From the NCBI GenBank assembly GCA_001774075.1, contig MEYR01000005.1, forward strand, positions 1 through 53,415: a stretch of DNA of 53,415 nucleotides, in the 5' to 3' direction. Positions 1 through 53,415 of the stretch are shown in pieces. Positions within the stretch are counted from its first letter, which is position 1; each line of letters starts with the position of its first letter. The stretch is from Candidatus Azambacteria bacterium RIFCSPLOWO2_01_FULL_44_84. Its GTDB lineage: Bacteria > Patescibacteriota > Minisyncoccia > UBA10092. A program made the translations under genes and the position numbers. The notes beneath the pieces are model-generated. The model was not told where the DNA came from. It saw only the letters and a program-made list of their open reading frames with translations, and searched no databases.

Positions 1-1
1 T

Positions 2-48
2 TGTGCCCACCAGGATTCGAACCTGGGACCGTCTCCTTAAAAGGGAAT
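2..48 (-). pseudogene. tRNA-Lys-like 3' fragment (anticodon arm through acceptor 3' strand), at window edge
   Basis: Minus strand reads ATTCC-CTTTTAA-GGAGA-CGGTC-CCAGG-TTCGAAT-CCTGG-TGGGCAC-A. The T-arm is intact, with compensatory changes relative to the tRNA-Lys at 69-141. No D-arm or 5' acceptor strand is in register. Confidence 0.6.
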
Positions 49-68
49 CTTTTAAATTCAGTGCTTTG

Positions 69-141
69 TGCGCCCAGAAGGATTCGAACCTTCGACCGTC
101 TCCTTAAAAGGGAGCTGCTCTACCAGCTGAGCTATGGGCGC
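69..141 (-). tRNA. tRNA-Lys (anticodon UUU)
   Basis: Minus strand GCGCCCA-TA-GCTC-AGCTGGTA-GAGC-A-GCTCC-CTTTTAA-GGAGA-CGGTC-GAAGG-TTCGAAT-CCTTC-TGGGCGC-A. Complete 73-nt cloverleaf; CCA not encoded. Confidence 0.9.
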
Positions 142-156
142 ACAAAGCACTGAATT

Positions 157-270
157 ATTTAAAAGGGAGCTGCTCATCCCCGGGTTTTATTTTACGCAAA
201 TCGAGGACGATTTGCTATAAAACCCTTAAAACACAAGCAGTTGTGTTTTAACCAGTTGAGCTATGGGCGG
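157..270 (-). pseudogene. tRNA-Lys-like 5' fragment (acceptor 5' strand, D-arm, anticodon stem and loop) with a ~73-nt hairpin insertion in the D-loop
   Basis: Minus strand CCGCCCA-TA-GCTC-AACTGG[insert]GAGC-A-GCTCC-CTTTTAA. The insert (about 176-250) folds as AAAACACAA/TTGTGTTTT and as GGGTTTTAT/ATAAAACCC enclosing GCAAATCG/CGATTTGC. Confidence 0.55.
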
Positions 271-282
271 AAGTAATTTATC

Positions 283-801
283 TTAACCGCGCCGGAGGAA
301 AAATAAAACAATTGTCGGCAATATCAGCCAGACAAAATGCGCCAAATCAGAACCGAACAGCAACTGCGTCATCGGCGCCAACCGTATCAACGGTTCTTTG
401 AGAGCGGGTACATAGGTAAAAAGAGTACTCGCCCAAAGCCCGACGTTTAAAAAGCTTAAAAATATCATCTGTCCCCTCCTTTTGTTTATTTCTTTTCGGG
501 CCAAACCGGAAGAATTCAAAATCCAGAAAATAAAAATAACCAGAACGAAAAAGACAAACGACTTGATGTAAAGAGTTTGAAGCGAGTTAAGATTGGCCAA
601 AAACTTTTCAGAGAACGGAATATATTGGCTGACCAAAGCGGCCGGATAAGATGCCAATAATAACACGATTATACGGTTTCGTCCAGCCATCAGGCCATAC
701 AAAAACACGGCCGCGAAGAAAAATAAAAGAGCCAAAATATCCCAAGTCGGGTTGGATAAAAATAGGTTTAGAGTTCGGCGCAAAGTAACTAAATAGGTCA
801 C
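283..801 (-). CDS. hypothetical multi-pass membrane protein
   Basis: 172-aa ORF with several long hydrophobic segments. It abuts the J-domain gene stop with a 1-nt gap. No recognisable motif. Confidence 0.6.
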   Translation of the reverse strand: MTYLVTLRRTLNLFLSNPTWDILALLFFFAAVFLYGLMAGRNRIIVLLLASYPAALVSQYIPFSEKFLANLNSLQTLYIKSFVFFVLVIFIFWILNSSGLARKEINKRRGQMIFLSFLNVGLWASTLFTYVPALKEPLIRLAPMTQLLFGSDLAHFVWLILPTIVLFFLRRG

Positions 802-802
802 T

Positions 803-1408
803 TTAATTCAATTCGTCCCGGAGTTTTTCCAAAAGCTCGCGCGCTTTTTTGGAAAGATGGTCGGGAGTTTTTATCTTTATGACAAAAATTATATCATTAT
901 TTTTGCCGTGATGCACCAGCGCTTCGCCCTGTTGGATGCCGGCCGGAATCTCCAATTTTATCCTTTCTCCGCGGGCTTCAACCTCTATGGCGCCGCCAAG
1001 CATCGCGGTCACGAAATCAATCGCGAGAGTCGTCTGTATGGTCGAGTGAACCCGGCCGCCAAATCCGCCGAAACCAAAGCCGCCTCCGCCTCTGCTCCGG
1101 CGGCCGCCACCAAAAAGTTCTTCCAAAATATCCGAAAGGCCGCCGAAGCCTTCAAACCCCTCAAAGGGATTTTGGCCGCCCGGGAATCCCCCGCCCTCGA
1201 AAGTCGTTCCGAAGCGGTCATATTGCTGGCGTTTTTTTGAATCCCCCAAAACCTGGTAGGCCTCGTTAATTTCTTTGAATTTCTTGTCATCGCCGCCTGT
1301 TTTGTCTGGATGATGCTGATGAGCCAGACGCCGGTAGGCCTTTTTTATTTCATCCTCGGTTGCGCCTTTCGGCACTCCTAAAATTTGATAATAATCCTTA
1401 TTAGCCAT
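803..1408 (-). CDS. J-domain co-chaperone (short DnaJ/CbpA-like, no Cys-rich zinc-finger domain)
   Basis: J-domain DYYQILGV...[13 protein letters not shown], a Gly/Phe-rich linker and a single C-terminal beta domain. Confidence 0.85.
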
Positions 1409-1486
1409 GATTAACCTTTTTTGACAAAATAATTAACTCATTGTATAGTATATTATACGCTCATTAAAAAGTAGGAGTCGCCGGCC

Positions 1487-2206
1487 ATGAAACTAGATGT
1501 TGGTTCTGGCGACGAAAGAATCCGAGAAATCGTCGCCGGTTGGAGCTTCCAAACGCAACTGGGATTCTTTCTGATCGCGCTATTTGGTGCCGTACCCATT
1601 ATACAGTGGCTCGCATATCTTATTCCATTCGACTCGGTAAGATTGGCTCTTTTCCGTCTCGACGGTTTTGCGTCCGATTTTTTCGGGACAATCCTGCTTA
1701 TCTTCTTCCTCCTTTATAAACGGGGCTATATTGCGGACACAATTTTTTCGGCGCCGGCAAATTATAAAACAAACCTCAAGAATGTTTGGCTGCGCTTTTT
1801 AATTTATACAGTGGTAATACTGGCAGTGGGATTGGCGCAGGTTTATAATCTCGCATATCTTTTCAACATAGGACCTAAAGCTATGAAGCTGACCGGCGAC
1901 TTAGGAGGGTTTCTGGTGTTTACTTTAATTGTTCCTATAACTGAAGAAATTTATAGTCGGTTCTTGGCGCTCTATATAATTAGCCGCTGGTCAAATAGAC
2001 TAGTCGGCGTGACTGTTTCTGTCTTTCTTTTCACTATCGGTCATTACAGCCCCACCATGTCTGACAAAACCCAGAACATAATTCTTGGAACTCTCTGGGC
2101 GCTTGTAACGATGAAATTCGGGACACTCTGGCCGTCGCTTGCGATGCATTCCTGGAACAATATGATCGTGTATTTTATTAAATCTTGGCGATTGCCGCTT
2201 TTTTGA
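1487..2206 (+). CDS. CPBP (CAAX-type) intramembrane protease family protein
   Basis: Multi-TM protein with EEIYSRF (EExxxR), FTIGH (FxxxH) and HSWNN (HxxxN) motifs. Confidence 0.8.
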   Translation: MKLDVGSGDERIREIVAGWSFQTQLGFFLIALFGAVPIIQWLAYLIPFDSVRLALFRLDGFASDFFGTILLIFFLLYKRGYIADTIFSAPANYKTNLKNVWLRFLIYTVVILAVGLAQVYNLAYLFNIGPKAMKLTGDLGGFLVFTLIVPITEEIYSRFLALYIISRWSNRLVGVTVSVFLFTIGHYSPTMSDKTQNIILGTLWALVTMKFGTLWPSLAMHSWNNMIVYFIKSWRLPLF

Positions 2207-2218
2207 AAGCGGCGGTTT

Positions 2219-4153
2219 TTATTTCTTCTCCTCTTCTTTCTTTTCTCCGGGGATTGTTTCCTGTTTGGAATTTGTTTCTTGGTTATTGAAATTTCCAGCC
2301 TGCGGCTGGCCACCCTGTGGTGAGTCCGTCGAACCATACATCGCGGAACCTATTTTTTGAATCGCCTGCGATAAATCCTCGGATGATTTTTTAATTGCCG
2401 CGGTATTAACGCCTTTCAGAGCCGTTTTTACCGACTCTATTTTTTCTTCAATTTCTTTTTTGTCTTCCGGTTTTACCTTGTCGCCCGCGTCGCGCAGCGA
2501 TTTTTCCGCCAGATAAACCATCTGCTCGGCGGTATTTTTTATTTCTATCTCTTCTTTCTTTTTGGAATCTTCGGCGGCATGAACTTCCGCGTCTTTTTTC
2601 ATTTTTTCAATCTCTTCTTTCGAAAGGCCCAATGAGGCGGTAATGGTAATTGACTGCTTCTTATTTGTCGCTTTATCCACCGCGGAAACGTTCAAAATGC
2701 CGTTGGCGTCAATGTCAAAAGTAACTTCAATTTGCGGCACACCGCGCGGCGCGGGGGGAATGCCGTCAAGAATAAATTTTCCGAGAGTCTTGTTGTCCGG
2801 AGCCATTGGCCGTTCGCCCTGCAGAACATGGACCTCAACCGACGGCTGGTTGTCCGAAGCGGTTGAAAAAATTTGGGTCTTGGCGGTAGGCACCGTGGTG
2901 TTTTTGGGAATCATTGATGTCGCGACATTGCCAAGTGTTTCAATGCCGAGTGTCAAAGGTGTCACATCCAAAAGCAAAATATCGCGCACGTCGCCCTGCA
3001 TAATCCCCGCCTGAACCGCCGCGCCCAGAGCCACGACTTCGTCGGGATTGATGCTTTTGTTCGGTTCTTTGCCGAAAAGATTCTTTACCGCTTCAACAAT
3101 CGCCGGCATCCTGGTCTGGCCGCCAACCAAAACTATTTCGTTGATGTCGGACAAATTAAACTTCGCTTCTTTAACCGTCTGCTTAACGAGTTCAATTGAA
3201 ATCGCGATATAGTCGTGAACCAACTCTTCAAGTTTGGCGCGAGAAAGCTTGGTGACAAAATGTTTCGGGCCCGAAGCATCCGAAGTAATGAACGGCAGAT
3301 TGATTTCGGTTTCCAAAACCGTTGAGAGTTCGTGCTTGGCTTTCTCCGCCCCCTCTTTCAAGCGCTGAAGCGCCATGACGTCTTTTGACAAATCAATCCC
3401 TTGGTCTTTTTTGAACAAATCAACGAGATAGCCCGTAATCCTCTGGTCAAAATCGTCTCCGCCCAAATGCGTGTCCCCGCCCGTGGATTTAACTTCAATA
3501 GTGTCGTCCCCTATTTCAAGAACCGAGATGTCAAAAGTTCCGCCGCCGAAATCATAGACAACGATTTTTTCATCTTTCTTTTTGTTGAGGCCGTAAGCCA
3601 AAGCCGCGGCCGTCGGTTCGTTCAAAATTCTTTTCACGGTCAGGCCCGCGATCTCGCCCGCGTTTTTTGTTGCCTGTCTTTGCGAATCGTCAAAATAAGC
3701 CGGAACGGTAATGATTACCTCGGTAATTTTTTCGCTCAGTTTTGTTTCCGCGTCCTGCTTCAGCTTTTGCAAAACCATGGCTGAAATTTCTTCCGGCCGG
3801 TACCACTTAGCTTGCCCTGAGCCCGTCGAAGGATCGCCCATCTTCACCTCCACGCCGCCCGACGCCGATTCTCTCATTTGGTATGGCAAAAGCTTGCTGT
3901 CCCGCGAAACTTCCGAATCAGCCCATCTACGGCCGATTAGGCGCTTAATGGAATAAAGCGTGTCTACCGGATTCACCACGGCTTGTCGCTTGGCGGTAAT
4001 GCCGACGAGACGCTCGCCGTTTTTGGAGAGTGCCGCAATTGAAGGCGTGGTTCTGGCGCCTTCTTTATTTTCAACTATTTTCGGCTCGCCTCCTTCGACA
4101 ACTGCCATTGCCGAGTTTGTCGTGCCGAGATCTATTCCTAAAATTTTTGCCAT
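2219..4153 (-). CDS. dnaK: molecular chaperone DnaK (Hsp70)
   Basis: [17 protein letters not shown] and [10 protein letters not shown] signatures; 644 aa, full length. Confidence 0.97.
3811..3840 (-). repeat. GC-rich short repeat (CCTGAGC-N-GTCGAAGG family) inserted in frame in dnaK
   Basis: Plus strand cttgccctgagcccgtcgaaggatcgccca encodes [10 protein letters not shown] on the minus strand. Related motifs occur at 6087-6101, 6116-6135, 12377-12410 and 12869-12884. Confidence 0.6.
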
Positions 4154-4261
4154 ATTTTTCTAAAAATTGAATTATGTTAATTTTGACTTGAAACTTATTT
4201 ATGATATATTGTGTTCAATATAATTGGATCTTTTAGACTTTTTCTGGAGGAGGATTCTCGA

Positions 4262-4672
4262 ATGAATGTCGCCGGATCTTTCAGGCATTCGGAACTTGAA
4301 CCAACTCAAAAAACCGAGAGGCCTTGGGGTTCGTGGACCGTTCTTGAAACCGGCCCGAACTACAAGATAAAAAGGATTGAAGTTAAGCCAGGCTGCCGCC
4401 TGAGTCTGCAGATACATTTTCACCGTTCCGAACACTGGATTGTGCTTTCCGGGACTGCCAAAGTTACGAAAAATGGCGATGAACTGATAGTCCGCGTGGG
4501 CGAGTCAACATTTGTGCCGTCAGGCACAAAGCACCGCCTCGAGAACCCCGGCGACATACCTCTCGTCATTATCGAGATCGCCCAGGGCCAGCACATCAGC
4601 GAGGACGACATCGTCCGGTTTGAAGACGACTATAACCGTCATAAACCATCCCGTAATTCTCGCAAGCGATAG
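4262..4672 (+). CDS. cupin-domain protein, mannose-6-phosphate isomerase type II C-terminal-like
   Basis: RPWGSW...YKIKRIEVKPG.RLSLQ.H.HRSEHWIVLSGTA cupin motifs. GGAGGAGG lies 8 nt upstream of the ATG at 4262, so the track start at 4211 is probably an over-extension. Confidence 0.75.
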   Translation: MNVAGSFRHSELEPTQKTERPWGSWTVLETGPNYKIKRIEVKPGCRLSLQIHFHRSEHWIVLSGTAKVTKNGDELIVRVGESTFVPSGTKHRLENPGDIPLVIIEIAQGQHISEDDIVRFEDDYNRHKPSRNSRKR

Positions 4673-4756
4673 TAGCTGACTCGCCTTTGCCACCTGCTTG
4701 GTGGCTTTTTAATTTTAAAAGTTTAATTTTCAATAAATGATTCAATTTTACAATTT

Positions 4757-4789
4757 TTCTCCCTTCGGGAGATCTCCCGCAGGGAGACA
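4757..4789. repeat. tandem C(UUCG)G-type hairpin element, copy 1
   Basis: ttctcccttcgggagatctcccgcagggagac lies between the convergent cupin gene and grpE. A near copy lies at 18091-18120. Confidence 0.6.
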
Positions 4790-4800
4790 AACGGTTTGAA

Positions 4801-4853
4801 TAATTGAGTCATTGAAAATTCATTGGAAATTGTGAATTGATAATTGAGAATTG
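4801..4853. repeat. AT-rich TTGAAAATTG-type intergenic oligomer array
   Basis: attgaaaattcattggaaattgtgaattgataattgagaattg. The same word family recurs at 8686-8770, 12137-12172, 18056-18092 and 21022-21158. Confidence 0.6.
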
Positions 4854-4855
4854 CC

Positions 4856-5326
4856 CTACTTAAAGATCTTGACCTTTGCCGGGCGAAAAACTTCTCCATC
4901 CAGCAAATAGCCCTTTTGCACCTCTTCGGCTATTTTGTCAGTATCTCCTCCCTCTACACTTTCAACCGCTTCGTGCTTCAACGGGTCAAACGCCTCGCCA
5001 ACCGCCGCCATCGCCTCAACCTTCTGCGCTTTCAGATAATCATCAAGCTGTTTTTTTATGCCGCCAACCCCGGCAATCCATGCATCATTTTTCAGGTTTT
5101 CAGAAATACTGTCGAACGCTTTATCAAAACTGTCCATAATATTCAAAAGCGGCATTATGAAAATTTTTGACATCCAAGCTTTCAACTCTTTAGCGCTTTC
5201 CTCGGTTTCTTTCTTAAAATTAACATAATCCGCTTTCGCCCGCTTCCAGCCGTTTAAATACTCATCCGCCTGCTTTTTGCAATCTTCCAGTTCTTTTTTT
5301 ATTTTTTCAATTTCCTGTTCATTCAT
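4856..5326 (-). CDS. grpE: nucleotide exchange factor GrpE
   Basis: Coiled-coil N-terminus, C-terminal beta domain (KGYLLDGEVFRPAKV), and an 8-nt overlap with the hrcA stop. Confidence 0.9.
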   Translation of the reverse strand: MNEQEIEKIKKELEDCKKQADEYLNGWKRAKADYVNFKKETEESAKELKAWMSKIFIMPLLNIMDSFDKAFDSISENLKNDAWIAGVGGIKKQLDDYLKAQKVEAMAAVGEAFDPLKHEAVESVEGGDTDKIAEEVQKGYLLDGEVFRPAKVKIFK

Positions 5327-6044
5327 AATTTTTCAATAAATTCGATATCGCGTTGACGACGGAAATATTCCGACGGTAATTCATTCTTTTCGGACCCAAT
5401 ATCGCTACGAGGCGAGACTCATCATTGCCGCAGTCAACGCAGGAAGCAATAACGCTGTAATTTCTGGCGTTGCTGTAAGAATTTTCACCGCCGATAAATA
5501 CTCGCGGCTCTTCACTAAGCCCGCCTAAGATCGTTTTAAAATAGTCGTCAATATCGTCAAATAAGCTCGCGGCGGCCTGGAAATCCTCCGGCGCGGCAAA
5601 TTCCGGCTCGCGGAAAAAATCGCGCACGCCAGAGGTAAAAAACATCTGTTCTTCGGGTTCCGCGCCTATGCCCACATTGTGAGTCATTTGCGCCATTAGT
5701 TTAGCGACGCCGGCCATAAGCGGCTCGTCGCTGAAACCCCGCAAATGTTTTTGTAAACTTGCAAGCTGTACTTTTGTCGGAAGTCCCAAGTCCTCGCCGC
5801 CAAGAAAATAATCAACGTAATACCGCCAACCCTTGTCGGTCGGAACTCGGCCGCCGGAACTGTGCGCCTTAGTTAGAAAACCGAGGTCTTCCAGTTCCAT
5901 CAAGTCGTTGCGCAAAGTAGCCGGGCTTAAATCCGTAAAAAAATTACCAGCCAAAAATTCAGAACCGACTGCCCGCGCGGTTTTTATATATTCCCTGACG
6001 GCTGTTTCAAGTATGTCATTAAGCCGCTCATTCATAATTTTCAC
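5319..6044 (-). CDS. hrcA: heat-inducible transcription repressor HrcA (short form)
   Basis: N-terminal wHTH (LSPATLRNDLMELEDLGFLTKAHSSGGRVPT), a position upstream of grpE, and a perfect CIRCE 13 nt upstream. Confidence 0.85.
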   Translation of the reverse strand: MKIMNERLNDILETAVREYIKTARAVGSEFLAGNFFTDLSPATLRNDLMELEDLGFLTKAHSSGGRVPTDKGWRYYVDYFLGGEDLGLPTKVQLASLQKHLRGFSDEPLMAGVAKLMAQMTHNVGIGAEPEEQMFFTSGVRDFFREPEFAAPEDFQAAASLFDDIDDYFKTILGGLSEEPRVFIGGENSYSNARNYSVIASCVDCGNDESRLVAILGPKRMNYRRNISVVNAISNLLKNYE

Positions 6045-6056
6045 ATTATATAAAAA

Positions 6057-6083
6057 TTAGCACTCTCATGTCAAGAGTGCTAA
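6057..6083. promoter_or_regulatory. CIRCE operator (HrcA binding site)
   Basis: TTAGCACTC-tcatgtcaa-GAGTGCTAA is an exact match to the consensus TTAGCACTC-N9-GAGTGCTAA. Confidence 0.92.
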
Positions 6084-6102
6084 TGGTTCGACTTCGCTCA
6101 CC

Positions 6103-6149
6103 ATAGCACTCTTGACCCTGAGCACAGTCGAATGGGTCAAGAGTACTAA
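6103..6149. promoter_or_regulatory. second CIRCE-like inverted repeat whose spacer is a 29-nt palindromic insert
   Basis: aTAGCACTC-[ttgaccctgagcacagtcgaatgggtcaa]-GAGTaCTAA. Both half-sites are near consensus but the spacer is 29 nt instead of 9. Confidence 0.5.
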
Positions 6150-6150
6150 T

Positions 6151-6205
6151 CCCGTTAGAAGTAAGATGCCGACGGCGTCTGCCAACTTGTCGAACTTCTA
6201 ACGGG
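6151..6205. repeat. palindromic element CCCGTTAGAAG...CTTCTAACGGG, copy 1 (55 nt)
   Basis: cccgttagaagtaagatgccgacggcgtctgccaacttgtcgaacttctaacggg is nearly the reverse complement of copy 3 at 35862-35916. Confidence 0.8.
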
Positions 6206-6233
6206 ACTAATTAGAAAAATTAAAACGGCGTAT

Positions 6234-6491
6234 TTAGCCGTTAATTTTTCGTATATGCTGGCCCTCATAAACTCCCACATGCCGGCCATAGCTCAACTCA
6301 TCTACATACACAGTTATGAAAAATGTTTTATTTTCATCCTCACCGCAGGATTTTATCTCGTCAACACAACCCCGGAACCACTTCCCGCATCCTAAATCCA
6401 CAAAAACGCTTACATAGCTTCTGACAAAAACTTCTACTTCTTCGCCCAATACAAATTGTGAACGCTTCTCTACTTCACCGACCGTCTGCAT
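6234..6491 (-). CDS. hypothetical small protein (85 aa)
   Basis: ORF only; no motif recognised. Last gene of the GC-richer islet. Confidence 0.4.
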   Translation of the reverse strand: MQTVGEVEKRSQFVLGEEVEVFVRSYVSVFVDLGCGKWFRGCVDEIKSCGEDENKTFFITVYVDELSYGRHVGVYEGQHIRKING

Positions 6492-6601
6492 TTGCGCCGC
6501 CTTTTAAATTCTCAATGCACAAATATGAAATTAAATTAAAATAAATCTACCAAGAAGTCAATCCAAACAAGGCGTTCCGACGTACTTTTCAGCACTACTT
6601 C

Positions 6602-6641
6602 ATAGTGTCAAATTTGTGCTATAGCATAAATTTGACACTAT
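6602..6641. promoter_or_regulatory. 14-bp perfect inverted repeat (possible operator or hairpin)
   Basis: atagtgtcaaattt-gtgctatagcat-aaatttgacactat lies in the spacer upstream of the 85-aa ORF. Confidence 0.35.
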
Positions 6642-6711
6642 AGACGAATAAGAAGACCGCGAGATCAGTCAAGAAAAATTAAAAGCGGGCCGCCCACCCG
6701 CCCTTAAATAA

Positions 6712-6735
6712 TAAATCCGCCTAAATGGCGGATTA
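6712..6735 (-). terminator. rho-independent terminator after the deaminase-like gene
   Basis: Minus strand AATCCGCC-attt-aGGCGGATT followed by TTATTATTT. Confidence 0.6.
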
Positions 6736-6768
6736 AAATTGCGAAGAAAATTCTTCAAGGGTAGGGGG

Positions 6769-7212
6769 TTAACGTACCCGTCCCGTTAGAAGCCGCCTCG
6801 CCAAAGGCGCGGCTACGGCCGCCTTGGGGCGACCTGCTTCTAACGGGACCCGCACCCAGTCAAGACGCTGGAGTTCCCAGTCGCCTTCCTTATTGATAAA
6901 CTCAATCTCGGCAATGCCGAGCGCCCGCAAAAGAGGCAGGCACTTTTGCTCGCAAGGCCGCGAGTAAACCCAATTGCCGCTTTTCTTGCGCCGGCCGGCG
7001 ACAGTCATGCGAGCCCCCGTGAGTCGCTTGGGATTGGCTCGCGATACCGCGTACTGCTCGGCATGAACCGTCATTCCGTCAGCCGATGGATAATTCCAGC
7101 CCCAGGCAAAATTGCCGTGGCCATCGCTCAAAACCGCCGCCATCTGGACACCATAGGAAGACCGCTCGAGAAGTTCGACGGCCAGCTGGCGCGAACTCTT
7201 CTTGGCGTTCAA
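6769..7212 (-). CDS. cytidine/deoxycytidylate deaminase-fold protein (HAE ... PCx3C)
   Basis: Contains MTVHAEQYAV and RPCEQKC zinc-ligand-like motifs. The last ~27 codons are encoded by palindromic element copy 2. Confidence 0.55.
   Translation of the reverse strand: MNAKKSSRQLAVELLERSSYGVQMAAVLSDGHGNFAWGWNYPSADGMTVHAEQYAVSRANPKRLTGARMTVAGRRKKSGNWVYSRPCEQKCLPLLRALGIAEIEFINKEGDWELQRLDWVRVPLEAGRPKAAVAAPLARRLLTGRVR
6782..6847. repeat. palindromic element CCCGTTAGAAG...CTTCTAACGGG, copy 2 (66 nt, different core)
   Basis: cccgttagaagccgcctcgccaaaggcgcggctacggccgccttggggcgacctgcttctaacggg lies inside the 3' end of the deaminase-like ORF. Confidence 0.75.
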
Positions 7213-7238
7213 GAAGCGCCTCCTGTTTGTTACCGTTT

Positions 7239-7631
7239 TTAATTGTTCCTGCCGGCAGTCGCCAGTACGGACACTATGTTGTCAAGAGCCACGATGTGTT
7301 CGGCCAGCGAATGGCCGCACAAAAAATACGGCGTACCGTGAACGTCCTCCGATTGGAGCAAAATATCTTTGACATGGGCCTTCTCTTTCAAAGCGAGATT
7401 CAAATAAAAACCGCGGCGTACGGGGTAAGGAATGAACGTCATCCTTTCGGTGCGGATGAATACCTCAATCAGGATTTTCCACTGATAGTCGGGCGCGGTC
7501 CTCTGGGCTTCCGCGATCGCGGTTTTGATAAATTGGTCATGAACGCCGGAAGCCATGGCCGATTTCAAAGCGCAACACTCCACCCTTCCGAACTCAATCG
7601 CGGCCGGGTGAAGCCTTCCTCTCGTGTTCAT
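7239..7631 (-). CDS. hypothetical protein (130 aa), first gene of the GC-richer islet
   Basis: ORF only. It shares strand and tight spacing with the deaminase-like gene. Confidence 0.45.
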   Translation of the reverse strand: MNTRGRLHPAAIEFGRVECCALKSAMASGVHDQFIKTAIAEAQRTAPDYQWKILIEVFIRTERMTFIPYPVRRGFYLNLALKEKAHVKDILLQSEDVHGTPYFLCGHSLAEHIVALDNIVSVLATAGRNN

Positions 7632-7753
7632 TTCTGGCCTCCTAAATTATTAAAGATTAGTAATAGAATACAATACTTCATAGACAAGGTCAAATTTTTA
7701 CTACTTGCGTCTTTTATGATAAAATTAATCTATTAATATTATCCAAAAACAAG

Positions 7754-8671
7754 ATGAAAACTATATCCGAAAATAATCTAACCTGGGTTGATATAGAAAA
7801 ACCGACCCAAAAAGACATCGACTGGCTTAAAGCCAATTTCAATTTTCATCCGCTGACTCTCGGCGAACTGATCCCCCCGTCAAGGCGCGAAAAAGTCGAG
7901 CATTTCGACGACTACTTATTTTTAGTGATGTATGTGCCGGTTTTTAACGAAAAGAAACGAACCACCAACCCGGTAGAACTTGATATCCTGATAACGAAAG
8001 ACCGTATTATCACGGTCCATAACGAGCCGATTGAACCGTTGAAAGATTTTTCCCGAAAAGTTGAGAAGCCGGAGCTTAGAAATAAATATTTTTCCAAATC
8101 AACCGGCCATATTTTCTACTGGCTTTCGGAAGAACTGCTTAATTTCGGCGAGCGCCAGCTGGTTCACATCGGCAAAAATGTATTAAACATTGAGGACGGC
8201 ATTTTCAAAAATATTGAACGCGACATGATAAAAGAGGTTTCAACTATAAAAAGGGATATTTTGGACTTCAGGATCGCCGTAAGACCACTCAATCGAATCT
8301 TCAACTCCCTAGCTTCAAGAGGCATAAGATTTTGGCCGGAGCAGGGCGACGATCTTAAGATTTATTTCAACGACCTAGTCGGCGACTACGAAAGAATCTG
8401 GAGCGAAATAGACAATTACACCGATACTATCGGCGCTCTTGAGGCCACCAATACTAATCTTCTTAACGACAAAACTAACGCTATAGTCAAAACATTTACT
8501 ATTCTTTCTTTCATCACTTTCCCCGCAATGCTTGTCGCGACGATACTCCAGATTAACACGATTTATAATCCGATTCTCGGTCGCCAAAATGACTTCTGGC
8601 TCGTGGTTGGTTTTGTCGCTTTGACAGTCATGGCCATGTGGATTTATTTTAAAACTCGGAAATGGCTGTAG
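7754..8671 (+). CDS. CorA-family divalent cation transporter-like protein, GMN motif replaced by QIN
   Basis: Size, soluble N-domain and two C-terminal TM helices (FITFPAMLVATILQINTIYN ... FWLVVGFVALTVMAMWIYF) match the CorA layout. Only the Asn of YGMN is kept. Confidence 0.7.
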   Translation: MKTISENNLTWVDIEKPTQKDIDWLKANFNFHPLTLGELIPPSRREKVEHFDDYLFLVMYVPVFNEKKRTTNPVELDILITKDRIITVHNEPIEPLKDFSRKVEKPELRNKYFSKSTGHIFYWLSEELLNFGERQLVHIGKNVLNIEDGIFKNIERDMIKEVSTIKRDILDFRIAVRPLNRIFNSLASRGIRFWPEQGDDLKIYFNDLVGDYERIWSEIDNYTDTIGALEATNTNLLNDKTNAIVKTFTILSFITFPAMLVATILQINTIYNPILGRQNDFWLVVGFVALTVMAMWIYFKTRKWL

Positions 8672-8685
8672 CCGCTTTCAGCGGA

Positions 8686-8770
8686 ATTTCTAATTTCTAA
8701 TTTTTAATTTCTAAACAATTTTTAATGATTTAATTTTTAAACATTAGGTCATTAGATCATTATTTTAAAA
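8686..8770. repeat. AT-rich oligomer array (TTCTAATTT / TTTTAA words)
   Basis: aatttctaatttctaatttttaatttctaaacaatttttaatgatttaatttttaaa follows a short CCGCT-ttc-AGCGG hairpin after the corA-like stop. Confidence 0.55.
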
Positions 8771-8782
8771 TTGAAAATTTCT

Positions 8783-10171
8783 ATGCCCTTAAAACTTTAC
8801 AACCACCTCACCAAAAAAATAGAAACTTTTAAGCCCATCAAATCAAAAATAGTGGGTCTTTATACTTGCGGGCCAACGGTTTATAACTTCGCTCACATCG
8901 GCAATCTGCGAACTTATGTTTTTGAAGATATTTTGCGTCGGACTCTTGAATACAACGGCTACAAAATAAACCATGTGATGAATATTACTGATGTGGAAGA
9001 TAAAATCATTCGCAACGCCGGCAAAGCCAAAAAAACAATTTTTGAGTTTGTTAAGCCGTATGAATCGGCTTTCTATAATGACCTGAAAAAACTCAATATC
9101 GAGCCTGCGACTGAATACCCAAAAGCAACCGCGCACATCAAAGAGATGGTTGCGATTATTAAAAAACTGCTTGATAAAAAACTCGCCTACAAAGCCGACG
9201 GCTCAATTTATTTTGATATCTCAAAATTCAAAAAATACGGCCGGCTTTCCGGCCTGAAATCGCGAGAGCTTAAAGTCGGCGCCCTAGGGCGTCCCGCCGG
9301 GCTAGCCCGCGTAGATGTAGACGAATACGCCAAAGGCGACGCCGAGGATTTTGTTTTGTGGAAAGCGGCAAAACCCGGCGAGCCGTCCTGGCCCGCGCCT
9401 TTCGGCGCGGGGCGGCCCGGCTGGCACATTGAGTGCTCGGCCATGTCAATGAAGTATTTGGGGCCGACTTTTGACATTCATGGCGGAGCGGTGGATTTGA
9501 TATTCCCCCATCATGAAAACGAAATCGCCCAGTCGGAAGGCGCTACTGGTAAACCATTCGTAAAATATTTTGTTGAGGGCGAACATCTTTTGGTTGACGG
9601 CGAAAAAATGTCCAAGTCGCTGGGCAATGTTTATACGCTCCGCGACATCGAGGCCAAAGGATTTAATCCGCTTGCTTTCCGATATTTGATTCTGACCGCT
9701 AATTACCGCTCAAAACTCAACTTTACATGGTCATCTCTTACTGCCGCGCAAAACGCGCTGGAGAATCTCCGCAAAGCGGTCTTGTCTTTCAAAAAACCCG
9801 CAAGACCATCGGACTCAAACCCGCGACTCGCCGGAGAACTGGAAAAGAAATTCACCGGCTTCGTAAACGACGATTTGGATACGCCAAAGGCGCTCGCTGT
9901 TTTATGGGAAGTTATAAAATCAGCCTGGCTTGATGGCGGGACGAAATATGGCCTGATAATGGATTTTGATAAAGTTTTGAGATTAAATTTATCAAAGATA
10001 AAAATTGAAAAAATAAAAACTACTAATGGGGTATCGAAACTAGTTGAAGAACGGGAAAAATACAGAAAAGAAAAAAATTTTGCCAAAGCTGACGAAGTCC
10101 GCAAGAAAATTGAAAAATTAGGATGGCTGATTGAAGACACTTCCGGAGGACCAAAATTAAAACGGAAATAA
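8783..10171 (+). CDS. cysS: cysteine--tRNA ligase
   Basis: HIGH-type AHIGNLRTY and KMSKS motifs. The ATG at 8783 is preferred over the TTG at 8771. Confidence 0.93.
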   Translation: MPLKLYNHLTKKIETFKPIKSKIVGLYTCGPTVYNFAHIGNLRTYVFEDILRRTLEYNGYKINHVMNITDVEDKIIRNAGKAKKTIFEFVKPYESAFYNDLKKLNIEPATEYPKATAHIKEMVAIIKKLLDKKLAYKADGSIYFDISKFKKYGRLSGLKSRELKVGALGRPAGLARVDVDEYAKGDAEDFVLWKAAKPGEPSWPAPFGAGRPGWHIECSAMSMKYLGPTFDIHGGAVDLIFPHHENEIAQSEGATGKPFVKYFVEGEHLLVDGEKMSKSLGNVYTLRDIEAKGFNPLAFRYLILTANYRSKLNFTWSSLTAAQNALENLRKAVLSFKKPARPSDSNPRLAGELEKKFTGFVNDDLDTPKALAVLWEVIKSAWLDGGTKYGLIMDFDKVLRLNLSKIKIEKIKTTNGVSKLVEEREKYRKEKNFAKADEVRKKIEKLGWLIEDTSGGPKLKRK

Positions 10172-10185
10172 ATAAAGCGCACGAA

Positions 10186-10317
10186 TTAATCTCGTGCGCC
10201 CTCTTCGACCAGATCGAACAAATAGTCGATCTCATCGCAGTCCTCAATTGTCAAATTGGACTGTTGCATCTTATCCAAAGCTGCGGCCAATTCCTCGTAG
10301 GAAAGCGCCTTTGGCAT
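10186..10317 (-). CDS. possible small acidic ORF (43 aa) overlapping the 3' end of the 109-aa ORF
   Basis: MPKALSYEELAAALDKMQQSNLTIEDCDEIDYLFDLVEEGARD. Its stop lies in the GCGCACGA/TCGTGCGC hairpin shared with the cysS end. It could instead be a frameshifted tail of 10271-10600. Confidence 0.3.
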   Translation of the reverse strand: MPKALSYEELAAALDKMQQSNLTIEDCDEIDYLFDLVEEGARD

Positions 10318-10600
10318 TCTGGTGATACTTCACCTTTTCGCTTTTTGGAAGCAGTTGGGCAAGTTCCTGGATTTCCGAAACTGAACCTTCAAATCTCATA
10401 CTTGAACGCGAACCGTTTCTAGGCTGAATTATAATCGCGGTAAAAGTTATTTTTCTCCTTCCAACATAAACATTACAACGATACGCTGGTTTATTTAGCC
10501 ACCCCAAAAAACCTTTCAGTATTTCAGTGGCTTGGCATGACTCAACCGCTTCTTCCCCCTTGGTCAGCCAATTAGTGTTAGAACGGCTAATTTTTATCAT
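10271..10600 (-). CDS. hypothetical protein (109 aa)
   Basis: ORF only. Confidence 0.4.
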   Translation of the reverse strand: MIKISRSNTNWLTKGEEAVESCQATEILKGFLGWLNKPAYRCNVYVGRRKITFTAIIIQPRNGSRSSMRFEGSVSEIQELAQLLPKSEKVKYHQNAKGAFLRGIGRSFG

Positions 10601-10762
10601 TCCACATTCCTATACCTCGCTTATTATTAAGAACAAAGTGTTATAAAAATAACATATTCAAGCAAAAATGTCAAATCAGCCGCCAATGCACAGTTTATCA
10701 GACGCCGGCATTTGAAATATTTAAAAATCCCACATATACTGAAATAAACTTGTGGAGATTTC

Positions 10763-12136
10763 ATGCCTCGCATCATAAAAAAACAATTCTCTAAAATGCC
10801 CATAGACCCTAATAAATTGCCGCCTCAAAATATTGAGGCCGAGCAATCAGTTCTGGGGTCTTTATTGATTGACAAAGACGCGATTATTAAAATCGCGGAT
10901 ATAATTTCGGCTGAAGATTTTTATAGAAGAGCGCACGAAGAAATTTTCCAAGCCGTCGTTGATCTGTATCAAAAGCGCGAGCCGATAGACCTGCTCTCGC
11001 TCTCCTCTCGCCTTAAAGAAAAAAAACAGCTTGATGAAATCGGCGGACTTTCCTACCTTACTTCACTAATGAACTCGGTGCCGACCGCTTCCCATATAGT
11101 CCACTATGCCAAGATGGTCCATCAAAAAAGAATTTTGCGCGACCTCATAGGCGCTTCGCACGAAATTTCACAACTTGCATGGGAAGACAAAGACATAGAC
11201 GAGCTTTTAGATGAAGCCGAAAAGAAAATTTTCAGCATTTCACAGACCTCTTTGATCCAGGAGTTCCAGCATATAAAGCCGTACCTGCACGAGGCTTTTG
11301 AACGAATTGACCGCCTGCACAAGGGCGATGGCGCCTGGCGGGGTATTCCTACCGGTTTCGCGGATTTAGACAATATTTTAGCAGGCCTCCAGAAAGCCGA
11401 TCTCGTGATTCTGGCCGCCCGGCCCAGCCTTGGTAAAACCTCGCTGGCTTTGGACATCGCAAGACACGCCGCCACAAATGAAAAAGTTGCTGTGGGTATT
11501 TTCAGCTTGGAAATGTCAAAGGAACAGCTGGTAGAGAGATTAATCGCCTCCCAAGCCGGGGTTGACCTGTGGCGGCTGCGCACCGGCAAACTAAGCGACG
11601 AGGGTGCGGACAATGATTTTGTACGCATTTCCGAAGCTCTCAATCGCCTGTCCGCGGCAAAGCTTTACATAGACGACGCCGCCTCTCCTAACGTCTTGCA
11701 AATAAGAACAATGGCAAGGCGGCTTCAGGCGGAAAAAGGGCTTGACCTTCTGATTATCGACTATCTTCAGCTGATGCAGGGTTCGGGCCGTATTGAAAAC
11801 CGCACGCAGGAAGTAAGCGAGATTTCCCGGTCATTAAAAGGTCTTGCGCGCGAATTAAATATCCCCATAGTAGCGCTTTCCCAGCTGTCCCGTTCGCCGG
11901 AAACAAGAACCGATCAGATACCAAGGCTATCCGACCTGCGAGAGTCCGGCGCTATTGAACAGGACGCGGACGTTGTGCTGTTTATCTACCGAGAAGATAA
12001 AGTCAAAAAAGATACGGATAAGAAAAATGTCGCGGAAATCCATATTGCCAAGCACCGCAACGGCCCGACGGGCAAGATAGAACTCTACTTCAATGAGCAC
12101 TACGTCAGCTTCAAGAATCTTGATAAATTACATTAA
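10763..12136 (+). CDS. dnaB: replicative DNA helicase DnaB
   Basis: PPQNIEAEQSVLGSLL N-terminus, Walker A ARPSLGKTS and SQLSR motifs. Confidence 0.95.
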   Translation: MPRIIKKQFSKMPIDPNKLPPQNIEAEQSVLGSLLIDKDAIIKIADIISAEDFYRRAHEEIFQAVVDLYQKREPIDLLSLSSRLKEKKQLDEIGGLSYLTSLMNSVPTASHIVHYAKMVHQKRILRDLIGASHEISQLAWEDKDIDELLDEAEKKIFSISQTSLIQEFQHIKPYLHEAFERIDRLHKGDGAWRGIPTGFADLDNILAGLQKADLVILAARPSLGKTSLALDIARHAATNEKVAVGIFSLEMSKEQLVERLIASQAGVDLWRLRTGKLSDEGADNDFVRISEALNRLSAAKLYIDDAASPNVLQIRTMARRLQAEKGLDLLIIDYLQLMQGSGRIENRTQEVSEISRSLKGLARELNIPIVALSQLSRSPETRTDQIPRLSDLRESGAIEQDADVVLFIYREDKVKKDTDKKNVAEIHIAKHRNGPTGKIELYFNEHYVSFKNLDKLH

Positions 12137-12173
12137 TTGAAAATTGAAAAATAGAAATTGAAAATTTTAGTGT

Positions 12174-12866
12174 ATGTATCCCAAACCGATAAAAAATTTT
12201 GTAGACAGATTTTCAAAGCTGCCTTCAGTCGGTCCGCGCCAAGCGGCGCGATTGGCTTTTTGGCTTTTAAATCAGCCGAAGACTTACAGAAGCGAACTGA
12301 AAAAGGCACTGGAGGATCTGGAAAAAGAAACAAAAACGTGTCCTCAATGCTTTTTTGTAATTGATGGTTCAGCTTCCTTCGACAAAGTTCATGGTTCGAC
12401 TTCGCTCACCATCAACAAAGAGGATAAATCGCTCACCATAAAAAACGACGGGAATAAATGCGGCTTTTGCGATAATCCATCGCGTGACCAAAAAACCATA
12501 TGTGTCGTGGAAAAAGAAACAGACCTGGCCACTATTGAAAAATCCGGCGTTTACAATGGACTTTATCATGTGCTCGGAGGTCTTTTTTCGGCTCTGGATA
12601 CCGCGGTGCCGAAAAATCTGCGCCTGCCGGAACTTATCGTACGCATACAAGAGCACAAAAAAAATAAAACTGCCGAAGAAGTCATACTGGCACTTTCCCC
12701 CACTCACGAGGGAGATCTGACGGTGCATTATCTGGAACGCGCACTGAAGCCTTTAAAAATAAAAATCACACGCCTGGGGCGGGGCCTGCCTTACGGCGCG
12801 GATGTTGAATTCGCCGACGCTGAAACACTTTCCGGCGCTCTGGAAGGCAGAAAAGAAATTAAATAA
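12174..12866 (+). CDS. recR: recombination protein RecR with an enlarged zinc-finger loop
   Basis: LPSVGPRQAARLAF helix-hairpin-helix, CPQC...CGFC, and Toprim VVEKETDLATIE ... YHVLGG. Confidence 0.9.
   Translation: MYPKPIKNFVDRFSKLPSVGPRQAARLAFWLLNQPKTYRSELKKALEDLEKETKTCPQCFFVIDGSASFDKVHGSTSLTINKEDKSLTIKNDGNKCGFCDNPSRDQKTICVVEKETDLATIEKSGVYNGLYHVLGGLFSALDTAVPKNLRLPELIVRIQEHKKNKTAEEVILALSPTHEGDLTVHYLERALKPLKIKITRLGRGLPYGADVEFADAETLSGALEGRKEIK
12351..12458 (+). repeat. in-frame repeat-derived insertion between the two Cys pairs of RecR
   Basis: 36 residues separate CPQC and CGFC. The segment contains atggttcgacttcgctcaccat (12391-12412), identical to 6083-6104, plus a GTCGAAGG-family word at 12377-12390. 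Confidence 0.6.
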
Positions 12867-12897
12867 CCCTTCGACAAGCTCGGGGTTATTTAATTTC
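12855..12897. terminator. bidirectional hairpin between convergent recR and rplU
   Basis: gaaattaaataaccc-ttcgacaagctc-ggggttatttaatttc forms a 15-16-bp stem overlapping both stop codons. Confidence 0.65.
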
Positions 12898-13197
12898 TGT
12901 AATTTCAACTTCAGTATACGGCTGGCGATGGCCGGCTTTTTTCTTATAACGAGTCTTAGAATGGTAATGGAAAACAATGATTTTCTTGGCCCTCCCCTGC
13001 TTTAAGGCTTTTCCGGTTACTTTTGCGTCGGAAACAAAAGGCGAGCCGATCTTAATATCCTTTTCGTCGCCAACAAGTAAAACTTCGGAAAACCTAATTT
13101 CATCGCCTTCTTTAGCGTCGATTTTCTCAAGGCGAAGCTTGTCGCCTTCTTTCACTATGTATTGTTTTCCTCCAGTTTTTATAACCGCTATTTTCAT
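12886..13197 (-). CDS. rplU: 50S ribosomal protein L21
   Basis: MKIAVIKTGGKQYIVKEGD...KIIVFHYHSKTRYKKKAGHRQPYTEV. Confidence 0.93.
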   Translation of the reverse strand: MKIAVIKTGGKQYIVKEGDKLRLEKIDAKEGDEIRFSEVLLVGDEKDIKIGSPFVSDAKVTGKALKQGRAKKIIVFHYHSKTRYKKKAGHRQPYTEVEITEIK

Positions 13198-13295
13198 GAT
13201 TTTGAGCTATGTTATTTTAATAAAATAGCCCCCAAATGTCAACCCCCACTATTTAATTTCCTTGCCAACATTTTTTCTCAAAACGATTCAGTCAC

Positions 13296-13456
13296 GAGCG
13301 AAGCCGATATCTTTTCCTCAACACACTCGGCCGCTCCTGCGGCAGCCTCATTCGTCCTCGCAACGGCGAGGTCTTGATAAGCGCGCTTCGCGCAATTATA
13401 TCAAAACCACCAAGCTCGCCTGCTGCGGGTTTTCGGAAAAAACATCAGCTTCGCTC
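13296..13456 (-). ncRNA. structured ~160-nt element, copy B (homolog of 16435-16599)
   Basis: About 70% identity by eye to copy A. The outer stem GAGCGAAGCTGATGTTTTTTCC/GGAAAAGATATCGGCTTCGCTC and the hairpin GGCTGC-CGCAGGA-GCGGCC covary with copy A. Confidence 0.6.
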
Positions 13457-13650
13457 TTAAAACTCACGCGAGACACGCCCGGTTGTTTTGGAGAAGCTCT
13501 CGGAGGCGAAAAAGCTTGGTCTTCGCCGCAGGCGAAGTTTTGAGTCGAGAGAGCAGTGGTGGCTCCGCTCGCTGGAAGCGGAGAACACCCGGTTCGGAAA
13601 AACAATCGGGCGTGGCGAGCACCAGAACTGTTCTGGCGACAGGACCCCTC

Positions 13651-13995
13651 TCATCTGTTGATTAGGTATAACGCGACTCCGGCAATGGCAAGAAAAATCT
13701 GGACCGTAAGAGCAATGGAATTAAAGTAATAAACCATGACTTTATTGCCGGGCCAGAATTTGAACCCGAGAACTGAATTAAAAACAAGCGTTAAAAACCC
13801 GATAAGGGGTAAAATTAACAAAGTGCTGGTTTCGCCGAGATAATCAACTCCCCAATAAACATTATAGTGAAGCACCGCTGGCAAATTGCTTTGTTGAACC
13901 GAAAAATAAAGAAATATAAAAAGAGCGATGTTAAGGGCGAGACTAAGTATAAAGATGATTCTCGTCCAAAAATCACCGAAATAATCTTTCAGCAT
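13651..13995 (-). CDS. small multi-pass membrane protein
   Basis: 114 aa with about 4 hydrophobic helices. Its start shares position 13995 with the stop of the upstream protease gene. Confidence 0.55.
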   Translation of the reverse strand: MLKDYFGDFWTRIIFILSLALNIALFIFLYFSVQQSNLPAVLHYNVYWGVDYLGETSTLLILPLIGFLTLVFNSVLGFKFWPGNKVMVYYFNSIALTVQIFLAIAGVALYLINR

Positions 13996-14828
13996 TATTT
14001 TAATAAAAGCGAAGTAATAAACCCTAAAATCGCGAAGCCGGCCAATGGCGGCAAAGCCGGCATTGGCCGGCGGACACGCTGAGAAATGAAAAGAAGGTGC
14101 ATCAGTAAAAGACCAAAGATAGAAAACCCTAAAACAATCCAGGCTGATTTATAGCTAACAGTCATCGCGGAAGCGGCCATAATCAAGGGAAAAACAAAGT
14201 CGCCGGTTCCAAGCATCATAAAGCCCTGACCGGGGTGGGCTTCATTAATTTTGGATTTAAAATTTCTGAATTCTTCCGGGAAAATCATCGCGAAAATCGC
14301 CCGCCCCGCTATCATGGCTTTGGCCATTTTTATCATGTGCTTTGTTTTGTAAACCGCGATATAGTCGTAAACCGACATTATAATAAGAATCAGGACGGCA
14401 AACCACGGCTGCAAAGAAAGCCCTATTAAGACAGCAATGCCGGGCAGTGTCAGAATCATTACGGCGTCATGGAGCCATACATAGGGCCAAATTACATAAG
14501 CAGCGACCAGAAACGCTGAAAAGATAACCGCCGCTATATCCGATAAAAACAAATTAAAAGTTATCAGCATGCCCGAAAACAAGGCGAAAATAAAAAACAG
14601 GCGCAAAAACCAGCCACCATGCATTATACGTATTAAACCGAGAATAACCGCCGTGCCAATACCGAAAGCCAGTAAAAACTGCCACCACGACACCGCGGTT
14701 ACCTGAGGCGCCACCTCGGCGCTCAACGCCTGAAATCGCGCAGCAACAAAAATACTGATAACGCCAACGATAACAAAACTTAGAATTTCCTGAGAAAAAA
14801 CTTTTAAATTGAGATTTTCCGCGATCAT
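13995..14828 (-). CDS. presenilin / signal-peptide-peptidase-like GxGD intramembrane aspartyl protease (A22-like)
   Basis: Motifs occur in the canonical order in a polytopic protein: YD (SVYDYIAV), GxGD (LGTGDFVFP) and PAL (PMPALPP). The start is set at the ATG at 14828, which overlaps the upstream stop as ATGA. Confidence 0.7.
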   Translation of the reverse strand: MIAENLNLKVFSQEILSFVIVGVISIFVAARFQALSAEVAPQVTAVSWWQFLLAFGIGTAVILGLIRIMHGGWFLRLFFIFALFSGMLITFNLFLSDIAAVIFSAFLVAAYVIWPYVWLHDAVMILTLPGIAVLIGLSLQPWFAVLILIIMSVYDYIAVYKTKHMIKMAKAMIAGRAIFAMIFPEEFRNFKSKINEAHPGQGFMMLGTGDFVFPLIMAASAMTVSYKSAWIVLGFSIFGLLLMHLLFISQRVRRPMPALPPLAGFAILGFITSLLLK

Positions 14829-15907
14829 AAGTCCGGCGCCCAATCGAATGGCAGTATATCCCGATACCACTCCACGGTCTTTTTAAGACCGGAGCGCAAA
14901 TCCCAAGTTGGATGAAAATCAAGTTCGCGGCTGATCTTAGTAATATCCGGGCACCGGCGCCTTGGTTCATCGGCCGGATATGCCTCGCTGTAATCAACCA
15001 GATTAATTTCGATTTGATTATCAAAATACTCAGCGACCAGATGAGCGAGTTTCGCCATATTTATTTCTTCCCGGTCAGTACCAACATTATAAACCTCGCC
15101 ATTTTTTTGAGAGAGCAATACTTTGAAAAAACCGACCACTGCATCACTAATAAAACAAAAAGTCCGCGTCTGGTTGCCTGAACCGTGAACCCGCAAAGGT
15201 GCGCCGGCAATAGCGCGAGTGATGAAATCCGGTACCACACGGTGATCACTCGGCTTCATCCCAGGACCGTAAACATTAAAAGGACGGACAATTTTCAGCG
15301 GGATGTCGTAAAGTTGATGATAGGTTAAACACAGTGTTTCGGCTAGACGTTTTGACTCATCATAACAAGCTCGGGGACCGGTGCAAGATACATTGCCCTT
15401 GTAATGTTCGGGAGTTGGGATAGATGCAGGATGTGGGTCTCCATAGATTTCGCTGGAAGAAAATAAGAGAAAACTTTTCGGTTTTTTCTGTCTTGCTAAT
15501 TCCAGTAAATTTTTTGCGCCATGAATAGTGGACTCAATAGTCTCTAGTGGATATTTATTATAGTAAACGGGAGAAGCTAAACCGGCCGCGTGAATAATAT
15601 AATCTACTACTGGTTCGGGTACTGAAAATGGCGTGCGAATGTCCGCTTCTACTCTCTTTATGTGCTCGCCATAAACATCACCCACAAAACTCTCCTTTGT
15701 GCCAGTAATGTAATTGTCTATAGAAATAACATGACAGGGTTTGGCTAAAAACTTCTCATTTAAAAGATGAATAACGCCCAAAAAATATGAACCTAAAAAA
15801 CCAGCTCCGCCGGAAATAATCAGAGTCGAACCTTCTAAAAATCGCGATTCTTCTCCTAAACGGTTTACAATATCCTCTAATATTTCTGATATAATTTTAT
15901 TTCTCAT
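14825..15907 (-). CDS. NAD-dependent epimerase/dehydratase (UDP-glucuronate decarboxylase / sugar 4,6-dehydratase-like SDR)
   Basis: GGAGFLGSY Rossmann motif and YDESKRLAE (YxxxK). The start is set at MRNKIISE; the longer track ORF runs into tRNA-like sequence. Confidence 0.85.
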   Translation of the reverse strand: MRNKIISEILEDIVNRLGEESRFLEGSTLIISGGAGFLGSYFLGVIHLLNEKFLAKPCHVISIDNYITGTKESFVGDVYGEHIKRVEADIRTPFSVPEPVVDYIIHAAGLASPVYYNKYPLETIESTIHGAKNLLELARQKKPKSFLLFSSSEIYGDPHPASIPTPEHYKGNVSCTGPRACYDESKRLAETLCLTYHQLYDIPLKIVRPFNVYGPGMKPSDHRVVPDFITRAIAGAPLRVHGSGNQTRTFCFISDAVVGFFKVLLSQKNGEVYNVGTDREEINMAKLAHLVAEYFDNQIEINLVDYSEAYPADEPRRRCPDITKISRELDFHPTWDLRSGLKKTVEWYRDILPFDWAPDL

Positions 15908-15977
15908 AATAATTAAATAGCATATCATTATTAAAATCGGTGTCAACTGCTGAAGATCTTTACGATCATCAAAAAAG

Positions 15978-16024
15978 TGGCGGCCCCCACGGGAATTCGA
16001 ACCCCTGTTACATGGATGAGAACC
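15978..16024 (-). pseudogene. tRNA-Glu-like 3' fragment (anticodon loop to encoded CCA)
   Basis: Minus strand GGTTCTCATCC-ATGTAAC-AGGGGTTCGAATTCCCG-TGGGGGCCGCCA resembles the bacterial tRNA-Glu 3' half. No 5' half is present and the T-stem is imperfect. Confidence 0.55.
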
Positions 16025-16031
16025 TATTATC

Positions 16032-16086
16032 TCCCGATTCTGTCTAAGTCTTCGATTTAGCAACAGAATCGAGGATCCTCGATTTC
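16032..16086 (-). repeat. hairpin element X, copy 1 (TCCCGATTyTGT ... ACArAATCGAGGATCCTCGA)
   Basis: tcccgattctgt-ctaagtcttcgatttagca-acagaatcgaggatcctcga. The paired copy at 40197-40251 has a compensating ttgt/acaa stem. Confidence 0.65.
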
Positions 16087-16101
16087 TCAACAAAATTCTA
16101 G

Positions 16102-16176
16102 TACCGCTATCGGGATTTGAACCCGAGTTTTCTGGATGAGAACCAGATGTCCTAGACCAGGCTAGACGATAGCGGC
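16102..16176 (-). tRNA. tRNA-Glu (anticodon CUC)
   Basis: Minus strand GCCGCTA-TC-GTCT-AGCCTGGTCT-AGGAC-A-TCTGG-TTCTCAT-CCAGA-AAAC-TCGGG-TTCAAAT-CCCGA-TAGCGGT-A. Confidence 0.85.
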
Positions 16177-16230
16177 ATAATATCAGAATTTTGGAGAAAT
16201 CGGGACTGGGCCTCTAGACGTTCGGGCATG

Positions 16231-16387
16231 TGGATTATCTCTCAACCCCTTTTTCTACTGCAATCTCTAAATTTTGGCTACGACTTTGTTAAAAATCCTC
16301 GCTGTATATCTATACAGTTCGAATTTTTTCCTCGTCTCGCCCAAAATTTAGAGATTTCGCAACGAAACGGGATTAAGAGATAATCCA
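16231..16387. ncRNA. nested long-range helices (unclassified structured region)
   Basis: Outer helix tggattatctctcaacccc/gggattaagagataatcca, inner helix gcaatctctaaattttgg/ccaaaatttagagatttcgc, core hairpin ctgtata-tc-tatacag. The two outer mismatches are C-A on the plus strand but G-U on the minus strand. Confidence 0.45.
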
Positions 16388-16434
16388 AGCTTCGCTTATT
16401 ATGGCATAGAACCGCGACTTTGTAAACTACAAAT

Positions 16435-16599
16435 GGAAGCGAATATAATATCTTTTCCCGAAACCTTCCGAGCAGGCGGGCTTGGCGGTTTTTGATATAA
16501 TAATAAGCTCATCAAAAACCCCGCCGTAGCGAGGACAAGCGAAGGCCATCGCTGGAATGGCCGGAGCGAGTTGAGGGAAGAGATATTATATTCGCTCCC
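16435..16599 (+). ncRNA. structured ~165-nt element, copy A (homolog of 13296-13456 on the opposite strand)
   Basis: 25-bp closing stem GGAAGCGAATATAATATCTTTTCCC/GGGAAGAGATATTATATTCGCTCCC, with internal hairpins GGCGG..TTTTTGAT/ATCAAAAA..CCGCC and GGCCAT-CGCTGGA-ATGGCC. Confidence 0.6.
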
Positions 16600-16618
16600 A
16601 CTCTTTCACATTATTTCC

Positions 16619-16775
16619 ACCAGGAAGTAGAAATTCGACAAATTCATTTTTGTCCTTAAAATTCTTTATTAATATTCATCCAATATATTTTATGTATAGC
16701 GAGTACTGCAGCATCAATCTAGAAAAACCGGACAAAAAGAATTTTTAAGGACGAGTCGAATTTTCACTTCCTGGT
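16619..16775. repeat. long imperfect inverted repeat spanning the murF stop
   Basis: accaggaagtagaaattcgac...gtccttaaaattc pairs with gaatttttaaggac..gtcgaattttcacttcctggt. The right arm contains the last murF codons. Confidence 0.55.
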
Positions 16776-18053
16776 CCACGACGGCTCCTGGCGCACTAAA
16801 AGCTCTTTTGCTTTTTGCGGCTCGGCCATAATTTCTTCAACGATTTTTTCCATCCGTAACGATTGCGAACCTTTAATCAAAATCAAATCGCCGGATTTTA
16901 TATGGTCCTGTAATTGACGCCCAACTTCTTCCGATTTTTCAAAATTATACACGTTTTTCCGATCAAAACCTTTTCTTACGGCTTGTTCGCCTATTAACCT
17001 CGCAGAGTCCCCTACCGTCCAAATTTCTTTTATGGAACCGAAAATCAAGTCTCCGACGGCCAGATGGGCTTTTTCCGAGTACTCGCCGAGCTCTTTCATA
17101 TCGCCCAAAACAATAATATCCCGCTTGCTTTCCATGTTTTTCATCACTTCCAAGGCCGCGGCTACGGCAACGGGCGAGGCATTATAAGTGTCATCTAAAA
17201 TCCATGAATTTTTAATTCCGGGCAAAAGGCGCAAGCGGCCCGGCGGTGAAATATATTCCGAAAACGCTTCAGAGATTTCAACTAAGTTCATCCCTAAAGT
17301 CAGACCGACTGCCGCAGCCGCCAGAGCAGTATAAACATTGGATTTCCCAAAGACGTTCTTCAATCTTACCGGCACAAAGCTTCCCTTGTGTTCCAGTTTA
17401 AAAGTGATGCCCGCGTCCGGCCCGGGACCGAACATTTCAAAGGTGTCCGTTCTCACCTCCGCCTCCTTGCTAAAGCCGAAAGACAGAATCTTTGCCCTGA
17501 CTTTGTCCGCTTCTTCCATTATCGCGCTATCATCATGGTTCAGAACTGCAACGCCAAGCGGCGGCAAAGCTTTAACCAAACGCATTTTCTCGCGCGCCAC
17601 ATCCCGGGGGCCGCTGAAAAACTGAACATGAACCGGAATATCGCTTATGGCTGTCACGACCGCGATCTCGGGGCGCACAAGTTTCAAAAGATAAGCCATA
17701 TCGCCCGGTTTATCAATGCCAAGTTCCAGAACTAAAAAGTCGGGATAATTGGAAAAGCGTATAAGGCGCGCCATCATCTTAATAAATACCCCCAGCCAGC
17801 TGAAAACGGAATAGTTAGTGATAGTAAGCCCGAATACCGCCAACGGGATGCCCAGTTCCGTATTATAATTCTTAAGACTGCGCCAGACAGAAAAACGTTT
17901 TTTCAAAACCGCATAAATAGCCTCCTTGGTCGAGGTTTTTCCGACACTACCGGTTATAGCAATGATGGTGGGATTGTGCTTCGCCAGCATCAAAAGCATC
18001 GGCCAGCGCAGTAAAAACTTAACAAACTGTTTTTTTATTTTTTTTCTATTCAT
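16764..18053 (-). CDS. murF: UDP-N-acetylmuramoyl-tripeptide--D-alanyl-D-alanine ligase
   Basis: ITGSVGKTSTKE P-loop and the MurF-type DDTYNASP motif; last gene of the dcw block. Confidence 0.88.
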   Translation of the reverse strand: MNRKKIKKQFVKFLLRWPMLLMLAKHNPTIIAITGSVGKTSTKEAIYAVLKKRFSVWRSLKNYNTELGIPLAVFGLTITNYSVFSWLGVFIKMMARLIRFSNYPDFLVLELGIDKPGDMAYLLKLVRPEIAVVTAISDIPVHVQFFSGPRDVAREKMRLVKALPPLGVAVLNHDDSAIMEEADKVRAKILSFGFSKEAEVRTDTFEMFGPGPDAGITFKLEHKGSFVPVRLKNVFGKSNVYTALAAAAVGLTLGMNLVEISEAFSEYISPPGRLRLLPGIKNSWILDDTYNASPVAVAAALEVMKNMESKRDIIVLGDMKELGEYSEKAHLAVGDLIFGSIKEIWTVGDSARLIGEQAVRKGFDRKNVYNFEKSEEVGRQLQDHIKSGDLILIKGSQSLRMEKIVEEIMAEPQKAKELLVRQEPSWTRK

Positions 18054-18055
18054 CT

Positions 18056-18092
18056 AAGCAAGAATTTAAAATTGAAAATTTATTGAAAATTG
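18056..18092. repeat. AT-rich TTGAAAATTG-type array
   Basis: aagcaagaatttaaaattgaaaatttattgaaaattg. Confidence 0.55.
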
Positions 18093-18120
18093 TCTCCCTT
18101 CGGGAAATCTCACGTAGCGA
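18091..18120. repeat. tandem C(UUCG)G-type hairpin element, copy 2
   Basis: tgtctcccttcgggaaatctcacgtagcga; compare 4757-4789. Confidence 0.6.
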
Positions 18121-18126
18121 AAAAAA

Positions 18127-19773
18127 TTATTGCACAGGTTGGTCCGGCGGAATTTTCCAATAACTGAAGATAAATTGGGCTAGATCGTGAAAAACCGGCA
18201 CTGAAGTGCTTTCAGCAAATCGGACTCCACGCGGCTTATCAATTTTAATTAAAGCGATAAATCTTGGACTATAGGCAGGCGCGAATCCCACGAAAGAATG
18301 AATAGTTTCATCCGAATATCCTGGCTTATCAAAATTCGGCACTTGAGCCGTTCCTGTTTTACCAGCGATATTGTAACCCAAAATCTTCGCGGAACGACCG
18401 GAACCATTTTCAACTGCCTTTATCATCATGCTGGTAAGCTTTGCTGACGTCTCCGAAGATATAACCTGTTTTCCCTCAACTGAGGAAATCTCCGTGACTC
18501 TGCCGTCGGGATTGATTATTCTTTTCACTATATGAGGCTGGACTAAACGGCCGGAGTTGGCGATTATGTTTATCGCGCGCAAAAATTCAATGGGCGTAAA
18601 GGCAACACCCTGTCCGAATGAGGCGGTAGCATAGTTTATATCGCGCCCCGTCTCCAAGTTTGCCAAATTACCCCTAGCTTCCGGCAAATCAATATAAGTT
18701 TTTTTATCCAATTCAAAATCTTTTAAATATTTCAGAAAAGCGTCTTTAGGCACCTTCTGCTCTACAAAAATCGCGCCAGTATTAAGGGATTTTTCCAGCA
18801 CGTCGGTCATAGTCTGGTAGCCATAGTTTTTCTCGGTAGAATTCTTAATAACATAGGAACCGATGCGGACCTCTCCGGAATCGTAATACTGTGTAGTCGG
18901 CGTTACCGCTCCAATTTCAATGCCGATAGCCATGGTGAGCGGTTTAAAAATAGAGCCAGGCTCAAAAAGACCCTGAACCATTGAATTTATAAAAATACTC
19001 CTGTCCTTTACTGCGGAATAATTATTGGCGTCAAAACCGGGATACAACGACATCGCAATAATCTCACCAGTCTTTGGTTCCATTACTATGATTGAACCGG
19101 CGGTGCCTTGCCACTTCGTTACCGCGTTCTCTATTAAAGCAGCGGCTTCAGACTGAATTGACGAGTCAATAGTGAGAATCAAATCTTCCCCTCTTCCGCC
19201 TCCCGGCTTGCCTCTTAATTTTTCATCATAGTATTCTTCCAGGCCGTACTGGCCGGCAAGAGCGCCGTTTTTATCAAAGCCAAGAAACCCTATCAGATGA
19301 TCCAATAATCCGACAGTCGGATAATATCGCAGTACTTCTTCTTCTACGTTTATGCCCTCTTCACCGAGAACTTGAATTTGGACGATTGTTTCATCAGAAA
19401 CTTTTCTTTTTAAAACTTCATATGGGTCATCGGACCGTGAAAGCTTCTCAATTAAAAAATTTTCATCCAATTCAAGAATAGGCGCCAGTTTTTTCGCGGT
19501 CACCTGAGGATCCTTTATGCTCTTAGGCACCGCGTAAATTAAAGGAAATTCCCTATTAAGCGCCACAGCGTAGGGCAGAGAATCTTTGTCGGTTAAAAAA
19601 ATACTGCCGCGCCCGGATATTCCCGGATCGGCTAAATTATTTGAAGTCCTTGCCAGATAGTAATCATGGCGCATCACCGACAAAAAAAAGAGCCTCGCCC
19701 AAAGTAGCGTGCTTATGAAAACAAAAATTATAATCAAGATTAAAATCCGATTTTCAACATTAGATTTTTCCAT
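18127..19773 (-). CDS. ftsI: class B penicillin-binding protein (FtsI/PBP2-type transpeptidase)
   Basis: SxxK (GSIFKP), SxN (SLNTG) and KTG (AGKTGTA) motifs with an N-terminal TM anchor, in dcw context. Confidence 0.88.
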   Translation of the reverse strand: MEKSNVENRILILIIIFVFISTLLWARLFFLSVMRHDYYLARTSNNLADPGISGRGSIFLTDKDSLPYAVALNREFPLIYAVPKSIKDPQVTAKKLAPILELDENFLIEKLSRSDDPYEVLKRKVSDETIVQIQVLGEEGINVEEEVLRYYPTVGLLDHLIGFLGFDKNGALAGQYGLEEYYDEKLRGKPGGGRGEDLILTIDSSIQSEAAALIENAVTKWQGTAGSIIVMEPKTGEIIAMSLYPGFDANNYSAVKDRSIFINSMVQGLFEPGSIFKPLTMAIGIEIGAVTPTTQYYDSGEVRIGSYVIKNSTEKNYGYQTMTDVLEKSLNTGAIFVEQKVPKDAFLKYLKDFELDKKTYIDLPEARGNLANLETGRDINYATASFGQGVAFTPIEFLRAINIIANSGRLVQPHIVKRIINPDGRVTEISSVEGKQVISSETSAKLTSMMIKAVENGSGRSAKILGYNIAGKTGTAQVPNFDKPGYSDETIHSFVGFAPAYSPRFIALIKIDKPRGVRFAESTSVPVFHDLAQFIFSYWKIPPDQPVQ

Positions 19774-19776
19774 AGA

Positions 19777-20145
19777 TTACTGATTCAAAGCTACTATATC
19801 GGGAAGACTTTGAATATACTGGATGAAATCATTAGTTACAAGATTTAAAGTGCTGGACATTTCTTTCAAAAAACTCATGCCGCGCGTCTTGGTAAGTTCT
19901 AGATTGAGATTTCGAATTTCAACTTGCAGATTATCAGCGTTTTTTCTGGCCGATTTCGCGCCATAGTCGGTAATCGCTATTGAATTTGCCAAAGCCAGGT
20001 GAAGGATGACCAAAAGAATAATAGTTAAAAGTAAAGAAAAATTCAAAACTTCGATTCTGAAATGCTGCAATTTGGAAATATAAAAAGACATTACCTTCGG
20101 CACAAGCTTCTTTTCTTCTTTATATACTAACAGTGTCTGGCTCAT
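19777..20145 (-). CDS. ftsL: FtsL-like bitopic cell-division protein
   Basis: 122 aa with a single TM helix and a coiled-coil tail. It sits between rsmH and ftsI, and its start overlaps the rsmH stop by 4 nt. Confidence 0.55.
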   Translation of the reverse strand: MSQTLLVYKEEKKLVPKVMSFYISKLQHFRIEVLNFSLLLTIILLVILHLALANSIAITDYGAKSARKNADNLQVEIRNLNLELTKTRGMSFLKEMSSTLNLVTNDFIQYIQSLPDIVALNQ

Positions 20146-21020
20146 ATTTTTTCTATAACTCTTAGTTTCGCGCTTCTGCTTCTGGGGTTCACTCTAACTT
20201 CTTCGGCGGATGACGCAATGGGTTTTTTAGTTAAATTTTTAATAATATTTTTTTTATTGAAATCGCGCGACCAATTCTTAACTATTCGGTCTTCTAAAGA
20301 ATGAAAAGAGATGAACGCGGCTCTGCTTCCTTTGGCTAAAATTTCAGGCAAGACGGCTAAAGCCCGTTCAATTTCCACAAGTTCCTGATTGACTTCAATT
20401 CTCAACGCCTGAAAGATCTGTGTGGCCGGATGTATTCTCCCGAAGCGCCTCTTTACTTTTTCAATAATACCCGTAAGCTCCAGCGTGGTCTTTATCCGTT
20501 TTCTCCTGCGACTTTCCGCGATAGCGCGAGCTATTGACCATGCCCGTGATTCCTCGCCAAATTTTTCAAAAATTTCAGCAAGTTCTTTTTCTGAATAACC
20601 ATTAACAATATCTTCGGCGGTCATGGGTGTTCTTGGATCAAAGCGCATATCCATAATCTCGTCTTTTTGGAAAGAAAATCCTTTGCCGGAATTTTCCAGC
20701 TGTTCCGATGACATGCCGAAATCGAACAAAATCCCTTTTATACTTTCAAAATGCTCTTTACTGACAATTTCTTGCAAATCTCCAAAGCTTGAATTTACAA
20801 AAATTACATTATTTTTGAACTTTGAACTTTGAACTTTGAACTTGGCGGCTGTCAAAGACATCGGATCGCGATCTATAGCCAGCAACTTGCCGTTAGGCGC
20901 TATTTTTTCCAGAATAGCCGCCATGTGCCCCCCATTGCCGACCGTTGCGTCAATAAAATTCTGACCAGGTTTAGGGCTCAAATGCTCCAAAATTTCTTTT
21001 AAGAGAACAGGGATGTGCAT
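20142..21020 (-). CDS. rsmH: 16S rRNA (cytosine1402-N4)-methyltransferase
   Basis: MHIPVLLKEILE, DATVGNGGH and FSFHSLEDRIVK-like motifs. Confidence 0.93.
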   Translation of the reverse strand: MHIPVLLKEILEHLSPKPGQNFIDATVGNGGHMAAILEKIAPNGKLLAIDRDPMSLTAAKFKVQSSKFKNNVIFVNSSFGDLQEIVSKEHFESIKGILFDFGMSSEQLENSGKGFSFQKDEIMDMRFDPRTPMTAEDIVNGYSEKELAEIFEKFGEESRAWSIARAIAESRRRKRIKTTLELTGIIEKVKRRFGRIHPATQIFQALRIEVNQELVEIERALAVLPEILAKGSRAAFISFHSLEDRIVKNWSRDFNKKNIIKNLTKKPIASSAEEVRVNPRSRSAKLRVIEKI

Positions 21021-21021
21021 A

Positions 21022-21158
21022 GTAGGTAATTTTCAATTTCTAATTTCCAATTTCTAATAAATTTTCAATGATTCAATTCCCAAATTATTTGATATTTGAT
21101 AATTGAAAAATTGTTAATTTATTGAAAATTGATAATTGATAATTGTAAATTTGGAGAA
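21022..21158. repeat. AT-rich oligomer array (TTTCTAATTTC / TTGAAAATTGATAATTG words)
   Basis: Largest array of this word family in the window, lying between mraZ and rsmH. Confidence 0.6.
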
Positions 21159-21159
21159 C

Positions 21160-21591
21160 CTAGATGCCGAATCCGCTTAAGTTTTCAGCGATATCGCCGG
21201 AAGATTTTTCAATTTCAGTCATATACTTGCCCCATTCTTTTTCTGCCCAAATTTCCACGCGATTCTGTACGCCTACCACCACAATCGTTTTTTCAAAACG
21301 GCCGTATTTCCTTAAAAAATCCGGCACGAGAATTCTTCCCATTTCGTCTATCTCAGCCTCGGAAGCGCCGGAAAGCATAAAACGCGAAAAATTCCTTGCG
21401 GTCTTTTGGCTCAACGGCAACTGACTCAGCTTTTCTACAAAGAGCTCCCAATCGCGGCGAGGATAGATAAATAAACAATTGTCCAAGCCCCTCGTTAGAA
21501 TCGGCTTTTCGCCTAATTCCATTCTTAACTTAGCTGGAATTGTGAGTCTGTTTTTGGAATCTAAGTTGTGCCTATATTCACCTAAAAGCAT
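21160..21591 (-). CDS. mraZ: transcriptional regulator MraZ
   Basis: MLLGEYRHNLDSKNRLTIPAKLR plus a second SpoVT/AbrB-like repeat (EIDEMGRILVP). The start is set at the internal ATG because the upstream codons coincide with GTGG(G/A) boxes. Confidence 0.88.
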   Translation of the reverse strand: MLLGEYRHNLDSKNRLTIPAKLRMELGEKPILTRGLDNCLFIYPRRDWELFVEKLSQLPLSQKTARNFSRFMLSGASEAEIDEMGRILVPDFLRKYGRFEKTIVVVGVQNRVEIWAEKEWGKYMTEIEKSSGDIAENLSGFGI

Positions 21592-21597
21592 GTTGTT

Positions 21598-21648
21598 TAT
21601 CCACAGATTAGCATACTTATCCACAAACTTACCCACAATCTCCCACTA
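21598..21648 (-). promoter_or_regulatory. direct GTGG(G/A) repeats, candidate MraZ operator
   Basis: Minus strand GTGGGAgatt-GTGGGTaagttt-GTGGATaag...ctGTGGATaaacaacATG. Confidence 0.45.
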
Positions 21649-21887
21649 ATTCCTTAATAATAATATGAATAAAATAAGCTTGCAAGAGCTTAAATGTGGA
21701 TAAGTCAGGAAGTGAAAATTGGACCCGCACTTCAAGTTCTTTTGCCCGACGATTCAATGTTTTAGTTCTATAACTTCTGAAACATAATGAAGAGCGTATT
21801 TTGCTATAATAAAGAATTCGAAGGGCAAAAAAGAATTTGTCCAATTTCTACTTCCTGATAAACTTAAAAAACCCCGTAATTACGGGG

Positions 21888-22499
21888 TTAAAAATATTTC
21901 TTCAAACGCGCTACGGTTTCTGACCAAAATTGCTTGTCTAATACCGGATCCATTTCGCGCCAGTTGGCGCGTTCCGGCTTACCGATGTATTCGGCAACAA
22001 CTTTACGCAAATATTGCGGAGGAGCGGGCGGATCCCAGCAAACAGTTGAGCGCAAATTATAATCATTCCAAAAAAGATACGAAACAAGTTTTTGCCGATA
22101 TAAAAGATTTAAATCGGAAAGAGAGTGTATAATGTTCATTTCTTTTCCGGAAAAATCGCTTCTTATTCTTTCGGTCATTATGCAGGCCGCGGGAATTATA
22201 TGAAGATGAGCATGTTTTATACTTTGGCCGACTATGCCGTGTTCAAATATCGTCGTAGAGCATCTGTATTCTTCACTCACGGATTGGTCCAATTTCGACG
22301 CTTCCGCCGTCATATGGATTATTTCTTCCATAGTCATATCGCCAACGCACAAAACGTGGCGTTTAGGCACGAGCAACACATAACCACCGTCGGTAATTTG
22401 CCCCAAAGTCGCGATAACATAAAAGTTTTCACTCTCTGCCACGAGCTGTTCTTCGAACTGGCTTCGGTCGCAAAAAGTACAGGGTCGCTCGCCTGCCAT
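21888..22499 (-). CDS. HIT (histidine triad) family nucleotide hydrolase/transferase
   Basis: HAHLHIIP histidine triad and an N-terminal CxxC. Confidence 0.8.
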   Translation of the reverse strand: MAGERPCTFCDRSQFEEQLVAESENFYVIATLGQITDGGYVLLVPKRHVLCVGDMTMEEIIHMTAEASKLDQSVSEEYRCSTTIFEHGIVGQSIKHAHLHIIPAACIMTERIRSDFSGKEMNIIHSLSDLNLLYRQKLVSYLFWNDYNLRSTVCWDPPAPPQYLRKVVAEYIGKPERANWREMDPVLDKQFWSETVARLKKYF

Positions 22500-22721
22500 T
22501 TTGTTTCCCGGGTTGTTAAAGAAAAAAACAACTGCCTATATTTAAAACAATTGTTTTTTTCATGTCAATTGACCCCGTTAAAAGTTTATTGTGTATTAAT
22601 AAAATACATCTACAAAAATTCCACCAATATAAAAATATGCAAATTATTAGCGTAAGAAAAAATTTTCAAAAATTTTTTCTAAAGAACTTCTAACTAAGCT
22701 GACAAAAAGTAAATTCGTGTC

Positions 22722-22768
22722 TATGAATAACAAACTCGCGTCTTTAGAACGCGAGTTTGTTATTCATA
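22722..22768. terminator. 19-bp perfect hairpin downstream of the giant gene
   Basis: tatgaataacaaactcgcg-tctttagaa-cgcgagtttgttattcata. Confidence 0.55.
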
Positions 22769-22857
22769 TTAGGACGCAATCATCTTAAACAATTATAGTG
22801 CAATTTTTTACAACAGCTGTTGTAAAAGCAAGACCTGCAATTATAGTTGTAATATTT

Positions 22858-25800
22858 TTATCTGTTCGCGTTTGCATCTTTGAAATCTATCGCGCCTGTC
22901 GAATAAGTATAGAGCGACTGAATCTCTGATTGCGCCAAAGCGCGATTGTACACCCTCACTTCATCGATGGCACCGTCAAAAGTTCTAGTTCCTGATTCAT
23001 TATTGCCAACGCGGAGATCTTCGGTATCGTCCGGAACACGGGTGCCCGAACCGCTTTGATTGGTGGTGTAAGCCACTTCAGTGCCGTTCACATAAAAATG
23101 GACGCCGGAAGCTGAAGAAGAGCCATCCCAGGTGAGAGCCACGTGTTGCCATTGGTTTAGGGTGAGGACAGCGGCGGAAGAGCGTTTATCAAGGTTGGTT
23201 GATGCGAAGTCAGCTATAAATGATAGTTGATTATTGCCAGTCATAAATAGGTTCCAGCCTCGAGTTATTGGATAAGTAACACCATCAGCTTTTTCAAGAA
23301 TTCTTCCAAAACTTTCTTCACCGGCGCTTTTGGGATTAATCCAGGCGGAAATGGTTAATTGAGGAAGATTGTCAAAAGCAGTTGGAGCATTAATGTTTAC
23401 TGCATCATCAACCTTGTCGAACTGAAGCGCTTTGCCGGATTTTCCGGTAACCCACAGGGGGTCGTTGGTTAGGGTTCCGGTATTGCCGTTGCCGGATGAA
23501 TCTGAAGCAGTGATGCCGGAACCTTCATCGAATTTCCAATGGGCTAAAAGAACGGTGATGGAGGGTTGAGAAGCTAATGTCGTCACATTGCGCGCTGGCG
23601 ATAACGCAGAAACATTGCCCGCGGCATCCACAGCCGCAACGGTATATGAATACGCGGTGTTTGCCGTAAGTCCGGTGTTTGAGTATGAAGTTCCCGGCAC
23701 AGTAGTAATTTGCGTGCCTCCACGATAAATACGATAACCGGTTACCGCGACGTTGTCGGTAGACGCGGTCCAAGAAAGATTGATTTGTGAAGATGAGAAA
23801 ACGGTTGCGATAAGATTGGCGGGTGTTGAAGGCGCAGTGGTATCCCCAGGCAAAGCTACAGGAGTAATAATCGTATTGGCAACAAAAGTACCTGGTTGCG
23901 GTCCCGAAATATCTTGCTGGTTATTCCAGAAAATGGAATTTTTCGTGACGGCACTTATGGAACTGGCAGCATGTGCTCCTATTAAATTATTCCAGATAAA
24001 AATTCCATCAAGCGTCATCGTCAACGCACTCCCCCCAGAATAATCCAATCCAATGCCGTTGGAATGAGATTCATTTGTCGTAAAAAGAGTGAGTGCGTTT
24101 GACGCAAGTACGTTTGGCGTCTGCCAGAAACCTGCAACGCCCGCACGGCCACCCGCCGCCACATTATTGCGGTATGTATTTTTCTCTCGCACCCAGAAGA
24201 TTGCAGCAGATGTCGAGTCATAGCCAAAAGCGCTTGGAGCTCGTCCGTTGGAAATTTCTTCTGGAGCATAGACCGACACTCCGAGATTCCCATCAAGCGT
24301 ATTGCCTTGCTCTTTGGCATCTTCTAGATAAAAGCAGGCGCCTTGAGCATTAAATCCGACGACATTCGAAATAGTGACGCCATTTGAAGTATGAATGGTA
24401 ATACATTTATTCATAGGATCTGAAATCGAGCTCCACACCGAGACACCATTAATGAGAAAACCGTTTCCCGCGTCGCCAAGCTCGTGAAGATGAATCGGAT
24501 AACGACCCATAGTTGCTCTCGGACCAAGATCGCGAAATTCCGCGTATTGGATTGAACCCTTCGCGCCATGCACATACATCACATGAGAGCGATGATTTGT
24601 ATCTCCTTCCCTCACAAGATTGGAAGCAATAGTGACATTGTGAGTTAGTAATCCCACCTCACCTTGCGCGCGTAGCAAAACTTCTCCGGCAATAATCAGA
24701 GATTCACTTGCTATAGTTCGGATTGCTTGTGTTGTTTTGTTGTAAGCCTTGAGATTCCCTTCATGGAGAAACGCGAGTGGCAGATTAACCGTTACGCGCG
24801 TACCCGAAATCGCCGTAATGGTGCGCACTTCGGTTTCATCGGAATTTTTGCCAGTTGGAGTAATTACGATTTTATCGCCAACCTTCCACCCTTGCGGAGC
24901 ATCTCGCAATGAGAGCGCTGAATTGCCGGCTGGAGCATCACTCACAAGCTTTGTCCATGTTTTAGGTATTGCTCCTCCGAAAAAATCTGCGCGCGCAGTT
25001 GTACCCACAACCCACAGCCCAGTATCATCAACTTGATAATCAGGAAATGTCGGATCAGACGGCGCGGCAGCTCCTCCCTTAAAAGATCTGTCATTGGCAA
25101 CATTAAAACCAATATACGTTTTCAATGCGGAGGGAATCGGGTCAACACTTGTTCCCACATCCAACTTCCCACCCTGAAGAATTGAGAGACTTCCATCAAG
25201 ATCGAGCCGCGTTGAGAGAACTCGAGACATACGAAGCGTGGCGCCATCTTTAACGATAATGGCGCGAGCTTCTGCTCCGATTTGAGTATCGAATGGAAGG
25301 TCATAAGTAACAACAATACCACTACCTGTAATAATAACCTTATCGTTGCCTGTCGGAACTTTTCCTGATTTCCATGTGCCCGCATTGCTCCAAGCGCCAG
25401 TGCGAATCGCTTCTATTATGACGGACGGCGGCGCATTAGCTACTGTGACCGATACTGATGCGGTTTTTTGATTTCCTGCTGTATCGCGCGCAACAGCGCT
25501 TATTAAGTGAGAGCCATTTGTTGTTTTACTCGTATCCCAGGACACACTATACGGCGCAAAAGTATCTTCAGCGCCAAGCAATACGCCATCTAGTTTAAAC
25601 TGCACCCCGAGAACACCGATATTATCCGACGCTTGCGCATTGATCGTTATGGCGCCTGATACCGACGCGTCTTGCGCCGGAGCAATAAGAGAAACCTGCG
25701 GCAAAACCGTATCCTGAAAAACGGCGCCGGACCCCATAGTAAAAGTTCCATCCAAAGAAACAGTATTATTACCAGCGATGTCTTTTGCCAATACGGCAAA

Positions 25801-28800
25801 ATGCATAAGACGATCTTGCGGGAGGCCGTGAAGAAAAACCTCGTGAGTCGTGCCGTAGTCTGATTCAATATCCGACCACCTGAAGTAATTTTCGGAAACT
25901 CCGAACTTAACCAATCCAAGCGCCGGCTCATTTGTGTTCCATGTAACGCGTGCCGTAGTAGCATCCACCTGAACAGCTCTTATATTACTTATAGACGGTG
26001 GCACGCCATCAATTGAAGAAACGCCGGGATCAATTGTTTCCTGATAGCCCTTGGTTGATTCAACGCGGATAAAATATTTAAGCGCTCTTAAATCCTCCCC
26101 ACTTATTTCCGGTCGGGGAACTGCCCCGCCCATGCCTTGCTGGATATAAGTCGTAAGCTGGCCATCTGACATCGCTGCCATATCGTCAAAATTACTTACA
26201 TTACCCAAAAGACTCCAACCAGTTGGACCGTGGAGATTGTAGAACGAGGGACGAGAATCAAACGGAAAACTCAATACCGTCCCATACCTATACATTTCCC
26301 TTCCTTTACGATAAAGAGTTTCTTTTGCTCCACTTGGAATAAGAGGCGGATCTCCGGGGAGTAGTTTCCGATATGAAAATACTCCGGTACTGCCAAAACC
26401 GGTTGTGATGAAACGCGCTTCTTCGTCATCAAGCGCTAATGCCCATGTGTAATGGCCGAACCGACCGGCGGCTGTGCCATCAATCTGAAATGATCCTCTT
26501 GCCATTCGCTTTGAACGCGAACCATCCTTTGAAACGCGGAAAAGCGTATCAGTGCTTTCAGTGAAGGTCAGCCAAATATCATCCTTCGGACCCATCAATC
26601 CTTTTGTATCCACTTCCAACCATACCCAATCGCCCGGACCACCGCTTCCTATAGTACTGAAATCTATGATACGTTCCACTTGTTGCGTCCGCAGATTAAT
26701 CCTGCGAACCCAGTTCGTCCAATATTCAACGACAATGAGGTTGCCGTCGGAATCAAATCTGATCACTTGAGGATAATTTATTGTTGCCGTATCAAAATCG
26801 CCGTTTTGAGTAAAATTCTGGCGATTATTCCACAACGTCTGTTTATCCGGCACCTTCTGGGCTTTCGAACCATGTCCGACTAATGTCGTCACCATCCCGT
26901 CAGGATTGATTTTTCTAATAGCGCTATTCGTTTCATCAGCAACATACATCGTGCCGTCAGATGACATAACCAAGCTAAATGGCGCATTGAAAAGCGCCTG
27001 CAGACGCGGGCCGTCAACAAGGCCTTTTTGATTAGGCACTCCAGCATATGTCGTCACGAAAGCCGGGTTTTGGCGAGTATCCACCTTTGCGATACGATCA
27101 CGCCGGGTGTCAGCGACATAAATGATTTTGGGATCGCGCGGATCAAAAACAAGATCAATGGGAAGATCAAAATCAATTCCGCCGGAAAAATTTCCGACCA
27201 GTTCTGTCTGATAAGCTTTGACAGCCGATTCAGCCACAGAATAATAAGGATCATAGGGAAGCGTATCCCGCCTCACGCGCCTGCCCGCGATAGTGGTAAC
27301 GGTGCCATTGGGATCGATGCGGAAAAGGCGTCCGTACAAATCTATTCCCATCCAGCCGGGCCCATCGGGGATCGGCACAAAAGTTGAATAGGGACTTACG
27401 TTATTATCATTTCTCGGGCCGTCGAAATTGGGATAGCGATTACCGCGATCTCCGACAATTTCAGATGTCTTATCATTTTGCTGGTAGAATCCGCTGATAC
27501 GCAGATGCCCGTCGTTAATCCGGACAAAAAGTGGATTAGATTGATGAAGATCTGGCTGGGACCCCGTAAGCGCCTCTAAATACCAATTGCGCATATCAAG
27601 CAATGACTGCCTCTCGGAATCGTTGGCCGCAGGTGGAGAAAACTTATAAGGAAAAGGGTGTAGCGCTGAAGTATGCGGGAAAAATCCAGGGTAGGTCACC
27701 CAATCTAGGGCGGAAGAAAGATACTTCTCCGGACTAAAAACTTTCCACCAATCAGATGCCACCGGAAGGCGCTGACTCCCTGAAACCGCGCCTGCAACAT
27801 TATCTACTACCACACTGACTGTAAGTGTTCTGTAACGTGCATCAAGTTGCGGCCCGTCAATCAAGCGTACTCCAAAAGCATACATTCCATCCGCCACCTT
27901 CGTACTATCCCATGAAAATGAAAATGGACTTGAAAGATACGGACTGATCGGCTGGCCGTCTAAAAGATATTGAATAATCAAACCGGGAATGGCAGCGGAA
28001 TTATTCGTGCCTTTACGGGTGGCGAGTGATAGAGGAACCGCTGACCCCCGAACCACTGATGCGACTGATGGACGCAGATGATACGTATTTAAATCCGCAA
28101 CAGAAGTAAGGGAAAATTGCGGCGCGGCTGGCGGAGGTAGGGGTTGCGAATCAAGTACATCCACAATAACTGATTTTTCTGCTGAACCTCTGGCATTAAC
28201 ACAACGCAAAGTAAAGCTGGTGTTATCAGAAAGCACACCGGTATTCTCGCTTCCTGAAAAAGCTCTTGATCCGGTCCAACCGCCAAGGGCATTGCAAGAA
28301 TCTGCGCCCGATACAAACCAAGATAGCATGGAGGTTCCCTTGCCATCTATCGCAACTGGATCAGCTGAAAGTGAAACAACGGGCAAGGATTGTGGAGGCG
28401 GAGGTGGAGGCGGAGGATTTTGTGCCGTGACAGCTGATCGATAAATCCACGTTTTCATTGACCCGCCGCACGAAGCAGCCGAAATTCCACAATACAAACG
28501 CTCGGTCCGCAAATATACAAATGCATTTGTTTTTTCGTCATACACAAACGTACTTCGTTCTCCTCCCCCATTGGAACTAGAAAGAGGGGCTGAAGGAGCG
28601 GTAGGAAGCTTTACCCATTGGTCAGTATCCATGTTCCATGTCCAGACAGCGGCTTCACGCCCTGACGCCGGAGTCACCAAGAAAACCATTCTTTTATTCC
28701 GTGAATCATAATCAAACTCGCGGCTGTCACTCGCTGAAAGTTCTGCGGGCACAGAGGTTACTTCAGTCCAATCTCCCGTTGGTATTTTGACGCGATAAAA

Positions 28801-30744
28801 CTTCGAAGTTCCTTGTCCGTCGCTTGCTACGGTCTTTACAAAAATTTCTCTCCGATCTTTATTGTAAGCTCCAAAAAGATAACTTCTGATAATTTCCGGG
28901 GGATTTTTCTGAGCTTCCAGCCGCCAGGTATTCGTCCCGGCATCAAATGAATGAAGTCCTCTCTGCCCTCTTGTTGCTTCCCCCACAAGCGCGAAAATTT
29001 TATCAGCCTGCGGATCGAAAATAACCAACCCCTTATTAAGATACCACCCAGGACTTGCCGTAAGCCCCGCGAGAGCACTCCATGTCTTTGTATTCAAACT
29101 AAATGCCCATGTGCCTGATGCCGGGACGCAAGTAAAACGATTACGCCCTGCGTCATAGGCGCAATTCTGATACATGTGCTGATGATAAGGCCTGTTTTGC
29201 GGTGTTATTGTCGTTGCAGCTCCGCCGGATCCAACAATGCCGCGCGCTTCAGCAGAGCCGGGCAAAGGACACTCCGGCACATATTCCTCCTGCCATTGAT
29301 TCGCTTCGATAGTATAGAGATCAACATCATTGCCAATATGACTGGCATGCCCGCCTCCGAAATAAAATATCCTCCCATTGCCGGCAGTTATACCAGTGAA
29401 TGTACGGGTAACCGGTTCGCCTTGAGTAATTTTTCTCAAACAGTTAAAACGACTCACGTCGTTGACCGCAATAACATCGTTGATAGCGTTGTCAGTAATG
29501 AATGGTTGATATACATCGCGCGTTTTCGGGTTAGCATACATCCATGAATTTGGCGCGAGATTGTTTAATTGATTTATAAATGCGGCATCCAACGGCGGAT
29601 CTGGCAGCGGGAAAGAAGGAGAAGGTGGGAGTACCACTCCTTGAGTTGTTGCGGAGGATGATAATGATTGATTAGAAACATTTCCCGCGGCATCATAGGC
29701 GGCCACGGTGTAAAAATAAGCAGTTGCGGGCGAGAGACCGGTATTTTGAAATGAAGTTGTATTGGAAGTAGCGATTTGAGTGCCGCTCCGGTAGATACGA
29801 TAGCCGGTTACAGCGACGTTATCCGTCGACGCAGTCCACGAAAGATTTATTTGGGAAGAAGAAAAAACACTCGCAGTAAGATTCTGGGGAATAGATGGGG
29901 CTTGCGTGTCCGTAGATGGTGACGGCGGAGCTCCTGCGGCATTAAAAATTTCTGTTATTTCCACTACAGACAACGCGCGGTTGTAAACGCGGACTTCGTC
30001 AATCGAACCGTCGAAATAATCACCAAAAAATTGACCTACCAAAAAAGGAGAGCTGTTTGCTATTGACACTGACAGAGTATTAGTAATCACGGTTTTCGGC
30101 TGAGACATGCCGTCAATATAAACCGACACTCCCGAAGCATTCGAAGAGCCATCATAAATTACCGAAATATAGTGCCAATCAGTATTATTCGGACGAGGAA
30201 ATTGCACTTCTAAACGCCTGGAGTTGATGTCGCGCATTATAAATGACCATGGATCATTGGCCGCATCAGCTTCAATGGCTAGTTTATAGCCCGGAAGACT
30301 ACCTCCTGTATTTTCTTTAGCGATTAAACCCTGATCATCGCCTGCGCCGAATGAAGTTACATTAAATTTATACCACGCGCTTAAAGTAAAGGGATTAGTG
30401 TTTTCAAATCGTAAAGCGCTCGCGTTGCCCATATTCACATAATCATCACTCCCATCAAAACTTAACGCGCCATTAATTTTCCCCTGAGTCCAAGCAGGCC
30501 CGTTAAGAAGCGTTCCGTTATTCGCATTCCCGCTTGAATCAGCCGCGACTGTCCCGCTTCCTTCGTCAAATTTCCAATAACCGACTAACCCCGATCCAGT
30601 GCCGGTTAACGCCGCTGGATATTTATTCGAAACTGGTTTATTTTTTGGAAAACCGTTTATCTGGCTAAAAATAAAAATACCGGCGCCTAGCGCTAAAAAA
30701 GCAGAAAGTAAGATAACTTTTCGAGTTATTACTCGTTGAAGCAT
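22858..30744 (-). CDS. giant secreted/surface multidomain protein (2628 aa): LamG-FN3-beta-propeller-Ig-NHL-Ig-G8/beta-helix-FN3-LamG
   Basis: N-terminal signal/TM anchor. LamG-like jellyroll at both ends (YWKFDEGSG ... DEVRVYNRAL). Two FN3 domains (SSSQINLSWTASTDNVAVTGYRIYR). Poly-Pro linker. NHL-type repeats (IYVADTRRDRIAKVD, MYVADETNSAIRKINPDG). Ig-like (ITINAQASDNIGVLGVQFKLDG). G8-like (WSNAGTWKSGKVPTGNDKVII) followed by parallel beta-helix repeats. Confidence 0.85.
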   Translation of the reverse strand: MLQRVITRKVILLSAFLALGAGIFIFSQINGFPKNKPVSNKYPAALTGTGSGLVGYWKFDEGSGTVAADSSGNANNGTLLNGPAWTQGKINGALSFDGSDDYVNMGNASALRFENTNPFTLSAWYKFNVTSFGAGDDQGLIAKENTGGSLPGYKLAIEADAANDPWSFIMRDINSRRLEVQFPRPNNTDWHYISVIYDGSSNASGVSVYIDGMSQPKTVITNTLSVSIANSSPFLVGQFFGDYFDGSIDEVRVYNRALSVVEITEIFNAAGAPPSPSTDTQAPSIPQNLTASVFSSSQINLSWTASTDNVAVTGYRIYRSGTQIATSNTTSFQNTGLSPATAYFYTVAAYDAAGNVSNQSLSSSATTQGVVLPPSPSFPLPDPPLDAAFINQLNNLAPNSWMYANPKTRDVYQPFITDNAINDVIAVNDVSRFNCLRKITQGEPVTRTFTGITAGNGRIFYFGGGHASHIGNDVDLYTIEANQWQEEYVPECPLPGSAEARGIVGSGGAATTITPQNRPYHQHMYQNCAYDAGRNRFTCVPASGTWAFSLNTKTWSALAGLTASPGWYLNKGLVIFDPQADKIFALVGEATRGQRGLHSFDAGTNTWRLEAQKNPPEIIRSYLFGAYNKDRREIFVKTVASDGQGTSKFYRVKIPTGDWTEVTSVPAELSASDSREFDYDSRNKRMVFLVTPASGREAAVWTWNMDTDQWVKLPTAPSAPLSSSNGGGERSTFVYDEKTNAFVYLRTERLYCGISAASCGGSMKTWIYRSAVTAQNPPPPPPPPQSLPVVSLSADPVAIDGKGTSMLSWFVSGADSCNALGGWTGSRAFSGSENTGVLSDNTSFTLRCVNARGSAEKSVIVDVLDSQPLPPPAAPQFSLTSVADLNTYHLRPSVASVVRGSAVPLSLATRKGTNNSAAIPGLIIQYLLDGQPISPYLSSPFSFSWDSTKVADGMYAFGVRLIDGPQLDARYRTLTVSVVVDNVAGAVSGSQRLPVASDWWKVFSPEKYLSSALDWVTYPGFFPHTSALHPFPYKFSPPAANDSERQSLLDMRNWYLEALTGSQPDLHQSNPLFVRINDGHLRISGFYQQNDKTSEIVGDRGNRYPNFDGPRNDNNVSPYSTFVPIPDGPGWMGIDLYGRLFRIDPNGTVTTIAGRRVRRDTLPYDPYYSVAESAVKAYQTELVGNFSGGIDFDLPIDLVFDPRDPKIIYVADTRRDRIAKVDTRQNPAFVTTYAGVPNQKGLVDGPRLQALFNAPFSLVMSSDGTMYVADETNSAIRKINPDGMVTTLVGHGSKAQKVPDKQTLWNNRQNFTQNGDFDTATINYPQVIRFDSDGNLIVVEYWTNWVRRINLRTQQVERIIDFSTIGSGGPGDWVWLEVDTKGLMGPKDDIWLTFTESTDTLFRVSKDGSRSKRMARGSFQIDGTAAGRFGHYTWALALDDEEARFITTGFGSTGVFSYRKLLPGDPPLIPSGAKETLYRKGREMYRYGTVLSFPFDSRPSFYNLHGPTGWSLLGNVSNFDDMAAMSDGQLTTYIQQGMGGAVPRPEISGEDLRALKYFIRVESTKGYQETIDPGVSSIDGVPPSISNIRAVQVDATTARVTWNTNEPALGLVKFGVSENYFRWSDIESDYGTTHEVFLHGLPQDRLMHFAVLAKDIAGNNTVSLDGTFTMGSGAVFQDTVLPQVSLIAPAQDASVSGAITINAQASDNIGVLGVQFKLDGVLLGAEDTFAPYSVSWDTSKTTNGSHLISAVARDTAGNQKTASVSVTVANAPPSVIIEAIRTGAWSNAGTWKSGKVPTGNDKVIITGSGIVVTYDLPFDTQIGAEARAIIVKDGATLRMSRVLSTRLDLDGSLSILQGGKLDVGTSVDPIPSALKTYIGFNVANDRSFKGGAAAPSDPTFPDYQVDDTGLWVVGTTARADFFGGAIPKTWTKLVSDAPAGNSALSLRDAPQGWKVGDKIVITPTGKNSDETEVRTITAISGTRVTVNLPLAFLHEGNLKAYNKTTQAIRTIASESLIIAGEVLLRAQGEVGLLTHNVTIASNLVREGDTNHRSHVMYVHGAKGSIQYAEFRDLGPRATMGRYPIHLHELGDAGNGFLINGVSVWSSISDPMNKCITIHTSNGVTISNVVGFNAQGACFYLEDAKEQGNTLDGNLGVSVYAPEEISNGRAPSAFGYDSTSAAIFWVREKNTYRNNVAAGGRAGVAGFWQTPNVLASNALTLFTTNESHSNGIGLDYSGGSALTMTLDGIFIWNNLIGAHAASSISAVTKNSIFWNNQQDISGPQPGTFVANTIITPVALPGDTTAPSTPANLIATVFSSSQINLSWTASTDNVAVTGYRIYRGGTQITTVPGTSYSNTGLTANTAYSYTVAAVDAAGNVSALSPARNVTTLASQPSITVLLAHWKFDEGSGITASDSSGNGNTGTLTNDPLWVTGKSGKALQFDKVDDAVNINAPTAFDNLPQLTISAWINPKSAGEESFGRILEKADGVTYPITRGWNLFMTGNNQLSFIADFASTNLDKRSSAAVLTLNQWQHVALTWDGSSSASGVHFYVNGTEVAYTTNQSGSGTRVPDDTEDLRVGNNESGTRTFDGAIDEVRVYNRALAQSEIQSLYTYSTGAIDFKDANANR

Positions 30745-30920
30745 ATTGCTTGTTGATATAGATTTATTATAACAAATCTAAAAGTAACAAACTAAATATT
30801 TAGCCTAAAATAATAGTATAAATAGTTTAAAAAATATTCTTATTCCTAAGATTGAGGCAACCTGTCAGATTTTTTGGCTTAAGAAAAACAAAAAACCACG
30901 ATATCAAAAGATGGTCTTTG

Positions 30921-30972
30921 TGGGCATTGCAGGTATCGAACCTGCGGCCTATCGCCGTCGGCGACCGCTCTA
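30921..30972 (-). pseudogene. tRNA-like 3' fragment (D-stem 3' strand to acceptor end) with a collapsed anticodon loop
   Basis: Minus strand TAGAGC-G-GTCGCC-GAC-GGCGAT-AGGCC-GCAGG-TTCGATA-CCTGC-AATGCCC-A lies 3 nt after tRNA-Val. No 5' acceptor strand is present. Confidence 0.5.
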
Positions 30973-30975
30973 TTG

Positions 30976-31047
30976 TGGGCGCACTAAGAATCGAACTTAG
31001 ACTCTTCGCAATGTGAATGCGACGTTTTGCCATTAAACTATGCGCCC
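30976..31047 (-). tRNA. tRNA-Val (anticodon CAC)
   Basis: Minus strand GGGCGCA-TA-GTTT-AATGGCA-AAAC-G-TCGCA-TTCACAT-TGCGA-AGAG-TCTAA-GTTCGATT-CTTAG-TGCGCCC-A. Confidence 0.88.
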
Positions 31048-31051
31048 ATTT

Positions 31052-31675
31052 TTAAATCCGTAATTTATTGATAAGTTTTTCGTGTTTGAACTCAAGAAGA
31101 TCGCGGACAAACCTGTCATACATCCCGAACCGATAATCGAATTCCTTGGTAGTCATAACCGCGTAATTAAGATCTTTGCCCACCTCGGCTTCCAGATTTC
31201 GGAAAAATCTGTTGAGTTTGGCCTGGTTAATATTGTCTCCTACTATCATCAGGTCCGCCCTTGAATTATCGGAATTCACAAAGATTCCGGATATCAAAAC
31301 AAGTTTAATCTTGCCCAGCCGTAATATGCGCCCGAGCATGCTTTTACGCGATACCGGCAGAGTTTTTGTCACCAAAGCCCGGAGCGGTTCGTAAAAACTA
31401 AAAGACTGATTGGCAGTAAAAACCCTTTTCCGCGCTAAGCCGCGGCTTTTGATAAAGCCGATATCAGAGAGGCGTTGTAATTCCCTATTTAAAATCCGGA
31501 GGTTAATTTGGAGCTTTCCTGAAATTTTTTTGGCGTCAAAGCTACGATCAAAACCATACAAAAAAAGCTTTAAAATCCGGGCTCTTACCGGAGAATCAAA
31601 CAGGGTATCTAAAGTCGGTTCTTTTGGTGTTTTTGGCATCGCAGGCATTTTAAAACAAAAAATCCGATTTTTCAA
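31052..31675 (-). CDS. winged-helix (ArsR-like) DNA-binding protein with a C-terminal alpha/beta domain
   Basis: FDSPVRARILKLFL...ISGKLQINLRILNRELQRLSDIGFIKSR. The true start may be one of the internal Met codons (MPAMPK). Confidence 0.6.
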   Translation of the reverse strand: MKNRIFCFKMPAMPKTPKEPTLDTLFDSPVRARILKLFLYGFDRSFDAKKISGKLQINLRILNRELQRLSDIGFIKSRGLARKRVFTANQSFSFYEPLRALVTKTLPVSRKSMLGRILRLGKIKLVLISGIFVNSDNSRADLMIVGDNINQAKLNRFFRNLEAEVGKDLNYAVMTTKEFDYRFGMYDRFVRDLLEFKHEKLINKLRI

Positions 31676-31709
31676 TCGGATTTTTTGTGCGATCAGAAAT
31701 CAGGACTTC

Positions 31710-32090
31710 TTACTTTAATTCTACAGCAGCGCCAGCAGTTTCTAATTTTGCTTTCAATTCATCCGCCTCGGCTTTATTGGCGCCCGCTTTTATAACCTGT
31801 GGCGCCGCGTCAACCAACTGTTTGGCTTCCTGCAGACCCTTTCCGGTAACTTCTCGGACTACTTTAATAACCGCGATTTTTTGTTCGCCGGCCTTTGTCA
31901 AAACAACGTCAAAAGCTGATTTCTCTTCCTCCGGAGCAGCTGCGACAGCTCCCCCCGCCATCGGCATTGCCATCATCGGAGCGGAAGCCGAAACGCCAAA
32001 CTTCTCTTCAAGTGCTTTTACCAGTTCTGAAAGCTCGAGCACGTTTAATTTTTCCACCTCTTCAATTATTTTATCAAATTTATTGGACAT
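31710..32090 (-). CDS. rplL: 50S ribosomal protein L7/L12
   Basis: [33 protein letters not shown] ... KEAKQLVD...[11 protein letters not shown]. The start is set at the Met 7 codons inside the track ORF. Confidence 0.93.
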
Positions 32091-32125
32091 AATTTTATCG
32101 ATTTTGTACATTTGTAACCCATTAT

Positions 32126-32650
32126 TTACGACCTTTTTTCCTTCAAATTATTTAACAGATTAACTAAATTACGCATATTCCCAGACAGAACATTTACCAA
32201 ACCCGACAAAGGCGCGGCAATTGTTCCGACTACTTGCGCCAAAAGCGCCTCGCGCGGCGGCAACTGTGCAAGCGCTATAATCTGCGACTTTTCCTTAAAT
32301 TCAATTCCCAGAAAACCGCCCAAAATCTTCAATGCTTCGTTAAGCCGTGAAAATTTGTAGACCGATTGGGCCGCAGAGACCGGATCATTATAACTAAAGA
32401 CCAACCCTACCTGTGTTTTAAATTTTTCCGGATCGAAATCTTTATAATTCGCTTCTTTTAAAGCTCGGCTGATGAGTGTCTTTTTGGCGACTTTGTACTC
32501 GGCATCGGCCTGTTTTAAGTTGCGGCGCAGTTCCATGGTTTTGGATACTGGCAGTTTTGTGTAATCAACCAAAATGGCAGCTTTGGCTTTTTTAAGCTTT
32601 TCAACCAAATCCTGCAATATATCTTGTTTTTGTTCTCTAGTTAACGGCAT
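32126..32650 (-). CDS. rplJ: 50S ribosomal protein L10
   Basis: Position upstream of rplL, 174 aa, L10-like sequence [19 protein letters not shown]. Confidence 0.9.
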
Positions 32651-32660
32651 ATTTTTAAAT

Positions 32661-32683
32661 AAAAAAACGGACCAAGCGTCCGC
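32661..32683 (-). terminator. hairpin plus U-run immediately upstream of the rplJ start (candidate attenuator)
   Basis: Minus strand GCGGAC-gcttg-GTCCG-TTTTTTT lies 10 nt before the ATG. An upstream GTCCGC (plus 32760-32765) could pair with GCGGAC as an antiterminator. Confidence 0.45.
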
Positions 32684-32861
32684 ATAACAATAAACAGCTA
32701 AATTAAGCTATTTTTCCTTGGCGGGACTTACGCCATTTTCAGGCAGCTGCCCACTTTCTGCGGACTGTGTCCTCCGTAGCTTTAGCGCAGGAGGATTGTT
32801 TTGAGTATATTTTATATTAAAAAATTTGTCAAGAGTAAAAAATAAAGAGGCAAAAATGCCT

Positions 32862-33200
32862 CTACTTTAAAAGCCCCAGCCATTTCCAAAAACCGCCGGT
32901 CGCCAGCCAAACTAAAACCTTCCATGACAATACTGCAAAATTTACTGTCCAACAAATAAGTAGGATAAAGGGCCAAAAAAGACTGAATAAGCCATATAAG
33001 ATAAAATAATCCAACCAATTCTTGAGAGCGCCCTTTCCCGGTCTTCCTATGTAACCCATAAAATCAACTGTTTTATAAACAGAATTAGAAAGCGCCGTTT
33101 GGGAAGCCGTCGAGTCAAAAGAATACATGCAAAGGTAGCCGATATTCAGATAAACGACCGCTGCCGCAACCCATAAACAAACCTTCAGCCACTTCGGCAT
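32862..33200 (-). CDS. small membrane protein (112 aa)
   Basis: ORF with 3 hydrophobic helices and no motif. Confidence 0.5.
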   Translation of the reverse strand: MPKWLKVCLWVAAAVVYLNIGYLCMYSFDSTASQTALSNSVYKTVDFMGYIGRPGKGALKNWLDYFILYGLFSLFWPFILLICWTVNFAVLSWKVLVWLATGGFWKWLGLLK

Positions 33201-33264
33201 CTTTTTGCTCCCGTTTTCTTAAAGATCAAATTTATGAATAACATACAGTAGATGTATAAATATG

Positions 33265-34611
33265 TCAAGATGTCGATTTCAGTTCCCAAACCGCTTCTTT
33301 GAATTTTTTGCCCCTGTCCTTGGAATTTTGGAACATATCGAAGCTGGCGAAACCCGGAGAGAATAAAACCACGCCTCCTTCTTTTGACGCGATCGCCATC
33401 GCGTCTTTTATTATTTCTTTTATATTTTTTCCGCCACGGTAATAAACCGCCGACTTATGTTTTTTCAACTCCGGCCCCATTTTTTTGAAATGCCCGAAAA
33501 GTTCTTTTGAAGTCCGGCCGATAAGCATAATCGAAAGCGAATATGGCGACTTCAGCAGGTCTTTCGCGAATTCCTTAAGATCATAACCTTTATTAACTCC
33601 GCCGGTAATCAGGATGACGCTCCTGCTAAAAGCCCGCGCCGCGGCCAGAGTCGCGGCAGGCATTGTGGAGGCCGAATCATTATAAAAACGGATGCCGTTG
33701 ATTTCAGCTACGAATTCCAGATGATGTTCCAGGCCGGAGAAACTCTCGACGGCCTTATAAATGGTTTTAGCCGGAATTCCTAATATTTTCGCGACAGCAC
33801 ATGAGACGGCGATGTTTTCCTGATTGTGGACGCCGATCAAATGACGGCTCTTATGCAGATTGTCATCAATTTCAAAATATACCCGCCGAGCCCCGGACTT
33901 TTTCAGCAGATTATCCGGGTGGCGGCTATTTTTATTGACCACAAGCCAGCCGTCTTTTTTCTGATTCAAAAATATATTGGCCTTGGCGCCGTAATATTCC
34001 TTCAAGCTTTTGTGATAAATCGGATTTAACGGATCGGCCGGCGACAAGTGATCGGGGAAAAGATTGGTAACCACGGCGATATGAGGGCTACCCCTGAAAT
34101 CTAAAAGCTGGAAACTGGAAAGTTCTAAAATCACAAAGTGATCCGCCTTAATTTTCCCAATAAAGTCAAAAGGAGCAACACCGATGTTGCCGGCAAGCCA
34201 GACATTTTTCCCGGCTTTTTTCAAAATATGAAAAATAAGCGAGGAAGTCGTGCCCTTCCCTTTGGTGCCCGTCACGGCGATTATTTTTGCCGGACACAGA
34301 TCAAAAAACAATGCCATAGGCGACGTAAACACGGCGCTTTTTTTAAACTTTGTTTTCCCCGCGTCCATGAAGCCCGGGGTTCTGAATATGACATCAAAGT
34401 CCGCGATCCCTTGGAGATGATTATTACCGCCGCGGAAATCGACTCCCAGTTTCTCAATTTTTTCAAACCGCTCACCAAGCTCCGCCGCCGATCGCCTATC
34501 GAAAACCGTCGCTTTAATCCCCTTCTTAGCCAAATATTCGGCCAGTGAAAGATTTTCCAGACCCAGGCCCAAAAAGCAAATTCTTTTGTTTTTAAAATCT
34601 TTAAGATTCAT
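33265..34611 (-). CDS. murD: UDP-N-acetylmuramoylalanine--D-glutamate ligase
   Basis: N-terminal Rossmann FLGLGLENLSLAEYLAKKG and the Mur ligase P-loop VTGTKGKGTT. Confidence 0.85.
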   Translation of the reverse strand: MNLKDFKNKRICFLGLGLENLSLAEYLAKKGIKATVFDRRSAAELGERFEKIEKLGVDFRGGNNHLQGIADFDVIFRTPGFMDAGKTKFKKSAVFTSPMALFFDLCPAKIIAVTGTKGKGTTSSLIFHILKKAGKNVWLAGNIGVAPFDFIGKIKADHFVILELSSFQLLDFRGSPHIAVVTNLFPDHLSPADPLNPIYHKSLKEYYGAKANIFLNQKKDGWLVVNKNSRHPDNLLKKSGARRVYFEIDDNLHKSRHLIGVHNQENIAVSCAVAKILGIPAKTIYKAVESFSGLEHHLEFVAEINGIRFYNDSASTMPAATLAAARAFSRSVILITGGVNKGYDLKEFAKDLLKSPYSLSIMLIGRTSKELFGHFKKMGPELKKHKSAVYYRGGKNIKEIIKDAMAIASKEGGVVLFSPGFASFDMFQNSKDRGKKFKEAVWELKSTS

Positions 34612-35266
34612 CGGAAATTAGGGACACAAATAAAAATCCTTTATACTCTTTTTTGTCGAATTTATCACGGCTTCTTTTTATGTAAAGCCAAATACTGCCG
34701 CCAACCGGCGTAACAAGCCGGCCGCCGACTTTCAGCTCTTTTAGCCACGATTCCGGGACTGACGCGCCCGCGGCGGCAGCGATGATCCTGTCGTAAGGCG
34801 CGTGTTCCGCAAGGCCTTTGGTGGCATCTCCGCATATGACTTCCACAATGCCTTTTTTGATGAAATTATATTTAGCGATATTTGTGGTACCCCATTCAAA
34901 GAGCTCTTTTATTCTTTCCACGGCATATACTTTTCCTAAATTTTGATTTTTGATTTTTGATTTTTGAATTCCATTTTGACTTACAATGTAAGCCAAAATG
35001 GCTGTCTGCCAGCCGGAACCAAAACCAATCTCAAAAACCTTATTACCTGCCTCCGGTTGCAATAATTCAAGCATGAAAGCCACCGTGGTCGGTTGGGAAA
35101 TTGTCTGACCTTCGCCAATAGAGAGTGGCTCGTCAATATAAGCGAGCGCCTTTTCTCTCACAAAATTAGCGCGATCAACGCTTTTAAACGCCTCAATAAT
35201 TGACGGGGTCTTAAGAATGCCCCGTCTAATGATATCCTCGACAAACGGATTAATAGTTCTGCGCAT
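34601..35266 (-). CDS. pcm: protein-L-isoaspartate O-methyltransferase
   Basis: TISQPTTVAFMLELL, VFEIGFGSGWQTA and YDRIIAAAA...GGRLVTPVG motifs. Confidence 0.88.
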   Translation of the reverse strand: MRRTINPFVEDIIRRGILKTPSIIEAFKSVDRANFVREKALAYIDEPLSIGEGQTISQPTTVAFMLELLQPEAGNKVFEIGFGSGWQTAILAYIVSQNGIQKSKIKNQNLGKVYAVERIKELFEWGTTNIAKYNFIKKGIVEVICGDATKGLAEHAPYDRIIAAAAGASVPESWLKELKVGGRLVTPVGGSIWLYIKRSRDKFDKKEYKGFLFVSLISDES

Positions 35267-35309
35267 TAATTTAATAATATCAGCGGAATAAAAAAGGGCA
35301 ATTAGCCCC

Positions 35310-35792
35310 TTAATTTAACTTAAATCTCCTGATACGGATGCCGCCCCCGATCTCATCATTCAGGATCCGCCTTACGCGGGCCAGTTTTTCGGAACTACGC
35401 GCTTTGGTTTCTTCAGGAAGATCCCACTGCTTAAAAACTTCGACCATTTCAGTAAAATTACGCCGCCCTCCGAAAATCTCGTCAAAACACAACTTAAAAA
35501 TATTATAAATCAAGCCGTCCAGAATGCCATTTTCGTCGCACATCTTTCTCAAATGCCTGATTTGCTCTTCGGGAGTGCGATTGCCAAAAATAGTATGAAA
35601 ATAATTATGAGTCCTTATCGGAACTCTTATGACAATCCAATTACCTAAAAGTTTTGCTCGATACTTTCTGGGAATGCGCGAACGAGGATAAACATGATGT
35701 AAATTTGAGTGGCAATTTTGGTCGTGATTCTTGGGTTGACCCAAAACGTCCCTCTTTTTGTATAAAAAGAACCATAGTAATCCTAATAACAT
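35310..35792 (-). CDS. small HNH/His-Me-finger-like protein
   Basis: NLHHVYPRSR ... NWIVIRVPIRTHNYFH fits the HH..P.S ... N ... H..H pattern. The start is set at the ATG 7 nt after GGAGG. Confidence 0.5.
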   Translation of the reverse strand: MLLGLLWFFLYKKRDVLGQPKNHDQNCHSNLHHVYPRSRIPRKYRAKLLGNWIVIRVPIRTHNYFHTIFGNRTPEEQIRHLRKMCDENGILDGLIYNIFKLCFDEIFGGRRNFTEMVEVFKQWDLPEETKARSSEKLARVRRILNDEIGGGIRIRRFKLN

Positions 35793-35814
35793 AATTGAGC
35801 CTCCCATAGCAAGA

Positions 35815-35843
35815 ATAAAAAATAACCCGTTAATCGGGTTATT
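35815..35843 (-). terminator. rho-independent terminator after the 711-aa gene
   Basis: Minus strand AATAACCCG-atta-aCGGGTTATT-TTTTATT. Confidence 0.65.
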
Positions 35844-35861
35844 TTGAATTTTCTTTCTTGA

Positions 35862-35916
35862 CCCGTTAGAAGTCCGACAAGTCGGCAGACGCTGTCGGCG
35901 TCTTACTTCTAACGGG
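35862..35916. repeat. palindromic element CCCGTTAGAAG...CTTCTAACGGG, copy 3 (55 nt, inverted relative to copy 1)
   Basis: cccgttagaagtccgacaagtcggcagacgctgtcggcgtcttacttctaacggg. The TAG stop of the 711-aa gene lies in its right arm. Confidence 0.8.
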
Positions 35917-38044
35917 TCTCGCCGCCGTTGGCATCTCCGACGGACATATCAGGAAACACGTACTTCCTGTAAAAGCTGGCAATCGGCTCGGGCAGATCGA
36001 GCTCCTTAGTATAAGGAGCGTAATTGTAATACTTAGCACGCGCGCTAGTGATGCGATTCGCCGTATCAACGGTGTACTCCATAATCCACATGCCGATCCA
36101 AGGATGAAGCGCCTTGCGATCCATGTAATCCAAGGTTTGTTCCTGAAAGCAAGGTACGCAGATGACGGCAACGCCGGCGCTAAACTGCCAGTTGGCGACA
36201 TGCCAGTTGCCAAAAGCCAGAACGTGGCACATTTCTTTACCGCCGCGCGAAACAATACGCTGAATTTCGGCTTCAATGTGTTTTTGGCCTCCGTAAGTAA
36301 GCGCGTAGCCCGGCCCTCCGCCAGGGTGTTTGAGCGTAAACTTCATGCCATTGATCTCAACTGCGCCGCGGAGATGGCCAAGATACTTAATATCCGGCCG
36401 GGCGGCGGAAAAAATGCGCCGATAGAAGTTAGCTCCGACCTTACCAGCGAAAGAGTCATGATCTCCGCTGATGCTAAACTGCGGAAACGAAGCCTTCGGA
36501 TGGCGATCCGCCGCGTAAAGCATCTGGCCTTCAACGTTGGGAATAATCACCTTATTCTTGTTAGCCGGATGGTCGAACAGACCGGCGGTCATATCGCCGG
36601 TATCAAACATAACTGCGATCTTTTCCTCTTCAGCATTGCGGTAAGCCATGTCAACGCAAGAGGGCTGGCCGTCACCACTAGCATAATGCTTGTCGCTAGT
36701 GTAGCCAGTCTTAAGCTTCTTATGAAACACCGTCTTGAGATCAAGCGGCTTGAAGCTGGTTTTGGGACTCAAGACAAGAGTAAACTGCTTTGAATCAGCC
36801 TGCTCGGCATTGGAAGGGGTAAGAATCTTATAATTAGAGTCTTGCAGATTGCCAATAATCTCCCAAACCTTATCCTTATGGATTTTGAGATTCCGTGAAA
36901 GTTCACCTTCGGTCCGCGGTCGTTCACTTAGAAGCTCAACAACGGCGATCTGATTTTTCGTGAGCGATTCTTTGATCTTGACCTCTGCCAAGTAATCATC
37001 GGGCTGCTGATAATCGGTCAGATTGACGAGCTCAACCTCAATGCCGTTTTCCTTTAGGTGCCACTTGTCATCGAAATGCAAGTGCAAAATCACGCCACCG
37101 ATAATCGGAGCAAATCCCCGGCGCCGGCGCGACCTTTGATGAGGCGTCATCGCCTGCAGAGTAGGCGCAAGAAACCCGCGGGTAATCATATAAATTGGCA
37201 GGTCCGCGAACATGTGCGTTCCGAATAGCGCTAAAACCTTCTTATCGCTTTCGCCGCCCTTAAATTCCTCGCCGAAAGTGTTTTCCATAATCCGCTGAAG
37301 CGGCAAGCTCTTGGCATAAGGCGCGTAATCTTCGCCGGGATTGGTCGCCAAAATCCGAACATCTTTAATGAAAAACGACGCGGAAAGATCGCCACGGTAG
37401 ATAAGATCGTCACGAGAATCATCGCCGCAAATACCGCGCACAATATTATAAGCGGGATTTTCCTTATCTTTCGAAGAAAGGTCCCTCTTGCCGGAAATAA
37501 TATAGGTCTTAAAGCGGGCTTTGGGGAAATGTTTCAGAACATAATCCCGCTGCTGTTCTGGGGGTCCAAGAAATACTTCACCCTGGCGGCGCTTGGGCAT
37601 AATGCCGGCCGTCAGGTCGGAACCGACTGCAAAGTCAACTCCCGCCGCCTCGAAATAGGCATAAAGAGTATGCAGAGCCGTCCACTGGGCGAACTTACTG
37701 CCAGCGACTACACTTGACCAGAATCCAACCTTGTAAGTGTGCCTATAGATGGGATCTTTAATGACTCTTTTTTCCGGGTCAATGAGTAAAGGCTGAAGCG
37801 TAGTGGGATCTTTCTTAAGACCAACCTGCTTGGTTGCCCTGTCAAGATTAATGTCATACCCTTTGCGCATCAAAGCATCGACAAGGCGAACTGCCTCTTC
37901 TTCAGAGGTTTTTGGCTTGGTGCTGTCGGCAATGCCCGGAATGCTCCAAGCCTGCCTCTTAAGATATTTCAGAACTTCCGCTTCCCGCGCGGTTAACTTG
38001 TTGCTTAATTTGGCCTTTCCATTACCATTTTTCTTGGACGCCAT
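35909..38044 (-). CDS. 711-aa protein: N-terminal HTH, degenerate metallophosphoesterase-like domain, wHTH, second metallophosphoesterase-like domain with intact motifs
   Basis: Copy 2 motifs are SDKH (DxH, aa 450-453), TGDMTAG (GD, 482-488), SGDHD (GNHD-like, 526-530), KHPGG (572-576) and FGNWH (611-615). Copy 1 aligns (FAVGSDLTAG, IISGKRD, LFGTHMF) but lacks the DxH and GNH ligands. A wHTH lies at about aa 362-405. Confidence 0.6.
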   Translation of the reverse strand: MASKKNGNGKAKLSNKLTAREAEVLKYLKRQAWSIPGIADSTKPKTSEEEAVRLVDALMRKGYDINLDRATKQVGLKKDPTTLQPLLIDPEKRVIKDPIYRHTYKVGFWSSVVAGSKFAQWTALHTLYAYFEAAGVDFAVGSDLTAGIMPKRRQGEVFLGPPEQQRDYVLKHFPKARFKTYIISGKRDLSSKDKENPAYNIVRGICGDDSRDDLIYRGDLSASFFIKDVRILATNPGEDYAPYAKSLPLQRIMENTFGEEFKGGESDKKVLALFGTHMFADLPIYMITRGFLAPTLQAMTPHQRSRRRRGFAPIIGGVILHLHFDDKWHLKENGIEVELVNLTDYQQPDDYLAEVKIKESLTKNQIAVVELLSERPRTEGELSRNLKIHKDKVWEIIGNLQDSNYKILTPSNAEQADSKQFTLVLSPKTSFKPLDLKTVFHKKLKTGYTSDKHYASGDGQPSCVDMAYRNAEEEKIAVMFDTGDMTAGLFDHPANKNKVIIPNVEGQMLYAADRHPKASFPQFSISGDHDSFAGKVGANFYRRIFSAARPDIKYLGHLRGAVEINGMKFTLKHPGGGPGYALTYGGQKHIEAEIQRIVSRGGKEMCHVLAFGNWHVANWQFSAGVAVICVPCFQEQTLDYMDRKALHPWIGMWIMEYTVDTANRITSARAKYYNYAPYTKELDLPEPIASFYRKYVFPDMSVGDANGGETR

Positions 38045-38095
38045 TGTCAGCTCTCGTTTCGTTTTTTAAAATTTTAAAGATCGTGAAGTATTAGA

Positions 38096-38124
38096 AGTTT
38101 ATAAGTTAAATATATTTATGTCAA
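38096..38124 (-). promoter_or_regulatory. sigma70-like promoter for the 711-aa gene
   Basis: Minus strand TTGACA, 17 nt, TAAACT, about 50 nt upstream of the ATG. Confidence 0.4.
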
Positions 38125-38150
38125 TAAAAAATCCCGTCAAAAACGGGATT
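38125..38150 (-). terminator. rho-independent terminator after the guaB remnant
   Basis: Minus strand ATCCCGT-ttttg-ACGGGAT-TTTTTTATTG. Confidence 0.6.
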
Positions 38151-38436
38151 AAACTATTTCAATATCGTGAGGCTTGGATTCTTCCCGGGCAGCGCGGCTG
38201 ATTCTGGTGAATTTCCGGAAAAATGGCCTTTGGGGGTCCGAGATATCGGCAGCGCCGACATAAATCATGCCACTCCTCAGTCCGCTTACCAACTCGCTTA
38301 ATACTTGTTCTGTGGACCCGCGATAAGCCACGCGTCCCCTGATTCCTTCGGGTGCAATCTGATCCTTTACGCCTGAATTAAGAAATTTTTCGCCTCTTAA
38401 CTCAACATTCTGGACAGCAAGCGGAGCTGCAGCTAT
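38149..38436 (-). pseudogene. guaB: 3' remnant of IMP dehydrogenase (last ~85-95 codons only)
   Basis: The open frame reads ...QIAPEGIRGRVAYRGSTEQVLSELVSGLRSGMIYVGA...FTRISRAAREESKPHDIEIV. This matches the IMPDH C-terminus pattern (VPEGIEGRVAYKG ... GGLRS.MGY.G ... FVRIS.AG..ES..HDV). There is no ATG and no catalytic barrel upstream. Confidence 0.75.
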
Positions 38437-38447
38437 TTAATAATTTC

Positions 38448-39119
38448 CTACCGTAAGAAAAGTATTTTCGCTTTTGACCAGTTGAAAAAAATTAAACCTC
38501 CGATTAAGATTGAGCCAAAGGTGCCGGAAAACACATCCATTAAAGTATCCGCACCAGTAGATACCAGAGGGTCGCCAAACATCGCGAGATTAAACCGGGG
38601 ATAGCTTATATACTCAAAAAACTCCCACACTAACGCGATTATGACACCTCCCATAATCATCCACAAAAACGCTTGAAAACGGCTAATCGTAAAAATGGAA
38701 TTTTTCTCAAAATATAAAAAACCTAAAAAAATCAGAAACGCTAAAAGCGCGCCAAACATAAAATGCATTATCCAATCAAAATATGATATTTTGACATTAA
38801 GCCAGGTCGCGTCAAAAAATTCCATTAAAAAAAGTGCCGACGCTGAGGATTCGAGTGTTTTTAATGTGCGCAATGAAAAATAACGGTGAAAAGCGAGGTG
38901 GTTAAAAAATAAGCGTGGCGCAAAAAATAAGACAGGCGCTACGACCATATAATTAAACCCCCAACTGCCGCGCTCAATTAAAAAATAAAATACTCCAAGA
39001 GCTACGGATATAGAGATTAAAGCATTCACGCTTAATCTTAAAAACCCCTTTTTATATTTTTCGTATTCGCTTCCCATATAAACTCTATAATTATATAAAT
39101 AAAAATTAATAAATTGCAA
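38448..39119 (-). CDS. multi-pass membrane protein (223 aa)
   Basis: ORF with 6-7 hydrophobic helices and no motif. Confidence 0.55.
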   Translation of the reverse strand: MQFINFYLYNYRVYMGSEYEKYKKGFLRLSVNALISISVALGVFYFLIERGSWGFNYMVVAPVLFFAPRLFFNHLAFHRYFSLRTLKTLESSASALFLMEFFDATWLNVKISYFDWIMHFMFGALLAFLIFLGFLYFEKNSIFTISRFQAFLWMIMGGVIIALVWEFFEYISYPRFNLAMFGDPLVSTGADTLMDVFSGTFGSILIGGLIFFNWSKAKILFLR

Positions 39120-39136
39120 ATAAAAAACCGGCTTGA

Positions 39137-39565
39137 TTATAAGCTATAAGCCGGTTTTGCTTTTAGGGCCACTTTGAGCGTCTTTATTTCTGCTCTCAAA
39201 TTATCACGGCAGGCTTTACAAGAAGCATAGCGTTCATGGAGCGTGCCCGGATAAAGTTTGCCGTTATTAAACTTTTCAAGTCCGCCTTTTTCGTCCGGAA
39301 TCCAAACAATGTCATCGCAGGATATAATGCCATTTTTGACGTTAAAACAACAGATCGCCGGCGCCTGAATATTTCCTTGCGGATCGCGCGCTTTCAAGAT
39401 TTCTTCGGCATAATCTAAAAAAAATTCCGCGCCATGCCTATCGCCGATCTCAAGCGAAGAATTAGCTCCGCTTACGGCAGTGTAGATGTTCACCCTACCT
39501 CCCAACTTACTATAAGAACAAAGAAGAAGTAGCACAAAAAGAAGAAGTAGCACAAGATGTGCCAT
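39137..39565 (-). CDS. secreted or lipoprotein-like Cys-containing protein (142 aa)
   Basis: Signal peptide MAHLVLLLLFVLLLLCS, whose coding DNA contains a tandem duplication (agaagaagtagcacaa twice). Confidence 0.5.
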   Translation of the reverse strand: MAHLVLLLLFVLLLLCSYSKLGGRVNIYTAVSGANSSLEIGDRHGAEFFLDYAEEILKARDPQGNIQAPAICCFNVKNGIISCDDIVWIPDEKGGLEKFNNGKLYPGTLHERYASCKACRDNLRAEIKTLKVALKAKPAYSL

Positions 39566-39586
39566 TCGTCAAGGTTTGGTGTACAG

Positions 39587-39657
39587 CAGGGGTTGAGGGA
39601 ATCGAACCCCCATTAATGGTTTTGGAGACCATCGTTTTGCCATTAAACTAAACCCCC
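39587..39657 (-). tRNA. tRNA-Trp (anticodon CCA)
   Basis: Minus strand GGGGGTT-TA-GTTT-AATGGCA-AAAC-G-ATGGT-CTCCAAA-ACCAT-TAAT-GGGGG-TTCGATT-CCCTC-AACCCCT-G. Confidence 0.85.
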
Positions 39658-39721
39658 TTAATATATTTTCTCAAATATTTTAACACAAATCTGGTTAAAA
39701 TTAAACCCCGCAATGCGGGGA

Positions 39722-40120
39722 TTATGATTCTGCTTCCCAAGGGAAAATAATGAATTGGTCTTCCGGCTTTTCGTGATACCACATATTAGGAGTAACGATC
39801 TTGCTTCTTCGGGGGTTAAACCAAAGCGCAAAAATATAGTTCTTCCCGAAAAACGGCGCCGATGTTGATCCGGAATCAACAATATCATCCACTATTAGAG
39901 TGTCAGCATCAAAAGAATGATACAAAAGCGGAATACCAAGATGATGTGACAGACATACTGCCAATATCAGCCCTCCCCGAGGCATGCCGCAAACACCGTT
40001 GAAAACCAATCCTTTTTCTCGGACTTCATTTACAAACCGCCTGGTATCGTGGTCAAAAGCCGACCATGTATAGTAAAGATTCTTTCGTTCACGCTCGTAG
40101 TCTCGTAGAATTGTCGCCAC
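39722..40120 (-). CDS. small phosphoribosyltransferase (purine PRT-like)
   Basis: PRPP loop LIVDDIVDSGST. No in-frame ATG precedes the domain, so a GTG start at 40120 is proposed. The upstream part of the 211-aa track ORF covers rpmG and hairpin DNA. Confidence 0.65.
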   Translation of the reverse strand: MATILRDYERERKNLYYTWSAFDHDTRRFVNEVREKGLVFNGVCGMPRGGLILAVCLSHHLGIPLLYHSFDADTLIVDDIVDSGSTSAPFFGKNYIFALWFNPRRSKIVTPNMWYHEKPEDQFIIFPWEAES

Positions 40121-40196
40121 CCTTCGCCCCCATCCGGTATTTATAAATGTCCTATTTTTTAGCCTCTTTGTGCGCTGTTCTCTTTTTACACCATTT

Positions 40197-40251
40197 GTCC
40201 CGATTTTGTATCCAAATCTTTGATTTGGATACAAAATCGAGGATCCTCGAC
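40197..40251 (-). repeat. hairpin element X, copy 2
   Basis: tcccgattttgtatccaaatc-ttt-gatttggatacaaaatcgaggatcctcga has an 18-bp perfect stem plus the same 14-nt TCGAGGATCCTCGA palindrome as copy 1. Confidence 0.65.
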
Positions 40252-40280
40252 CCACGACTAAAGTCTGAGTCGGGACAGAA

Positions 40281-40439
40281 TCATTTTTTCCCTTCCTTGT
40301 GTGAGGTTCTTTTTTTGCACCATTTGCAAAATTTCTTGAACTCAAGCTTGCGCTCAACCAACTTCTTATTTTTGGTCGTCCAATAATTCACTCTTTTGCA
40401 AACCGTGCATTGCATTTTTATAAGATTTTCCTGTGACAT
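40281..40439 (-). CDS. rpmG: 50S ribosomal protein L33 (52 aa; absent from the ORF track)
   Basis: Minus-strand translation MSQENLIKMQCTVCKRVNYWTTKNKKLVERKLEFKKFCKWCKKRTSHKEGKK shows the L33 pattern C..C..NY.T.KN...KLE.KK.C..C...T.H.E.K. Confidence 0.85.
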   Translation of the reverse strand: MSQENLIKMQCTVCKRVNYWTTKNKKLVERKLEFKKFCKWCKKRTSHKEGKK

Positions 40440-40475
40440 TTTTTCTAAATTCTAGATTCTTAATTCTAATCTCGG

Positions 40476-40737
40476 AGCCAACGGCCGGATTTGAACCGGC
40501 GACCTACTCCTTCGCTTTAACTCTCCCAGAAAGTCACGGCAAGAGAGGACCAGACTGTATCTTGAGCATGCCTTAAAAAAGGCGAAGCTCCCCTTGTCAG
40601 TCGTTCGGGCGCCGAAAGCGCCACGGTCTTAGCCCCGTGAAGCCTTTAACCGTTATTCGGGATTCACTAAAAAATTTCTTCTTTAATGGGCAGATTTTTC
40701 CACCATGGAGTTGCTCTACCAGCTGAGCTACGTTGGC
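40476..40737 (-). tRNA. tRNA-Thr (anticodon GGU) interrupted by a 189-nt group I intron after position 36
   Basis: Exons join to GCCAACG-TA-GCTC-AGCTGGTA-GAGC-A-ACTCC-ATGGTAA-GGAGT-AGGTC-GCCGG-TTCAAAT-CCGGC-CGTTGGC-T. The 5' exon ends in U and the intron ends in G. Confidence 0.85.
40513..40701 (-). ncRNA. group I intron in the tRNA-Thr anticodon loop
   Basis: P7 is GACTG/CAGTC with J8/7 AAGATA (CTCAAGATACAGTCTGGTCC, compare the Tetrahymena core AAGATATAGTCGGACC). The P2 hairpin TTAAAGAAGAAATTTTTTAGTG resembles the cyanobacterial tRNA-Leu intron. P8 is GAGCTTCGCC/GGCATGCTC, followed by a P9 hairpin and a terminal G. Confidence 0.8.
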
Positions 40738-40799
40738 CTATACTCATTATTAAAACCTAATTTCCCCAATTCGTCCACTATAATATTTTTAACTTCTAC

Positions 40800-40888
40800 T
40801 GGTGCGCAGAGTGAGAGTCGAACTCACGGGGCCCATATAGAGCAACGGTTTTACAGACCGCTCCCGCCCCCTACGGGACTACCTGCGC
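40800..40888 (-). tRNA. tRNA-Tyr (anticodon GUA), long variable arm, CCA encoded
   Basis: Minus strand GCGCAGG...GCGGT-CTGTAAA-ACCGT...GTGAG-TTCGACT-CTCAC-TCTGCGC-ACCA. Confidence 0.8.
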
Positions 40889-40906
40889 AAATTTTTAAGA
40901 GACCTG

Positions 40907-40978
40907 AGCCGGAGAGAGGATTCGAACCCCCGACCTTCACTTTACAAAAGTGTTGCTCTACCACTGAGCTACTCCGGC
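40907..40978 (-). tRNA. tRNA-Thr (anticodon UGU)
   Basis: Minus strand GCCGGAG-TA-GCTC-AGTGGTA-GAGC-A-ACACT-TTTGTAA-AGTGA-AGGTC-GGGGG-TTCGAAT-CCTCT-CTCCGGC-T. Confidence 0.85.
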
Positions 40979-41019
40979 AATCCTATTGCCATATATGGAA
41001 TACTAAGTTAGAAATTTAT

Positions 41020-41502
41020 TTACAATATTTGTCTCTTTTTCAAGTAAATATTTCTCCAACTTCTTCCTTTGCCCCTATTCAGATTCCTAAAACTAGAAGT
41101 TAGCGCGTGGCAATTTGGACACAGTAGTCTTAAGTTATTTTCAGAATTATTATCGGCATTTCCGTCAATGTGATCAATCTCTAAAGGCACTCTATTAGTG
41201 TGCGCATTCTTCTGGTCCCAGCCGCATTGCAAACATTCTTCGCCGTTTTTTTCTACTAGAAATCTAAGCAGATGTCTTGATATATTTTTTGCATTAATGC
41301 CCCTATTCCCGTTCTCTTCACCCTTACGCCAAGCAGATATATATTGCTTATATTGATAATCAGTCTGGCAACGATTAGAGCAATATTTGCTGGCATACCT
41401 TTTCCTCGGCTTTTTGCATTCTATACATAGATTCATCAGTAAAGTATACCACATGTCAGCCAACAATCGGTATAAACAGACGGGGTGTTTTTTCTCTACC
41501 AT
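41020..41502 (-). CDS. free-standing HNH endonuclease with an N-terminal zinc ribbon
   Basis: CIECKK...CSNRC ribbon and HNH core CLQCGWD...LEIDHIDGNADNNSENNLRLLCPNCHA. The start may be the internal MNLCIEC. Confidence 0.8.
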   Translation of the reverse strand: MVEKKHPVCLYRLLADMWYTLLMNLCIECKKPRKRYASKYCSNRCQTDYQYKQYISAWRKGEENGNRGINAKNISRHLLRFLVEKNGEECLQCGWDQKNAHTNRVPLEIDHIDGNADNNSENNLRLLCPNCHALTSSFRNLNRGKGRSWRNIYLKKRQIL

Positions 41503-41506
41503 TTCG

Positions 41507-41986
41507 CTACGCTGGCAAATCGGTTTTTTTGTTTCTTTTTTTAGAGCTAACTTCGGTTTCTGTTTTCTTTTCGGATACTGCTTCGTTGACTGCCGAAACC
41601 GACTTAATATCTATCGGCTTAGCTTCCGCGACGATAATTTTCGTCTCCACAGTCCCGTGGTTAGCGATATCATGCCAAAAATTATCGGTTTTAATCTCTG
41701 CTTCTTCCGGCTTTTTGCTATTTTTAATTTTTCCTATCATGCCCATCAGAAGATTATCGGTTTTTAATAACAGACGCCTGGCTTTATGCAAAGATTTTTC
41801 CGCAACAAGCCCTCCCTTTATTTTCATATCAAAAAACCGCACGCGCTCCCCTAAATAATCAAATAGTCGCCAGTTTTTTTCTTGATTTTCTTGGAGTATT
41901 TCGATTTCTGAAACCCGGCGTGACACTATATAAAGCAAAAGCCCGAGCGATACGATGATTAGCGATATGGGTATAATACTGAACAT
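41507..41986 (-). CDS. membrane-anchored hypothetical protein (159 aa)
   Basis: N-terminal TM helix and a charged tail; ORF only. Confidence 0.5.
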   Translation of the reverse strand: MFSIIPISLIIVSLGLLLYIVSRRVSEIEILQENQEKNWRLFDYLGERVRFFDMKIKGGLVAEKSLHKARRLLLKTDNLLMGMIGKIKNSKKPEEAEIKTDNFWHDIANHGTVETKIIVAEAKPIDIKSVSAVNEAVSEKKTETEVSSKKRNKKTDLPA

Positions 41987-41989
41987 AAA

Positions 41990-42103
41990 ACGCTTCGCTT
42001 AATAATCCGAATTATCATCCTAATATCCGAATATTCCGAATGGATTTTATGAGATTTATTCGGGTTATTCGGATAGAAATTCTAATCATTCGGATTATGA
42101 TAA
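41990..42103. repeat. ~115-bp CCGAAT/ATTCGG-rich dyad repeat, copy 1
   Basis: acgcttcgcttaataatccgaatt...atatccgaatattccgaatgg...ttattcggata...cattcggattatga is about 85% identical by eye to 46852-46970. Confidence 0.75.
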
Positions 42104-42106
42104 TAT

Positions 42107-42562
42107 TTATATCTCAAACCTGCAAAACTCTCCTATTTGGATATTCTCTCCCAACTTCCCTATATAATCGTTAACCACGTCTTCCACGGTTATATCCTGA
42201 TTCCGTATATACGGCTGAGATAATAATTCTTTTATGCTTTGGGGATTGGCAGCGGCAATATGCATAGCTAGTTCATGCCCCAATTGCTTGAATTGTTCGT
42301 TGCGGACCACAAAATCCGTTTCACAAAGCACCTTTACCAATACGCCTATCTTGCCGGTAGCATGAATATAAGAAGCAATAACGCCTTCGCCCGTTTGCCG
42401 CAGTGCTTTTTTGGCGGCAACCGCCACGCCACGCTTTTTAAGAAGTTCAAGAGCTTGTTCGATTTTCCCATCAGCTTCTTCCAAAGCCATTTTAATCGCG
42501 TCAACGGAAACACCCGTCATCTCACGAATTTTTTTCAAATCATTGATATTTATTTTGGACAT
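42107..42562 (-). CDS. tsf: elongation factor Ts, minimal form (151 aa)
   Basis: UBA-like IREMTGVSVDAIKMALEEADGKIEQALELLKKRG and core VKVLCETDFVVRNEQF; downstream of rpsB. Confidence 0.85.
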   Translation of the reverse strand: MSKININDLKKIREMTGVSVDAIKMALEEADGKIEQALELLKKRGVAVAAKKALRQTGEGVIASYIHATGKIGVLVKVLCETDFVVRNEQFKQLGHELAMHIAAANPQSIKELLSQPYIRNQDITVEDVVNDYIGKLGENIQIGEFCRFEI

Positions 42563-42566
42563 TTTT

Positions 42567-43292
42567 TTATTCCGCTTTTACGGCCTCTTGAACCTTTACC
42601 GCGGCGAGCGCGTCTTTGACTTTTTCAAGCACATAAGAAACAGCGCCCCTTGAACTGTCATTCCCGGGAATCGGATAATCAAATTCCGTCGGATCGCCGC
42701 TAGTATTAACCAAACCGACAACCGGAATATTTTTGCGGCGCGCTTCAACAATCGCAATGTGGTCAGCTTTTGACGAAGTAGTCCAGACGGCATCCGGCAA
42801 GCGGATGAGACTTTTCAGGCCGCCCAAAGACTTTTCAAGCTTTGCCATTTTTTCCTCCAGTTTCAGCGCTTCATACTTTGTATACTTAGAAAAGTCGCCC
42901 CCCGCTTTCTTTATTTCAAGGTCTTTAAGATAAGCGATTCTTTTACTTATAGTCGGCCAGTTGGTAATTGTTCCGCCAAGCCACCTTTCGGTAACATGGG
43001 GCATACCCAAAGCTTCCGCCATGTTTTTAACCGCGTCTTGCGCCACAACACCCGTGCCAACAAGCAAGATTACTCCTCCTTTGGCCTTAACGTCGATCAG
43101 GAATTTTATCGCTTTTTCCAGAAGCCGAGCTGAAGCTTCCAAATCAATAATCTGAAAACCGTTCTTACTGGTCCAGACAAAAGGCTGCATTTTAGGATTG
43201 GCCTGGGACTTCTGATGGCCAAGATAAAGGCCAACTTTAGTCATCTCTTCAATCTGAACACTGATATTTTTTAAGTTGTTTGATACAGACAT
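42567..43292 (-). CDS. rpsB: 30S ribosomal protein S2
   Basis: GLYLGHQKSQANPKM, VLLVGT and NIPVVGLVNTSGDP motifs. Confidence 0.93.
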   Translation of the reverse strand: MSVSNNLKNISVQIEEMTKVGLYLGHQKSQANPKMQPFVWTSKNGFQIIDLEASARLLEKAIKFLIDVKAKGGVILLVGTGVVAQDAVKNMAEALGMPHVTERWLGGTITNWPTISKRIAYLKDLEIKKAGGDFSKYTKYEALKLEEKMAKLEKSLGGLKSLIRLPDAVWTTSSKADHIAIVEARRKNIPVVGLVNTSGDPTEFDYPIPGNDSSRGAVSYVLEKVKDALAAVKVQEAVKAE

Positions 43293-43357
43293 ACACTATA
43301 ATCTATCACAAAGCCGACTGATTGACAATATCTGAAATTTCATATACAATTTAGCAC

Positions 43358-43600
43358 ATGAAAGAAAAGATTCACCCGCAATATCATGCGGAGGCAAAAG
43401 TTAAATGCGCCTGCGGCAACACCTTTAAAGTCGGCTCAACCAAGCCCGAACTTAATGTTGAAATTTGCTCAAACTGCCATCCGTTTTACACCGGCGAGGC
43501 CAAGGTCCTCGATACTGCCGGCCGGGTTGAGCGCTTCAAGAAAATGATGGAAAAAAGCGCTGTTAAACGCTCCGTTAAAAAAGCGCCTCGAAAAAAATAA
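43358..43600 (+). CDS. rpmE: 50S ribosomal protein L31 (zinc-binding type)
   Basis: MKEKIHPQY...CACG...[10 protein letters not shown]. Confidence 0.92.
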
Positions 43601-43640
43601 GGGCTTCGTCTAAAATTTCGAGTCGGAAGCGATAAAATTT

Positions 43641-44369
43641 ATGGAAGAAAAGGTTATTATTGAAATAAGAGCTGGGACCGGCGGTGAAGAAGCCGGTCTT
43701 TTTGCTGGCGACCTTTGGCGGATGTACCGCCGTTTTTCTGAGAAGCAAGGTTTTAAAGCCGACGTCTTGGACTCTTCTCAATCTAGCGTCGGGGGGATTA
43801 AAAATTTGTCCGCGGAAATAACCGGTGCAAATGCTTACGGCTTTTTTAAATACGAATCTGGGGTGCACCGCATCCAGCGCGTGCCAAAAACTGAAAAAGG
43901 CGGCCGAATTCATACGTCCACCGCAACCATTGCCGTGCTTAAAGAAGCGCTGGAAAGAGAAATTGAAATCAGGCCGCAAGACATCAAGGTTGACGCCTTC
44001 CGTTCTTCCGGCCCCGGAGGACAAAACGTCAATAAAGTTGAAACAGCGATCAGAATTACCCACTTACCCACCGGCATCGTAGTCGCCTCCCAATCCCAAC
44101 GAAGCCAAGCTCAAAATCGCGAAAAAGCTATGACAATTCTGCGGGCTAAACTTTCAGAACTAGAACATGAAAAAGCTGTTGGCCAGATGACGGCCGAACG
44201 CAGGGCGCAAATCGGTTCCGGAGATCGTTCTGAAAAAATCAGGACCTATAACTTTCCTCAAGACAGAATAACCGACCACCGCATTGGAAAATCTTGGCAT
44301 AATATTGAAAAAATCCTCAACGGTAATATGGAACAGATAGCTAAAGCGTTGAATAAAAATTTGAAATAA
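43641..44369 (+). CDS. prfA: peptide chain release factor 1-like protein lacking the N-terminal domain 1 (242 aa)
   Basis: It starts at the domain-2 block [23 protein letters not shown]. The codon-recognition loop is RVPKTE (PxT type) and the GGQ motif is [19 protein letters not shown]. Only 40 nt separate it from the rpmE stop. Confidence 0.8.
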
Positions 44370-44477
44370 TTTTCGAAAATCCCAAGAAACAAGATGTAAT
44401 AACCAAATAAATCTTAAATTCAAATGACCAAAAAAATGAATTTGATTATTGATTATTTTTTGTTTCTTGTTTCTTGG

Positions 44478-45752
44478 TTATTGATTATTTATGGCGTTGA
44501 TGTCTTTTTGTATCTTCGCGGCCGCCGCCATAACATTATTGGCATAAATGCGCGCCGTCAGGGACCTGTTCCAGCGGCCGCCGGCAATATAAATTCTGGC
44601 GGCCTTGTGTTCCGCATTATAAGTCTGCTGACTAGCTCCCGCGTCGGCCAGTAAAAGACCCGAGGCGGTAAACGCGTCTTCATAATTCCACGGCGAAGGC
44701 GGGTTATGTCCGGTCAAATTACCGACGCTAGCCGCATAAAGTATCCATGTTGACGGTATAAATTGCGCCGGTCCCATAGCACCACCCCAACCATAGGAAG
44801 GTTTTTTGGAAACCGGCGTCGAATTTGGGTCAAGGCCCAAAGCGGCGGTAATTTGCTTAAAAGCGTTAAAATCACGCGGATGCATATCTTTTTGCCACGT
44901 GCCCTTACCAACGTTTCCTCCCCAATCGGATTCAATTTTTAGAATACCAAGCAAAAACGCCGATCGGACTCCGGTATGTCGCGAAGCCAGAGCCGCGTAC
45001 TGAAGTGCCTGTTCAAAAGTCAGTTTATAACCCTGGGCAAGTTCATACGGCTGATTCTTTATTTTCTCGATATCCGCGCGCGTCTTAGTTATTAAATCCT
45101 GATATTTTTTCTCTTGCCCCTTGGTTTGATCCAGAAGTTTTTGTTTTGCTTTTCGCGTTGATGCTAAGCTGTTTTGCTGCCTTTTTTGAATTTGCCTAAG
45201 TTGCTCTTGCTCTGTTTTTTGGCTTTCGAGATCTTCCTTTTCTTTTATTAATTTCGTGCGCAAGTCTTTGATCTTAGCCAAAGTACCATGAATCTTTTCC
45301 TGGATATTATTCAAATAATTCATGTCGTTGAAAAAATCAGAAAAACGCCGGTTCCTCAACAGAAACTCAAATAGAGAACTAGACTCATTGTAGGACACCT
45401 CCCTCAGGTACTGAGAAAGGAGTGAATTTTCATGGCTGATTTGCGCTTCTTTTTTGGCAATATCAGATTCTCTCTCGGCAATCTCGCCTTTTAAACTCTG
45501 AATGGTAAGAGTAGTCGCGTCAATCTCGGCTTGAATTTGTTTAATCTGCAAATCGAAGATGGCAAGTTCGCCTGATAAGCTCTGGGCTTGCGACTCGTAC
45601 TTTTGGATTTCCTGGTTATAAGAATCGATTTGAGCTTCAAGCTGCTTGATTCGCGCGTCGTTGTCGACAACCTGGGCTAAAGCATCATCGGAAGATATTG
45701 CCCAAAACCCAACGCAGACCAAAAAAATAACCGCAAAAAAGACCTTTTTCAT
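44478..45752 (-). CDS. secreted coiled-coil protein with a C-terminal lytic transglycosylase (SLT/MltB-like) domain
   Basis: Signal peptide, about 230 aa of heptad-rich sequence, then LGILKIESDWG ... GAMGPAQFIPSTW. Confidence 0.75.
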   Translation of the reverse strand: MKKVFFAVIFLVCVGFWAISSDDALAQVVDNDARIKQLEAQIDSYNQEIQKYESQAQSLSGELAIFDLQIKQIQAEIDATTLTIQSLKGEIAERESDIAKKEAQISHENSLLSQYLREVSYNESSSLFEFLLRNRRFSDFFNDMNYLNNIQEKIHGTLAKIKDLRTKLIKEKEDLESQKTEQEQLRQIQKRQQNSLASTRKAKQKLLDQTKGQEKKYQDLITKTRADIEKIKNQPYELAQGYKLTFEQALQYAALASRHTGVRSAFLLGILKIESDWGGNVGKGTWQKDMHPRDFNAFKQITAALGLDPNSTPVSKKPSYGWGGAMGPAQFIPSTWILYAASVGNLTGHNPPSPWNYEDAFTASGLLLADAGASQQTYNAEHKAARIYIAGGRWNRSLTARIYANNVMAAAAKIQKDINAINNQ

Positions 45753-45873
45753 ACAAAGTAATTATACATCAAAAACAAATAGCGATGCCAACACACAAAT
45801 TTCATGGGCTACAAATGTACAAATATTTGTAAATTCGTAGCCTTTTTATTCGTAATTAGTGTCGCTTTTTGAT

Positions 45874-46560
45874 TTAAGCGGCAGGCGCTTCTTTCGCTTC
45901 AGCTTCTTTCGCTCTTTCGGCGACTTTTTCTTCGGTTTCAGCTTTAACTTTCTCAACTTTTTCGGCGACTTCTTCAGTGAGCGTGGCGAGTTCTTCATCA
46001 GACCGCGGTGGCAATACCGAGGCTACTGGCGTTTCGGGATTTTCCAGAACTTCAACCCCAGACGGCGCTATAAGATCTCTTACTAGGATATTATCTTTAA
46101 ACGTGGCAATTCTTGAAATATCAACGGTCATTTCATGGGGCAGGTCGGCCGGTAAAGCGCGGACTTCCAGTTCCTGCATAGCCTTTACCAAAACGCCGCC
46201 TAAATCATCCACGGCTGCCGATTTTCCGGTAAAAGCCAACGGAATTTTCTTGATGATTTTTTCATCCATATTTACTTGATAAAAGTCGACATGAATTGTC
46301 CGCGAACTGATGGGGTCTCTTAGAACGTCATAAATAAGGACATTGCGAGGTTTGGTTTCGCCTTCTATCTCGAGCTGAACAAGAGTCGTCTCGCCCGCTT
46401 TTTTGAGAATGGCTTCAAAATCGGAAAATGGTAGAACAAGAGAAATATTTTCATTCTTGCCTCCGTAAACAACTGCGGGCAAAAAACCCTGATTTCTTAA
46501 TGATTTTACCTTTTTCCCGAGTATTTCGCGTTTTTTAGTTTTAATTATTAAATTGTTCAT
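45874..46560 (-). CDS. rplY: 50S ribosomal protein L25/Ctc family
   Basis: KKVKSLRNQGFLPAVVYGG, a two-domain length, and an acidic Ala/Glu-rich tail. Confidence 0.88.
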   Translation of the reverse strand: MNNLIIKTKKREILGKKVKSLRNQGFLPAVVYGGKNENISLVLPFSDFEAILKKAGETTLVQLEIEGETKPRNVLIYDVLRDPISSRTIHVDFYQVNMDEKIIKKIPLAFTGKSAAVDDLGGVLVKAMQELEVRALPADLPHEMTVDISRIATFKDNILVRDLIAPSGVEVLENPETPVASVLPPRSDEELATLTEEVAEKVEKVKAETEEKVAERAKEAEAKEAPAA

Positions 46561-46851
46561 TCATTTTCTTTTAAGAGCTTTGTGCAGCTCTAATATATCT
46601 TCCGCGGTAATAACTTTTGAGTTATTGAATGTTCGGAAATCTTTTTTAGTCAAATCGGTGAGAATTCCGACATTGGTAACCATGCCGGCTTCTCCTTTTA
46701 CGAACGTCATAAATACCGAGCTTTTACACGAAATACAGTCCGCGTGAAATAACGATACGTTTCCGGCCTGGCTTACTATTTCAAGATCCGCCTCGTTAAA
46801 GCGGCTATTACATATCGGACAAGGCCCCATGAATTTTAAATAATCACTCAT
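46561..46851 (-). CDS. small zinc-ribbon protein (96 aa)
   Basis: CPICNSRF ... CISCKSS form two CxxC pairs. The ORF abuts the rplY start. Confidence 0.5.
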   Translation of the reverse strand: MSDYLKFMGPCPICNSRFNEADLEIVSQAGNVSLFHADCISCKSSVFMTFVKGEAGMVTNVGILTDLTKKDFRTFNNSKVITAEDILELHKALKRK

Positions 46852-46970
46852 ACGCTTTCGCTTGATAATCCGAATTTATTATTCTAATATCCGAATATTC
46901 CGAATGAGTTTTATGAAATTTATTCGAGTTATTCGGATAATAAGTAATTCGGATTATTCGGATTATAATA
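46852..46970. repeat. ~115-bp CCGAAT/ATTCGG-rich dyad repeat, copy 2
   Basis: acgctttcgcttgataatccgaattt...atatccgaatattccgaatga...ttattcggataa...attcggattattcggattat. Confidence 0.75.
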
Positions 46971-46996
46971 AAATAAAAATCTAAATTAGTCAACTT

Positions 46997-47860
46997 TTAT
47001 ATTTTATTGATACTGCCAAAAGCCACGAGTTTCTTTTCGACAAGAGCTTGTACGGCCTCCGATACCGGCGGAAATATCTTGTAAGGCGTAACATCGTCCG
47101 GATGGTTGACTAGTGATTTTCTAAGCGCGTTAGTATAAGCTGCTCGGACTTCGGTGTTTATGTGAACATTCCGGATCCCGACATTAATGGCTTTTTTAAG
47201 GTCGCCATCGGAAATGCCGGAACCGCCATGAAGCACTAATATCGTATCAATATTTTTTTCATGAATAGCTCTTATGCGCTCAAAATCAAGCATTGGTTCA
47301 TCTAATGAAATGCCATGAATATTACCGACGGCAATAGCCAAGCGGTTCACTCCGGTTAAATTCACGAATTCTCGAGCTTGATCCGGATTGGTAAAGTCGC
47401 TAGCTTCCAGTTTGATTTTCTCATTTAAAATTTCGGAACTACCGCGCAGATAACCCAGCTCCCCTTCTACCGTTATTTCAGGATTTTTTGATTTAGCGTA
47501 TTCCATAACCCGTAGCGTAGTTTTAACATTTTCCTCAAAACTTAGGGCCGAACCGTCAAATAAAATCGAATCATAACCGGCGTCCACCGCTTCTTTTACC
47601 GCTTCAAAACTTTTATGGTGGTCGGCATTGAGTATTATAGGAATTCCGGTTTCTTCCCGAAAAGCCCGCAATAAAGCCACGGCTTGCCGCCCACCAATAA
47701 AACGCCTCTCGCCTTCCGAGGTACCGATCATTACCGGCGACTTTAGTTTGACGCATGAGGTGATAATCGCCCGAAGTTGTTCAAGATTGGAAATATTAAA
47801 ATGAGGCACAGCCCACTTCTCTAATTCGGCTCTTTTAAAGATTTCACTCCAATTTTTCAT
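46997..47860 (-). CDS. fba: class II fructose/tagatose-bisphosphate aldolase
   Basis: AVPHFNISNLEQ, ILNADHH, LVLHGGSG and HINTE motifs. Confidence 0.88.
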   Translation of the reverse strand: MKNWSEIFKRAELEKWAVPHFNISNLEQLRAIITSCVKLKSPVMIGTSEGERRFIGGRQAVALLRAFREETGIPIILNADHHKSFEAVKEAVDAGYDSILFDGSALSFEENVKTTLRVMEYAKSKNPEITVEGELGYLRGSSEILNEKIKLEASDFTNPDQAREFVNLTGVNRLAIAVGNIHGISLDEPMLDFERIRAIHEKNIDTILVLHGGSGISDGDLKKAINVGIRNVHINTEVRAAYTNALRKSLVNHPDDVTPYKIFPPVSEAVQALVEKKLVAFGSINKI

Positions 47861-49149
47861 CCTAAAGTAAAATATCCTTTAATAATATTCTGTTCAATCA
47901 ATTTATCCATTTCCTGCGTTCCAATATATCTTATAAAAATCTGATTCCAGAACGCTTCTTGATGATGATAAAGATATTTTATCATTTCTTTTTGCTTAAT
48001 GAGCGACATGACAACGTCAATTAAATTGAAGCCAACTATTTCATTCTCGCCATTTTTATCCAAAAAGCGGCCACCCACCCAGTTAAGGCCAGCCCAAAAA
48101 CCAAGATGAAGCGTCGGATGTTCATGGTCCAATCGCGTCAAGTCAGCCTCCGCCCAATCCCAGTGGCGCGTTTCCGGATTAACATGCGGCTCAAAGAGAC
48201 GGGGGTCTTGGGGATTGTCTTTGGCCAGATACCTCTGAACTATCCTTATATTGACCTTGCCGGGTCCCGGATCGGGCAAAGGCCCTTCGAGAACATCCCC
48301 GCGAAGTAAAGAAATTATATTATCGGCAAAACCGTCGTTTTGGCCGGCGTATTCTCTAAAAAGCTTAGAGTAAAAAGGCACCTCATGGAAATAGTGTAAA
48401 AGAAGAGCGAAAAGACGCATAGTATCGCCCGGAATATCAAGCGAGATCGGAATTACGAATATAACGCCCAGTTCTTTCAGATGGCTGACATTATGATATT
48501 TCTTTTCCATGAATTTTTCGGTAAGTGCCAGCCACTTTGTCGGCAAAACCAAAAGGCGCAGTTCACGCTCTTCAAAATCTTCAGGTTTTAGATTTTTGTA
48601 CGCCCGCAAGAACACTTTATTCATCCATTCTCCAGATTCAAGAAAGCGCAATGCCGGATAAATTTCCCAAATACTCTCTTTTTCAAGCAATTCATTGACA
48701 TCTTTATAGCCTAAGACCCTGATTATGGTCGGCGGCGGATTTTGAATCAAAAAATTGCGGGCTACCGATTCCTTTATAAAAAAACCCCGCTGGATTCCGC
48801 TCAACACCTTCGCTTGTATCAGTGACATGACGCTTTCCTGCTTGGTAAGGTCGGGCCTGCCCAGAATTTCAAACAATGCCGCGTCTGACGCCTCCAAATA
48901 CCCGATAAGAGTATTGTGGATTTTTTCGGCAAAGCCCGGTGAAGTCCTGTCTTCGTTTACAAGCCCAAGTTCCAAAAGAGTCCGCTCAACCAAAGCGTTA
49001 TTTTCAAAAACTATCTCTTCCATAATGTTGCGCTTGCCAGTAATGGCGTCCATTTTGGAAAAAAATTCAAGAATATCTGTTTCTTTTGCGCGTAGAATTT
49101 CGGCGATGCCGCCGGCAAAAGAATTGTAATGTTTTAAAACAGATGACAT
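47857..49149 (-). CDS. conserved-looking hypothetical protein (430 aa) embedded in the sugar-phosphate operon
   Basis: Translationally coupled on both sides (4-nt overlap with fba, 2-nt gap to the kinase). His/Asp-rich blocks (HNVSHLKE, HYFHEVP, HVNPETRHWDW, DHEHPTLHLGFW). No family recognised. Confidence 0.6.
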   Translation of the reverse strand: MSSVLKHYNSFAGGIAEILRAKETDILEFFSKMDAITGKRNIMEEIVFENNALVERTLLELGLVNEDRTSPGFAEKIHNTLIGYLEASDAALFEILGRPDLTKQESVMSLIQAKVLSGIQRGFFIKESVARNFLIQNPPPTIIRVLGYKDVNELLEKESIWEIYPALRFLESGEWMNKVFLRAYKNLKPEDFEERELRLLVLPTKWLALTEKFMEKKYHNVSHLKELGVIFVIPISLDIPGDTMRLFALLLHYFHEVPFYSKLFREYAGQNDGFADNIISLLRGDVLEGPLPDPGPGKVNIRIVQRYLAKDNPQDPRLFEPHVNPETRHWDWAEADLTRLDHEHPTLHLGFWAGLNWVGGRFLDKNGENEIVGFNLIDVVMSLIKQKEMIKYLYHHQEAFWNQIFIRYIGTQEMDKLIEQNIIKGYFTLG

Positions 49150-49151
49150 AG

Positions 49152-50147
49152 CTATAACTGTTCCTTTTTAATTTCTAATTTTTTCCAGCGAGGATTATTT
49201 AAATCTTTTTTGTATAATAATCCGGTCTTAGCGCCCATATGCTCCACCTTTGAAGTAGCGTTGGCCGAACCAATCTTAATAGCATAATCGATATCGTTTT
49301 TTAATAAAAGGCCGGCGACAAATCCGGAGCCGAAAGCGTCTCCCGCGCCGGTCCTGTCCACTACCTCTTTTTCCGGATAAGTGCCGGCGCGCCAAAGATT
49401 TTTCCCGTCGGAAATAACAACGCCTTTCGGCCCTTTAGTCATTACCACTATCCCGTCAATAGCGGCATCCAGCGTCTTAAAAATGAGTTTCTCTTCCTTG
49501 AATGGCAGATCGCAAAGAAGCGCCGCCTCCTCTTGGTTCAGGATAAAAATACTAACCATGCTTAAAAGCGGCCTCATTTCTTTCAGGCCCATTTTAATCT
49601 GGGTCTTTGATGGATTAACGGCAATCTTGACGCCGTTTTTATTCGCTATCTTCAGTGCCGACTCAAAAATATGAGCATTTTCTCCGCCCAGAGGTGCTAC
49701 GTAAAACCACTTAGCCTTAAAATCTCTAGCATCCGGCAGATCGGATTCTTTTAAATATTCGGAAGCGCCGCGATGCACTAGAATTGTCCGCTCGCCGTTT
49801 GGCGCGATTAATATGACAGAAAAAGCCGTCGCTTCTCCGACATCGCGGGCAACCCATTTAACACCTGCTTTCTCTTTCCTTAAATCGTTTATCACCCCTT
49901 GGCCGGAGGCGTCTTTCCCCACTTTGCAAATTGCGGCAGTTTTAAAACCCTGGCGCGCGAAAGTGACGGCGGCATTAGTGGCGCCTCCGCCAGTTGTAAA
50001 AAAAATATCAGGCACTTCAATCTTCGCTCCAAGCGCGAAGCATTCAGCTTGTCCCGTAATAAAACGCTCGTCTTTCAGGACTTTAAAATCCCTGCTTTTT
50101 AAAAAAACATCTTGAGTTGCGGTGCCTATTGTTATTACATCGTACAT
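49152..50147 (-). CDS. PfkB-family carbohydrate kinase (ribokinase-like)
   Basis: GGGATNAA and DRTGAGDAFGSGF signatures. Confidence 0.88.
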   Translation of the reverse strand: MYDVITIGTATQDVFLKSRDFKVLKDERFITGQAECFALGAKIEVPDIFFTTGGGATNAAVTFARQGFKTAAICKVGKDASGQGVINDLRKEKAGVKWVARDVGEATAFSVILIAPNGERTILVHRGASEYLKESDLPDARDFKAKWFYVAPLGGENAHIFESALKIANKNGVKIAVNPSKTQIKMGLKEMRPLLSMVSIFILNQEEAALLCDLPFKEEKLIFKTLDAAIDGIVVMTKGPKGVVISDGKNLWRAGTYPEKEVVDRTGAGDAFGSGFVAGLLLKNDIDYAIKIGSANATSKVEHMGAKTGLLYKKDLNNPRWKKLEIKKEQL

Positions 50148-50184
50148 AATAAATTAAAAATGAAAAGTGAAAAGTTATTGTAGA

Positions 50185-50661
50185 TTATTCAATATCAATT
50201 AAATTGAAGGGCTTCAAAACATCAAACCGGCTCACTACGCCGATAACTTTCCCATCGTCGCTGATAACCGGAATTGGATTAACCCTGTGATGGTCGCGAA
50301 AAGTCATAATTGCTTCTTCCAAAGTCGCTTCACTTTTAAGGGTCAACGGCTCTTTGTTCATGACATCCTGGACTTTTAAGGATTTGAGCATTTCTAAAAA
50401 GTTATCCCAAAAATTATCACCTCCGGAAAGATCTTCCAAGGCTAAAGATTGAAGAATTGGAATGCCTAATTTTGAACTTTCTTTTATTACATCGTATTCA
50501 GTTAAAATTCCCAAAAGCCTGTTTTCTCGATCAATCACCGGCACGCCGTCAAACCTGTGAGAAATAATCACTTTTATTGCCTCAATTAAACTAAGGCTCG
50601 GCAAAACAGAAATTACTGCCGTAACCATTATATCTTTTACTAAAATTTTTGATTCTGGCAT
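50185..50661 (-). CDS. CBS-domain pair protein
   Basis: Two CBS repeats (VKDIMVT...GVPVID...LLGILTEYD and VQDVMNK...PIPVISDDGKVIGVVSRFD). Confidence 0.85.
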   Translation of the reverse strand: MPESKILVKDIMVTAVISVLPSLSLIEAIKVIISHRFDGVPVIDRENRLLGILTEYDVIKESSKLGIPILQSLALEDLSGGDNFWDNFLEMLKSLKVQDVMNKEPLTLKSEATLEEAIMTFRDHHRVNPIPVISDDGKVIGVVSRFDVLKPFNLIDIE

Positions 50662-50662
50662 A

Positions 50663-51640
50663 TTATTTTCTCTTTAAAACTTTTAAAATCGCGTTTTTTA
50701 TATGAGAAACGCTCATACTAAATGCTTCTATAAGCTCTTCGGCTTCGCCCGATTCGCCGAATCTGTCCTGAGTACCAATAAATTCCTGCGGCACCGGATA
50801 ATTTTTCGCCAGTACTTCGGCTACTGCCGAGCCGAGGCCGCCTGCGACCTGGTGTTCTTCCACGCTTACGACAGCACCGGTTTTTTTGGCGGCGCTGACA
50901 ACCGCTTCGGCGTCAATCGGTTTTACCGTGTGGCTGTTGACCACCATAACATCAATCCCTTCTTTTGAAAGTTCCTCAGCGGCTAAAAGAGCGTTATACA
51001 AAAGCATTCCACAGCCGATTATAGCCGCGTCTTTTCCGTCCCTTAACAAAATAGCCTTACTAATTTCAAATGGAGTCTTCTCTGTCGTGAAAACCCAAGA
51101 TTTTTCCCGACCGACCCTTATGTAGCCGGGGCCGGGGCGGGCCGCGATAGCCGCCGTCGCTTTTTTCGCCTCAACGGCGTCGCATGGCACCACGACCGTC
51201 ATCCGAGGCTGAACCCTCATTAAAGCGATGTCCTCAAGCGCCTGATGGGTTGCCCCGTCGGGGCCAACGGATATGCCGGCATGAGCCCCGCAGATCTTTA
51301 CCGGCACATTATTTAAAGAAATAGTAGTCCTTATCTGTTCATTGTTGCGGCCGGGACTGAAAGTCGCGTAGGAAGAAATGAATGGAATCTTGCCGTAATT
51401 GGCAAGTCCGGCGGCAAGCGTCGCCATATTTTGTTCCGCCACGCCGACTTGAATAAACCGTTCCGGAAATTTCTCGGCAAACCAATGGGAGCGCGTTGAT
51501 TCGGTCAGATCGGCGCAAAGCACAACAACCCGCGGGTCTTTCTCCCCCGCCTCAACCAAGCCTCTGCCGTAGCCGTCACGAGTGGGCGCTTTTTCAGGAT
51601 TCAATAAATTTTCTATTAAATACGCGTTTTTGTTTATCAT
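50663..51640 (-). CDS. transketolase, C-terminal (pyrimidine-binding) subunit
   Basis: RDGYGRGL, FIQVGVAEQNM, GATHQALEDIALMR motifs. Confidence 0.92.
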   Translation of the reverse strand: MINKNAYLIENLLNPEKAPTRDGYGRGLVEAGEKDPRVVVLCADLTESTRSHWFAEKFPERFIQVGVAEQNMATLAAGLANYGKIPFISSYATFSPGRNNEQIRTTISLNNVPVKICGAHAGISVGPDGATHQALEDIALMRVQPRMTVVVPCDAVEAKKATAAIAARPGPGYIRVGREKSWVFTTEKTPFEISKAILLRDGKDAAIIGCGMLLYNALLAAEELSKEGIDVMVVNSHTVKPIDAEAVVSAAKKTGAVVSVEEHQVAGGLGSAVAEVLAKNYPVPQEFIGTQDRFGESGEAEELIEAFSMSVSHIKNAILKVLKRK

Positions 51641-51714
51641 AATATTTCTCCTACCAATTACGAATTTTTTCGTATTACGAATTCGTAATTCGACTATATT
51701 CGTAATTCGTAGGA

Positions 51715-52578
51715 TTACTGGTGTTCACTTTGTATTTTACCTCCTAAAGTTCTTAATTCTTCCAAAAACTTTTTACCTTCTTCCGGTTTTGGAGGAATGC
51801 CATGCCACTTATAATCAAATTCAATTTCTTTAACACCTTTGCCCGGAATCGTATGAGCAATTATTACAGTAGGCTTTTCATAGATTGCCTCGGCCTCTTT
51901 TACCGCTTCGACAAACTGCCTAATATCATGTCCGTCGATTTCGATTACATGCCAGTTAAATGCTTCATATTTGGCTCGAAGCGGCTCAAGCGGCATGATA
52001 TCTTCAGTCATGCCGTCAATTTGAATATTGTTGCGGTCTATAATGCCCGTCAGGTTATTCAATTTATTTTTCCCCGCGAACATCGCCGACTCCCAGGTAT
52101 TGCCGGCTTCCTGCTCACCGTCCGACATGGCGCAATAGGTCCTGAATTTTTTACCGTCCATGCGCGCACCATAGGCAATGCCGGCCGCCTGGCCGAGTCC
52201 GGAACCCAGGGGACCGGAAGTGGTTTCAATGCCGGGCAAGCGTTCGCGCTCGGGATGGCCTTGAAGACGGGAGCCAAATTTTCTCAATGTCTTTAATTCT
52301 TCCATAGGAAAATAACCGGCATGAGCCATGGCCGCATAGCGAATGGGACAGATATGGCCGTTTGATAAAATCAAGCGGTCGCGGTCAGGCCAGTCGGGAT
52401 TTTTCGGGTCGTGATTTAAAATATGAAAATAAAGCGCCGTAAAAATATCGGCCATGCCCAACGGACCAGCGGTATGGCCGGATTTCGCCTCAACCAGCAT
52501 CTCAATCACGGACTGGCGTATCTGATTAGCCAATTCTTCAAGTTTTTTTATCTTATCGTCGTGAATGTAGTGGGACAT
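51715..52578 (-). CDS. transketolase, N-terminal (TPP-binding) subunit
   Basis: SGHTAGPLGMADI, RDRLILSNGH, SDGEQEAGNTWE motifs. Confidence 0.92.
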   Translation of the reverse strand: MSHYIHDDKIKKLEELANQIRQSVIEMLVEAKSGHTAGPLGMADIFTALYFHILNHDPKNPDWPDRDRLILSNGHICPIRYAAMAHAGYFPMEELKTLRKFGSRLQGHPERERLPGIETTSGPLGSGLGQAAGIAYGARMDGKKFRTYCAMSDGEQEAGNTWESAMFAGKNKLNNLTGIIDRNNIQIDGMTEDIMPLEPLRAKYEAFNWHVIEIDGHDIRQFVEAVKEAEAIYEKPTVIIAHTIPGKGVKEIEFDYKWHGIPPKPEEGKKFLEELRTLGGKIQSEHQ

Positions 52579-52579
52579 T

Positions 52580-53158
52580 TTATTTTATATCTCGTATTTT
52601 CTTTAACAAGCTTTCAAAAATTTTGACGGTTGATTGTTTTTTTGCCCACTTCTTAATATACCCCAAATCAAGCTTTTTTTGAATTTTTAGAACCGACTCA
52701 ATATCTTCAAGTTGCTTGAATGATTGACTCTCTTTATGCCGGAGCAATTTGCTCAAGATAAGATCTTCAGGGGAAATGAAATAAATATCGCGCCCATCAA
52801 TTTTTTTAATCACCCGCCGCTTCAACTGATTTTCATTAAACTCGCCATTCCCCAAAACCCAGAAGTCGACCTTGATGCCGCTATCGCCGTCAATAAAATT
52901 AAATTCTCCTTGGCACAGTATGGCTTTTCGCGCCGCATCTTTATCAATATAGCCCGTATCATGTAGCTCTCCTAAAGCCCGAATCAATTTATTAACGTCT
53001 TCAATTTTTAATTTAACGATTATATCAATATCCGCGGTAAACCTAGGACGCCCCCACGTAAAAACCGCCATTCCTCCGGTGATTAAATAAGGAATTTTTA
53101 ATCTTTCAAGAATCTCTGCGACTATTGTGAGAAGTTTGCGCGGGTCTATTGATTCCAT
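52580..53158 (-). CDS. nucleotidyltransferase-fold protein (MNT/AbiEii-like)
   Basis: ITGGMAVFTWGRPRFTADIDIIV fits the G[GS]...D.D pattern of the pol-beta NTase fold. Confidence 0.6.
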   Translation of the reverse strand: MESIDPRKLLTIVAEILERLKIPYLITGGMAVFTWGRPRFTADIDIIVKLKIEDVNKLIRALGELHDTGYIDKDAARKAILCQGEFNFIDGDSGIKVDFWVLGNGEFNENQLKRRVIKKIDGRDIYFISPEDLILSKLLRHKESQSFKQLEDIESVLKIQKKLDLGYIKKWAKKQSTVKIFESLLKKIRDIK

Positions 53159-53294
53159 ATTTAATCTTATCGCTGTCTATAGCTTTGGCTAATCGCCAGA
53201 GATCGGCGGCCAATTTAATTTTCCTATCCGACGACATCTTCCGAAAAATTTCATCTTGAATATCTTGTGCCGATTTTTGTTTAGTTTTTGGCAT
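53106..53294 (-). CDS. small ORF (62 aa) overlapping the NTase start; possible partner protein
   Basis: ORF only; 53-nt out-of-frame overlap with the downstream NTase gene. Confidence 0.3.
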   Translation of the reverse strand: MPKTKQKSAQDIQDEIFRKMSSDRKIKLAADLWRLAKAIDSDKIKYGINRPAQTSHNSRRDS

Positions 53295-53415
53295 ATAATT
53301 TTTATGAGGTCATCTCCAAACCCTCTTTCGAGATAGAATTTCCGTATATGAGCCGAGGCGAAGCGAAAATTTTGAGGCAAAGCTATCACTTTTGTTGAAA
53401 AATTTTCACAAAGCC

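Follow-up and report, generated by a model that had tools for sequence, protein, structure and literature searches.

Introduction

tRNA genes are usually seen as passive landing pads for mobile DNA, with the mobile element left to restore the function of the gene that it enters. The locus described here, from Candidatus Azambacteria, a groundwater bacterium of the Parcubacteria (CPR), consists of an intact tRNA-Lys(UUU) gene located inside the anticodon loop of a second, interrupted tRNA-Lys(UUU) gene, all on the minus strand, and is referred to below as the Lys nest. It opens the window, by which we mean the whole 53,415-nt stretch of DNA that was analysed. A search of the literature on nested, disrupted or intron-containing tRNAs in CPR bacteria returned no description of a tRNA-in-tRNA nest, and the closest described systems are each like it in some respects and unlike it in others.

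Phages and genomic islands that target tRNA genes also insert into a tRNA gene whose function is then kept by tRNA sequence borne on the insert, and the Lys nest shares with them a displaced 3' half in the form of a direct repeat with a short exact core. These integrative elements carry the 3' part of a tRNA, however, whereas the cassette inserted in the Lys nest carries a complete tRNA, is 112 nt long and encodes nothing else; the nest also has a displaced 5' half, inverted-repeat borders and no integrase in any allele. Group I introns occupy the same position in the anticodon loops of bacterial tRNA genes, but the 112-nt insert has no ribozyme core, and rescue here would be by gene replacement, not splicing. 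Archaeal split and multi-intron tRNA genes, such as the split tRNAs of Nanoarchaeum and the transposed introns of the Thermoproteales (PMC10714607, PMC4090602), also have tRNA halves that part at the anticodon loop, with a long complementary helix across the gap, and several inserts per gene in the D, anticodon and T loops. The Lys nest differs in its bacterial host, in having no bulge-helix-bulge, in the full tRNA that intervenes and in a split gene that bears mutations and has most likely lost its function. Free-standing GIY-YIG homing endonucleases in tRNA clusters, exemplified by SegB of phage T4 (PMC2330249), likewise make tRNA genes targets of mobile DNA (compare the tRNA-Lys of the related genome L002, which has a GIY-YIG gene), but no endonuclease gene lies in or near the window cassette.

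Three further classes resemble the perfect inverted repeat that brackets the inner tRNA, here called the clamp. REP/BIME, Correia and Rickettsia palindromic elements and foldback MITEs are non-coding hairpin inserts inside genes, and this genome has multi-copy foldback elements and a shared hairpin motif; those elements, however, are multi-copy, with conserved ends and no cargo, whereas each clamp is unique and encloses a presumably functional tRNA. The leader-trailer helices of rRNA operons, processed by RNase III, are long perfect flanking helices around a structured RNA that needs release; the clamp, in contrast, surrounds a single tRNA, is not conserved in relatives and looks like a by-product of insertion, not like a signal that evolved for processing. 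Snap-back or templated insertions and quasipalindrome switching produce a perfect inverted copy of a flank, flush with a short inverted repeat (here the acceptor stem), with a sequence unique to each event and no consistent target duplication. To our knowledge, snap-back insertion has not been described as a bacterial route to a whole functional gene.

Results

The Lys nest comprises the following features.

2-48, minus strand: outer 3' half, identified from direct repeat D1 and a partial Rfam tRNA match at 10-57 (18.6 bits)
47-158, minus strand, 112 nt: cassette, between the two copies of TCCCTTTTAA
49-55, minus strand: TTAAAAG (tRNA sense), reverse complement of the outer anticodon loop CTTTTAA (159-165)
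55-68, minus strand: downstream clamp arm, CAAAGCACTGAATT in tRNA sense, following the discriminator; part of inverted repeat I1
69-141, minus strand: inner tRNA-Lys(UUU), intact, found by ARAGORN and Rfam
142-156, minus strand: upstream clamp arm, AATTCAGTGCTTTGT in tRNA sense, continuing the acceptor stem; part of I1
159-270, minus strand: outer 5' half, identified from repeats D2 and D3, shared with the inner gene; folds as tRNA-Lys when reconstructed
176-250, minus strand, 75 nt: D-loop insert, two hairpins in MFE and centroid folds, with I4 an 11-bp perfect stem

ARAGORN called the inner gene as tRNA-Lys(ttt) at 68-141 (minus strand), and RF00005 matched it at 69-141 over its full length (model positions 1-71) with 71.8 bits against a gathering score of 29. 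It has a full cloverleaf with the conserved D- and T-loop residues, an acceptor stem GCGCCCA/TGGGCGC, a T-arm GAAGG/CCTTC and no encoded CCA, and from these sequence features it is presumed to be the working gene of the nest. The 275-nt RNA of positions 1-275 gave a folding z of -8.1, with the shape of a tRNA within a tRNA. Of the cassette, 73 nt are tRNA, which leaves no room for an ORF. It is bracketed by a 10-nt exact direct repeat, TCCCTTTTAA in tRNA sense, with the left copy at 159-168 and the right copy at 37-46. Both copies fall within direct repeats D1 and D3.

The initial annotation had described the outer gene as two halves of a tRNA-Lys, and both proved real: positions 2-46 form a direct repeat (D1) of 69-113 with 89% identity, and 159-175 and 251-269 repeat 104-120 (17/17) and 122-140 (18/19), respectively. 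The 5' half consists of an acceptor strand CCGCCCA (264-270), a D-arm, the 5' strand of the anticodon stem and the loop CTTTTAA (159-165), and the 3' half of a pseudo anticodon arm ATTCC-CTTTTAA-GGAGA (32-48), a variable loop, a T-arm (10-26), the acceptor 3' strand TGGGCAC (3-9) and the discriminator at position 2. As had been claimed, the outer T-arm (CCAGG/TTCGAAT/CCTGG) is perfect and differs from the inner T-stem by compensatory changes, and the outer acceptor pairs at five of seven positions, the mismatches being 1-72 (C-C) and 2-71 (C-A). The outer 3' acceptor strand pairs with the outer 5' strand, not the inner one, and the allele TAGGCGG of this strand in L097 would pair 6/7 with the outer 5' strand. 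With its inserts removed, the outer gene folds as tRNA-Lys(ttt). The double-hairpin insert in its D-loop, put at about 73 nt in the initial annotation, measures 75 nt and, judged by its predicted folds, looks like a secondary insertion of small palindromic elements. By eye, a TCCTCGATTT motif in its second hairpin (~197-206) resembles one arm of a clamp in a tRNA-Glu gene described below, a likeness recovered by neither motif scan nor BLAST. Neither ARAGORN nor the Rfam gathering search called the outer gene, which has two interruptions (75 nt and 112 nt) and unpaired acceptor positions, and its sequence makes it most likely dead.

The two arms of the clamp, 55-76 and 135-156, are fully complementary over 22 nt (I1, 22/22), so that the inner acceptor stem is prolonged to 22 bp without a gap, as first noted, and the discriminator A (69) pairs with position 142. 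The further pairing of CTTTTA (49-54) with TAAAAG (160-165), past a 3-nt bulge at 157-159, was found both in the sequence and in the centroid fold. Since 49-55 is the reverse complement of the outer anticodon loop, the helix runs on into resident-gene sequence after the bulge. With 22 perfect pairs and 6-7 more beyond the bulge, the predicted helix reaches the size of an RNase III substrate (about 20 bp or more). Against shuffled sequences the flanking inverted repeat scored z = 9.2, and among the ~35 different tRNA genes that the fetched loci contain, a flank repeat with z > 6 occurred in just four, all of them nested in a broken tRNA gene; the ordinary tRNAs (~30) had none at that threshold. 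Leader-trailer pairing as a general tRNA trait of this genome was rejected, as the Val, Trp, Tyr and Thr tRNAs have none. Apart from the two arms, no copy of the clamp 15-mer was found in the whole window at fewer than three mismatches. All metagenome matches with a clamp arm were the Lys locus itself, and the 83 matches in viral contigs were each single, at chance level, and never adjoined a tRNA. The downstream arm and spacer also occur in L092, L097 and L100.

The Lys locus is identical over 300/300 nt in 10 assemblies (L001, L100, L109-L116) from at least eight samples and different assemblers, so the clamp is present in many assemblies. The nest is internal in contigs of 120 kb and 156 kb, and its left and right junctions were assembled independently in L089 and L092. 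Directly beyond position 1, most strains have an IS element that encodes an rve transposase and is bounded by terminal inverted repeats GGCAGGCACATATGGCGG, which is why the window starts there; the nest is the same with or without it, and in the IS-free allele a terminator-like hairpin directly follows the outer 3' half. Also nearby are ORF172, which matches no Pfam family, two small ORFs likewise without one, DnaJ and a class II aminoacyl-tRNA synthetase, the rve-type IS transposase being present in some strains only. An archaeal origin is ruled out by the hrcA-grpE-dnaK-dnaJ context and by DnaK relatives in Parcubacteria/Azambacteria.

The main reading of the initial annotation, a hairpin-flanked tRNA cassette inserted into a tRNA gene, is backed by uninterrupted genes in relatives. 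At the orthologous site, L003 and L004 have one plain tRNA-Lys after the ORF172 homologue; these genomes are fairly distant, with 63% ORF172 identity. The nearest sister lineages, L002 and L090, have other insertions at the Lys site and no empty site. L002 has the outer 5' end CCGCCCATAG at the same place after ORF172, and its copy of the same resident tRNA-Lys is broken after G10 by two hairpins and a GIY-YIG gene, an insert that differs from the window cassette in position and is unrelated to it in sequence. A six-frame scan for the GIY-YIG motif recovered it only in L002 and L004, not in the window. No tandem tRNA-Lys genes were present in the relatives compared, which have single genes.

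The inner tRNA-Lys is 89% identical to the outer one and 92% identical to the resident tRNA-Lys of L003, and from G10 on it differs from the disrupted resident gene of L090 only by a 4-nt insertion and a single substitution in the D-stem region. Because of the compensatory T-stem changes and the match to the L003 and L090 resident genes, sequence comparison shows that the inner gene was not copied from the outer one. No donor locus with the native flank was found. A phage source was considered for the inner genes and rejected, exact searches of viral contigs with the inner Glu and inner Lys sequences having given no match. One further locus, L097, with the inner tRNA, the downstream arm and the outer 3' half but no outer 5' half, is a probable metagenome chimera: its three parts resemble three different genomes and tRNA positions 7-66 mismatch, and only its outer 3' allele was used.

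The window contains a second nest at 15978-16228, in which a decayed tRNA-Glu(CTC) encloses an intact one with the same anticodon; its features are these.

15978-16024, minus strand: decayed resident 3' part, aligning to the intact tRNA-Glu of L107/L108
16031-16075, minus strand: extra hairpin, from the fold
16102-16176, minus strand: inner tRNA-Glu(CTC), intact, found by ARAGORN and by Rfam with 60.1 bits
16185-16205, minus strand: upstream clamp arm TCCCGATTTCTCCAAAATTCT, pairing with 16076-16099 (AGAATTTTGTTGAGAAATCGAGGA) as a helix in the fold
16206-16228, minus strand: decayed resident 5' part TGCCCGAACGTCTAGAGGCCCAG, aligning to GGCCCTATCGTCTAGAGGCCCAG of L107/L108

Its flanking inverted repeat scored z = 6.4. 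The sister genomes L107 and L108 provide a clean empty site, with an intact, uninterrupted outer-type tRNA-Glu after murF. Relative to it the decayed 3' part has several substitutions and one extra G, and on the 5' side GACGCAT, which comes after GGCCCTATCGTCTAGAGGCCCAG in L107, is absent from the window (a 7-nt deletion). The inner tRNA-Glu is only 69% identical to the resident-type tRNA-Glu of L107. In L104 the Glu nest differs by three SNPs, all outside the inner gene and its clamp, a hint that neutral variants gather in the outer parts; L105 and L106 were set aside as likely chimeras that diverge into GC-rich foreign sequence inside a foldback element.

Two further nests were found in other Parcubacteria contigs, a Lys nest in L090 and an Arg nest in L095/L098, which makes four independent nests with four different inverted repeats. 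Inner and outer anticodons are the same in all three nests in which they can be read. The outer gene of L090 has no 5' acceptor strand, and its D, anticodon and T loops all contain inserts. In the window Lys nest and in the Arg nest (there with a 2-nt GC slip) the repeat lies flush against the acceptor stem, and 8+3 and 16+8 unpaired nucleotides separate tRNA and repeat in the Glu and L090 nests, respectively. The target-site duplication suggested initially has a possible counterpart in the 10-nt direct repeat around the window Lys cassette, but no duplication was found at the Glu, L090 or L095 nests. With none there and a 7-nt deletion at the Glu nest, a transposase-type target duplication is not established. 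A shared target motif of the IS200/IS605 type is countered by the dinucleotides preceding the insertion points, which all differ (n = 8).

Foldback elements of ~160 nt occur at 16231-16387, 16434-16600 and 16619-16775 and are absent from the sister genome L107; one family has a second copy at 21705-21860. The Glu clamp motif YCCYCGAT...ATCGRG also occurs in free-standing hairpins elsewhere in the genome and in L090. Elsewhere in the window, a tRNA 3' fragment follows tRNA-Val (30921-30949), and the tRNA-Thr at 40476-40737 probably carries a group I intron in its anticodon loop. A group I intron was rejected for the Lys nest itself, where the insert is only 112 nt and has no ribozyme core match; an Rfam search of positions 1-1500 returned tRNA only, with no RF00028 (group I) match at E up to 10.

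Discussion

We consider it probable, if well short of certain, that the Lys nest is a xenologous replacement, in which a resident, transcribed gene received a foreign tRNA of its own anticodon and its shell then decayed, with the clamp probably arising by fold-back. Within this reading we take as shown the insertion, the foreign origin of the inner gene, the decay of the outer gene and the recurrence; that the clamp formed by fold-back, how the transcript is processed and which insertions selection lets through are inferred. The outer tRNA-Lys(UUU) would be the remnant of the original gene after ORF172, and the cassette a promoter-less 112 nt made up of a tRNA-Lys(UUU) from a related Parcubacteria lineage and two short inverted flanks. 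A single-stranded or broken donor fragment ending at the tRNA 3' acceptor strand may have folded back on its own acceptor stem, and extension of that end along the 5' flank would yield a perfect inverted repeat flush with the stem; a break in the highly transcribed resident gene would then have taken up the hairpin. Since each isoacceptor probably has a single gene in this organism, only insertions with the same anticodon would be viable. The inner gene would take over the function while the outer halves drift and gather small palindromic inserts.

The nest may be transcribed from the resident upstream signals as far as the terminator-like hairpin of the resident gene, which follows the outer 3' half, and the inner tRNA would be held in a 22-29 bp double-stranded helix of the transcript. 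Leader pairing that extends the acceptor stem is described (PMC9433436) as inhibiting bacterial RNase P, so an earlier cut in the helix, for which RNase III is the most plausible enzyme, would probably be needed before RNase P, 3' trimming and CCA addition could finish the tRNA. The processing substrate proposed initially as an alternative is compatible with this reading, since the inner tRNA would in any case need to be released from a long helix.

The clamp of the Lys nest is probably a scar of fold-back (snap-back) synthesis, the downstream arm also carrying a reverse-complement copy of the resident loop CTTTTAA found ahead of the upstream arm. The Glu and L090 repeats are not flush, so for them the fold-back model needs later indels or priming from minimal microhomology, and the motif shared between the Glu clamp and free hairpins speaks more for palindromic elements that were already there than for de novo synthesis. 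A transposase or recombinase could have left the 10-nt direct repeat of the Lys nest as its footprint.

It is possible, though unlikely, that the cassette is a non-autonomous, MITE-like foldback transposon with a tRNA as cargo, moved by a transposase encoded elsewhere, with the inverted repeat as its recognition end and the 10-nt (or a 3-nt TCC) repeat as its target-site duplication. That inverted repeats bound the cassettes in all four nests, that a direct repeat flanks the Lys cassette, that the Glu clamp motif is common to other hairpins and that the genome has ~160-nt foldback elements absent from L107, one family of them two-copy, would all agree with this. The clamp, however, is single-copy in the window, each cassette has a single-copy repeat of its own, and the Glu, L090 and L095 nests are without a duplication, the Glu nest having a deletion instead. 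A repeat flush with the acceptor stem, as in two nests, is unexpected for independent transposon ends, and an element targeting tRNA genes at random would seldom reach its own isoacceptor.

The 45-nt direct repeat of the tRNA 3' half and the 10-nt exact core, with only 112 nt between cores, resemble att sites, and the Lys nest might be the scar of a tyrosine integrase with its core in the anticodon loop, from which most of the element was deleted; we think this improbable. The outer 3' half does open with a complete, imperfect anticodon arm, like an attR: in the classification of tRNA integration sublocations that Williams made in 2002, the attR of an anticodon-loop integrase reportedly looks like such an arm. 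The 3' fragment after tRNA-Val could be a comparable trace. Yet Pfam searches found no integrase near the Lys nest, nor was there one in any allele; the extra outer 5' half and the inverted repeat are left unexplained, the partner of the outer 3' strand is the outer 5' strand and not the inner one, and the other nests lie in D-loops without direct repeats.

Very little probability attaches to a functional outer gene from which the inner tRNA is cut like an intron by RNase P and RNase Z, the clamp holding the split halves for religation, in the manner of archaeal split tRNAs. Six of eight insertions fall in cloverleaf loops (binomial p ~0.03, with loops taken as 37% of the length), the clamp would keep the halves paired once the inner tRNA is gone, the predicted fold of the entire RNA is that of one tRNA enclosed in another, and the genome tolerates an intron in another tRNA. 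A bulge-helix-bulge has two 3-nt bulges on opposite strands, 4 bp apart, but this bacterial locus has none at its junctions, where a single 3-nt bulge (157-159) lies on one strand beside the 22-bp helix. The top of the outer Lys acceptor stem contains two mismatches, the outer Glu gene is heavily mutated, the 5' acceptor strand is missing from the L090 outer gene, and decoding would be blocked by any helix that stayed behind in the anticodon loop.

A tandem tRNA-Lys duplication followed by deletions and decay is hardly credible. The identity between the inner and outer genes is what it would predict, and quasipalindrome template switching, a mutagenic process that can make a perfect flush inverted repeat, could have added the clamp later at the acceptor stem; but no relative has the tandem genes, two deletions would both need ends in the anticodon loop, other lineages have the inner allele as their resident gene, and the Glu nest has the same architecture with a 69%-identical pair and a single gene in sister genomes. 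An assembly chimera or inverted-duplication artefact at a contig end can be dismissed as next to impossible: the feature does sit at the window start, and L089 ends and L092 starts inside the inner tRNA (tRNA repeats break assemblies), but the ten identical assemblies place it within long contigs and the IS element explains the contig end.

With xenologous replacement as the preferred reading, tRNA-in-tRNA nesting is a recurrent and apparently undescribed way to replace tRNA genes, in which a whole replacement tRNA is delivered into the old gene, repeatedly, in tiny genomes that probably have a single gene for each isoacceptor. Both shells and clamps can mislead tRNA finders and break assemblies, as seen here, where the window ends and two contigs break inside the inner tRNA. 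A tRNA enclosed in a 22-bp helix is also a natural test case for a bacterial RNase P that faces a paired leader. If the clamps are fold-back scars, they would be a readable footprint of the uptake of foreign DNA by DNA-scavenging bacteria. More tentatively, and as a suggestion that falls short of being probable, nesting may be a general route of tRNA turnover in CPR bacteria, combining self-primed fold-back capture of promoter-less foreign tRNAs by the transcribed gene of their own isoacceptor, dead shells and clamps that force an RNase III-type step; captured tRNAs would then use the expression signals of the old gene and leave behind a Russian-doll series of dead shells.

A tRNA-Lys gene inside a second tRNA-Lys gene

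The Lys nest takes up the first 270 bases of the window, given here in minus-strand order; in it an intact inner tRNA gene lies within a broken outer, or resident, one, with the inner gene flanked by an inverted repeat (the clamp):

270-159, minus: outer tRNA-Lys 5' half, ending in its anticodon loop CTTTTAA
250-176, minus: 75-nt insert in the D-loop of the outer tRNA-Lys
between outer 5' half and upstream clamp arm, minus: three unpaired bases
156-142, minus: upstream clamp arm, 15 nt
141-69, minus: complete inner tRNA-Lys(UUU) (ARAGORN; Rfam, 71.8 bits)
68-55, minus: complementary downstream clamp arm
55-49, minus: TTAAAAG following the downstream arm
48-2, minus: outer tRNA-Lys 3' half, starting with an imperfect anticodon arm

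The sequence claims made for this locus in the initial annotation match the tool results on all points. The clamp described there as a perfect 22-bp helix is complementary at 22 of 22 positions (55-76/135-156), the inner gene reported as intact is the one predicted by ARAGORN and Rfam, and the two stretches taken for outer tRNA-Lys halves are both direct repeats of the inner gene. Likewise, the outer T-arm is perfect, as had been stated, and the reported flaw in the outer acceptor pairing corresponds to mismatches in the top two pairs of its acceptor stem. Without its inserts the outer gene folds as a tRNA-Lys(UUU), and in the 275-nt nest RNA one tRNA fold encloses another (z = -8.1). Rfam returned no ribozyme or other RNA family at the nest, no bulge-helix-bulge motif was detected there, no integrase, endonuclease or other gene lies in or beside the inserted cassette, and a search for further copies of the clamp found it to be single-copy.

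The 300-base locus recurs without a single difference in ten assemblies (ENA, JGI, NCBI) that cover at least eight samples, and is internal in two of their contigs, of 120 kb and 156 kb, while each of its junctions was recovered separately in short contigs of other runs; the nest is genuine sequence. The window contig ends here because, in most strains, an IS element lying beyond window position 1 directly follows the outer tRNA-Lys 3' end. This element (L001 14155-15162; L110/L111 3909-4900, all related loci) encodes an rve-type DDE transposase of 319-325 aa and ends in 18-bp terminal inverted repeats GGCAGGCACATATGGCGG. It is absent from L109 and L092, and such IS-free strains carry a terminator-like hairpin at its position. 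The adjoining hrcA-grpE-dnaK-dnaJ genes include a dnaK whose nearest named protein relatives are from Parcubacteria (Azambacteria-like), which identifies the host as a Parcubacteria (Azambacteria-like) CPR bacterium.

Orthologous loci and serial nesting

The gene preceding the nest encodes a 172-aa membrane protein (ORF172, 283-801), and the sites following it were compared in four related loci:

L003, L004: ORF172 identity 63%; a single plain tRNA-Lys(UUU), with an inner-type T-arm in L003 and an outer-type T-arm in L004
L002: ORF172 identity 91%; outer 5' end CCGCCCATAG as in the window, broken after G10
L090: ORF172 identity 88%; a different, second nest

In L002 (6176-6355), the closest sister lineage, this resident 5' end gives way to two GC-rich hairpins, beyond which a GIY-YIG nuclease gene begins (Pfam, 30.8 bits); the contig stops there. 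The L090 nest holds an intact tRNA-Lys of a third sequence type, placed in the D-loop of its host gene and flanked by an 18-19-bp inverted repeat unrelated in sequence to the window Lys clamp. From G10 on, the L090 host gene equals the window inner gene, save for four inserted nucleotides and a single substitution in the D-stem region; its anticodon and T loops hold further inserts, and its 5' acceptor strand is gone. The living gene type of the window is therefore the dead shell in L090, and nesting is serial in the manner of a Russian doll. None of the relatives compared carries tandem tRNA-Lys genes.

Glu and Arg nests

A further nest (15978-16228) and a row of foldback (long-hairpin) elements follow murF in the window:

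16102-16176, minus: intact inner tRNA-Glu(CTC)
16228-16206 and 16024-15978, minus: outer tRNA-Glu(CTC) remains
16231-16387, 16434-16600 and 16619-16775: consecutive foldback elements of ~160 nt between murF and the nest

The Glu clamp is an imperfect inverted repeat of 21-24 nt. In two sister genomes, L107 and L108, whose MurF is 85-86% identical, a single intact tRNA-Glu(CTC) stands alone directly after murF; it is orthologous to the outer remains and only 69% identical to the inner gene, so that these genomes present a clean empty site. L104, a further assembly of the window's population, differs in this region by three SNPs, all outside the inner gene and clamp. The foldback elements, which look like MITE-like palindromic elements, are not present in L107; the third takes the place of the last murF codons and has a second, 90%-similar copy at 21705-21860. 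Hairpins with stems starting C[C/T]CGAT and ending ATCG[G/A]G are found repeatedly, in intergenic DNA, in inserts of dead tRNAs and in the Glu clamp (window 40199-41 and 16033-16114; L090 1523-1563; L002 6211-6243), and may constitute a REP-like family of the lineage.

The fourth nest lies on a Parcubacteria contig recovered from the same aquifer (L095 4520-4700, equivalent to L098). There a tRNA-Arg(TCG) occupies the D-loop of a tRNA-like gene whose anticodon loop has 6 or 8 nt, and the 12-15-bp repeat that clamps this tRNA-Arg is flush with its acceptor stem; a tRNA-Lys(CTT) follows in L095. Of the ~35 distinct tRNA genes in the loci retrieved, just those of the four nests have flank repeats with z > 6.

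Other tRNA genes

A tRNA-Thr(GGU) upstream of rpmG (window 40476-40737, minus), overlooked by both tRNA finders, is interrupted after the anticodon by ~189 nt (40513-40701) that start after U and end in G. A full-length but weak Rfam group I intron match (14.8 bits, E = 0.23) overlaps this insert, a probable small group I intron of the thrT-like gene. Located 27 nt downstream of tRNA-Val(CAC), an orphan tRNA 3' fragment (30921-30949, minus) has a perfect T-arm (GCAGG/CCTGC) and the acceptor strand AATGCCC; neither a matching 5' half nor an inverted repeat accompanies it. Directly downstream of tRNA-Gln(CTG), L004 carries a small GIY-YIG gene (7882-8310; Pfam E = 4e-19) whose flanks are GC-rich and structured. 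Two metagenome tRNAs contain extra sequence: the tRNA-Lys(UUU) at L091 8582-8669 has a ~19-nt variable region, and the tRNA at L094 187-272, called Ser(aga) by ARAGORN and Lys(CUU) from its anticodon loop by eye, has a small additional D-loop hairpin.

Origin of the nests and their clamps

The sequences show that a foreign tRNA with the same anticodon and short inverted-repeat flanks was inserted into the resident gene, which afterwards decayed; searches of viral contigs did not find the inner Lys and Glu genes. Inner and outer anticodons agree in all three readable nests, a rule most simply explained as a survival filter, because with one gene per isoacceptor a tRNA-killing insertion would be tolerated only if it brought a working equivalent. 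A promoter-less tRNA would be expressed only when landing in a transcribed unit.

Fold-back synthesis, in which the 3' acceptor strand would pair with the 5' acceptor strand and then be extended along the 5' flank, is proposed with moderate confidence as the source of the clamps, since their sequences differ in all four nests, two of them lie flush against the acceptor stem, and the downstream arm of the Lys clamp runs on into the reverse complement of the resident anticodon loop situated before the upstream arm. Snap-back templated insertions and quasipalindrome template switching are similar processes. Confidence is held at this level, and descent from a foldback transposon is kept as the main rival, because of three observations that count against fold-back synthesis: unpaired bases separate the Glu and L090 clamps from the tRNA, a motif of the Glu clamp also occurs in free hairpins in the genome, and multi-copy ~160-nt foldback elements adjoin the Glu nest.

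Predicted expression and relation to known systems

A transcript of the Lys nest would start from the upstream signals of the resident gene and stop at the hairpin and T-run behind the outer 3' half, leaving the inner tRNA-Lys at the end of a 22-29-bp helix. Because bacterial RNase P is inhibited when the leader pairs so as to lengthen the acceptor stem (PMC9433436), and the helix has the length that RNase III requires, the most economical route would be an initial double-strand cut by RNase III, after which RNase P, 3' trimming and CCA addition would complete the tRNA.

No bacterial tRNA nested within another tRNA turned up in searches of the literature. The nearest analogues are integrative elements that restore the tRNA gene into which they insert, split or intron-bearing tRNAs of archaea, group I introns located in tRNA anticodon loops, GIY-YIG homing elements of tRNA clusters, and palindromic insertion elements, but the nests fit none of these families. 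The known background to which they belong is mobile DNA in tRNA genes with functional compensation, and there is a substantial chance that they represent a distinct process.

Follow-up and report, generated by a model that had tools for sequence, protein, structure and literature searches.

REPINs and REP sequences are hairpin repeats that persist over long times, pass mostly from parent to offspring lineages and accumulate compensatory changes; they are probably processed as single-stranded DNA. In attC sites, structure is conserved more than sequence, the folded strand is the antisense one, a GTTRRR-like box is present, and the terminal structure is variable and can be branched. Rickettsia palindromic elements (RPEs) are palindromic insertions of ~150 bp that lie in frame within Rickettsia genes (PMC10969869), and Correia elements, another group of short repeats, are RNase III substrates (PMC10969869). 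On a smaller scale, d(GCGNAGC) forms an extraordinarily stable DNA hairpin, the RNA form of which is much weaker, and this motif occurs at single-stranded DNA priming sites and in N4 promoters (PMC13037366).

The Patescibacteria (CPR) account for a large share of bacterial diversity, yet hardly any structured nucleic acids or mobile elements specific to the lineage have been described from them. Here we follow up a window of 53,415 nucleotides (the whole stretch of DNA analysed) from a Candidatus Azambacteria contig, in which a sequence-only reading had proposed a novel structured element, either a noncoding RNA (ncRNA) or a structured mobile element. Our analysis supports that proposal: compensatory changes are present, no Rfam family matches, and the element belongs to an undescribed family in which the fold is preserved rather than the sequence.

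Results

Three copies of the element in one window

The two regions originally singled out, 16435-16599 on the plus strand (copy A) and 13296-13456 on the minus strand (copy B), are real, and covariance models place their boundaries as listed in Table 1; these boundaries are approximate. The number of copies had to be corrected from two to three, since model R2, built from 29 relatives, detected copy C, which was aligned with type 2 copies resident in tgt genes. All three copies are found within 3.3 kb of the window, and a model search of the remaining ~50 kb and of 10-kb extensions returned no others. Copies A and B align from end to end, as had been claimed, at an identity above the ~70% first estimated (81-83% of columns, about 80%). 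They share the blocks GCAGGCG(G/A)GCTTGG and CGCCGT(A/T)GCGAGGAC, for which matches with 0 mismatches occur in the window only at these two copies; all block matches elsewhere in the window need 2-3 mismatches and are at chance level.

Copies B and C are arranged head-to-head with their 5′ ends 4 nt apart. Copy B lies upstream of rplU and reads in the same direction, and copy C is downstream of, and antisense to, a 114-aa ORF (13651-13995). The earlier statement that neither A nor B overlaps a credible ORF holds only in part: mechanical ORFs do overlap both copies, and the one over copy B, which is annotated as a gene in a public MAG record (L106 5655-5936) and is without a Pfam match, is regarded as spurious because it spans copy B and part of copy C.

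Table 1. Positions in the window of the three copies, their structural parts and the overlapping mechanical ORFs.
Feature	Position	Strand	Remark
Copy A, whole element, type 1, long-P2 form	16432..16603	+	covariance models R1 201 bits, R2 147.9 bits
A: P1 closing stem, 5′ arm	16435..16459	+	pairs with 16575-16598
A: unpaired conserved bulge GCTTGGC	16480..16486	+	family consensus GCUUGGU
A: distal P2 hairpin GGTTTTTGAT/ATCAAAAACC	16487..16520	+	fold
A: TGATATAAT, extended -10-like motif within distal P2 hairpin	16493-16501	+	
A: hairpin P3 GGCCAT-CGCTGGA-ATGGCC	16544..16562	+	invariant 7-nt loop 16550-16556
A: P1 3′ arm	16575..16598	+	GTTGA (16570-16574) directly before
Mechanical ORF overlapping copy A	16427-16549	-	40 aa
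Copy B, whole element, type 1, long-P2 form	13290..13461	-	R1 181 bits, R2 129.3 bits
B: P1 5′ arm	13435..13456	-	pairs with 3′ arm 13296-13317
B: bulge, TGATATAAT and P2 tip region	13381..13415	-	
B: bulge GCTTGGT	13409-13415	-	
B: TGATATAAT	13395-13403	-	
B: P2 tip GCGCGAAGCGCGC	13381-13393	-	contains GC-GAA-GC
B: hairpin P3 GGCTGC-CGCAGGA-GCGGCC	13329..13347	-	loop 13335-13341
Mechanical ORF overlapping copy B	13262-13543	+	93 aa
Copy C, whole element, type 2	13466..13623	+	R2 39.2 bits, E ~2e-7
C: P1 arms	13474-13489, 13599-13614	+	
C: bulge, P2 tip and P3 region	13514..13583	+	
C: bulge GCTTGGT	13514-13520	+	
C: P2 tip CTTCGCC-GCA-GGCGAAG	13521-13537	+	
C: P3 CTCCGCT-CGCTGGA-AGCGGAG	13563-13583	+	loop 13570-13576

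A covarying three-way junction on one strand

Every member of the family forms a three-way junction on one defined strand. P1 is an AU-rich closing helix of 16-25 bp in which sequence is free and pairing is retained, and it is followed by a tandem G·A step and then by AAC/GUU; in copy A, these are formed by pairing of GTTGA with GAAAC (16460-16464). P2 has a covarying base, an invariant 5′ bulge ..UGGU (its ..UGGY form being invariant in both subtypes) and a freely exchangeable tip, and in P3 a short helix leads through a purine-rich internal loop to a stem of 6-7 bp, which is capped by the invariant 7-nt loop CGCWGGR. Predicted folding energies are -76.8 kcal/mol for copy A and -84.8 kcal/mol for copy B (z = -6.9 and -8.0 against shuffles), and copy C, at -75.7 kcal/mol (z = -4.4), adopts the three-way junction of the family.

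The compensatory changes noted between A and B are confirmed by RNAalifold, which finds 53 common pairs, 8 of them changed on both sides, and the closing stems, the hairpins GGCCAT-CGCTGGA-ATGGCC and GGCTGC-CGCAGGA-GCGGCC, and the GCGCG-aag-CGCGC insert of copy B are as originally described. The pattern first noted between A and B also holds for 29 distinct homologues: in alignments fitted to the covariance model, 41 of the 53 pairs show double changes and 95.7% of cells are paired, compared with 40-54% (about 45%) when the partners are slid, and none of 500 shuffles reached as high a value. When divergent members from outside the pattern selection are included, 45 of 53 pairs are double-changed, those in the core helices among them. 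Covariation on one strand is statistically supported, as is generally asked of structured RNAs, the slid controls being 2-3 fold lower. The arms of P1 are almost wholly different between lineages and ~30% different between A and B, whereas the centre is conserved. Two additional pairings were ruled out, an AACCC/GGGUU extension because it is broken by A and B, and a GCUUG/CAAGC pseudoknot because J2/3 varies without compensation.

About 13 of the 35 P2 tips are GC-GNA-GC or CC-GNA-GG mini-hairpins (GCGAAGC, GCGGAGC, GCGCAGC, GCCGAAGGC, GCCGCAGGC), C-GNA-G triloops being favoured, and GNRA and UUCG loops are each found in 0 of 35. Long-P2 forms present an unpaired TGnTAnnAT (TATAAT, TATGAT, TAAAAT or TACAAT) beside a duplex, and short-P2 forms are without TATAAT.

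The argument from G-U pairs that copy B favours the rplU direction holds, since its plus strand folds at only -63.6 kcal/mol compared with the minus-strand value given above; copy A is nearly strand-symmetric (-75.9 kcal/mol on the opposite strand). Across the family alignment there are 72 G·U against 22 A·C pairs on the modelled strand, which is the more stable one in 28 of 29 members with RNA parameters and in 29 of 29 with DNA parameters. A strand-specific fold of this kind is compatible with either RNA or single-stranded DNA.

Membership, distribution and excluded identities

Pattern scans and covariance models together yield 35 distinct members of 145-205 nt, in two subtypes, nearly all from Patescibacteria (CPR) MAGs and metagenomes, and the core is conserved across CPR classes. 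A two-block pattern recovered homologues, which the covariance model then scored along their entire length (62-148 bits); these reduce to 29 distinct sequences, and divergent members that escape the pattern were added afterwards. Among 185,579 species genomes the strict pattern has only 6 true matches, the remaining 60 of 66 being chance occurrences in GC-rich genomes, none of which scored with the model. Partial copies sit beside full ones at two loci (L103 and L066). With A and B only ~80% identical, and no recent near-identical copies, mobility, if any, would be slow or ancient.

The earlier failure to recognise an Rfam family is upheld by cmscan of the window at Rfam 15 gathering scores, which returned 6 tRNAs only; at E<=10 over 13000-17000 nothing matched A, B or C, and at E<=1 positions 3700-4400 of L078 gave only tRNAs and noise. 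A phage or plasmid origin found no support in viral contigs (0 pattern matches) or in distant blastn searches of phages and plasmids (0 matches). The literature search produced nothing on CPR structured RNAs or 6S, and the core strings appeared only in one unrelated paper. Nor does the element correspond to the end of a known IS, MITE or intron, an identity that the sequence-only reading had itself raised.

Several described classes were considered and rejected. For 6S RNA, the consensus is a three-way junction and not a rod with a bubble, RF00013 gives no match at E<=10, and copies occur inside ORFs. A self-splicing intron (group I or II) or an intein-like intervening sequence should not lie antisense to its host, as 7 of 7 model-matched tgt copies and most mnmA copies do, and no Rfam intron matches; known self-splicing introns are also longer than 145-205 nt. 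A retron msr-msd is set aside on account of the housekeeping neighbours, with no RVT domain among those examined, and an rplU/L21 leader because only copy B is upstream of rplU; elsewhere the family occupies unrelated loci, mainly in antisense orientation. For hammerhead, K-turn, tRNA-like, SRP, RNase P, T-box and Csr-type RNAs there is no Rfam match, and their defining motifs are absent here.

Intergenic sites and a tRNA operon

Flanking genes are unrelated from one locus to the next and include rplK, rpsJ, dnaJ, an ABC transporter and Mur ligases, among others. Many copies are located at gene 3′ ends, mostly just downstream and with the folded strand antisense. The overall antisense bias, ~15:6, is not significant once shared ancestry is allowed for, and it is due in part to the greater number of open frames on the reverse strand (30/87 vs 16/87). 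One copy occupies the rpsJ-rplC spacer, which is ~950 nt long. At two loci (L078 and L080), tRNA-fMet and tRNA-Met flank the element, all on one strand, and its 3′ end abuts the tRNA 5′ end, so placed that RNase P, in cleaving the tRNA, would generate the 3′ end of the element. Other tRNA genes are found 60-260 nt from copy A and from the copies at L015 and L103.

Hexamers resembling a -10 element occur a few bases upstream of several copies. Across copies there is no conserved promoter or terminator and no T-run after P1; the 4-nt gap between the 5′ ends of B and C contains no promoter-like sequence, and the best promoter match near copy A would start inside P1. The rplU gene has a promoter of its own, TTGACA-17-TAAAAT, between copy B and the start codon.

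In the flanks of 29 copies, we found no recurrent direct repeat indicative of target-site duplication and no conserved termini. A AAAATTTT repeat around the copy at L070 was rejected as a target-site duplication, as it is made up of a palindromic arm and host KIL/KIS codons. No transposase, reverse transcriptase (RVT), integrase or HUH gene is present in the window or among the neighbours examined, and the public annotation of the same contigs lists housekeeping genes, a giant surface protein and a ParE toxin only.

Two further features were encountered in these surroundings. A conserved ~200-nt block upstream of the element at three loci has no Rfam match and shows no covariation in 4 sequences. 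Beside copy A is one of a MITE-like pair, E1/E2 (16617-16778 and 21700-21860), in which the termini are kept and the centre drifts.

In-frame copies in tgt and mnmA

In the copies that reside in tgt (L070, L079 and L114-L119) and mnmA (L049 and L084), the reading frame stays open across the element and all protein domains are kept. Insertion in tgt follows DSGGFQVFSLGWGK.H..GK, and all seven copies with a model match (L070, L079, L114-L117 and L119) are antisense; insertion in mnmA is in one loop after ATGHYVR, antisense at L049 and sense at L084, and further MnmA homologues contain signature peptides of the element. Residence in frame implies that the element must be translated as a variable peptide, and the peptides do vary in both frame and sequence (GDQARLLRGF, SPAQVSEK and TKLVGAPRHSAR are examples). 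Among TGTs with 80-96% identity in the rest of the protein, some have type 1 at this position and others type 2, a deletion derivative or nothing but a short linker. The sites are hot spots in surface loops of tgt and mnmA products, where one related host has an intact element and another the second subtype, a copy with part deleted, or no element at all. Orthologous tgt copies differ freely in peptide yet retain their pairs, and at one tgt site the fold is maintained across hosts that are only 63-70% identical.

Discussion

The reading we put forward, and to which we give about an even chance, is that the family represents a selfish duplicative insertion element, comparable to the RPEs, in which the core is conserved and the stem variable. 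The presence of several copies per genome, the unrelated sites, the abutting copies or remnants, the occupation of conserved operons and of a tRNA operon, and the in-frame residence at tgt and mnmA hot spots are all insertion-like, and genomic behaviour favours an insertion element over an ncRNA. We propose that the folded single strand would be the unit under selection, that this strand, and not terminal repeats, would be recognised by the copying or maintenance machinery, that the invariant bulge and loop may be protein contacts, and that P1 might insulate the fold from its sequence context. For the active single strand, a transcript and DNA are about equally likely. Several observations run against the insertion-element reading. 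A core so well conserved across classes is seen more often in functional RNAs than in junk, maintenance of the fold at one tgt site over such divergent hosts also fits a host function, and the placement at L078 and L080 is as for a co-transcribed stable RNA. In addition, no consistent target-site duplication, conserved termini, mobilising enzyme or recent near-identical copies were found, and the encoded peptide, being unconserved and in different frames, speaks against an element of the RPE type.

The main rival, though in our judgement rather unlikely, is that the family consists of genes for a trans-acting stable ncRNA of CPR bacteria, with several paralogues per genome and with the gene-resident copies as secondary captures. 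The UGGU bulge, the CGCWGGR loop and a GGA-rich junction would then bind a conserved protein or RNA, with P1 serving as a processing or stabilising stem; possible targets are the tRNA 3′ NCCA end, as in T-box and RNase P RNAs, or a GGA-binding regulator. Very strong covariation combined with invariant unpaired nucleotides, the G·U excess on one strand, the tRNA operon in which RNase P would yield the 3′ end, the tRNA genes near copy A, L015 and L103, the -10-like hexamers upstream of several copies and the long persistence of the fold at the tgt site would all be in keeping with such an RNA. Its genes would not be expected in frame inside tgt and mnmA, in the latter in both orientations, nor to leave eroded and deleted copies; their distribution is patchy, with 6 true strict-pattern matches in all the species genomes scanned, and a shared promoter or terminator is missing, including in the B-C gap and near copy A, where the best match falls inside P1. 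The P2 tips, too, lack GNRA and UUCG loops, and C-GNA-G triloops are weak in RNA. Those same tips, of which ~13 of 35 are DNA-stable GNA mini-hairpins, suggest a single-stranded DNA structure, used either as a recombination or transposition substrate (compare the attC bottom strand, IS200/IS605 and REP) or as a priming or promoter signal (G4-type ssi, plasmid sso, N4). This explanation, a mechanistic sub-case of the insertion element, we regard as unlikely. The unpaired TGnTAnnAT by a duplex in long-P2 forms is like a pre-melted -10 element, the strand asymmetry persists with DNA parameters, the usual position just 3′ of genes with the folded strand antisense is the attC bottom-strand geometry, and the AAC/GTT pairing with GTTGAGG resembles the R box GTTRRRY. 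On the other hand, AAC/GTT lies within a 20-bp stem and not at its ends, cassette arrays are absent, neither an integrase nor a HUH gene is found nearby, and the orientation bias is not significant. By inferred strand logic, genes co-directional with replication would expose the sense strand as lagging-strand template, whereas most copies fold antisense, and a three-way junction that combines tandem G·A pairs with invariant junction residues would sooner be expected of an RNA. A bolder form of the insertion-element reading, which we consider doubtful, would make the family a novel type of mobile element: a three-way junction specific to one strand (UGGU bulge, CGCWGGR loop and DNA-type GNA mini-hairpins), and not terminal repeats, would be the recognition unit, and the element would home repeatedly into codon-level hot spots of tgt and mnmA and into tRNA operons across the CPR; it may act as single-stranded DNA that is taken up, or exposed in replication or transformation, and that carries its own priming or promoter hairpin.

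Action on neighbouring genes in cis, as an rplU leader, a terminator or insulator, an RNase III site or a portable promoter, is very improbable. Copy B is upstream of rplU in the sense direction, many copies are at gene 3′ ends, RNase III would be able to cleave a duplex of 20 bp, and the TGnTATAAT of the long forms points outward, but the neighbouring genes are unrelated from locus to locus, most copies run antisense to these genes, rplU is served by a promoter of its own downstream of B, no T-run follows P1, short-P2 forms lack TATAAT, and the conserved core is left unexplained. Equally improbable is a classical MITE, mobilised by a DDE transposase acting on terminal inverted repeats and with the fold as a by-product, an explanation that is largely refuted. 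A size of ~150-200 bp, a long terminal inverted repeat, several copies and a mixture of intergenic and intragenic sites would suit it, and a true MITE-like pair (E1/E2) adjoins copy A. In that pair, however, conservation is the reverse of what is seen in the family, where the termini are least and the centre most conserved; the internal helices P2 and P3 covary, a duplex terminal inverted repeat leaves the strand asymmetry unexplained, the flanks of 29 copies contain no consistent target-site duplication, and neither a related IS nor a transposase was seen among the annotated neighbours.

Covariation support for the family is comparable to that of curated Rfam families, and it could be deposited as a new model. 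Its insertions explain the length-variable, hypervariable loops in CPR TGT and MnmA, the unusual length of some spacers in conserved operons (rpsJ-rplC, for example), and the spurious hypothetical ORFs called over elements in public MAGs. In-frame palindromic insertion, so far a Rickettsia curiosity, becomes a habit of a second reduced-genome lineage. If the fold is the recognition unit of a new copying mechanism, through RNA or single-stranded DNA, the family would constitute a new class of mobile element and possibly a tool; if it is a trans-acting RNA tied to tRNA metabolism, it would be among the first CPR-specific regulatory RNAs.

Comparison with known systems

Among RNAs, 6S and Y/YrlA RNA share with the family a length of 150-200 nt, a long end-to-end closing helix, a conserved module in the interior and, in some cases, a pair of paralogues in one genome. 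They differ in that the family has no Rfam match at E<=10 and forms a three-way junction without the 6S rod and bubble or a tRNA-like module, and, unlike the CPR family, they are not known to occur in frame in protein genes. The G4 origin, plasmid ssiA and sso, and N4 early promoters are likewise multi-hairpin folds of one DNA strand, ~100-200 nt long and with GCGNAGC mini-hairpins (PMC13037366), and the unpaired -10-like hexamer beside a duplex in the long forms recalls the hairpin promoters. Such initiation signals belong to phage and plasmid replicons and occur once in each, whereas the CPR family is chromosomal, multi-copy and also intragenic, and priming is only a candidate function.

The attC sites resemble the family in keeping structure over sequence, in their AAC/GTT pairing and in folding on the strand that is antisense to the gene upstream. 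The R boxes of attC are outermost, the sites are 57-141 nt long and form cassette arrays, and IntI is required; in the CPR family AAC/GUU lies inside a 16-25 bp stem, the length is 145-205 nt, the core is conserved, arrays and integrase are lacking, and copies occur inside ORFs. When the boxes were compared directly, GTTGAGG fitted GTTRRR and its partner CCGAAAC did not fit RYYYAAC. REPIN and REP sequences with their RAYT are similarly long-lived hairpin repeats that evolve by compensatory change. REPINs are simple hairpins of two short inverted REP units with conserved heads, abundant and tied to RAYT, whereas the CPR fold is branched, copy number is low and no RAYT was seen.

MITEs such as Correia, ERIC, RUP and E1/E2 are alike in size, terminal inverted repeat, multiple copies, and possible RNase III substrates and outward promoters. 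They keep their termini while the centre drifts; the CPR family does the reverse, with covarying internal helices and no consistent target duplication. The RPEs are palindromic repeats of ~150 bp without a transposase of their own that are intergenic and often in frame in conserved genes of a reduced-genome lineage, where they add a peptide loop, and in all of this they resemble the CPR family. The hosts are different, Rickettsia in one case and CPR bacteria in the other, and there is no sequence similarity. Above all, RPE families keep their sequence and encoded peptide, whereas the CPR family keeps its fold and leaves the peptide unconstrained in frame and orientation.

Results

The two stretches proposed by the sequence-only reading as a structured element are confirmed as copies A and B (table below), each on the strand assigned, and they align end to end at 81-83% identity. 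Exact matches to their shared single-stranded blocks occur within the 53-kb window only at A and B, with looser matches at chance level, and no family in Rfam 15 matches either copy even at E<=10. Both folds are more stable than shuffled controls (z -6.9 for A, -8.0 for B). The helices were said to keep pairing despite sequence change, and in a joint fold of A and B 8 of 53 pairs are altered on both sides. The minus-strand fold of copy B is 21 kcal/mol more stable than its plus-strand fold; for copy A the two strands are nearly equal. The factual statements of that reading all hold apart from the count of two, as a third copy, C, adopts the same junction fold and lies head to head with B, with 4 nt between their 5' ends. 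Neither the rest of the window nor the 10-kb extensions of its contig contain further copies, and the same three are present in two public Rifle-aquifer MAGs. The open reading frame that the public MAG annotation places across B and into C is probably spurious, a product of the elements' stop-poor reverse strand.

Coordinates of the elements and associated features (window positions unless a locus, L, is named)
Feature	Position	Strand	Remarks
Copy A	16432-16603	+	type 1
Copy B	13290-13461	-	type 1
Copy C	13466-13623	+	type 2; 39.2 bits, E about 2e-7, model R2
Hypothetical protein	13262-13543 (= L106 5655-5936)	+	93 aa, no Pfam match, spans B into C
Spacer around copy A	16177-16763		590 nt
Imperfect hairpin	16231-16387		between tRNA-Glu and A; 47-nt arms, 81% complementary; 63-nt loop region
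MITE-like pair	16617-16778; 21700-21860	+; -	~160 nt, first copy adjoins A
tRNA-like stretch	15992-16024		33 nt, 79% identical to 3' half of tRNA-Glu(CTC) (16112-16144), 120 nt away
Longest inverted repeat pair	6151-6249; 35818-35916		99 nt, 78% complementary, 29.6 kb apart
AT-rich direct repeat	42012-42117; 46876-46985		~105 nt, parts 91% and 77% identical; TATTCGGAT-type sub-repeats
Palindrome TCCTACCAATTACGAATT..	51649-51714		related to the direct repeat
AATTGAAAATTG / ATTGATAATTG-type motifs	4725-4855; 12114-12166; 21025-21151; 44437-44489	either	AT-rich, intergenic, at gene boundaries
Long ORF	22858-30744	-	2628 aa
rpsJ-rplC spacer	L066 6857-7805		~950 nt
Upstream block	L066 7107-7330; L078 3880-4087; L099 705-900; L066 1-135	-; +; -; +	~200 nt

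A two-block pattern scan of 185,579 species genomes gave 66 matches, six of which were accepted over their full length (99-142 bits) by the covariance model R1, constructed from A and B as the earlier reading had advised. Their sources are MAGs of Saccharibacteria, Paceibacterota and Liptonbacteria, a single unclassified bacterium and a short contig placed in a Spirochaetia bin; R1 rejected the remaining 60, in GC-rich genomes, as chance. A slightly looser pattern found 39 loci in metagenome contigs, nearly all accepted by R1, and the combined matches collapse to 29 distinct sequences, from which the model that revealed copy C (R2) was built. Viral contigs, phage records and plasmid records yielded no relative. 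The family is described in no database or paper searched, and its architecture, a conserved core with a free stem and a strand-specific fold, is new.

Covariation among homologues, which the sequence-only reading had proposed to test, was found in the alignment of the 29 sequences, where 41 of 53 pairs are changed on both sides. Standard pairs occupy 95.7% of cells, a figure somewhat inflated by fitting of the alignment to the model; sliding the partners by 1-3 columns lowers it to 40-54%, and none of 500 shuffles reached the observed values. The element forms a three-way junction. Its closing helix, P1, is AU-rich, 16-25 bp long and essentially free in sequence; inside it lie a 2x2 tandem G·A step (CC-GA-AAC / GUU-GA-GG) and then AAC/GUU. 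P2 has a base of CC..GG, GC/GC and GGCGA/UCGCC, a conserved 5' bulge, GCUUGGU, and a replaceable distal part, which takes the form of a short GC-rich hairpin or of a longer structure containing unpaired UAUAAU-like sequence; an extra hairpin interrupts GGCGA^GC in three members. Two covarying pairs form the base of P3 (C-G replaced by U-A in six members), above which come a purine-rich internal loop (GGA/GAA), a stem of 6-7 bp and the 7-nt loop CGCWGGA. A second subtype, with the core GCUCUCGGAG..GCUUGGU..CGAGAGAGC, is seen in C and inside tgt genes. When A, B and C are aligned with four divergent tgt copies, 45 of 53 pairs are double-changed, core helices included, with GGCGA/UCGCC replaced by CGACG/CGUCG, GAUUU/AAAUC or AAAAA/UUUU. 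Invariant in both subtypes are the bulge ..UGGU and the loop CGCWGGR, together with the layout of the junction and the presence of a long P1.

G·U pairs outnumber A·C oppositions by 72 to 22. Under RNA parameters 28 of 29 members fold more stably on the modelled strand than on the complementary one (by a mean of 10 kcal/mol), as do all 29 under DNA parameters (mean 3.3), so that the fold is a property of one strand. These tests fit RNA and DNA alike.

Synteny is not conserved across loci. As to whether copies accompany particular genes, the neighbours proved unrelated (rplU, rplK, tuf-rpsJ, dnaJ, an ABC transporter, Mur ligases, a metallo-beta-lactamase-fold gene and a glycosyltransferase), and repeated residence was found within tgt and mnmA. 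About 15 copies are antisense to surrounding genes and 6 sense, a skew that is not significant once the copies' shared ancestry is taken into account. The rpsJ-rplC spacer normally comprises a few tens of bases; at L066 it holds a full element, a remnant, a terminator-like hairpin and a conserved upstream block, every one of them antisense to the S10 operon. At L066 and L103 a full copy is followed by a partial 3' copy. At L078 and L080 the element sits between tRNA-fMet and tRNA-Met(CAU) on the same strand, its 3' end abutting the first base of the tRNA, and tRNA genes lie 60-260 nt from copy A, L015 and L103 on the opposite strand. The upstream block (..AAACCGACGGAAAATAGCGAACTCAACC..CGGGATTCAAACA.CGCAATTTTCCCG..GCTGGCTA) directly precedes the element on the same strand at three unrelated loci and occurs once alone; it has no Rfam match, its four sequences display no covariation, and it could represent an additional module or a separate repeat.

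Of the 29 copies, five reside within long ORFs that stay open across the element (tgt at L070, L071 and L079; mnmA at L049 and L084). By alignment to solved structures, the tgt insert directly follows DSGGFQVFSL, at chain residues 110 to 114. Searching with the L070 protein revealed in all CPR TGTs (343 to 492 aa) the motif DSGGFQVFSLGWGK.H..GK(V/I) and then a hypervariable linker. Six long TGTs were chosen independently of the DNA pattern, and five have a recognisable element at the same site, antisense every time (L114 type 1; L115, L117 and L119 type 2; L116 a weaker match). The sixth, L118, matches marginally (12.8 bits) and keeps the GGCGAGCTGGG core block, and is therefore read as an eroded copy. 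Compared outside the insert, the TGTs form two clades, within each of which the site in proteins 80-96% identical is occupied by a full element, by one that is partly deleted (P0003, P0007, P0010) or by no more than a short linker; one clade contains both subtypes. The orthologous inserts of L070 and L079 encode almost unrelated peptides while retaining the helices, so that selection acts on the nucleic-acid fold and not on the peptide.

In mnmA the insert occupies a single loop that follows ATGHYVR (chain residues 137 to 147/148), with the L049 copy antisense and the L084 copy in the sense orientation. Lengths of MnmA homologues span 350 to 475 aa, with one of 574 aa, and several carry element signature peptides in that loop. 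Unrelated repeat peptides (for example ANDESHTNKRIRGKFVNSRQIRY and NVQDVV..AKRLNKRSD..F.L; P0193, P0129, P0124, P0201; P0182, P0188, P0128) occupy the same loop and a second, C-terminal one, sometimes twice per protein, so that these genomes seem generally prone to in-frame palindromic insertions, which suggests that CPR genes host more than one family of them. The antisense orientation of gene-resident copies is partly explained by the reverse strand being open in more frames (30/87, against 16/87 forward). Strikingly, both gene products modify tRNA position 34, but the pattern rests on two or three independent events.

Other repeats were observed in the window. The MITE-like pair has ~50-nt conserved terminal inverted repeats (CAGGAAGTAGAAATT.GACAAATTC...ACTTCCTG) around a divergent centre and folds as a single long hairpin (z -5.7), a classical MITE architecture opposite to that of A, B and C. 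With the imperfect hairpin, whose sole Rfam matches are sub-threshold miRNAs judged meaningless, and copy A, it places three different palindromic elements in one spacer. The tRNA-like stretch, at which ARAGORN calls no tRNA, lies in the N-terminal extension of a mechanically called epimerase ORF whose Pfam domain begins at residue 92, and may be a tRNA remnant or duplicate. The direct repeat and its related palindrome may be further intergenic repeat families. The long ORF, called at 2846 aa in a related contig with fn3, Laminin_G_3, Big_7 and toxin-receptor-binding-like domains, is predicted to encode a giant surface protein typical of episymbiotic CPR.

Discussion

We rate the family as either a selfish repeat akin to RPEs and MITEs or a structured RNA of orphan type. 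The main rival to an insertion element, a trans-acting ncRNA family, is best supported by how deeply the core is conserved, how long the element has persisted at the tgt site and the copies in tRNA operons; we consider it somewhat unlikely. A classical MITE is unlikely, as conservation is lowest at the termini, covariation extends to the internal helices and no consistent duplication of the target was found, and so is a cis-regulatory module. A leader of rplU is ruled out, that gene being served by a TTGACA-17-TAAAAT promoter of its own, situated between B and the start codon; also ruled out are an intron, because gene-resident copies are antisense, a 6S-like RNA, because the fold is branched, and an attC site, given the internal position of the AAC/GTT step and the lack of arrays and of an integrase. 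The annotation shows no transposase, reverse transcriptase or integrase in any part of the window.

The active form may be an RNA transcript or single-stranded DNA. Pointing to RNA are placement in a tRNA operon, a branched fold that has tandem G·A steps and invariant residues at its junction, and the G·U excess. A single-stranded DNA form, a mechanistic sub-case of the insertion element and not an independent alternative, is doubtful. It is favoured by P2 tips, which are GC-GNA-GC or CC-GNA-GG mini-hairpins in ~13 of 35 cases and GNRA or UUCG tetraloops in none of 35; d(GCGNAGC) is an extraordinarily stable DNA hairpin, much weaker as RNA, and occurs at single-strand priming sites and N4 hairpin promoters (PMC13037366). 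The long P2 also keeps an unpaired TGnTAnnAT, with variants TATAAT, TATGAT, TAAAAT and TACAAT as expected of a -10 hexamer, and there is no conserved promoter or terminator around the copies, the B-C gap being too small for one.

By analogy, there is about an even chance that the element is a selfish insertion element resembling the in-frame palindromic elements of Rickettsia (PMC10969869), and an appreciable chance that it represents a mobile element of a new kind, recognised by its structure. As with the Rickettsia elements, there are several copies at unrelated sites, nesting and remnants, toleration inside ORFs, and hot-spot occupancy with gain, replacement and erosion. Unlike them, the element described here pairs a conserved core with a stem free in sequence, and its fold is specific to one strand.

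Follow-up and report, generated by a model that had tools for sequence, protein, structure and literature searches.

A phosphoesterase domain of the DP1 type is seen as the hallmark of two groups, archaeal PolD and the eukaryotic polymerase B-subunits, and the metallophosphoesterase (MPE) fold also serves non-nuclease chemistry, as in cyclic-nucleotide, lipid and protein phosphatases. DP1 is found in PolD-bearing archaea, and it has an OB-fold domain on the N-terminal side of its phosphodiesterase (PDE) domain, a 3'-5' proofreading exonuclease; proteins of this family pair with a catalytic subunit, either DP2 or a B-family polymerase that ends in a Zn-finger domain. The eukaryotic B-subunits (Pol alpha p70, Pol delta p50 and Pol epsilon p59) are inactive derivatives of DP1 with an architectural role (PMC4104785). 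Mre11 and SbcD are MPE-fold nucleases that dimerise on DNA ends, and YfcE and MJ0936 (Metallophos_2) are compact MPEs that act on small substrates and have no winged helices. As for viruses, gp47 of the mycobacteriophage Bxb1, a recombination directionality factor and replication MPE, is a calcineurin-like phosphoesterase structurally like DP1 and Mre11; phage replication needs gp47, its exonuclease activity is weak, and its description includes no winged helix-turn-helix (wHTH) (PMC11795197).

The gene considered here, X, lies in a window of 53,415 nt, this being the whole stretch of DNA that was analysed (Table 1). Its product contains two wHTH-MPE modules in tandem, and no CPR or phage family of DP1-like wHTH-MPE proteins was found described in the literature. 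We give somewhat better than even credence to the reading that X is a vertically maintained gene of the Parcubacteria/Paceibacterota (CPR), encoding a DP1-related wHTH-MPE pseudo-dimer that would act as a DNA-processing nuclease.

Table 1. Features of the X locus and its surroundings (positions counted from the first letter of the window)
Feature	Position	Strand	Remarks
Downstream housekeeping context of X	31710..35266	minus	Pfam matches
rplL	31710-32111	minus	Pfam
rplJ	32126-32650	minus	Pfam
112-aa membrane protein	between MurD and rplJ	minus	syntenic block
MurD	33265-34611	minus	Pfam
PCMT	34601-35266	minus	Pfam
Terminator-like hairpin after small gene	35293..35311	minus	hairpin search
Small gene	35310..35744	minus	144 aa from probable TTG start at 35744; Parcubacteria-specific family
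Intrinsic-terminator-like hairpin after X	35819..35845	minus	11-pair stem, loop of 5, T-tail
Palindromic repeat copy 3 (CCCGTTAGAAG...CTTCTAACGGG)	35863..35915	.	overlaps the TAG stop of X
Gene X	35909-38044	minus	711-aa ORF; wHTH - dead MPE - wHTH - live MPE
MPE module 2 of X (aa ~435-680)	36005..36742	minus	intact binuclear-metal site
Central wHTH of X (aa ~355-430)	36755..36982	minus	MarR/ArsR/TrmB-like
MPE module 1 of X (aa ~96-345)	37010..37759	minus	catalytically degraded copy, strongly conserved
N-terminal wHTH of X (aa ~15-90)	37775..38002	minus	AF2 model, hhalign, Pfam matches of homologues
Candidate sigma-70-like promoter TTGACA-17-TAAACT	38096..38124	minus	10/12 consensus positions
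Terminator after guaB remnant	38150-38130	minus	hairpin search
guaB (IMPDH) remnant	38149..38400	minus	C-terminal ~84 codons only

Architecture of the duplicated protein

Taken alone, the X protein has no significant match in Pfam, NCBIfam, PHROGs or PDB sequence searches, so that its assignment rests on the family profile and on the predicted structure. The architecture itself is shown by the analysis. The AF2 model (pLDDT 81, pTM 0.80) matches many MPE structures with a Foldseek probability of 1.00, and homologues of X score 35-47 bits against PF00149 (Metallophos), above its gathering score of 21.5 bits. In the model, the N-terminal wHTH consists of three helices (residues 19-30, 35-41 and 48-60) and two strands (64-68 and 73-79), and the homologues P0043 and P0011 have HTH_11, TrmB and MarR_2 Pfam matches at this position. 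The central wHTH has helices at 363-374, 379-386 and 390-402; the corresponding part of the homologues matches Pfam HTH_24 (E 2.9e-8) and also HTH_5, and family profiles match AdcR/MarR wHTH structures in a PDB profile search (E 0.0016 and 2.3e-5). MPE module 1 carries a basic loop, TPHQRSRRRRG, and module 2 a DP1-like PCFQxQT segment.

The two MPE halves of X align with each other over 223 columns (hhalign probability 99.9%, E 6.7e-35, 24% identity), and the N-terminal and central HTHs match each other as well (96.4%, E 1.3e-9), so that it is the entire wHTH-MPE module that was duplicated. An earlier note, made from the sequence alone, had proposed an internal duplication with an N-terminal HTH, a central winged helix, one dead MPE and one live MPE, and hhalign, the motifs and the model bear this out; the peptides that it quoted are all present, and hhalign pairs them between the halves in the same way. 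Its claim that only the C-terminal half keeps the ligand set holds in the aligned motifs. The five MPE motifs that provide the ligands of the binuclear metal site (DxH, GD, GNH[DE], H and GHxH) are present in the C-terminal module as D451-x-H453, G483-D484, G527-D528-H529-D530, H573 and G612-N613-W-H615, residues that the family keeps invariant or varies conservatively; the N-terminal module lacks the set and has S/V, S-D, G-K-R-D, N and G-T-H-M at the same positions.

This asymmetry is not peculiar to X: an intact copy 2 and a degraded copy 1 are the family-wide pattern in 90 two-module representatives. At least 86% of them have each of DxH, GD, G[NSD]HD, H and G[NH]xH in module 2, and module 1 retains the motif I His in 9/90 and the motif III His in 4/90. 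Single-module representatives (n=79) keep the canonical MPE set. Module 1 nevertheless has about 26 invariant columns in the alignment of the window clade (A1), which argue for purifying selection. In the same clade the ligands of the live module are changed at two places, motif III Asn to Asp and the first His of motif V to Asn, and metal binding could thus be altered.

Relationship to DP1 and inferred function

The closest detectable relative of the MPE domain of this family is the PDE domain of PolD DP1 (PDB 5IHE, 6HMS and 8PPT; NCBIfam NF003118), the best match both in structure and by family profile. When the X model is compared with the PDB by Foldseek, the first ten hits are PolD DP1 without exception (E 6e-10 to 6e-8), and the next tier, consisting of PAP, Mre11 and LpxH, follows at about 1e-6. 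The family profile A3 finds DP1 (5ihe_A) at E 2.5e-14, Mre11 at 2.3e-5, that is, nine orders of magnitude weaker, and MJ0936 at 8e-5; the A3-DP1 alignment has SDxHxGS, GDxxDGxGxYxG, GNHD and GHxHv...QxQT in common. The window-clade profile A1 matches DP1 marginally (E 0.037). Among 80 members, the DP1 model NF003118 is matched by 60 (best E 5.9e-20), YfcE by 18 and SbcD by 6, the DP1 match covering only model positions ~220-320 and the best NCBIfam score, ~67 bits, lying far below the DP1 equivalog cut-offs (425-993 bits, 445 among them).

Affinity, which the analysis establishes, is not orthology. X lacks an OB fold and is not accompanied in the window by a DP2 partner, so that it is not a DP1 orthologue: the segment preceding each MPE module is a three-helix and wing wHTH with no OB-fold match, and the window contains no DP2-like gene, its only giant ORF (22858-30744) encoding a LamG/fn3/Big_7 surface protein. 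X further differs from DP1 in its tandem duplication, which includes a dead copy, and its family is hosted by CPR bacteria, Thermoproteota-like archaea and viruses. The likeness to the eukaryotic B-subunits, considered here at the level of the MPE fold, is one of concept: module 1 has likewise lost catalysis and been retained, but it shares its polypeptide with a live paralogue, without an OB fold. Mre11/SbcD, second-tier matches by both structure and profile (the family also matches phrog_100, 'SbcD-like'), have a capping domain and a Rad50/SbcC partner, whereas X lacks the former and has none of the latter nearby, and an intramolecular duplication stands in place of their dimerisation. As for viruses, single-module relatives match phrog_7339, 'DNA repair exonuclease', with E down to 1e-21, and BFVD entries are matched to E 8e-19, 'DNA polymerase II small subunit' being the label of several. 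Bxb1 gp47 is an analogue of these viral proteins, not a sequence relative detectable in the tblastn search of phage genomes described below.

What, then, might such a protein do? We infer what X acts on, that it is a nuclease, that it binds DNA and what its biological role is, and the best reading is a nuclease that depends on metal, binds DNA and forms a covalent pseudo-dimer. The ancestral unit would have been a lone wHTH-MPE module, some 300-440 aa long, which in X was duplicated whole in tandem and fused. The C-terminal copy, with its complete binuclear metal site, would be the catalytic centre, and the N-terminal copy, its ligands lost and its sequence highly conserved, may be an architectural partner that binds nucleic acid, a role that would parallel that of the B-subunits as inactivated DP1 derivatives with a structural function. 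DNA would be held by the wHTH domains together with the dead module's basic loop, and the live module would hydrolyse phosphodiester bonds at DNA ends as an exo- or endonuclease of the Mn2+/Fe type, in replication or repair. Against this reading, the MPE fold also admits non-nuclease chemistry, and no conserved neighbour of X with an obvious role in DNA repair or replication was found.

Could X instead be mainly a transcription regulator or sensor? The wHTHs would then bind an operator, the live MPE would hydrolyse a cyclic or linear signalling nucleotide, and the dead module would sense a ligand, for which its conserved, ligand-less pocket could serve as the effector site. Such a role would suit the two winged helices of MarR/ArsR/TrmB/HTH_11 type, the YfcE/MJ0936 phosphodiesterase models matched by the 18 members mentioned above (PF12850 and TIGR00040 are each found in some members), and the JGI name of X homologues, 'biotin operon repressor/predicted phosphodiesterase'. 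We consider it unlikely, however: affinity in sequence and fold is clearly stronger to the nucleases DP1, Mre11 and SbcD than to PDEs of small molecules, whose matches are weaker and rarer than those of DP1, the viral single-module relatives match a DNA repair exonuclease family, and the neighbours change from clade to clade, so that no conserved target operon stands out.

The small downstream gene

The ORF that follows X extends to an ATG at 35807 (165 aa, 35310-35807, minus), but the start is most likely TTG 35744 (144 aa), in agreement with all homologues. These homologues, 69 proteins of 109-160 aa, have no Pfam domain, and they share the invariant motif H-x-N-x-HHVYP[RK]SR ... HNxFHxIFGN. 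The earlier note had called the protein HNH-like, and the invariant H33, N35, H37, H38, H67, H71 and N76 resemble 'HH..P.S...N...H', a likeness of motif without statistical support; the protein has no Cys Zn ligands. No HNH relationship was detected: none of nine members matches an HNH Pfam family at E<=10, a PDB profile search gave nothing relevant, and hhalign to the bona fide HNH protein of the same window (41020-41502) gives a probability of 0.2%. Weak matches to DnaB_2 (PF07261) occur in 7/9 members (best E 0.0025), and the AF2 model (pLDDT 49) is too low in confidence for fold comparison.

This gene is a conserved neighbour in the wider clade of the window, in that it follows the X-slot gene in every carrying locus that extends upstream (the window, L007, L009, L020 and L022), and the adjacency persists where the large protein has diverged past BLAST detection. 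That the X-slot proteins of L007, L020 and L022 are unrelated to X was considered and dropped, given their weak collinear hhalign similarity to X (E 7e-5 and 1e-3) and weak Pfam hints of HTH_11 and Metallophos; they may be extremely divergent homologues, an assignment that is not secure.

It is therefore tempting to ask whether in Parcubacteria X and the small protein process DNA jointly, as a unit of two components, the latter contributing either another active site, of His-Me-like kind, or a DnaD-like function in DNA binding or remodelling. The persistent adjacency, the invariant His and Asn residues and the DnaB_2/DnaD-domain matches speak for such a unit, yet we hold it to be doubtful, in that a hairpin resembling a terminator lies between them, the entire block is syntenic, so that adjacency alone is weak evidence, the small gene is absent beside the X homologues of other CPR clades and archaea, and no fold assignment of the small protein has statistical support.

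Family spread and chromosomal position

The family comprises 2,687 clusters at 50% identity at E<=1e-3, of which 647 remain at the stricter E<=1e-30. The members examined come from CPR bacteria, from archaea with crenarchaeal-type neighbours (ThermoDBP), among which a two-module relative was found, and from viruses; a peptide-pattern scan of genome contigs gave four loci, a pattern-limited result unusable for prevalence. The three single-module relatives examined (L014, L019 and L023) are all on viral or virus-like contigs, that of L023 carrying portal and major head protein genes. By tblastn against 50,697 phage genomes X has no match, and the single-module P0096 finds only ORF43 of Halorubrum virus BLv36, which lies in the head module with portal and head genes adjoining, a setting that gives no hint of its function. 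These viral contexts are heterogeneous and thus indicate no one pathway.

A more ambitious reading takes the wHTH-MPE family as the bacterial and viral sister of the DP1 exonuclease domain, and the dead-plus-live X as a genuine replication or repair exonuclease in Parcubacteria and some PolD-less archaea, such as one that assists the replisome in proofreading or end processing. We judge this quite improbable; were it true, X would be an independent re-run, within one polypeptide, of the passage from active DP1 to inactive architectural B-subunit.

As for its place on the chromosome, X belongs to a block that recurs on related Parcubacteria contigs: guaB, X, small gene, PCMT, (MurD), a gene of ~110 aa, rplJ and rplL. 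The order from PCMT to rplL is repeated in L007, L008, L020, L022, L004 and L016, and IMPDH, PCMT, YceG and rplJL stand beside X in L001, L004, L016, L009 and the window. Homologues at 34-72% identity have housekeeping surroundings and keep the same chromosomal position, with rplJ-rplL a few genes downstream and IMPDH, PCMT or YceG often adjoining. This synteny, established by the analysis, makes X a fixed chromosomal gene of Parcubacteria, and the supposed islet a stretch of ordinary core genome rather than a locus of defence.

Several observations of the earlier note stand. The decayed guaB is real: the remnant matches positions 294-345 of the 345 in the Pfam IMPDH profile (E 1.4e-9), is 61-63% identical to the IMPDH C-termini of relatives, and aligns with the 84-aa remnant of L022 and with the complete IMPDH proteins of L020 and L016. 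The promoter-like site, a candidate by its match to the consensus, is present ~50 nt before the start codon of X, and both the third palindrome copy and the terminator were found at the end of X. Further copies of the palindrome lie at 6152-6204 and 6783-6846, and the relative L008 has one at a different position; an Rfam scan of 35000-38600 gave sub-threshold chance matches only.

Its 'GC-rich islet' and the defence or mobile-element reading built on it fare differently. X has GC 0.500 and GC3 0.558, at the high end of the window, but this is only +1.3 sd and +1.6 sd from the gene means of 0.443±0.043 and 0.461±0.061, several window genes are equally high, and the small gene (GC 0.414) is not GC-rich. 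A search of both proteins against PADLOC-DB v2, of the kind that the note had proposed, gave zero matches at E<=1. No integrase or transposase adjoins the block, the flanks are not variable, and X lacks the usual marks of a genomic island (atypical composition, variable presence, and mobility genes or the signature of an insertion site). The ground on which the note itself would give up its reading, homologues that are core, syntenic genes without an HNH neighbour, largely applies: the homologues in L001, L003, L004 and L016 have no HNH-like neighbour, and the small gene is absent altogether in relatives at 34-47% identity. A horizontally acquired two-gene module for defence or mobile-element maintenance, pairing a pseudo-dimeric nuclease or phosphatase with an HNH nuclease, is thus highly improbable and already largely refuted by synteny across several divergent relatives, even though X is equipped with a promoter-like site and a terminator of its own and flanked by a dispersed repeat, its single-module relatives are viral, and its small neighbour has an H-N-H-like residue pattern and is itself conserved beside X in part of the lineage.

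The preferred reading, that of a vertically maintained DNA-processing enzyme, touches on more than one field. A sizeable uncharacterised family that combines a DP1-like catalytic domain with winged helices bears on the origin of the DP1 exonuclease, and for the evolution of pseudoenzyme partners it offers a natural series, from single live module to duplicated, and then to one dead and one live. For the biology of the CPR, X is flagged as a conserved, unannotated candidate DNA-processing enzyme near the ribosomal rplJL operon.

Architecture of gene X

Gene X, the 711-aa ORF, reads as a winged helix-turn-helix (wHTH), a metallophosphoesterase (MPE), a second wHTH and a second MPE. When half-profiles taken from a 20-sequence family alignment were compared with hhalign, the two MPE halves matched with a probability of 99.9% (E 6.7e-35, 223 columns). 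The residue pairings that the earlier note had drawn between them were reproduced exactly, and every peptide string quoted there is present. Because the N-terminal HTH matches the central winged helix as well (96.4%, E 1.3e-9), the repeated unit is the whole wHTH-MPE module, a larger duplication than had been claimed. The alignment-based AlphaFold model is confident (pLDDT 81, pTM 0.80) and displays twice the succession of helix-helix-helix-wing and MPE sandwich; a pTM this high suggests that the modules are arranged in a defined way relative to each other, and they may pack as a pseudo-dimer.

Searched exhaustively with the family profile, 1.84 billion representatives yielded 2,687 proteins at E<=1e-3 (647 at E<=1e-30), among them two-module (650-880 aa) and single-module (300-440 aa) members. 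For a motif tally, each module of 90 two-module and 79 single-module representatives was aligned to the C-half HMM. For module 2 of the two-module proteins, conservation of DxH, GD, G[N/S/D]HD, H and G[N/H]xH is at least 86%, while in module 1 the His of motif I survives in 9 of the 90 and that of motif III in 4; the 79 single-module proteins carry the canonical set, GHxH included. The contrast of one dead and one live catalytic set, described earlier for X, is thereby extended to the family. With about 26 invariant columns in the 20-sequence family alignment, among them a basic loop, TPxQ[KR]x[KR]R[KR]RG, module 1 is a pseudoenzyme under conservation and not a sequence in decay.

Kinship to PolD DP1 and distribution

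Searched alone, X is too divergent to give a significant match in Pfam, NCBIfam, PHROGs or PDB sequences. In its homologues module 2 exceeds the Pfam Metallophos gathering score, and HTH families are matched ahead of each module. Foldseek of the X model against the PDB places chains of DP1, the small subunit of archaeal PolD and a proofreading exonuclease, at ranks 1-10 (E 6e-10 to 6e-8), followed by purple acid phosphatase, Mre11 and LpxH at ~1e-6. An 80-member family profile finds DP1 (5ihe) at E 2.5e-14, with Mre11 at 2.3e-5 and MJ0936 at 8e-5, and the NCBIfam model for DP1, NF003118, is matched by 60 of these members (best 5.9e-20); 18 match the YfcE model and 6 that of SbcD. All three lines, which are independent, indicate DP1 as the closest known relative. 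Profile alignments show SDxHxGS, GDxxDGxGxYxG, GNHD and GHxHv...QxQT to be common to both. X is no DP1 orthologue: it is without the OB fold and scores far under the equivalog cut-offs. No DP2 partner was seen in the window. Viral structure predictions match better still (E 8e-19), some of them named 'DNA polymerase II small subunit', and the top PHROG is phrog_7339, 'DNA repair exonuclease'.

Homologues of the 28%-identity tier (P0031-33) are archaeal, with L31e, eIF6 and ThermoDBP as neighbours, and have the dead-N/live-C architecture of X; the duplication is therefore older than an inter-domain transfer. On one such archaeal contig, L017, the two-module homologue (28% identity; L31e, eIF6, ThermoDBP) has near it, on the opposite strand, a separate 249-aa Metallophos gene and a 359-aa gene. 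Relatives with a single module are carried by viral or virus-like contigs: on L014 beside ParB-like and Cas4-like nucleases and nucleotide-metabolism genes, on L019 beside an endolysin, and in Halorubrum tailed virus BLv36 (OQ850970.1), where ORF43 is annotated as hypothetical. ORF43 stands between the portal/minor-head genes on one side and the gene of the major head protein on the other, where a nuclease-like gene is unusual.

Genomic setting

Features of the X locus in order of transcription (listing spanning 35310-38400, minus strand), followed by other features of the window and of related contigs
Feature	Position	Strand	Remarks
guaB remnant	38149-38400	-	~84 codons of IMPDH C-terminus, open frame; Pfam E 1.4e-9; 61-63% identity to relatives
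Terminator-like hairpin	after guaB remnant	-	
Promoter-like site	38124-38096	-	TTGACA-17-TAAACT, upstream of X
Gene X	38044-35909	-	711-aa ORF
Palindrome (copy 3)	35863-35915		53 nt; overlaps TAG stop of X
Terminator-like hairpin	35845-35819	-	strong; after X
Small ORF, then another terminator-like hairpin	downstream of X hairpin	-	ORF 35310-35744
PCMT, MurD, 112-aa membrane protein, rplJ, rplL	3' of small ORF	-	in that order
Palindromic element, other copies	6152-6204; 6783-6846		
Deaminase-like ORF	6769-7212	-	147 aa
Giant ORF	22858-30744	-	2,628 aa
tRNA-Thr, tRNA-Tyr	40800-40978		
HNH endonuclease	41020-41502	-	
Direct repeats	42012-42117; 46876-46985		families D8 and D13 of repeat search
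X-slot large proteins	L007 5764-7875; L020 4249-6855; L022 4272-6905		703-877 aa; between IMPDH and small gene
IMPDH tail	L022 3911-4165		84 aa
Palindromic element	L008 3895-3958		
Two-module X homologue	L017 6306-8423		
Metallophos gene	L017 9564-10313		249 aa
BLv36 ORF43	L023 5701-6861		single-module

The gene order around X follows the same plan as in four related contigs: IMPDH - PRTase - OMP decarboxylase - X - ClpB-like - PCMT - ... - YceG - rplJ - rplL (L016), X - ClpB-like - PCMT/YceG - 106 aa - rplJ - rplL (L004), rpmG - X - ... - YceG - rplJ - rplL (L001) and X - small gene (L009). X has a GC of 0.500 and a GC3 of 0.558, against window gene means of 0.443+-0.043 and 0.461+-0.061, and the small gene a GC of 0.414; several housekeeping genes of the window are as GC-high. 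In gene order and composition the locus is no islet. Judged from source names (those of small-protein homologues, and of Yanofskybacteria- and Saccharibacteria-labelled MAGs for X homologues), the host lineage of X is Parcubacteria/Paceibacterota.

The small gene probably encodes 144 aa, because its homologues (109-160 aa) begin where TTG 35744 stands. A profile search found 69 relatives, the two with organism names being Parcubacteria group and Paceibacterota, and a Pfam domain in none. In the window, L007, L009, L020 and L022 the gene comes directly after that of the X slot; the 34-47%-identity tier has none within +-6-8 kb of X. The sole support for its description as HNH-like is an invariant H-x-N-x-HH...H...H pattern; weak DnaB_2/DnaD-domain matches in seven of nine members (best E 0.0025) offer a lead only. 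A bona fide HNH endonuclease (PF01844, 25.7 bits, above cut-off), with a Cys-rich N-terminal region and unrelated to the small protein, is encoded just downstream of the two tRNA genes.

The small proteins of L007, L020 and L022 share 41-58% identity with the one in the window. Their slot proteins have no BLAST similarity to X and only weak collinear similarity by hhalign (E 7e-5 and 1e-3); their predicted architecture is the same. Two histories would fit: very rapid evolution of the large gene, or its replacement in place by a distant homologue. At the position of the guaB remnant, IMPDH is full-length in L020 and L016; L022, a different Parcubacteria lineage, has a similar tail there, the same ~84 codons being kept in both lineages.

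A palindromic element with a GC-rich centre (CCCGTTAGAAG ... CTTCTAACGGG) is dispersed in three copies over the window, and copy 3 provides the stop codon of X. The contig of the closest relative, L008, has it once, at another genomic position, before rplJ; this distribution suggests a lineage-specific REP/MITE-like hairpin repeat. One copy lies inside the 3' end of the deaminase-like ORF (cytidine/deoxycytidylate type; PF00383, E 2.2e-6) and another ~560 nt downstream. In base composition it is this ORF that truly stands out in the window (GC 0.60, ~+3.7 sd), and it makes a better islet candidate than the X locus. Laminin_G_3, CEMIP beta-helix, Big_7, fn3, Kelch and toxin receptor-binding-like domains are encoded in the giant ORF; its product presumably acts at the cell surface or in adhesion, and proteins of this kind are common in CPR bacteria. 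The intergenic direct repeats ('...AATATCCGAATATTCCGAATG...') are ~105 nt each, 77-91% identical and 4.86 kb apart.

A putative nuclease with a dead partner

What might such a protein do? We lean, by a little, towards a nuclease that binds DNA and depends on metal; its live DP1-like module would be covalently joined to a dead paralogue acting as scaffold or DNA clamp. Eukaryotic B-subunits are inactive derivatives of DP1 (PMC4104785), and Bxb1 gp47, a DP1/Mre11-like phage MPE, is required for replication and has weak exonuclease activity (PMC11795197); as precedents, both support a nuclease with a dead partner. The main rival, in which the wHTH modules would belong to a regulator with small-molecule phosphodiesterase activity, seems rather unlikely. 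The defence or mobile-element setting proposed in the earlier note has very little to recommend it, since PADLOC gave no match at the X locus and relatives carry X within a housekeeping gene order. The observations of that note were mostly correct, and its interpretation stood as to the fold and failed as to the biology. X is an architectural variant that is new within a known superfamily.
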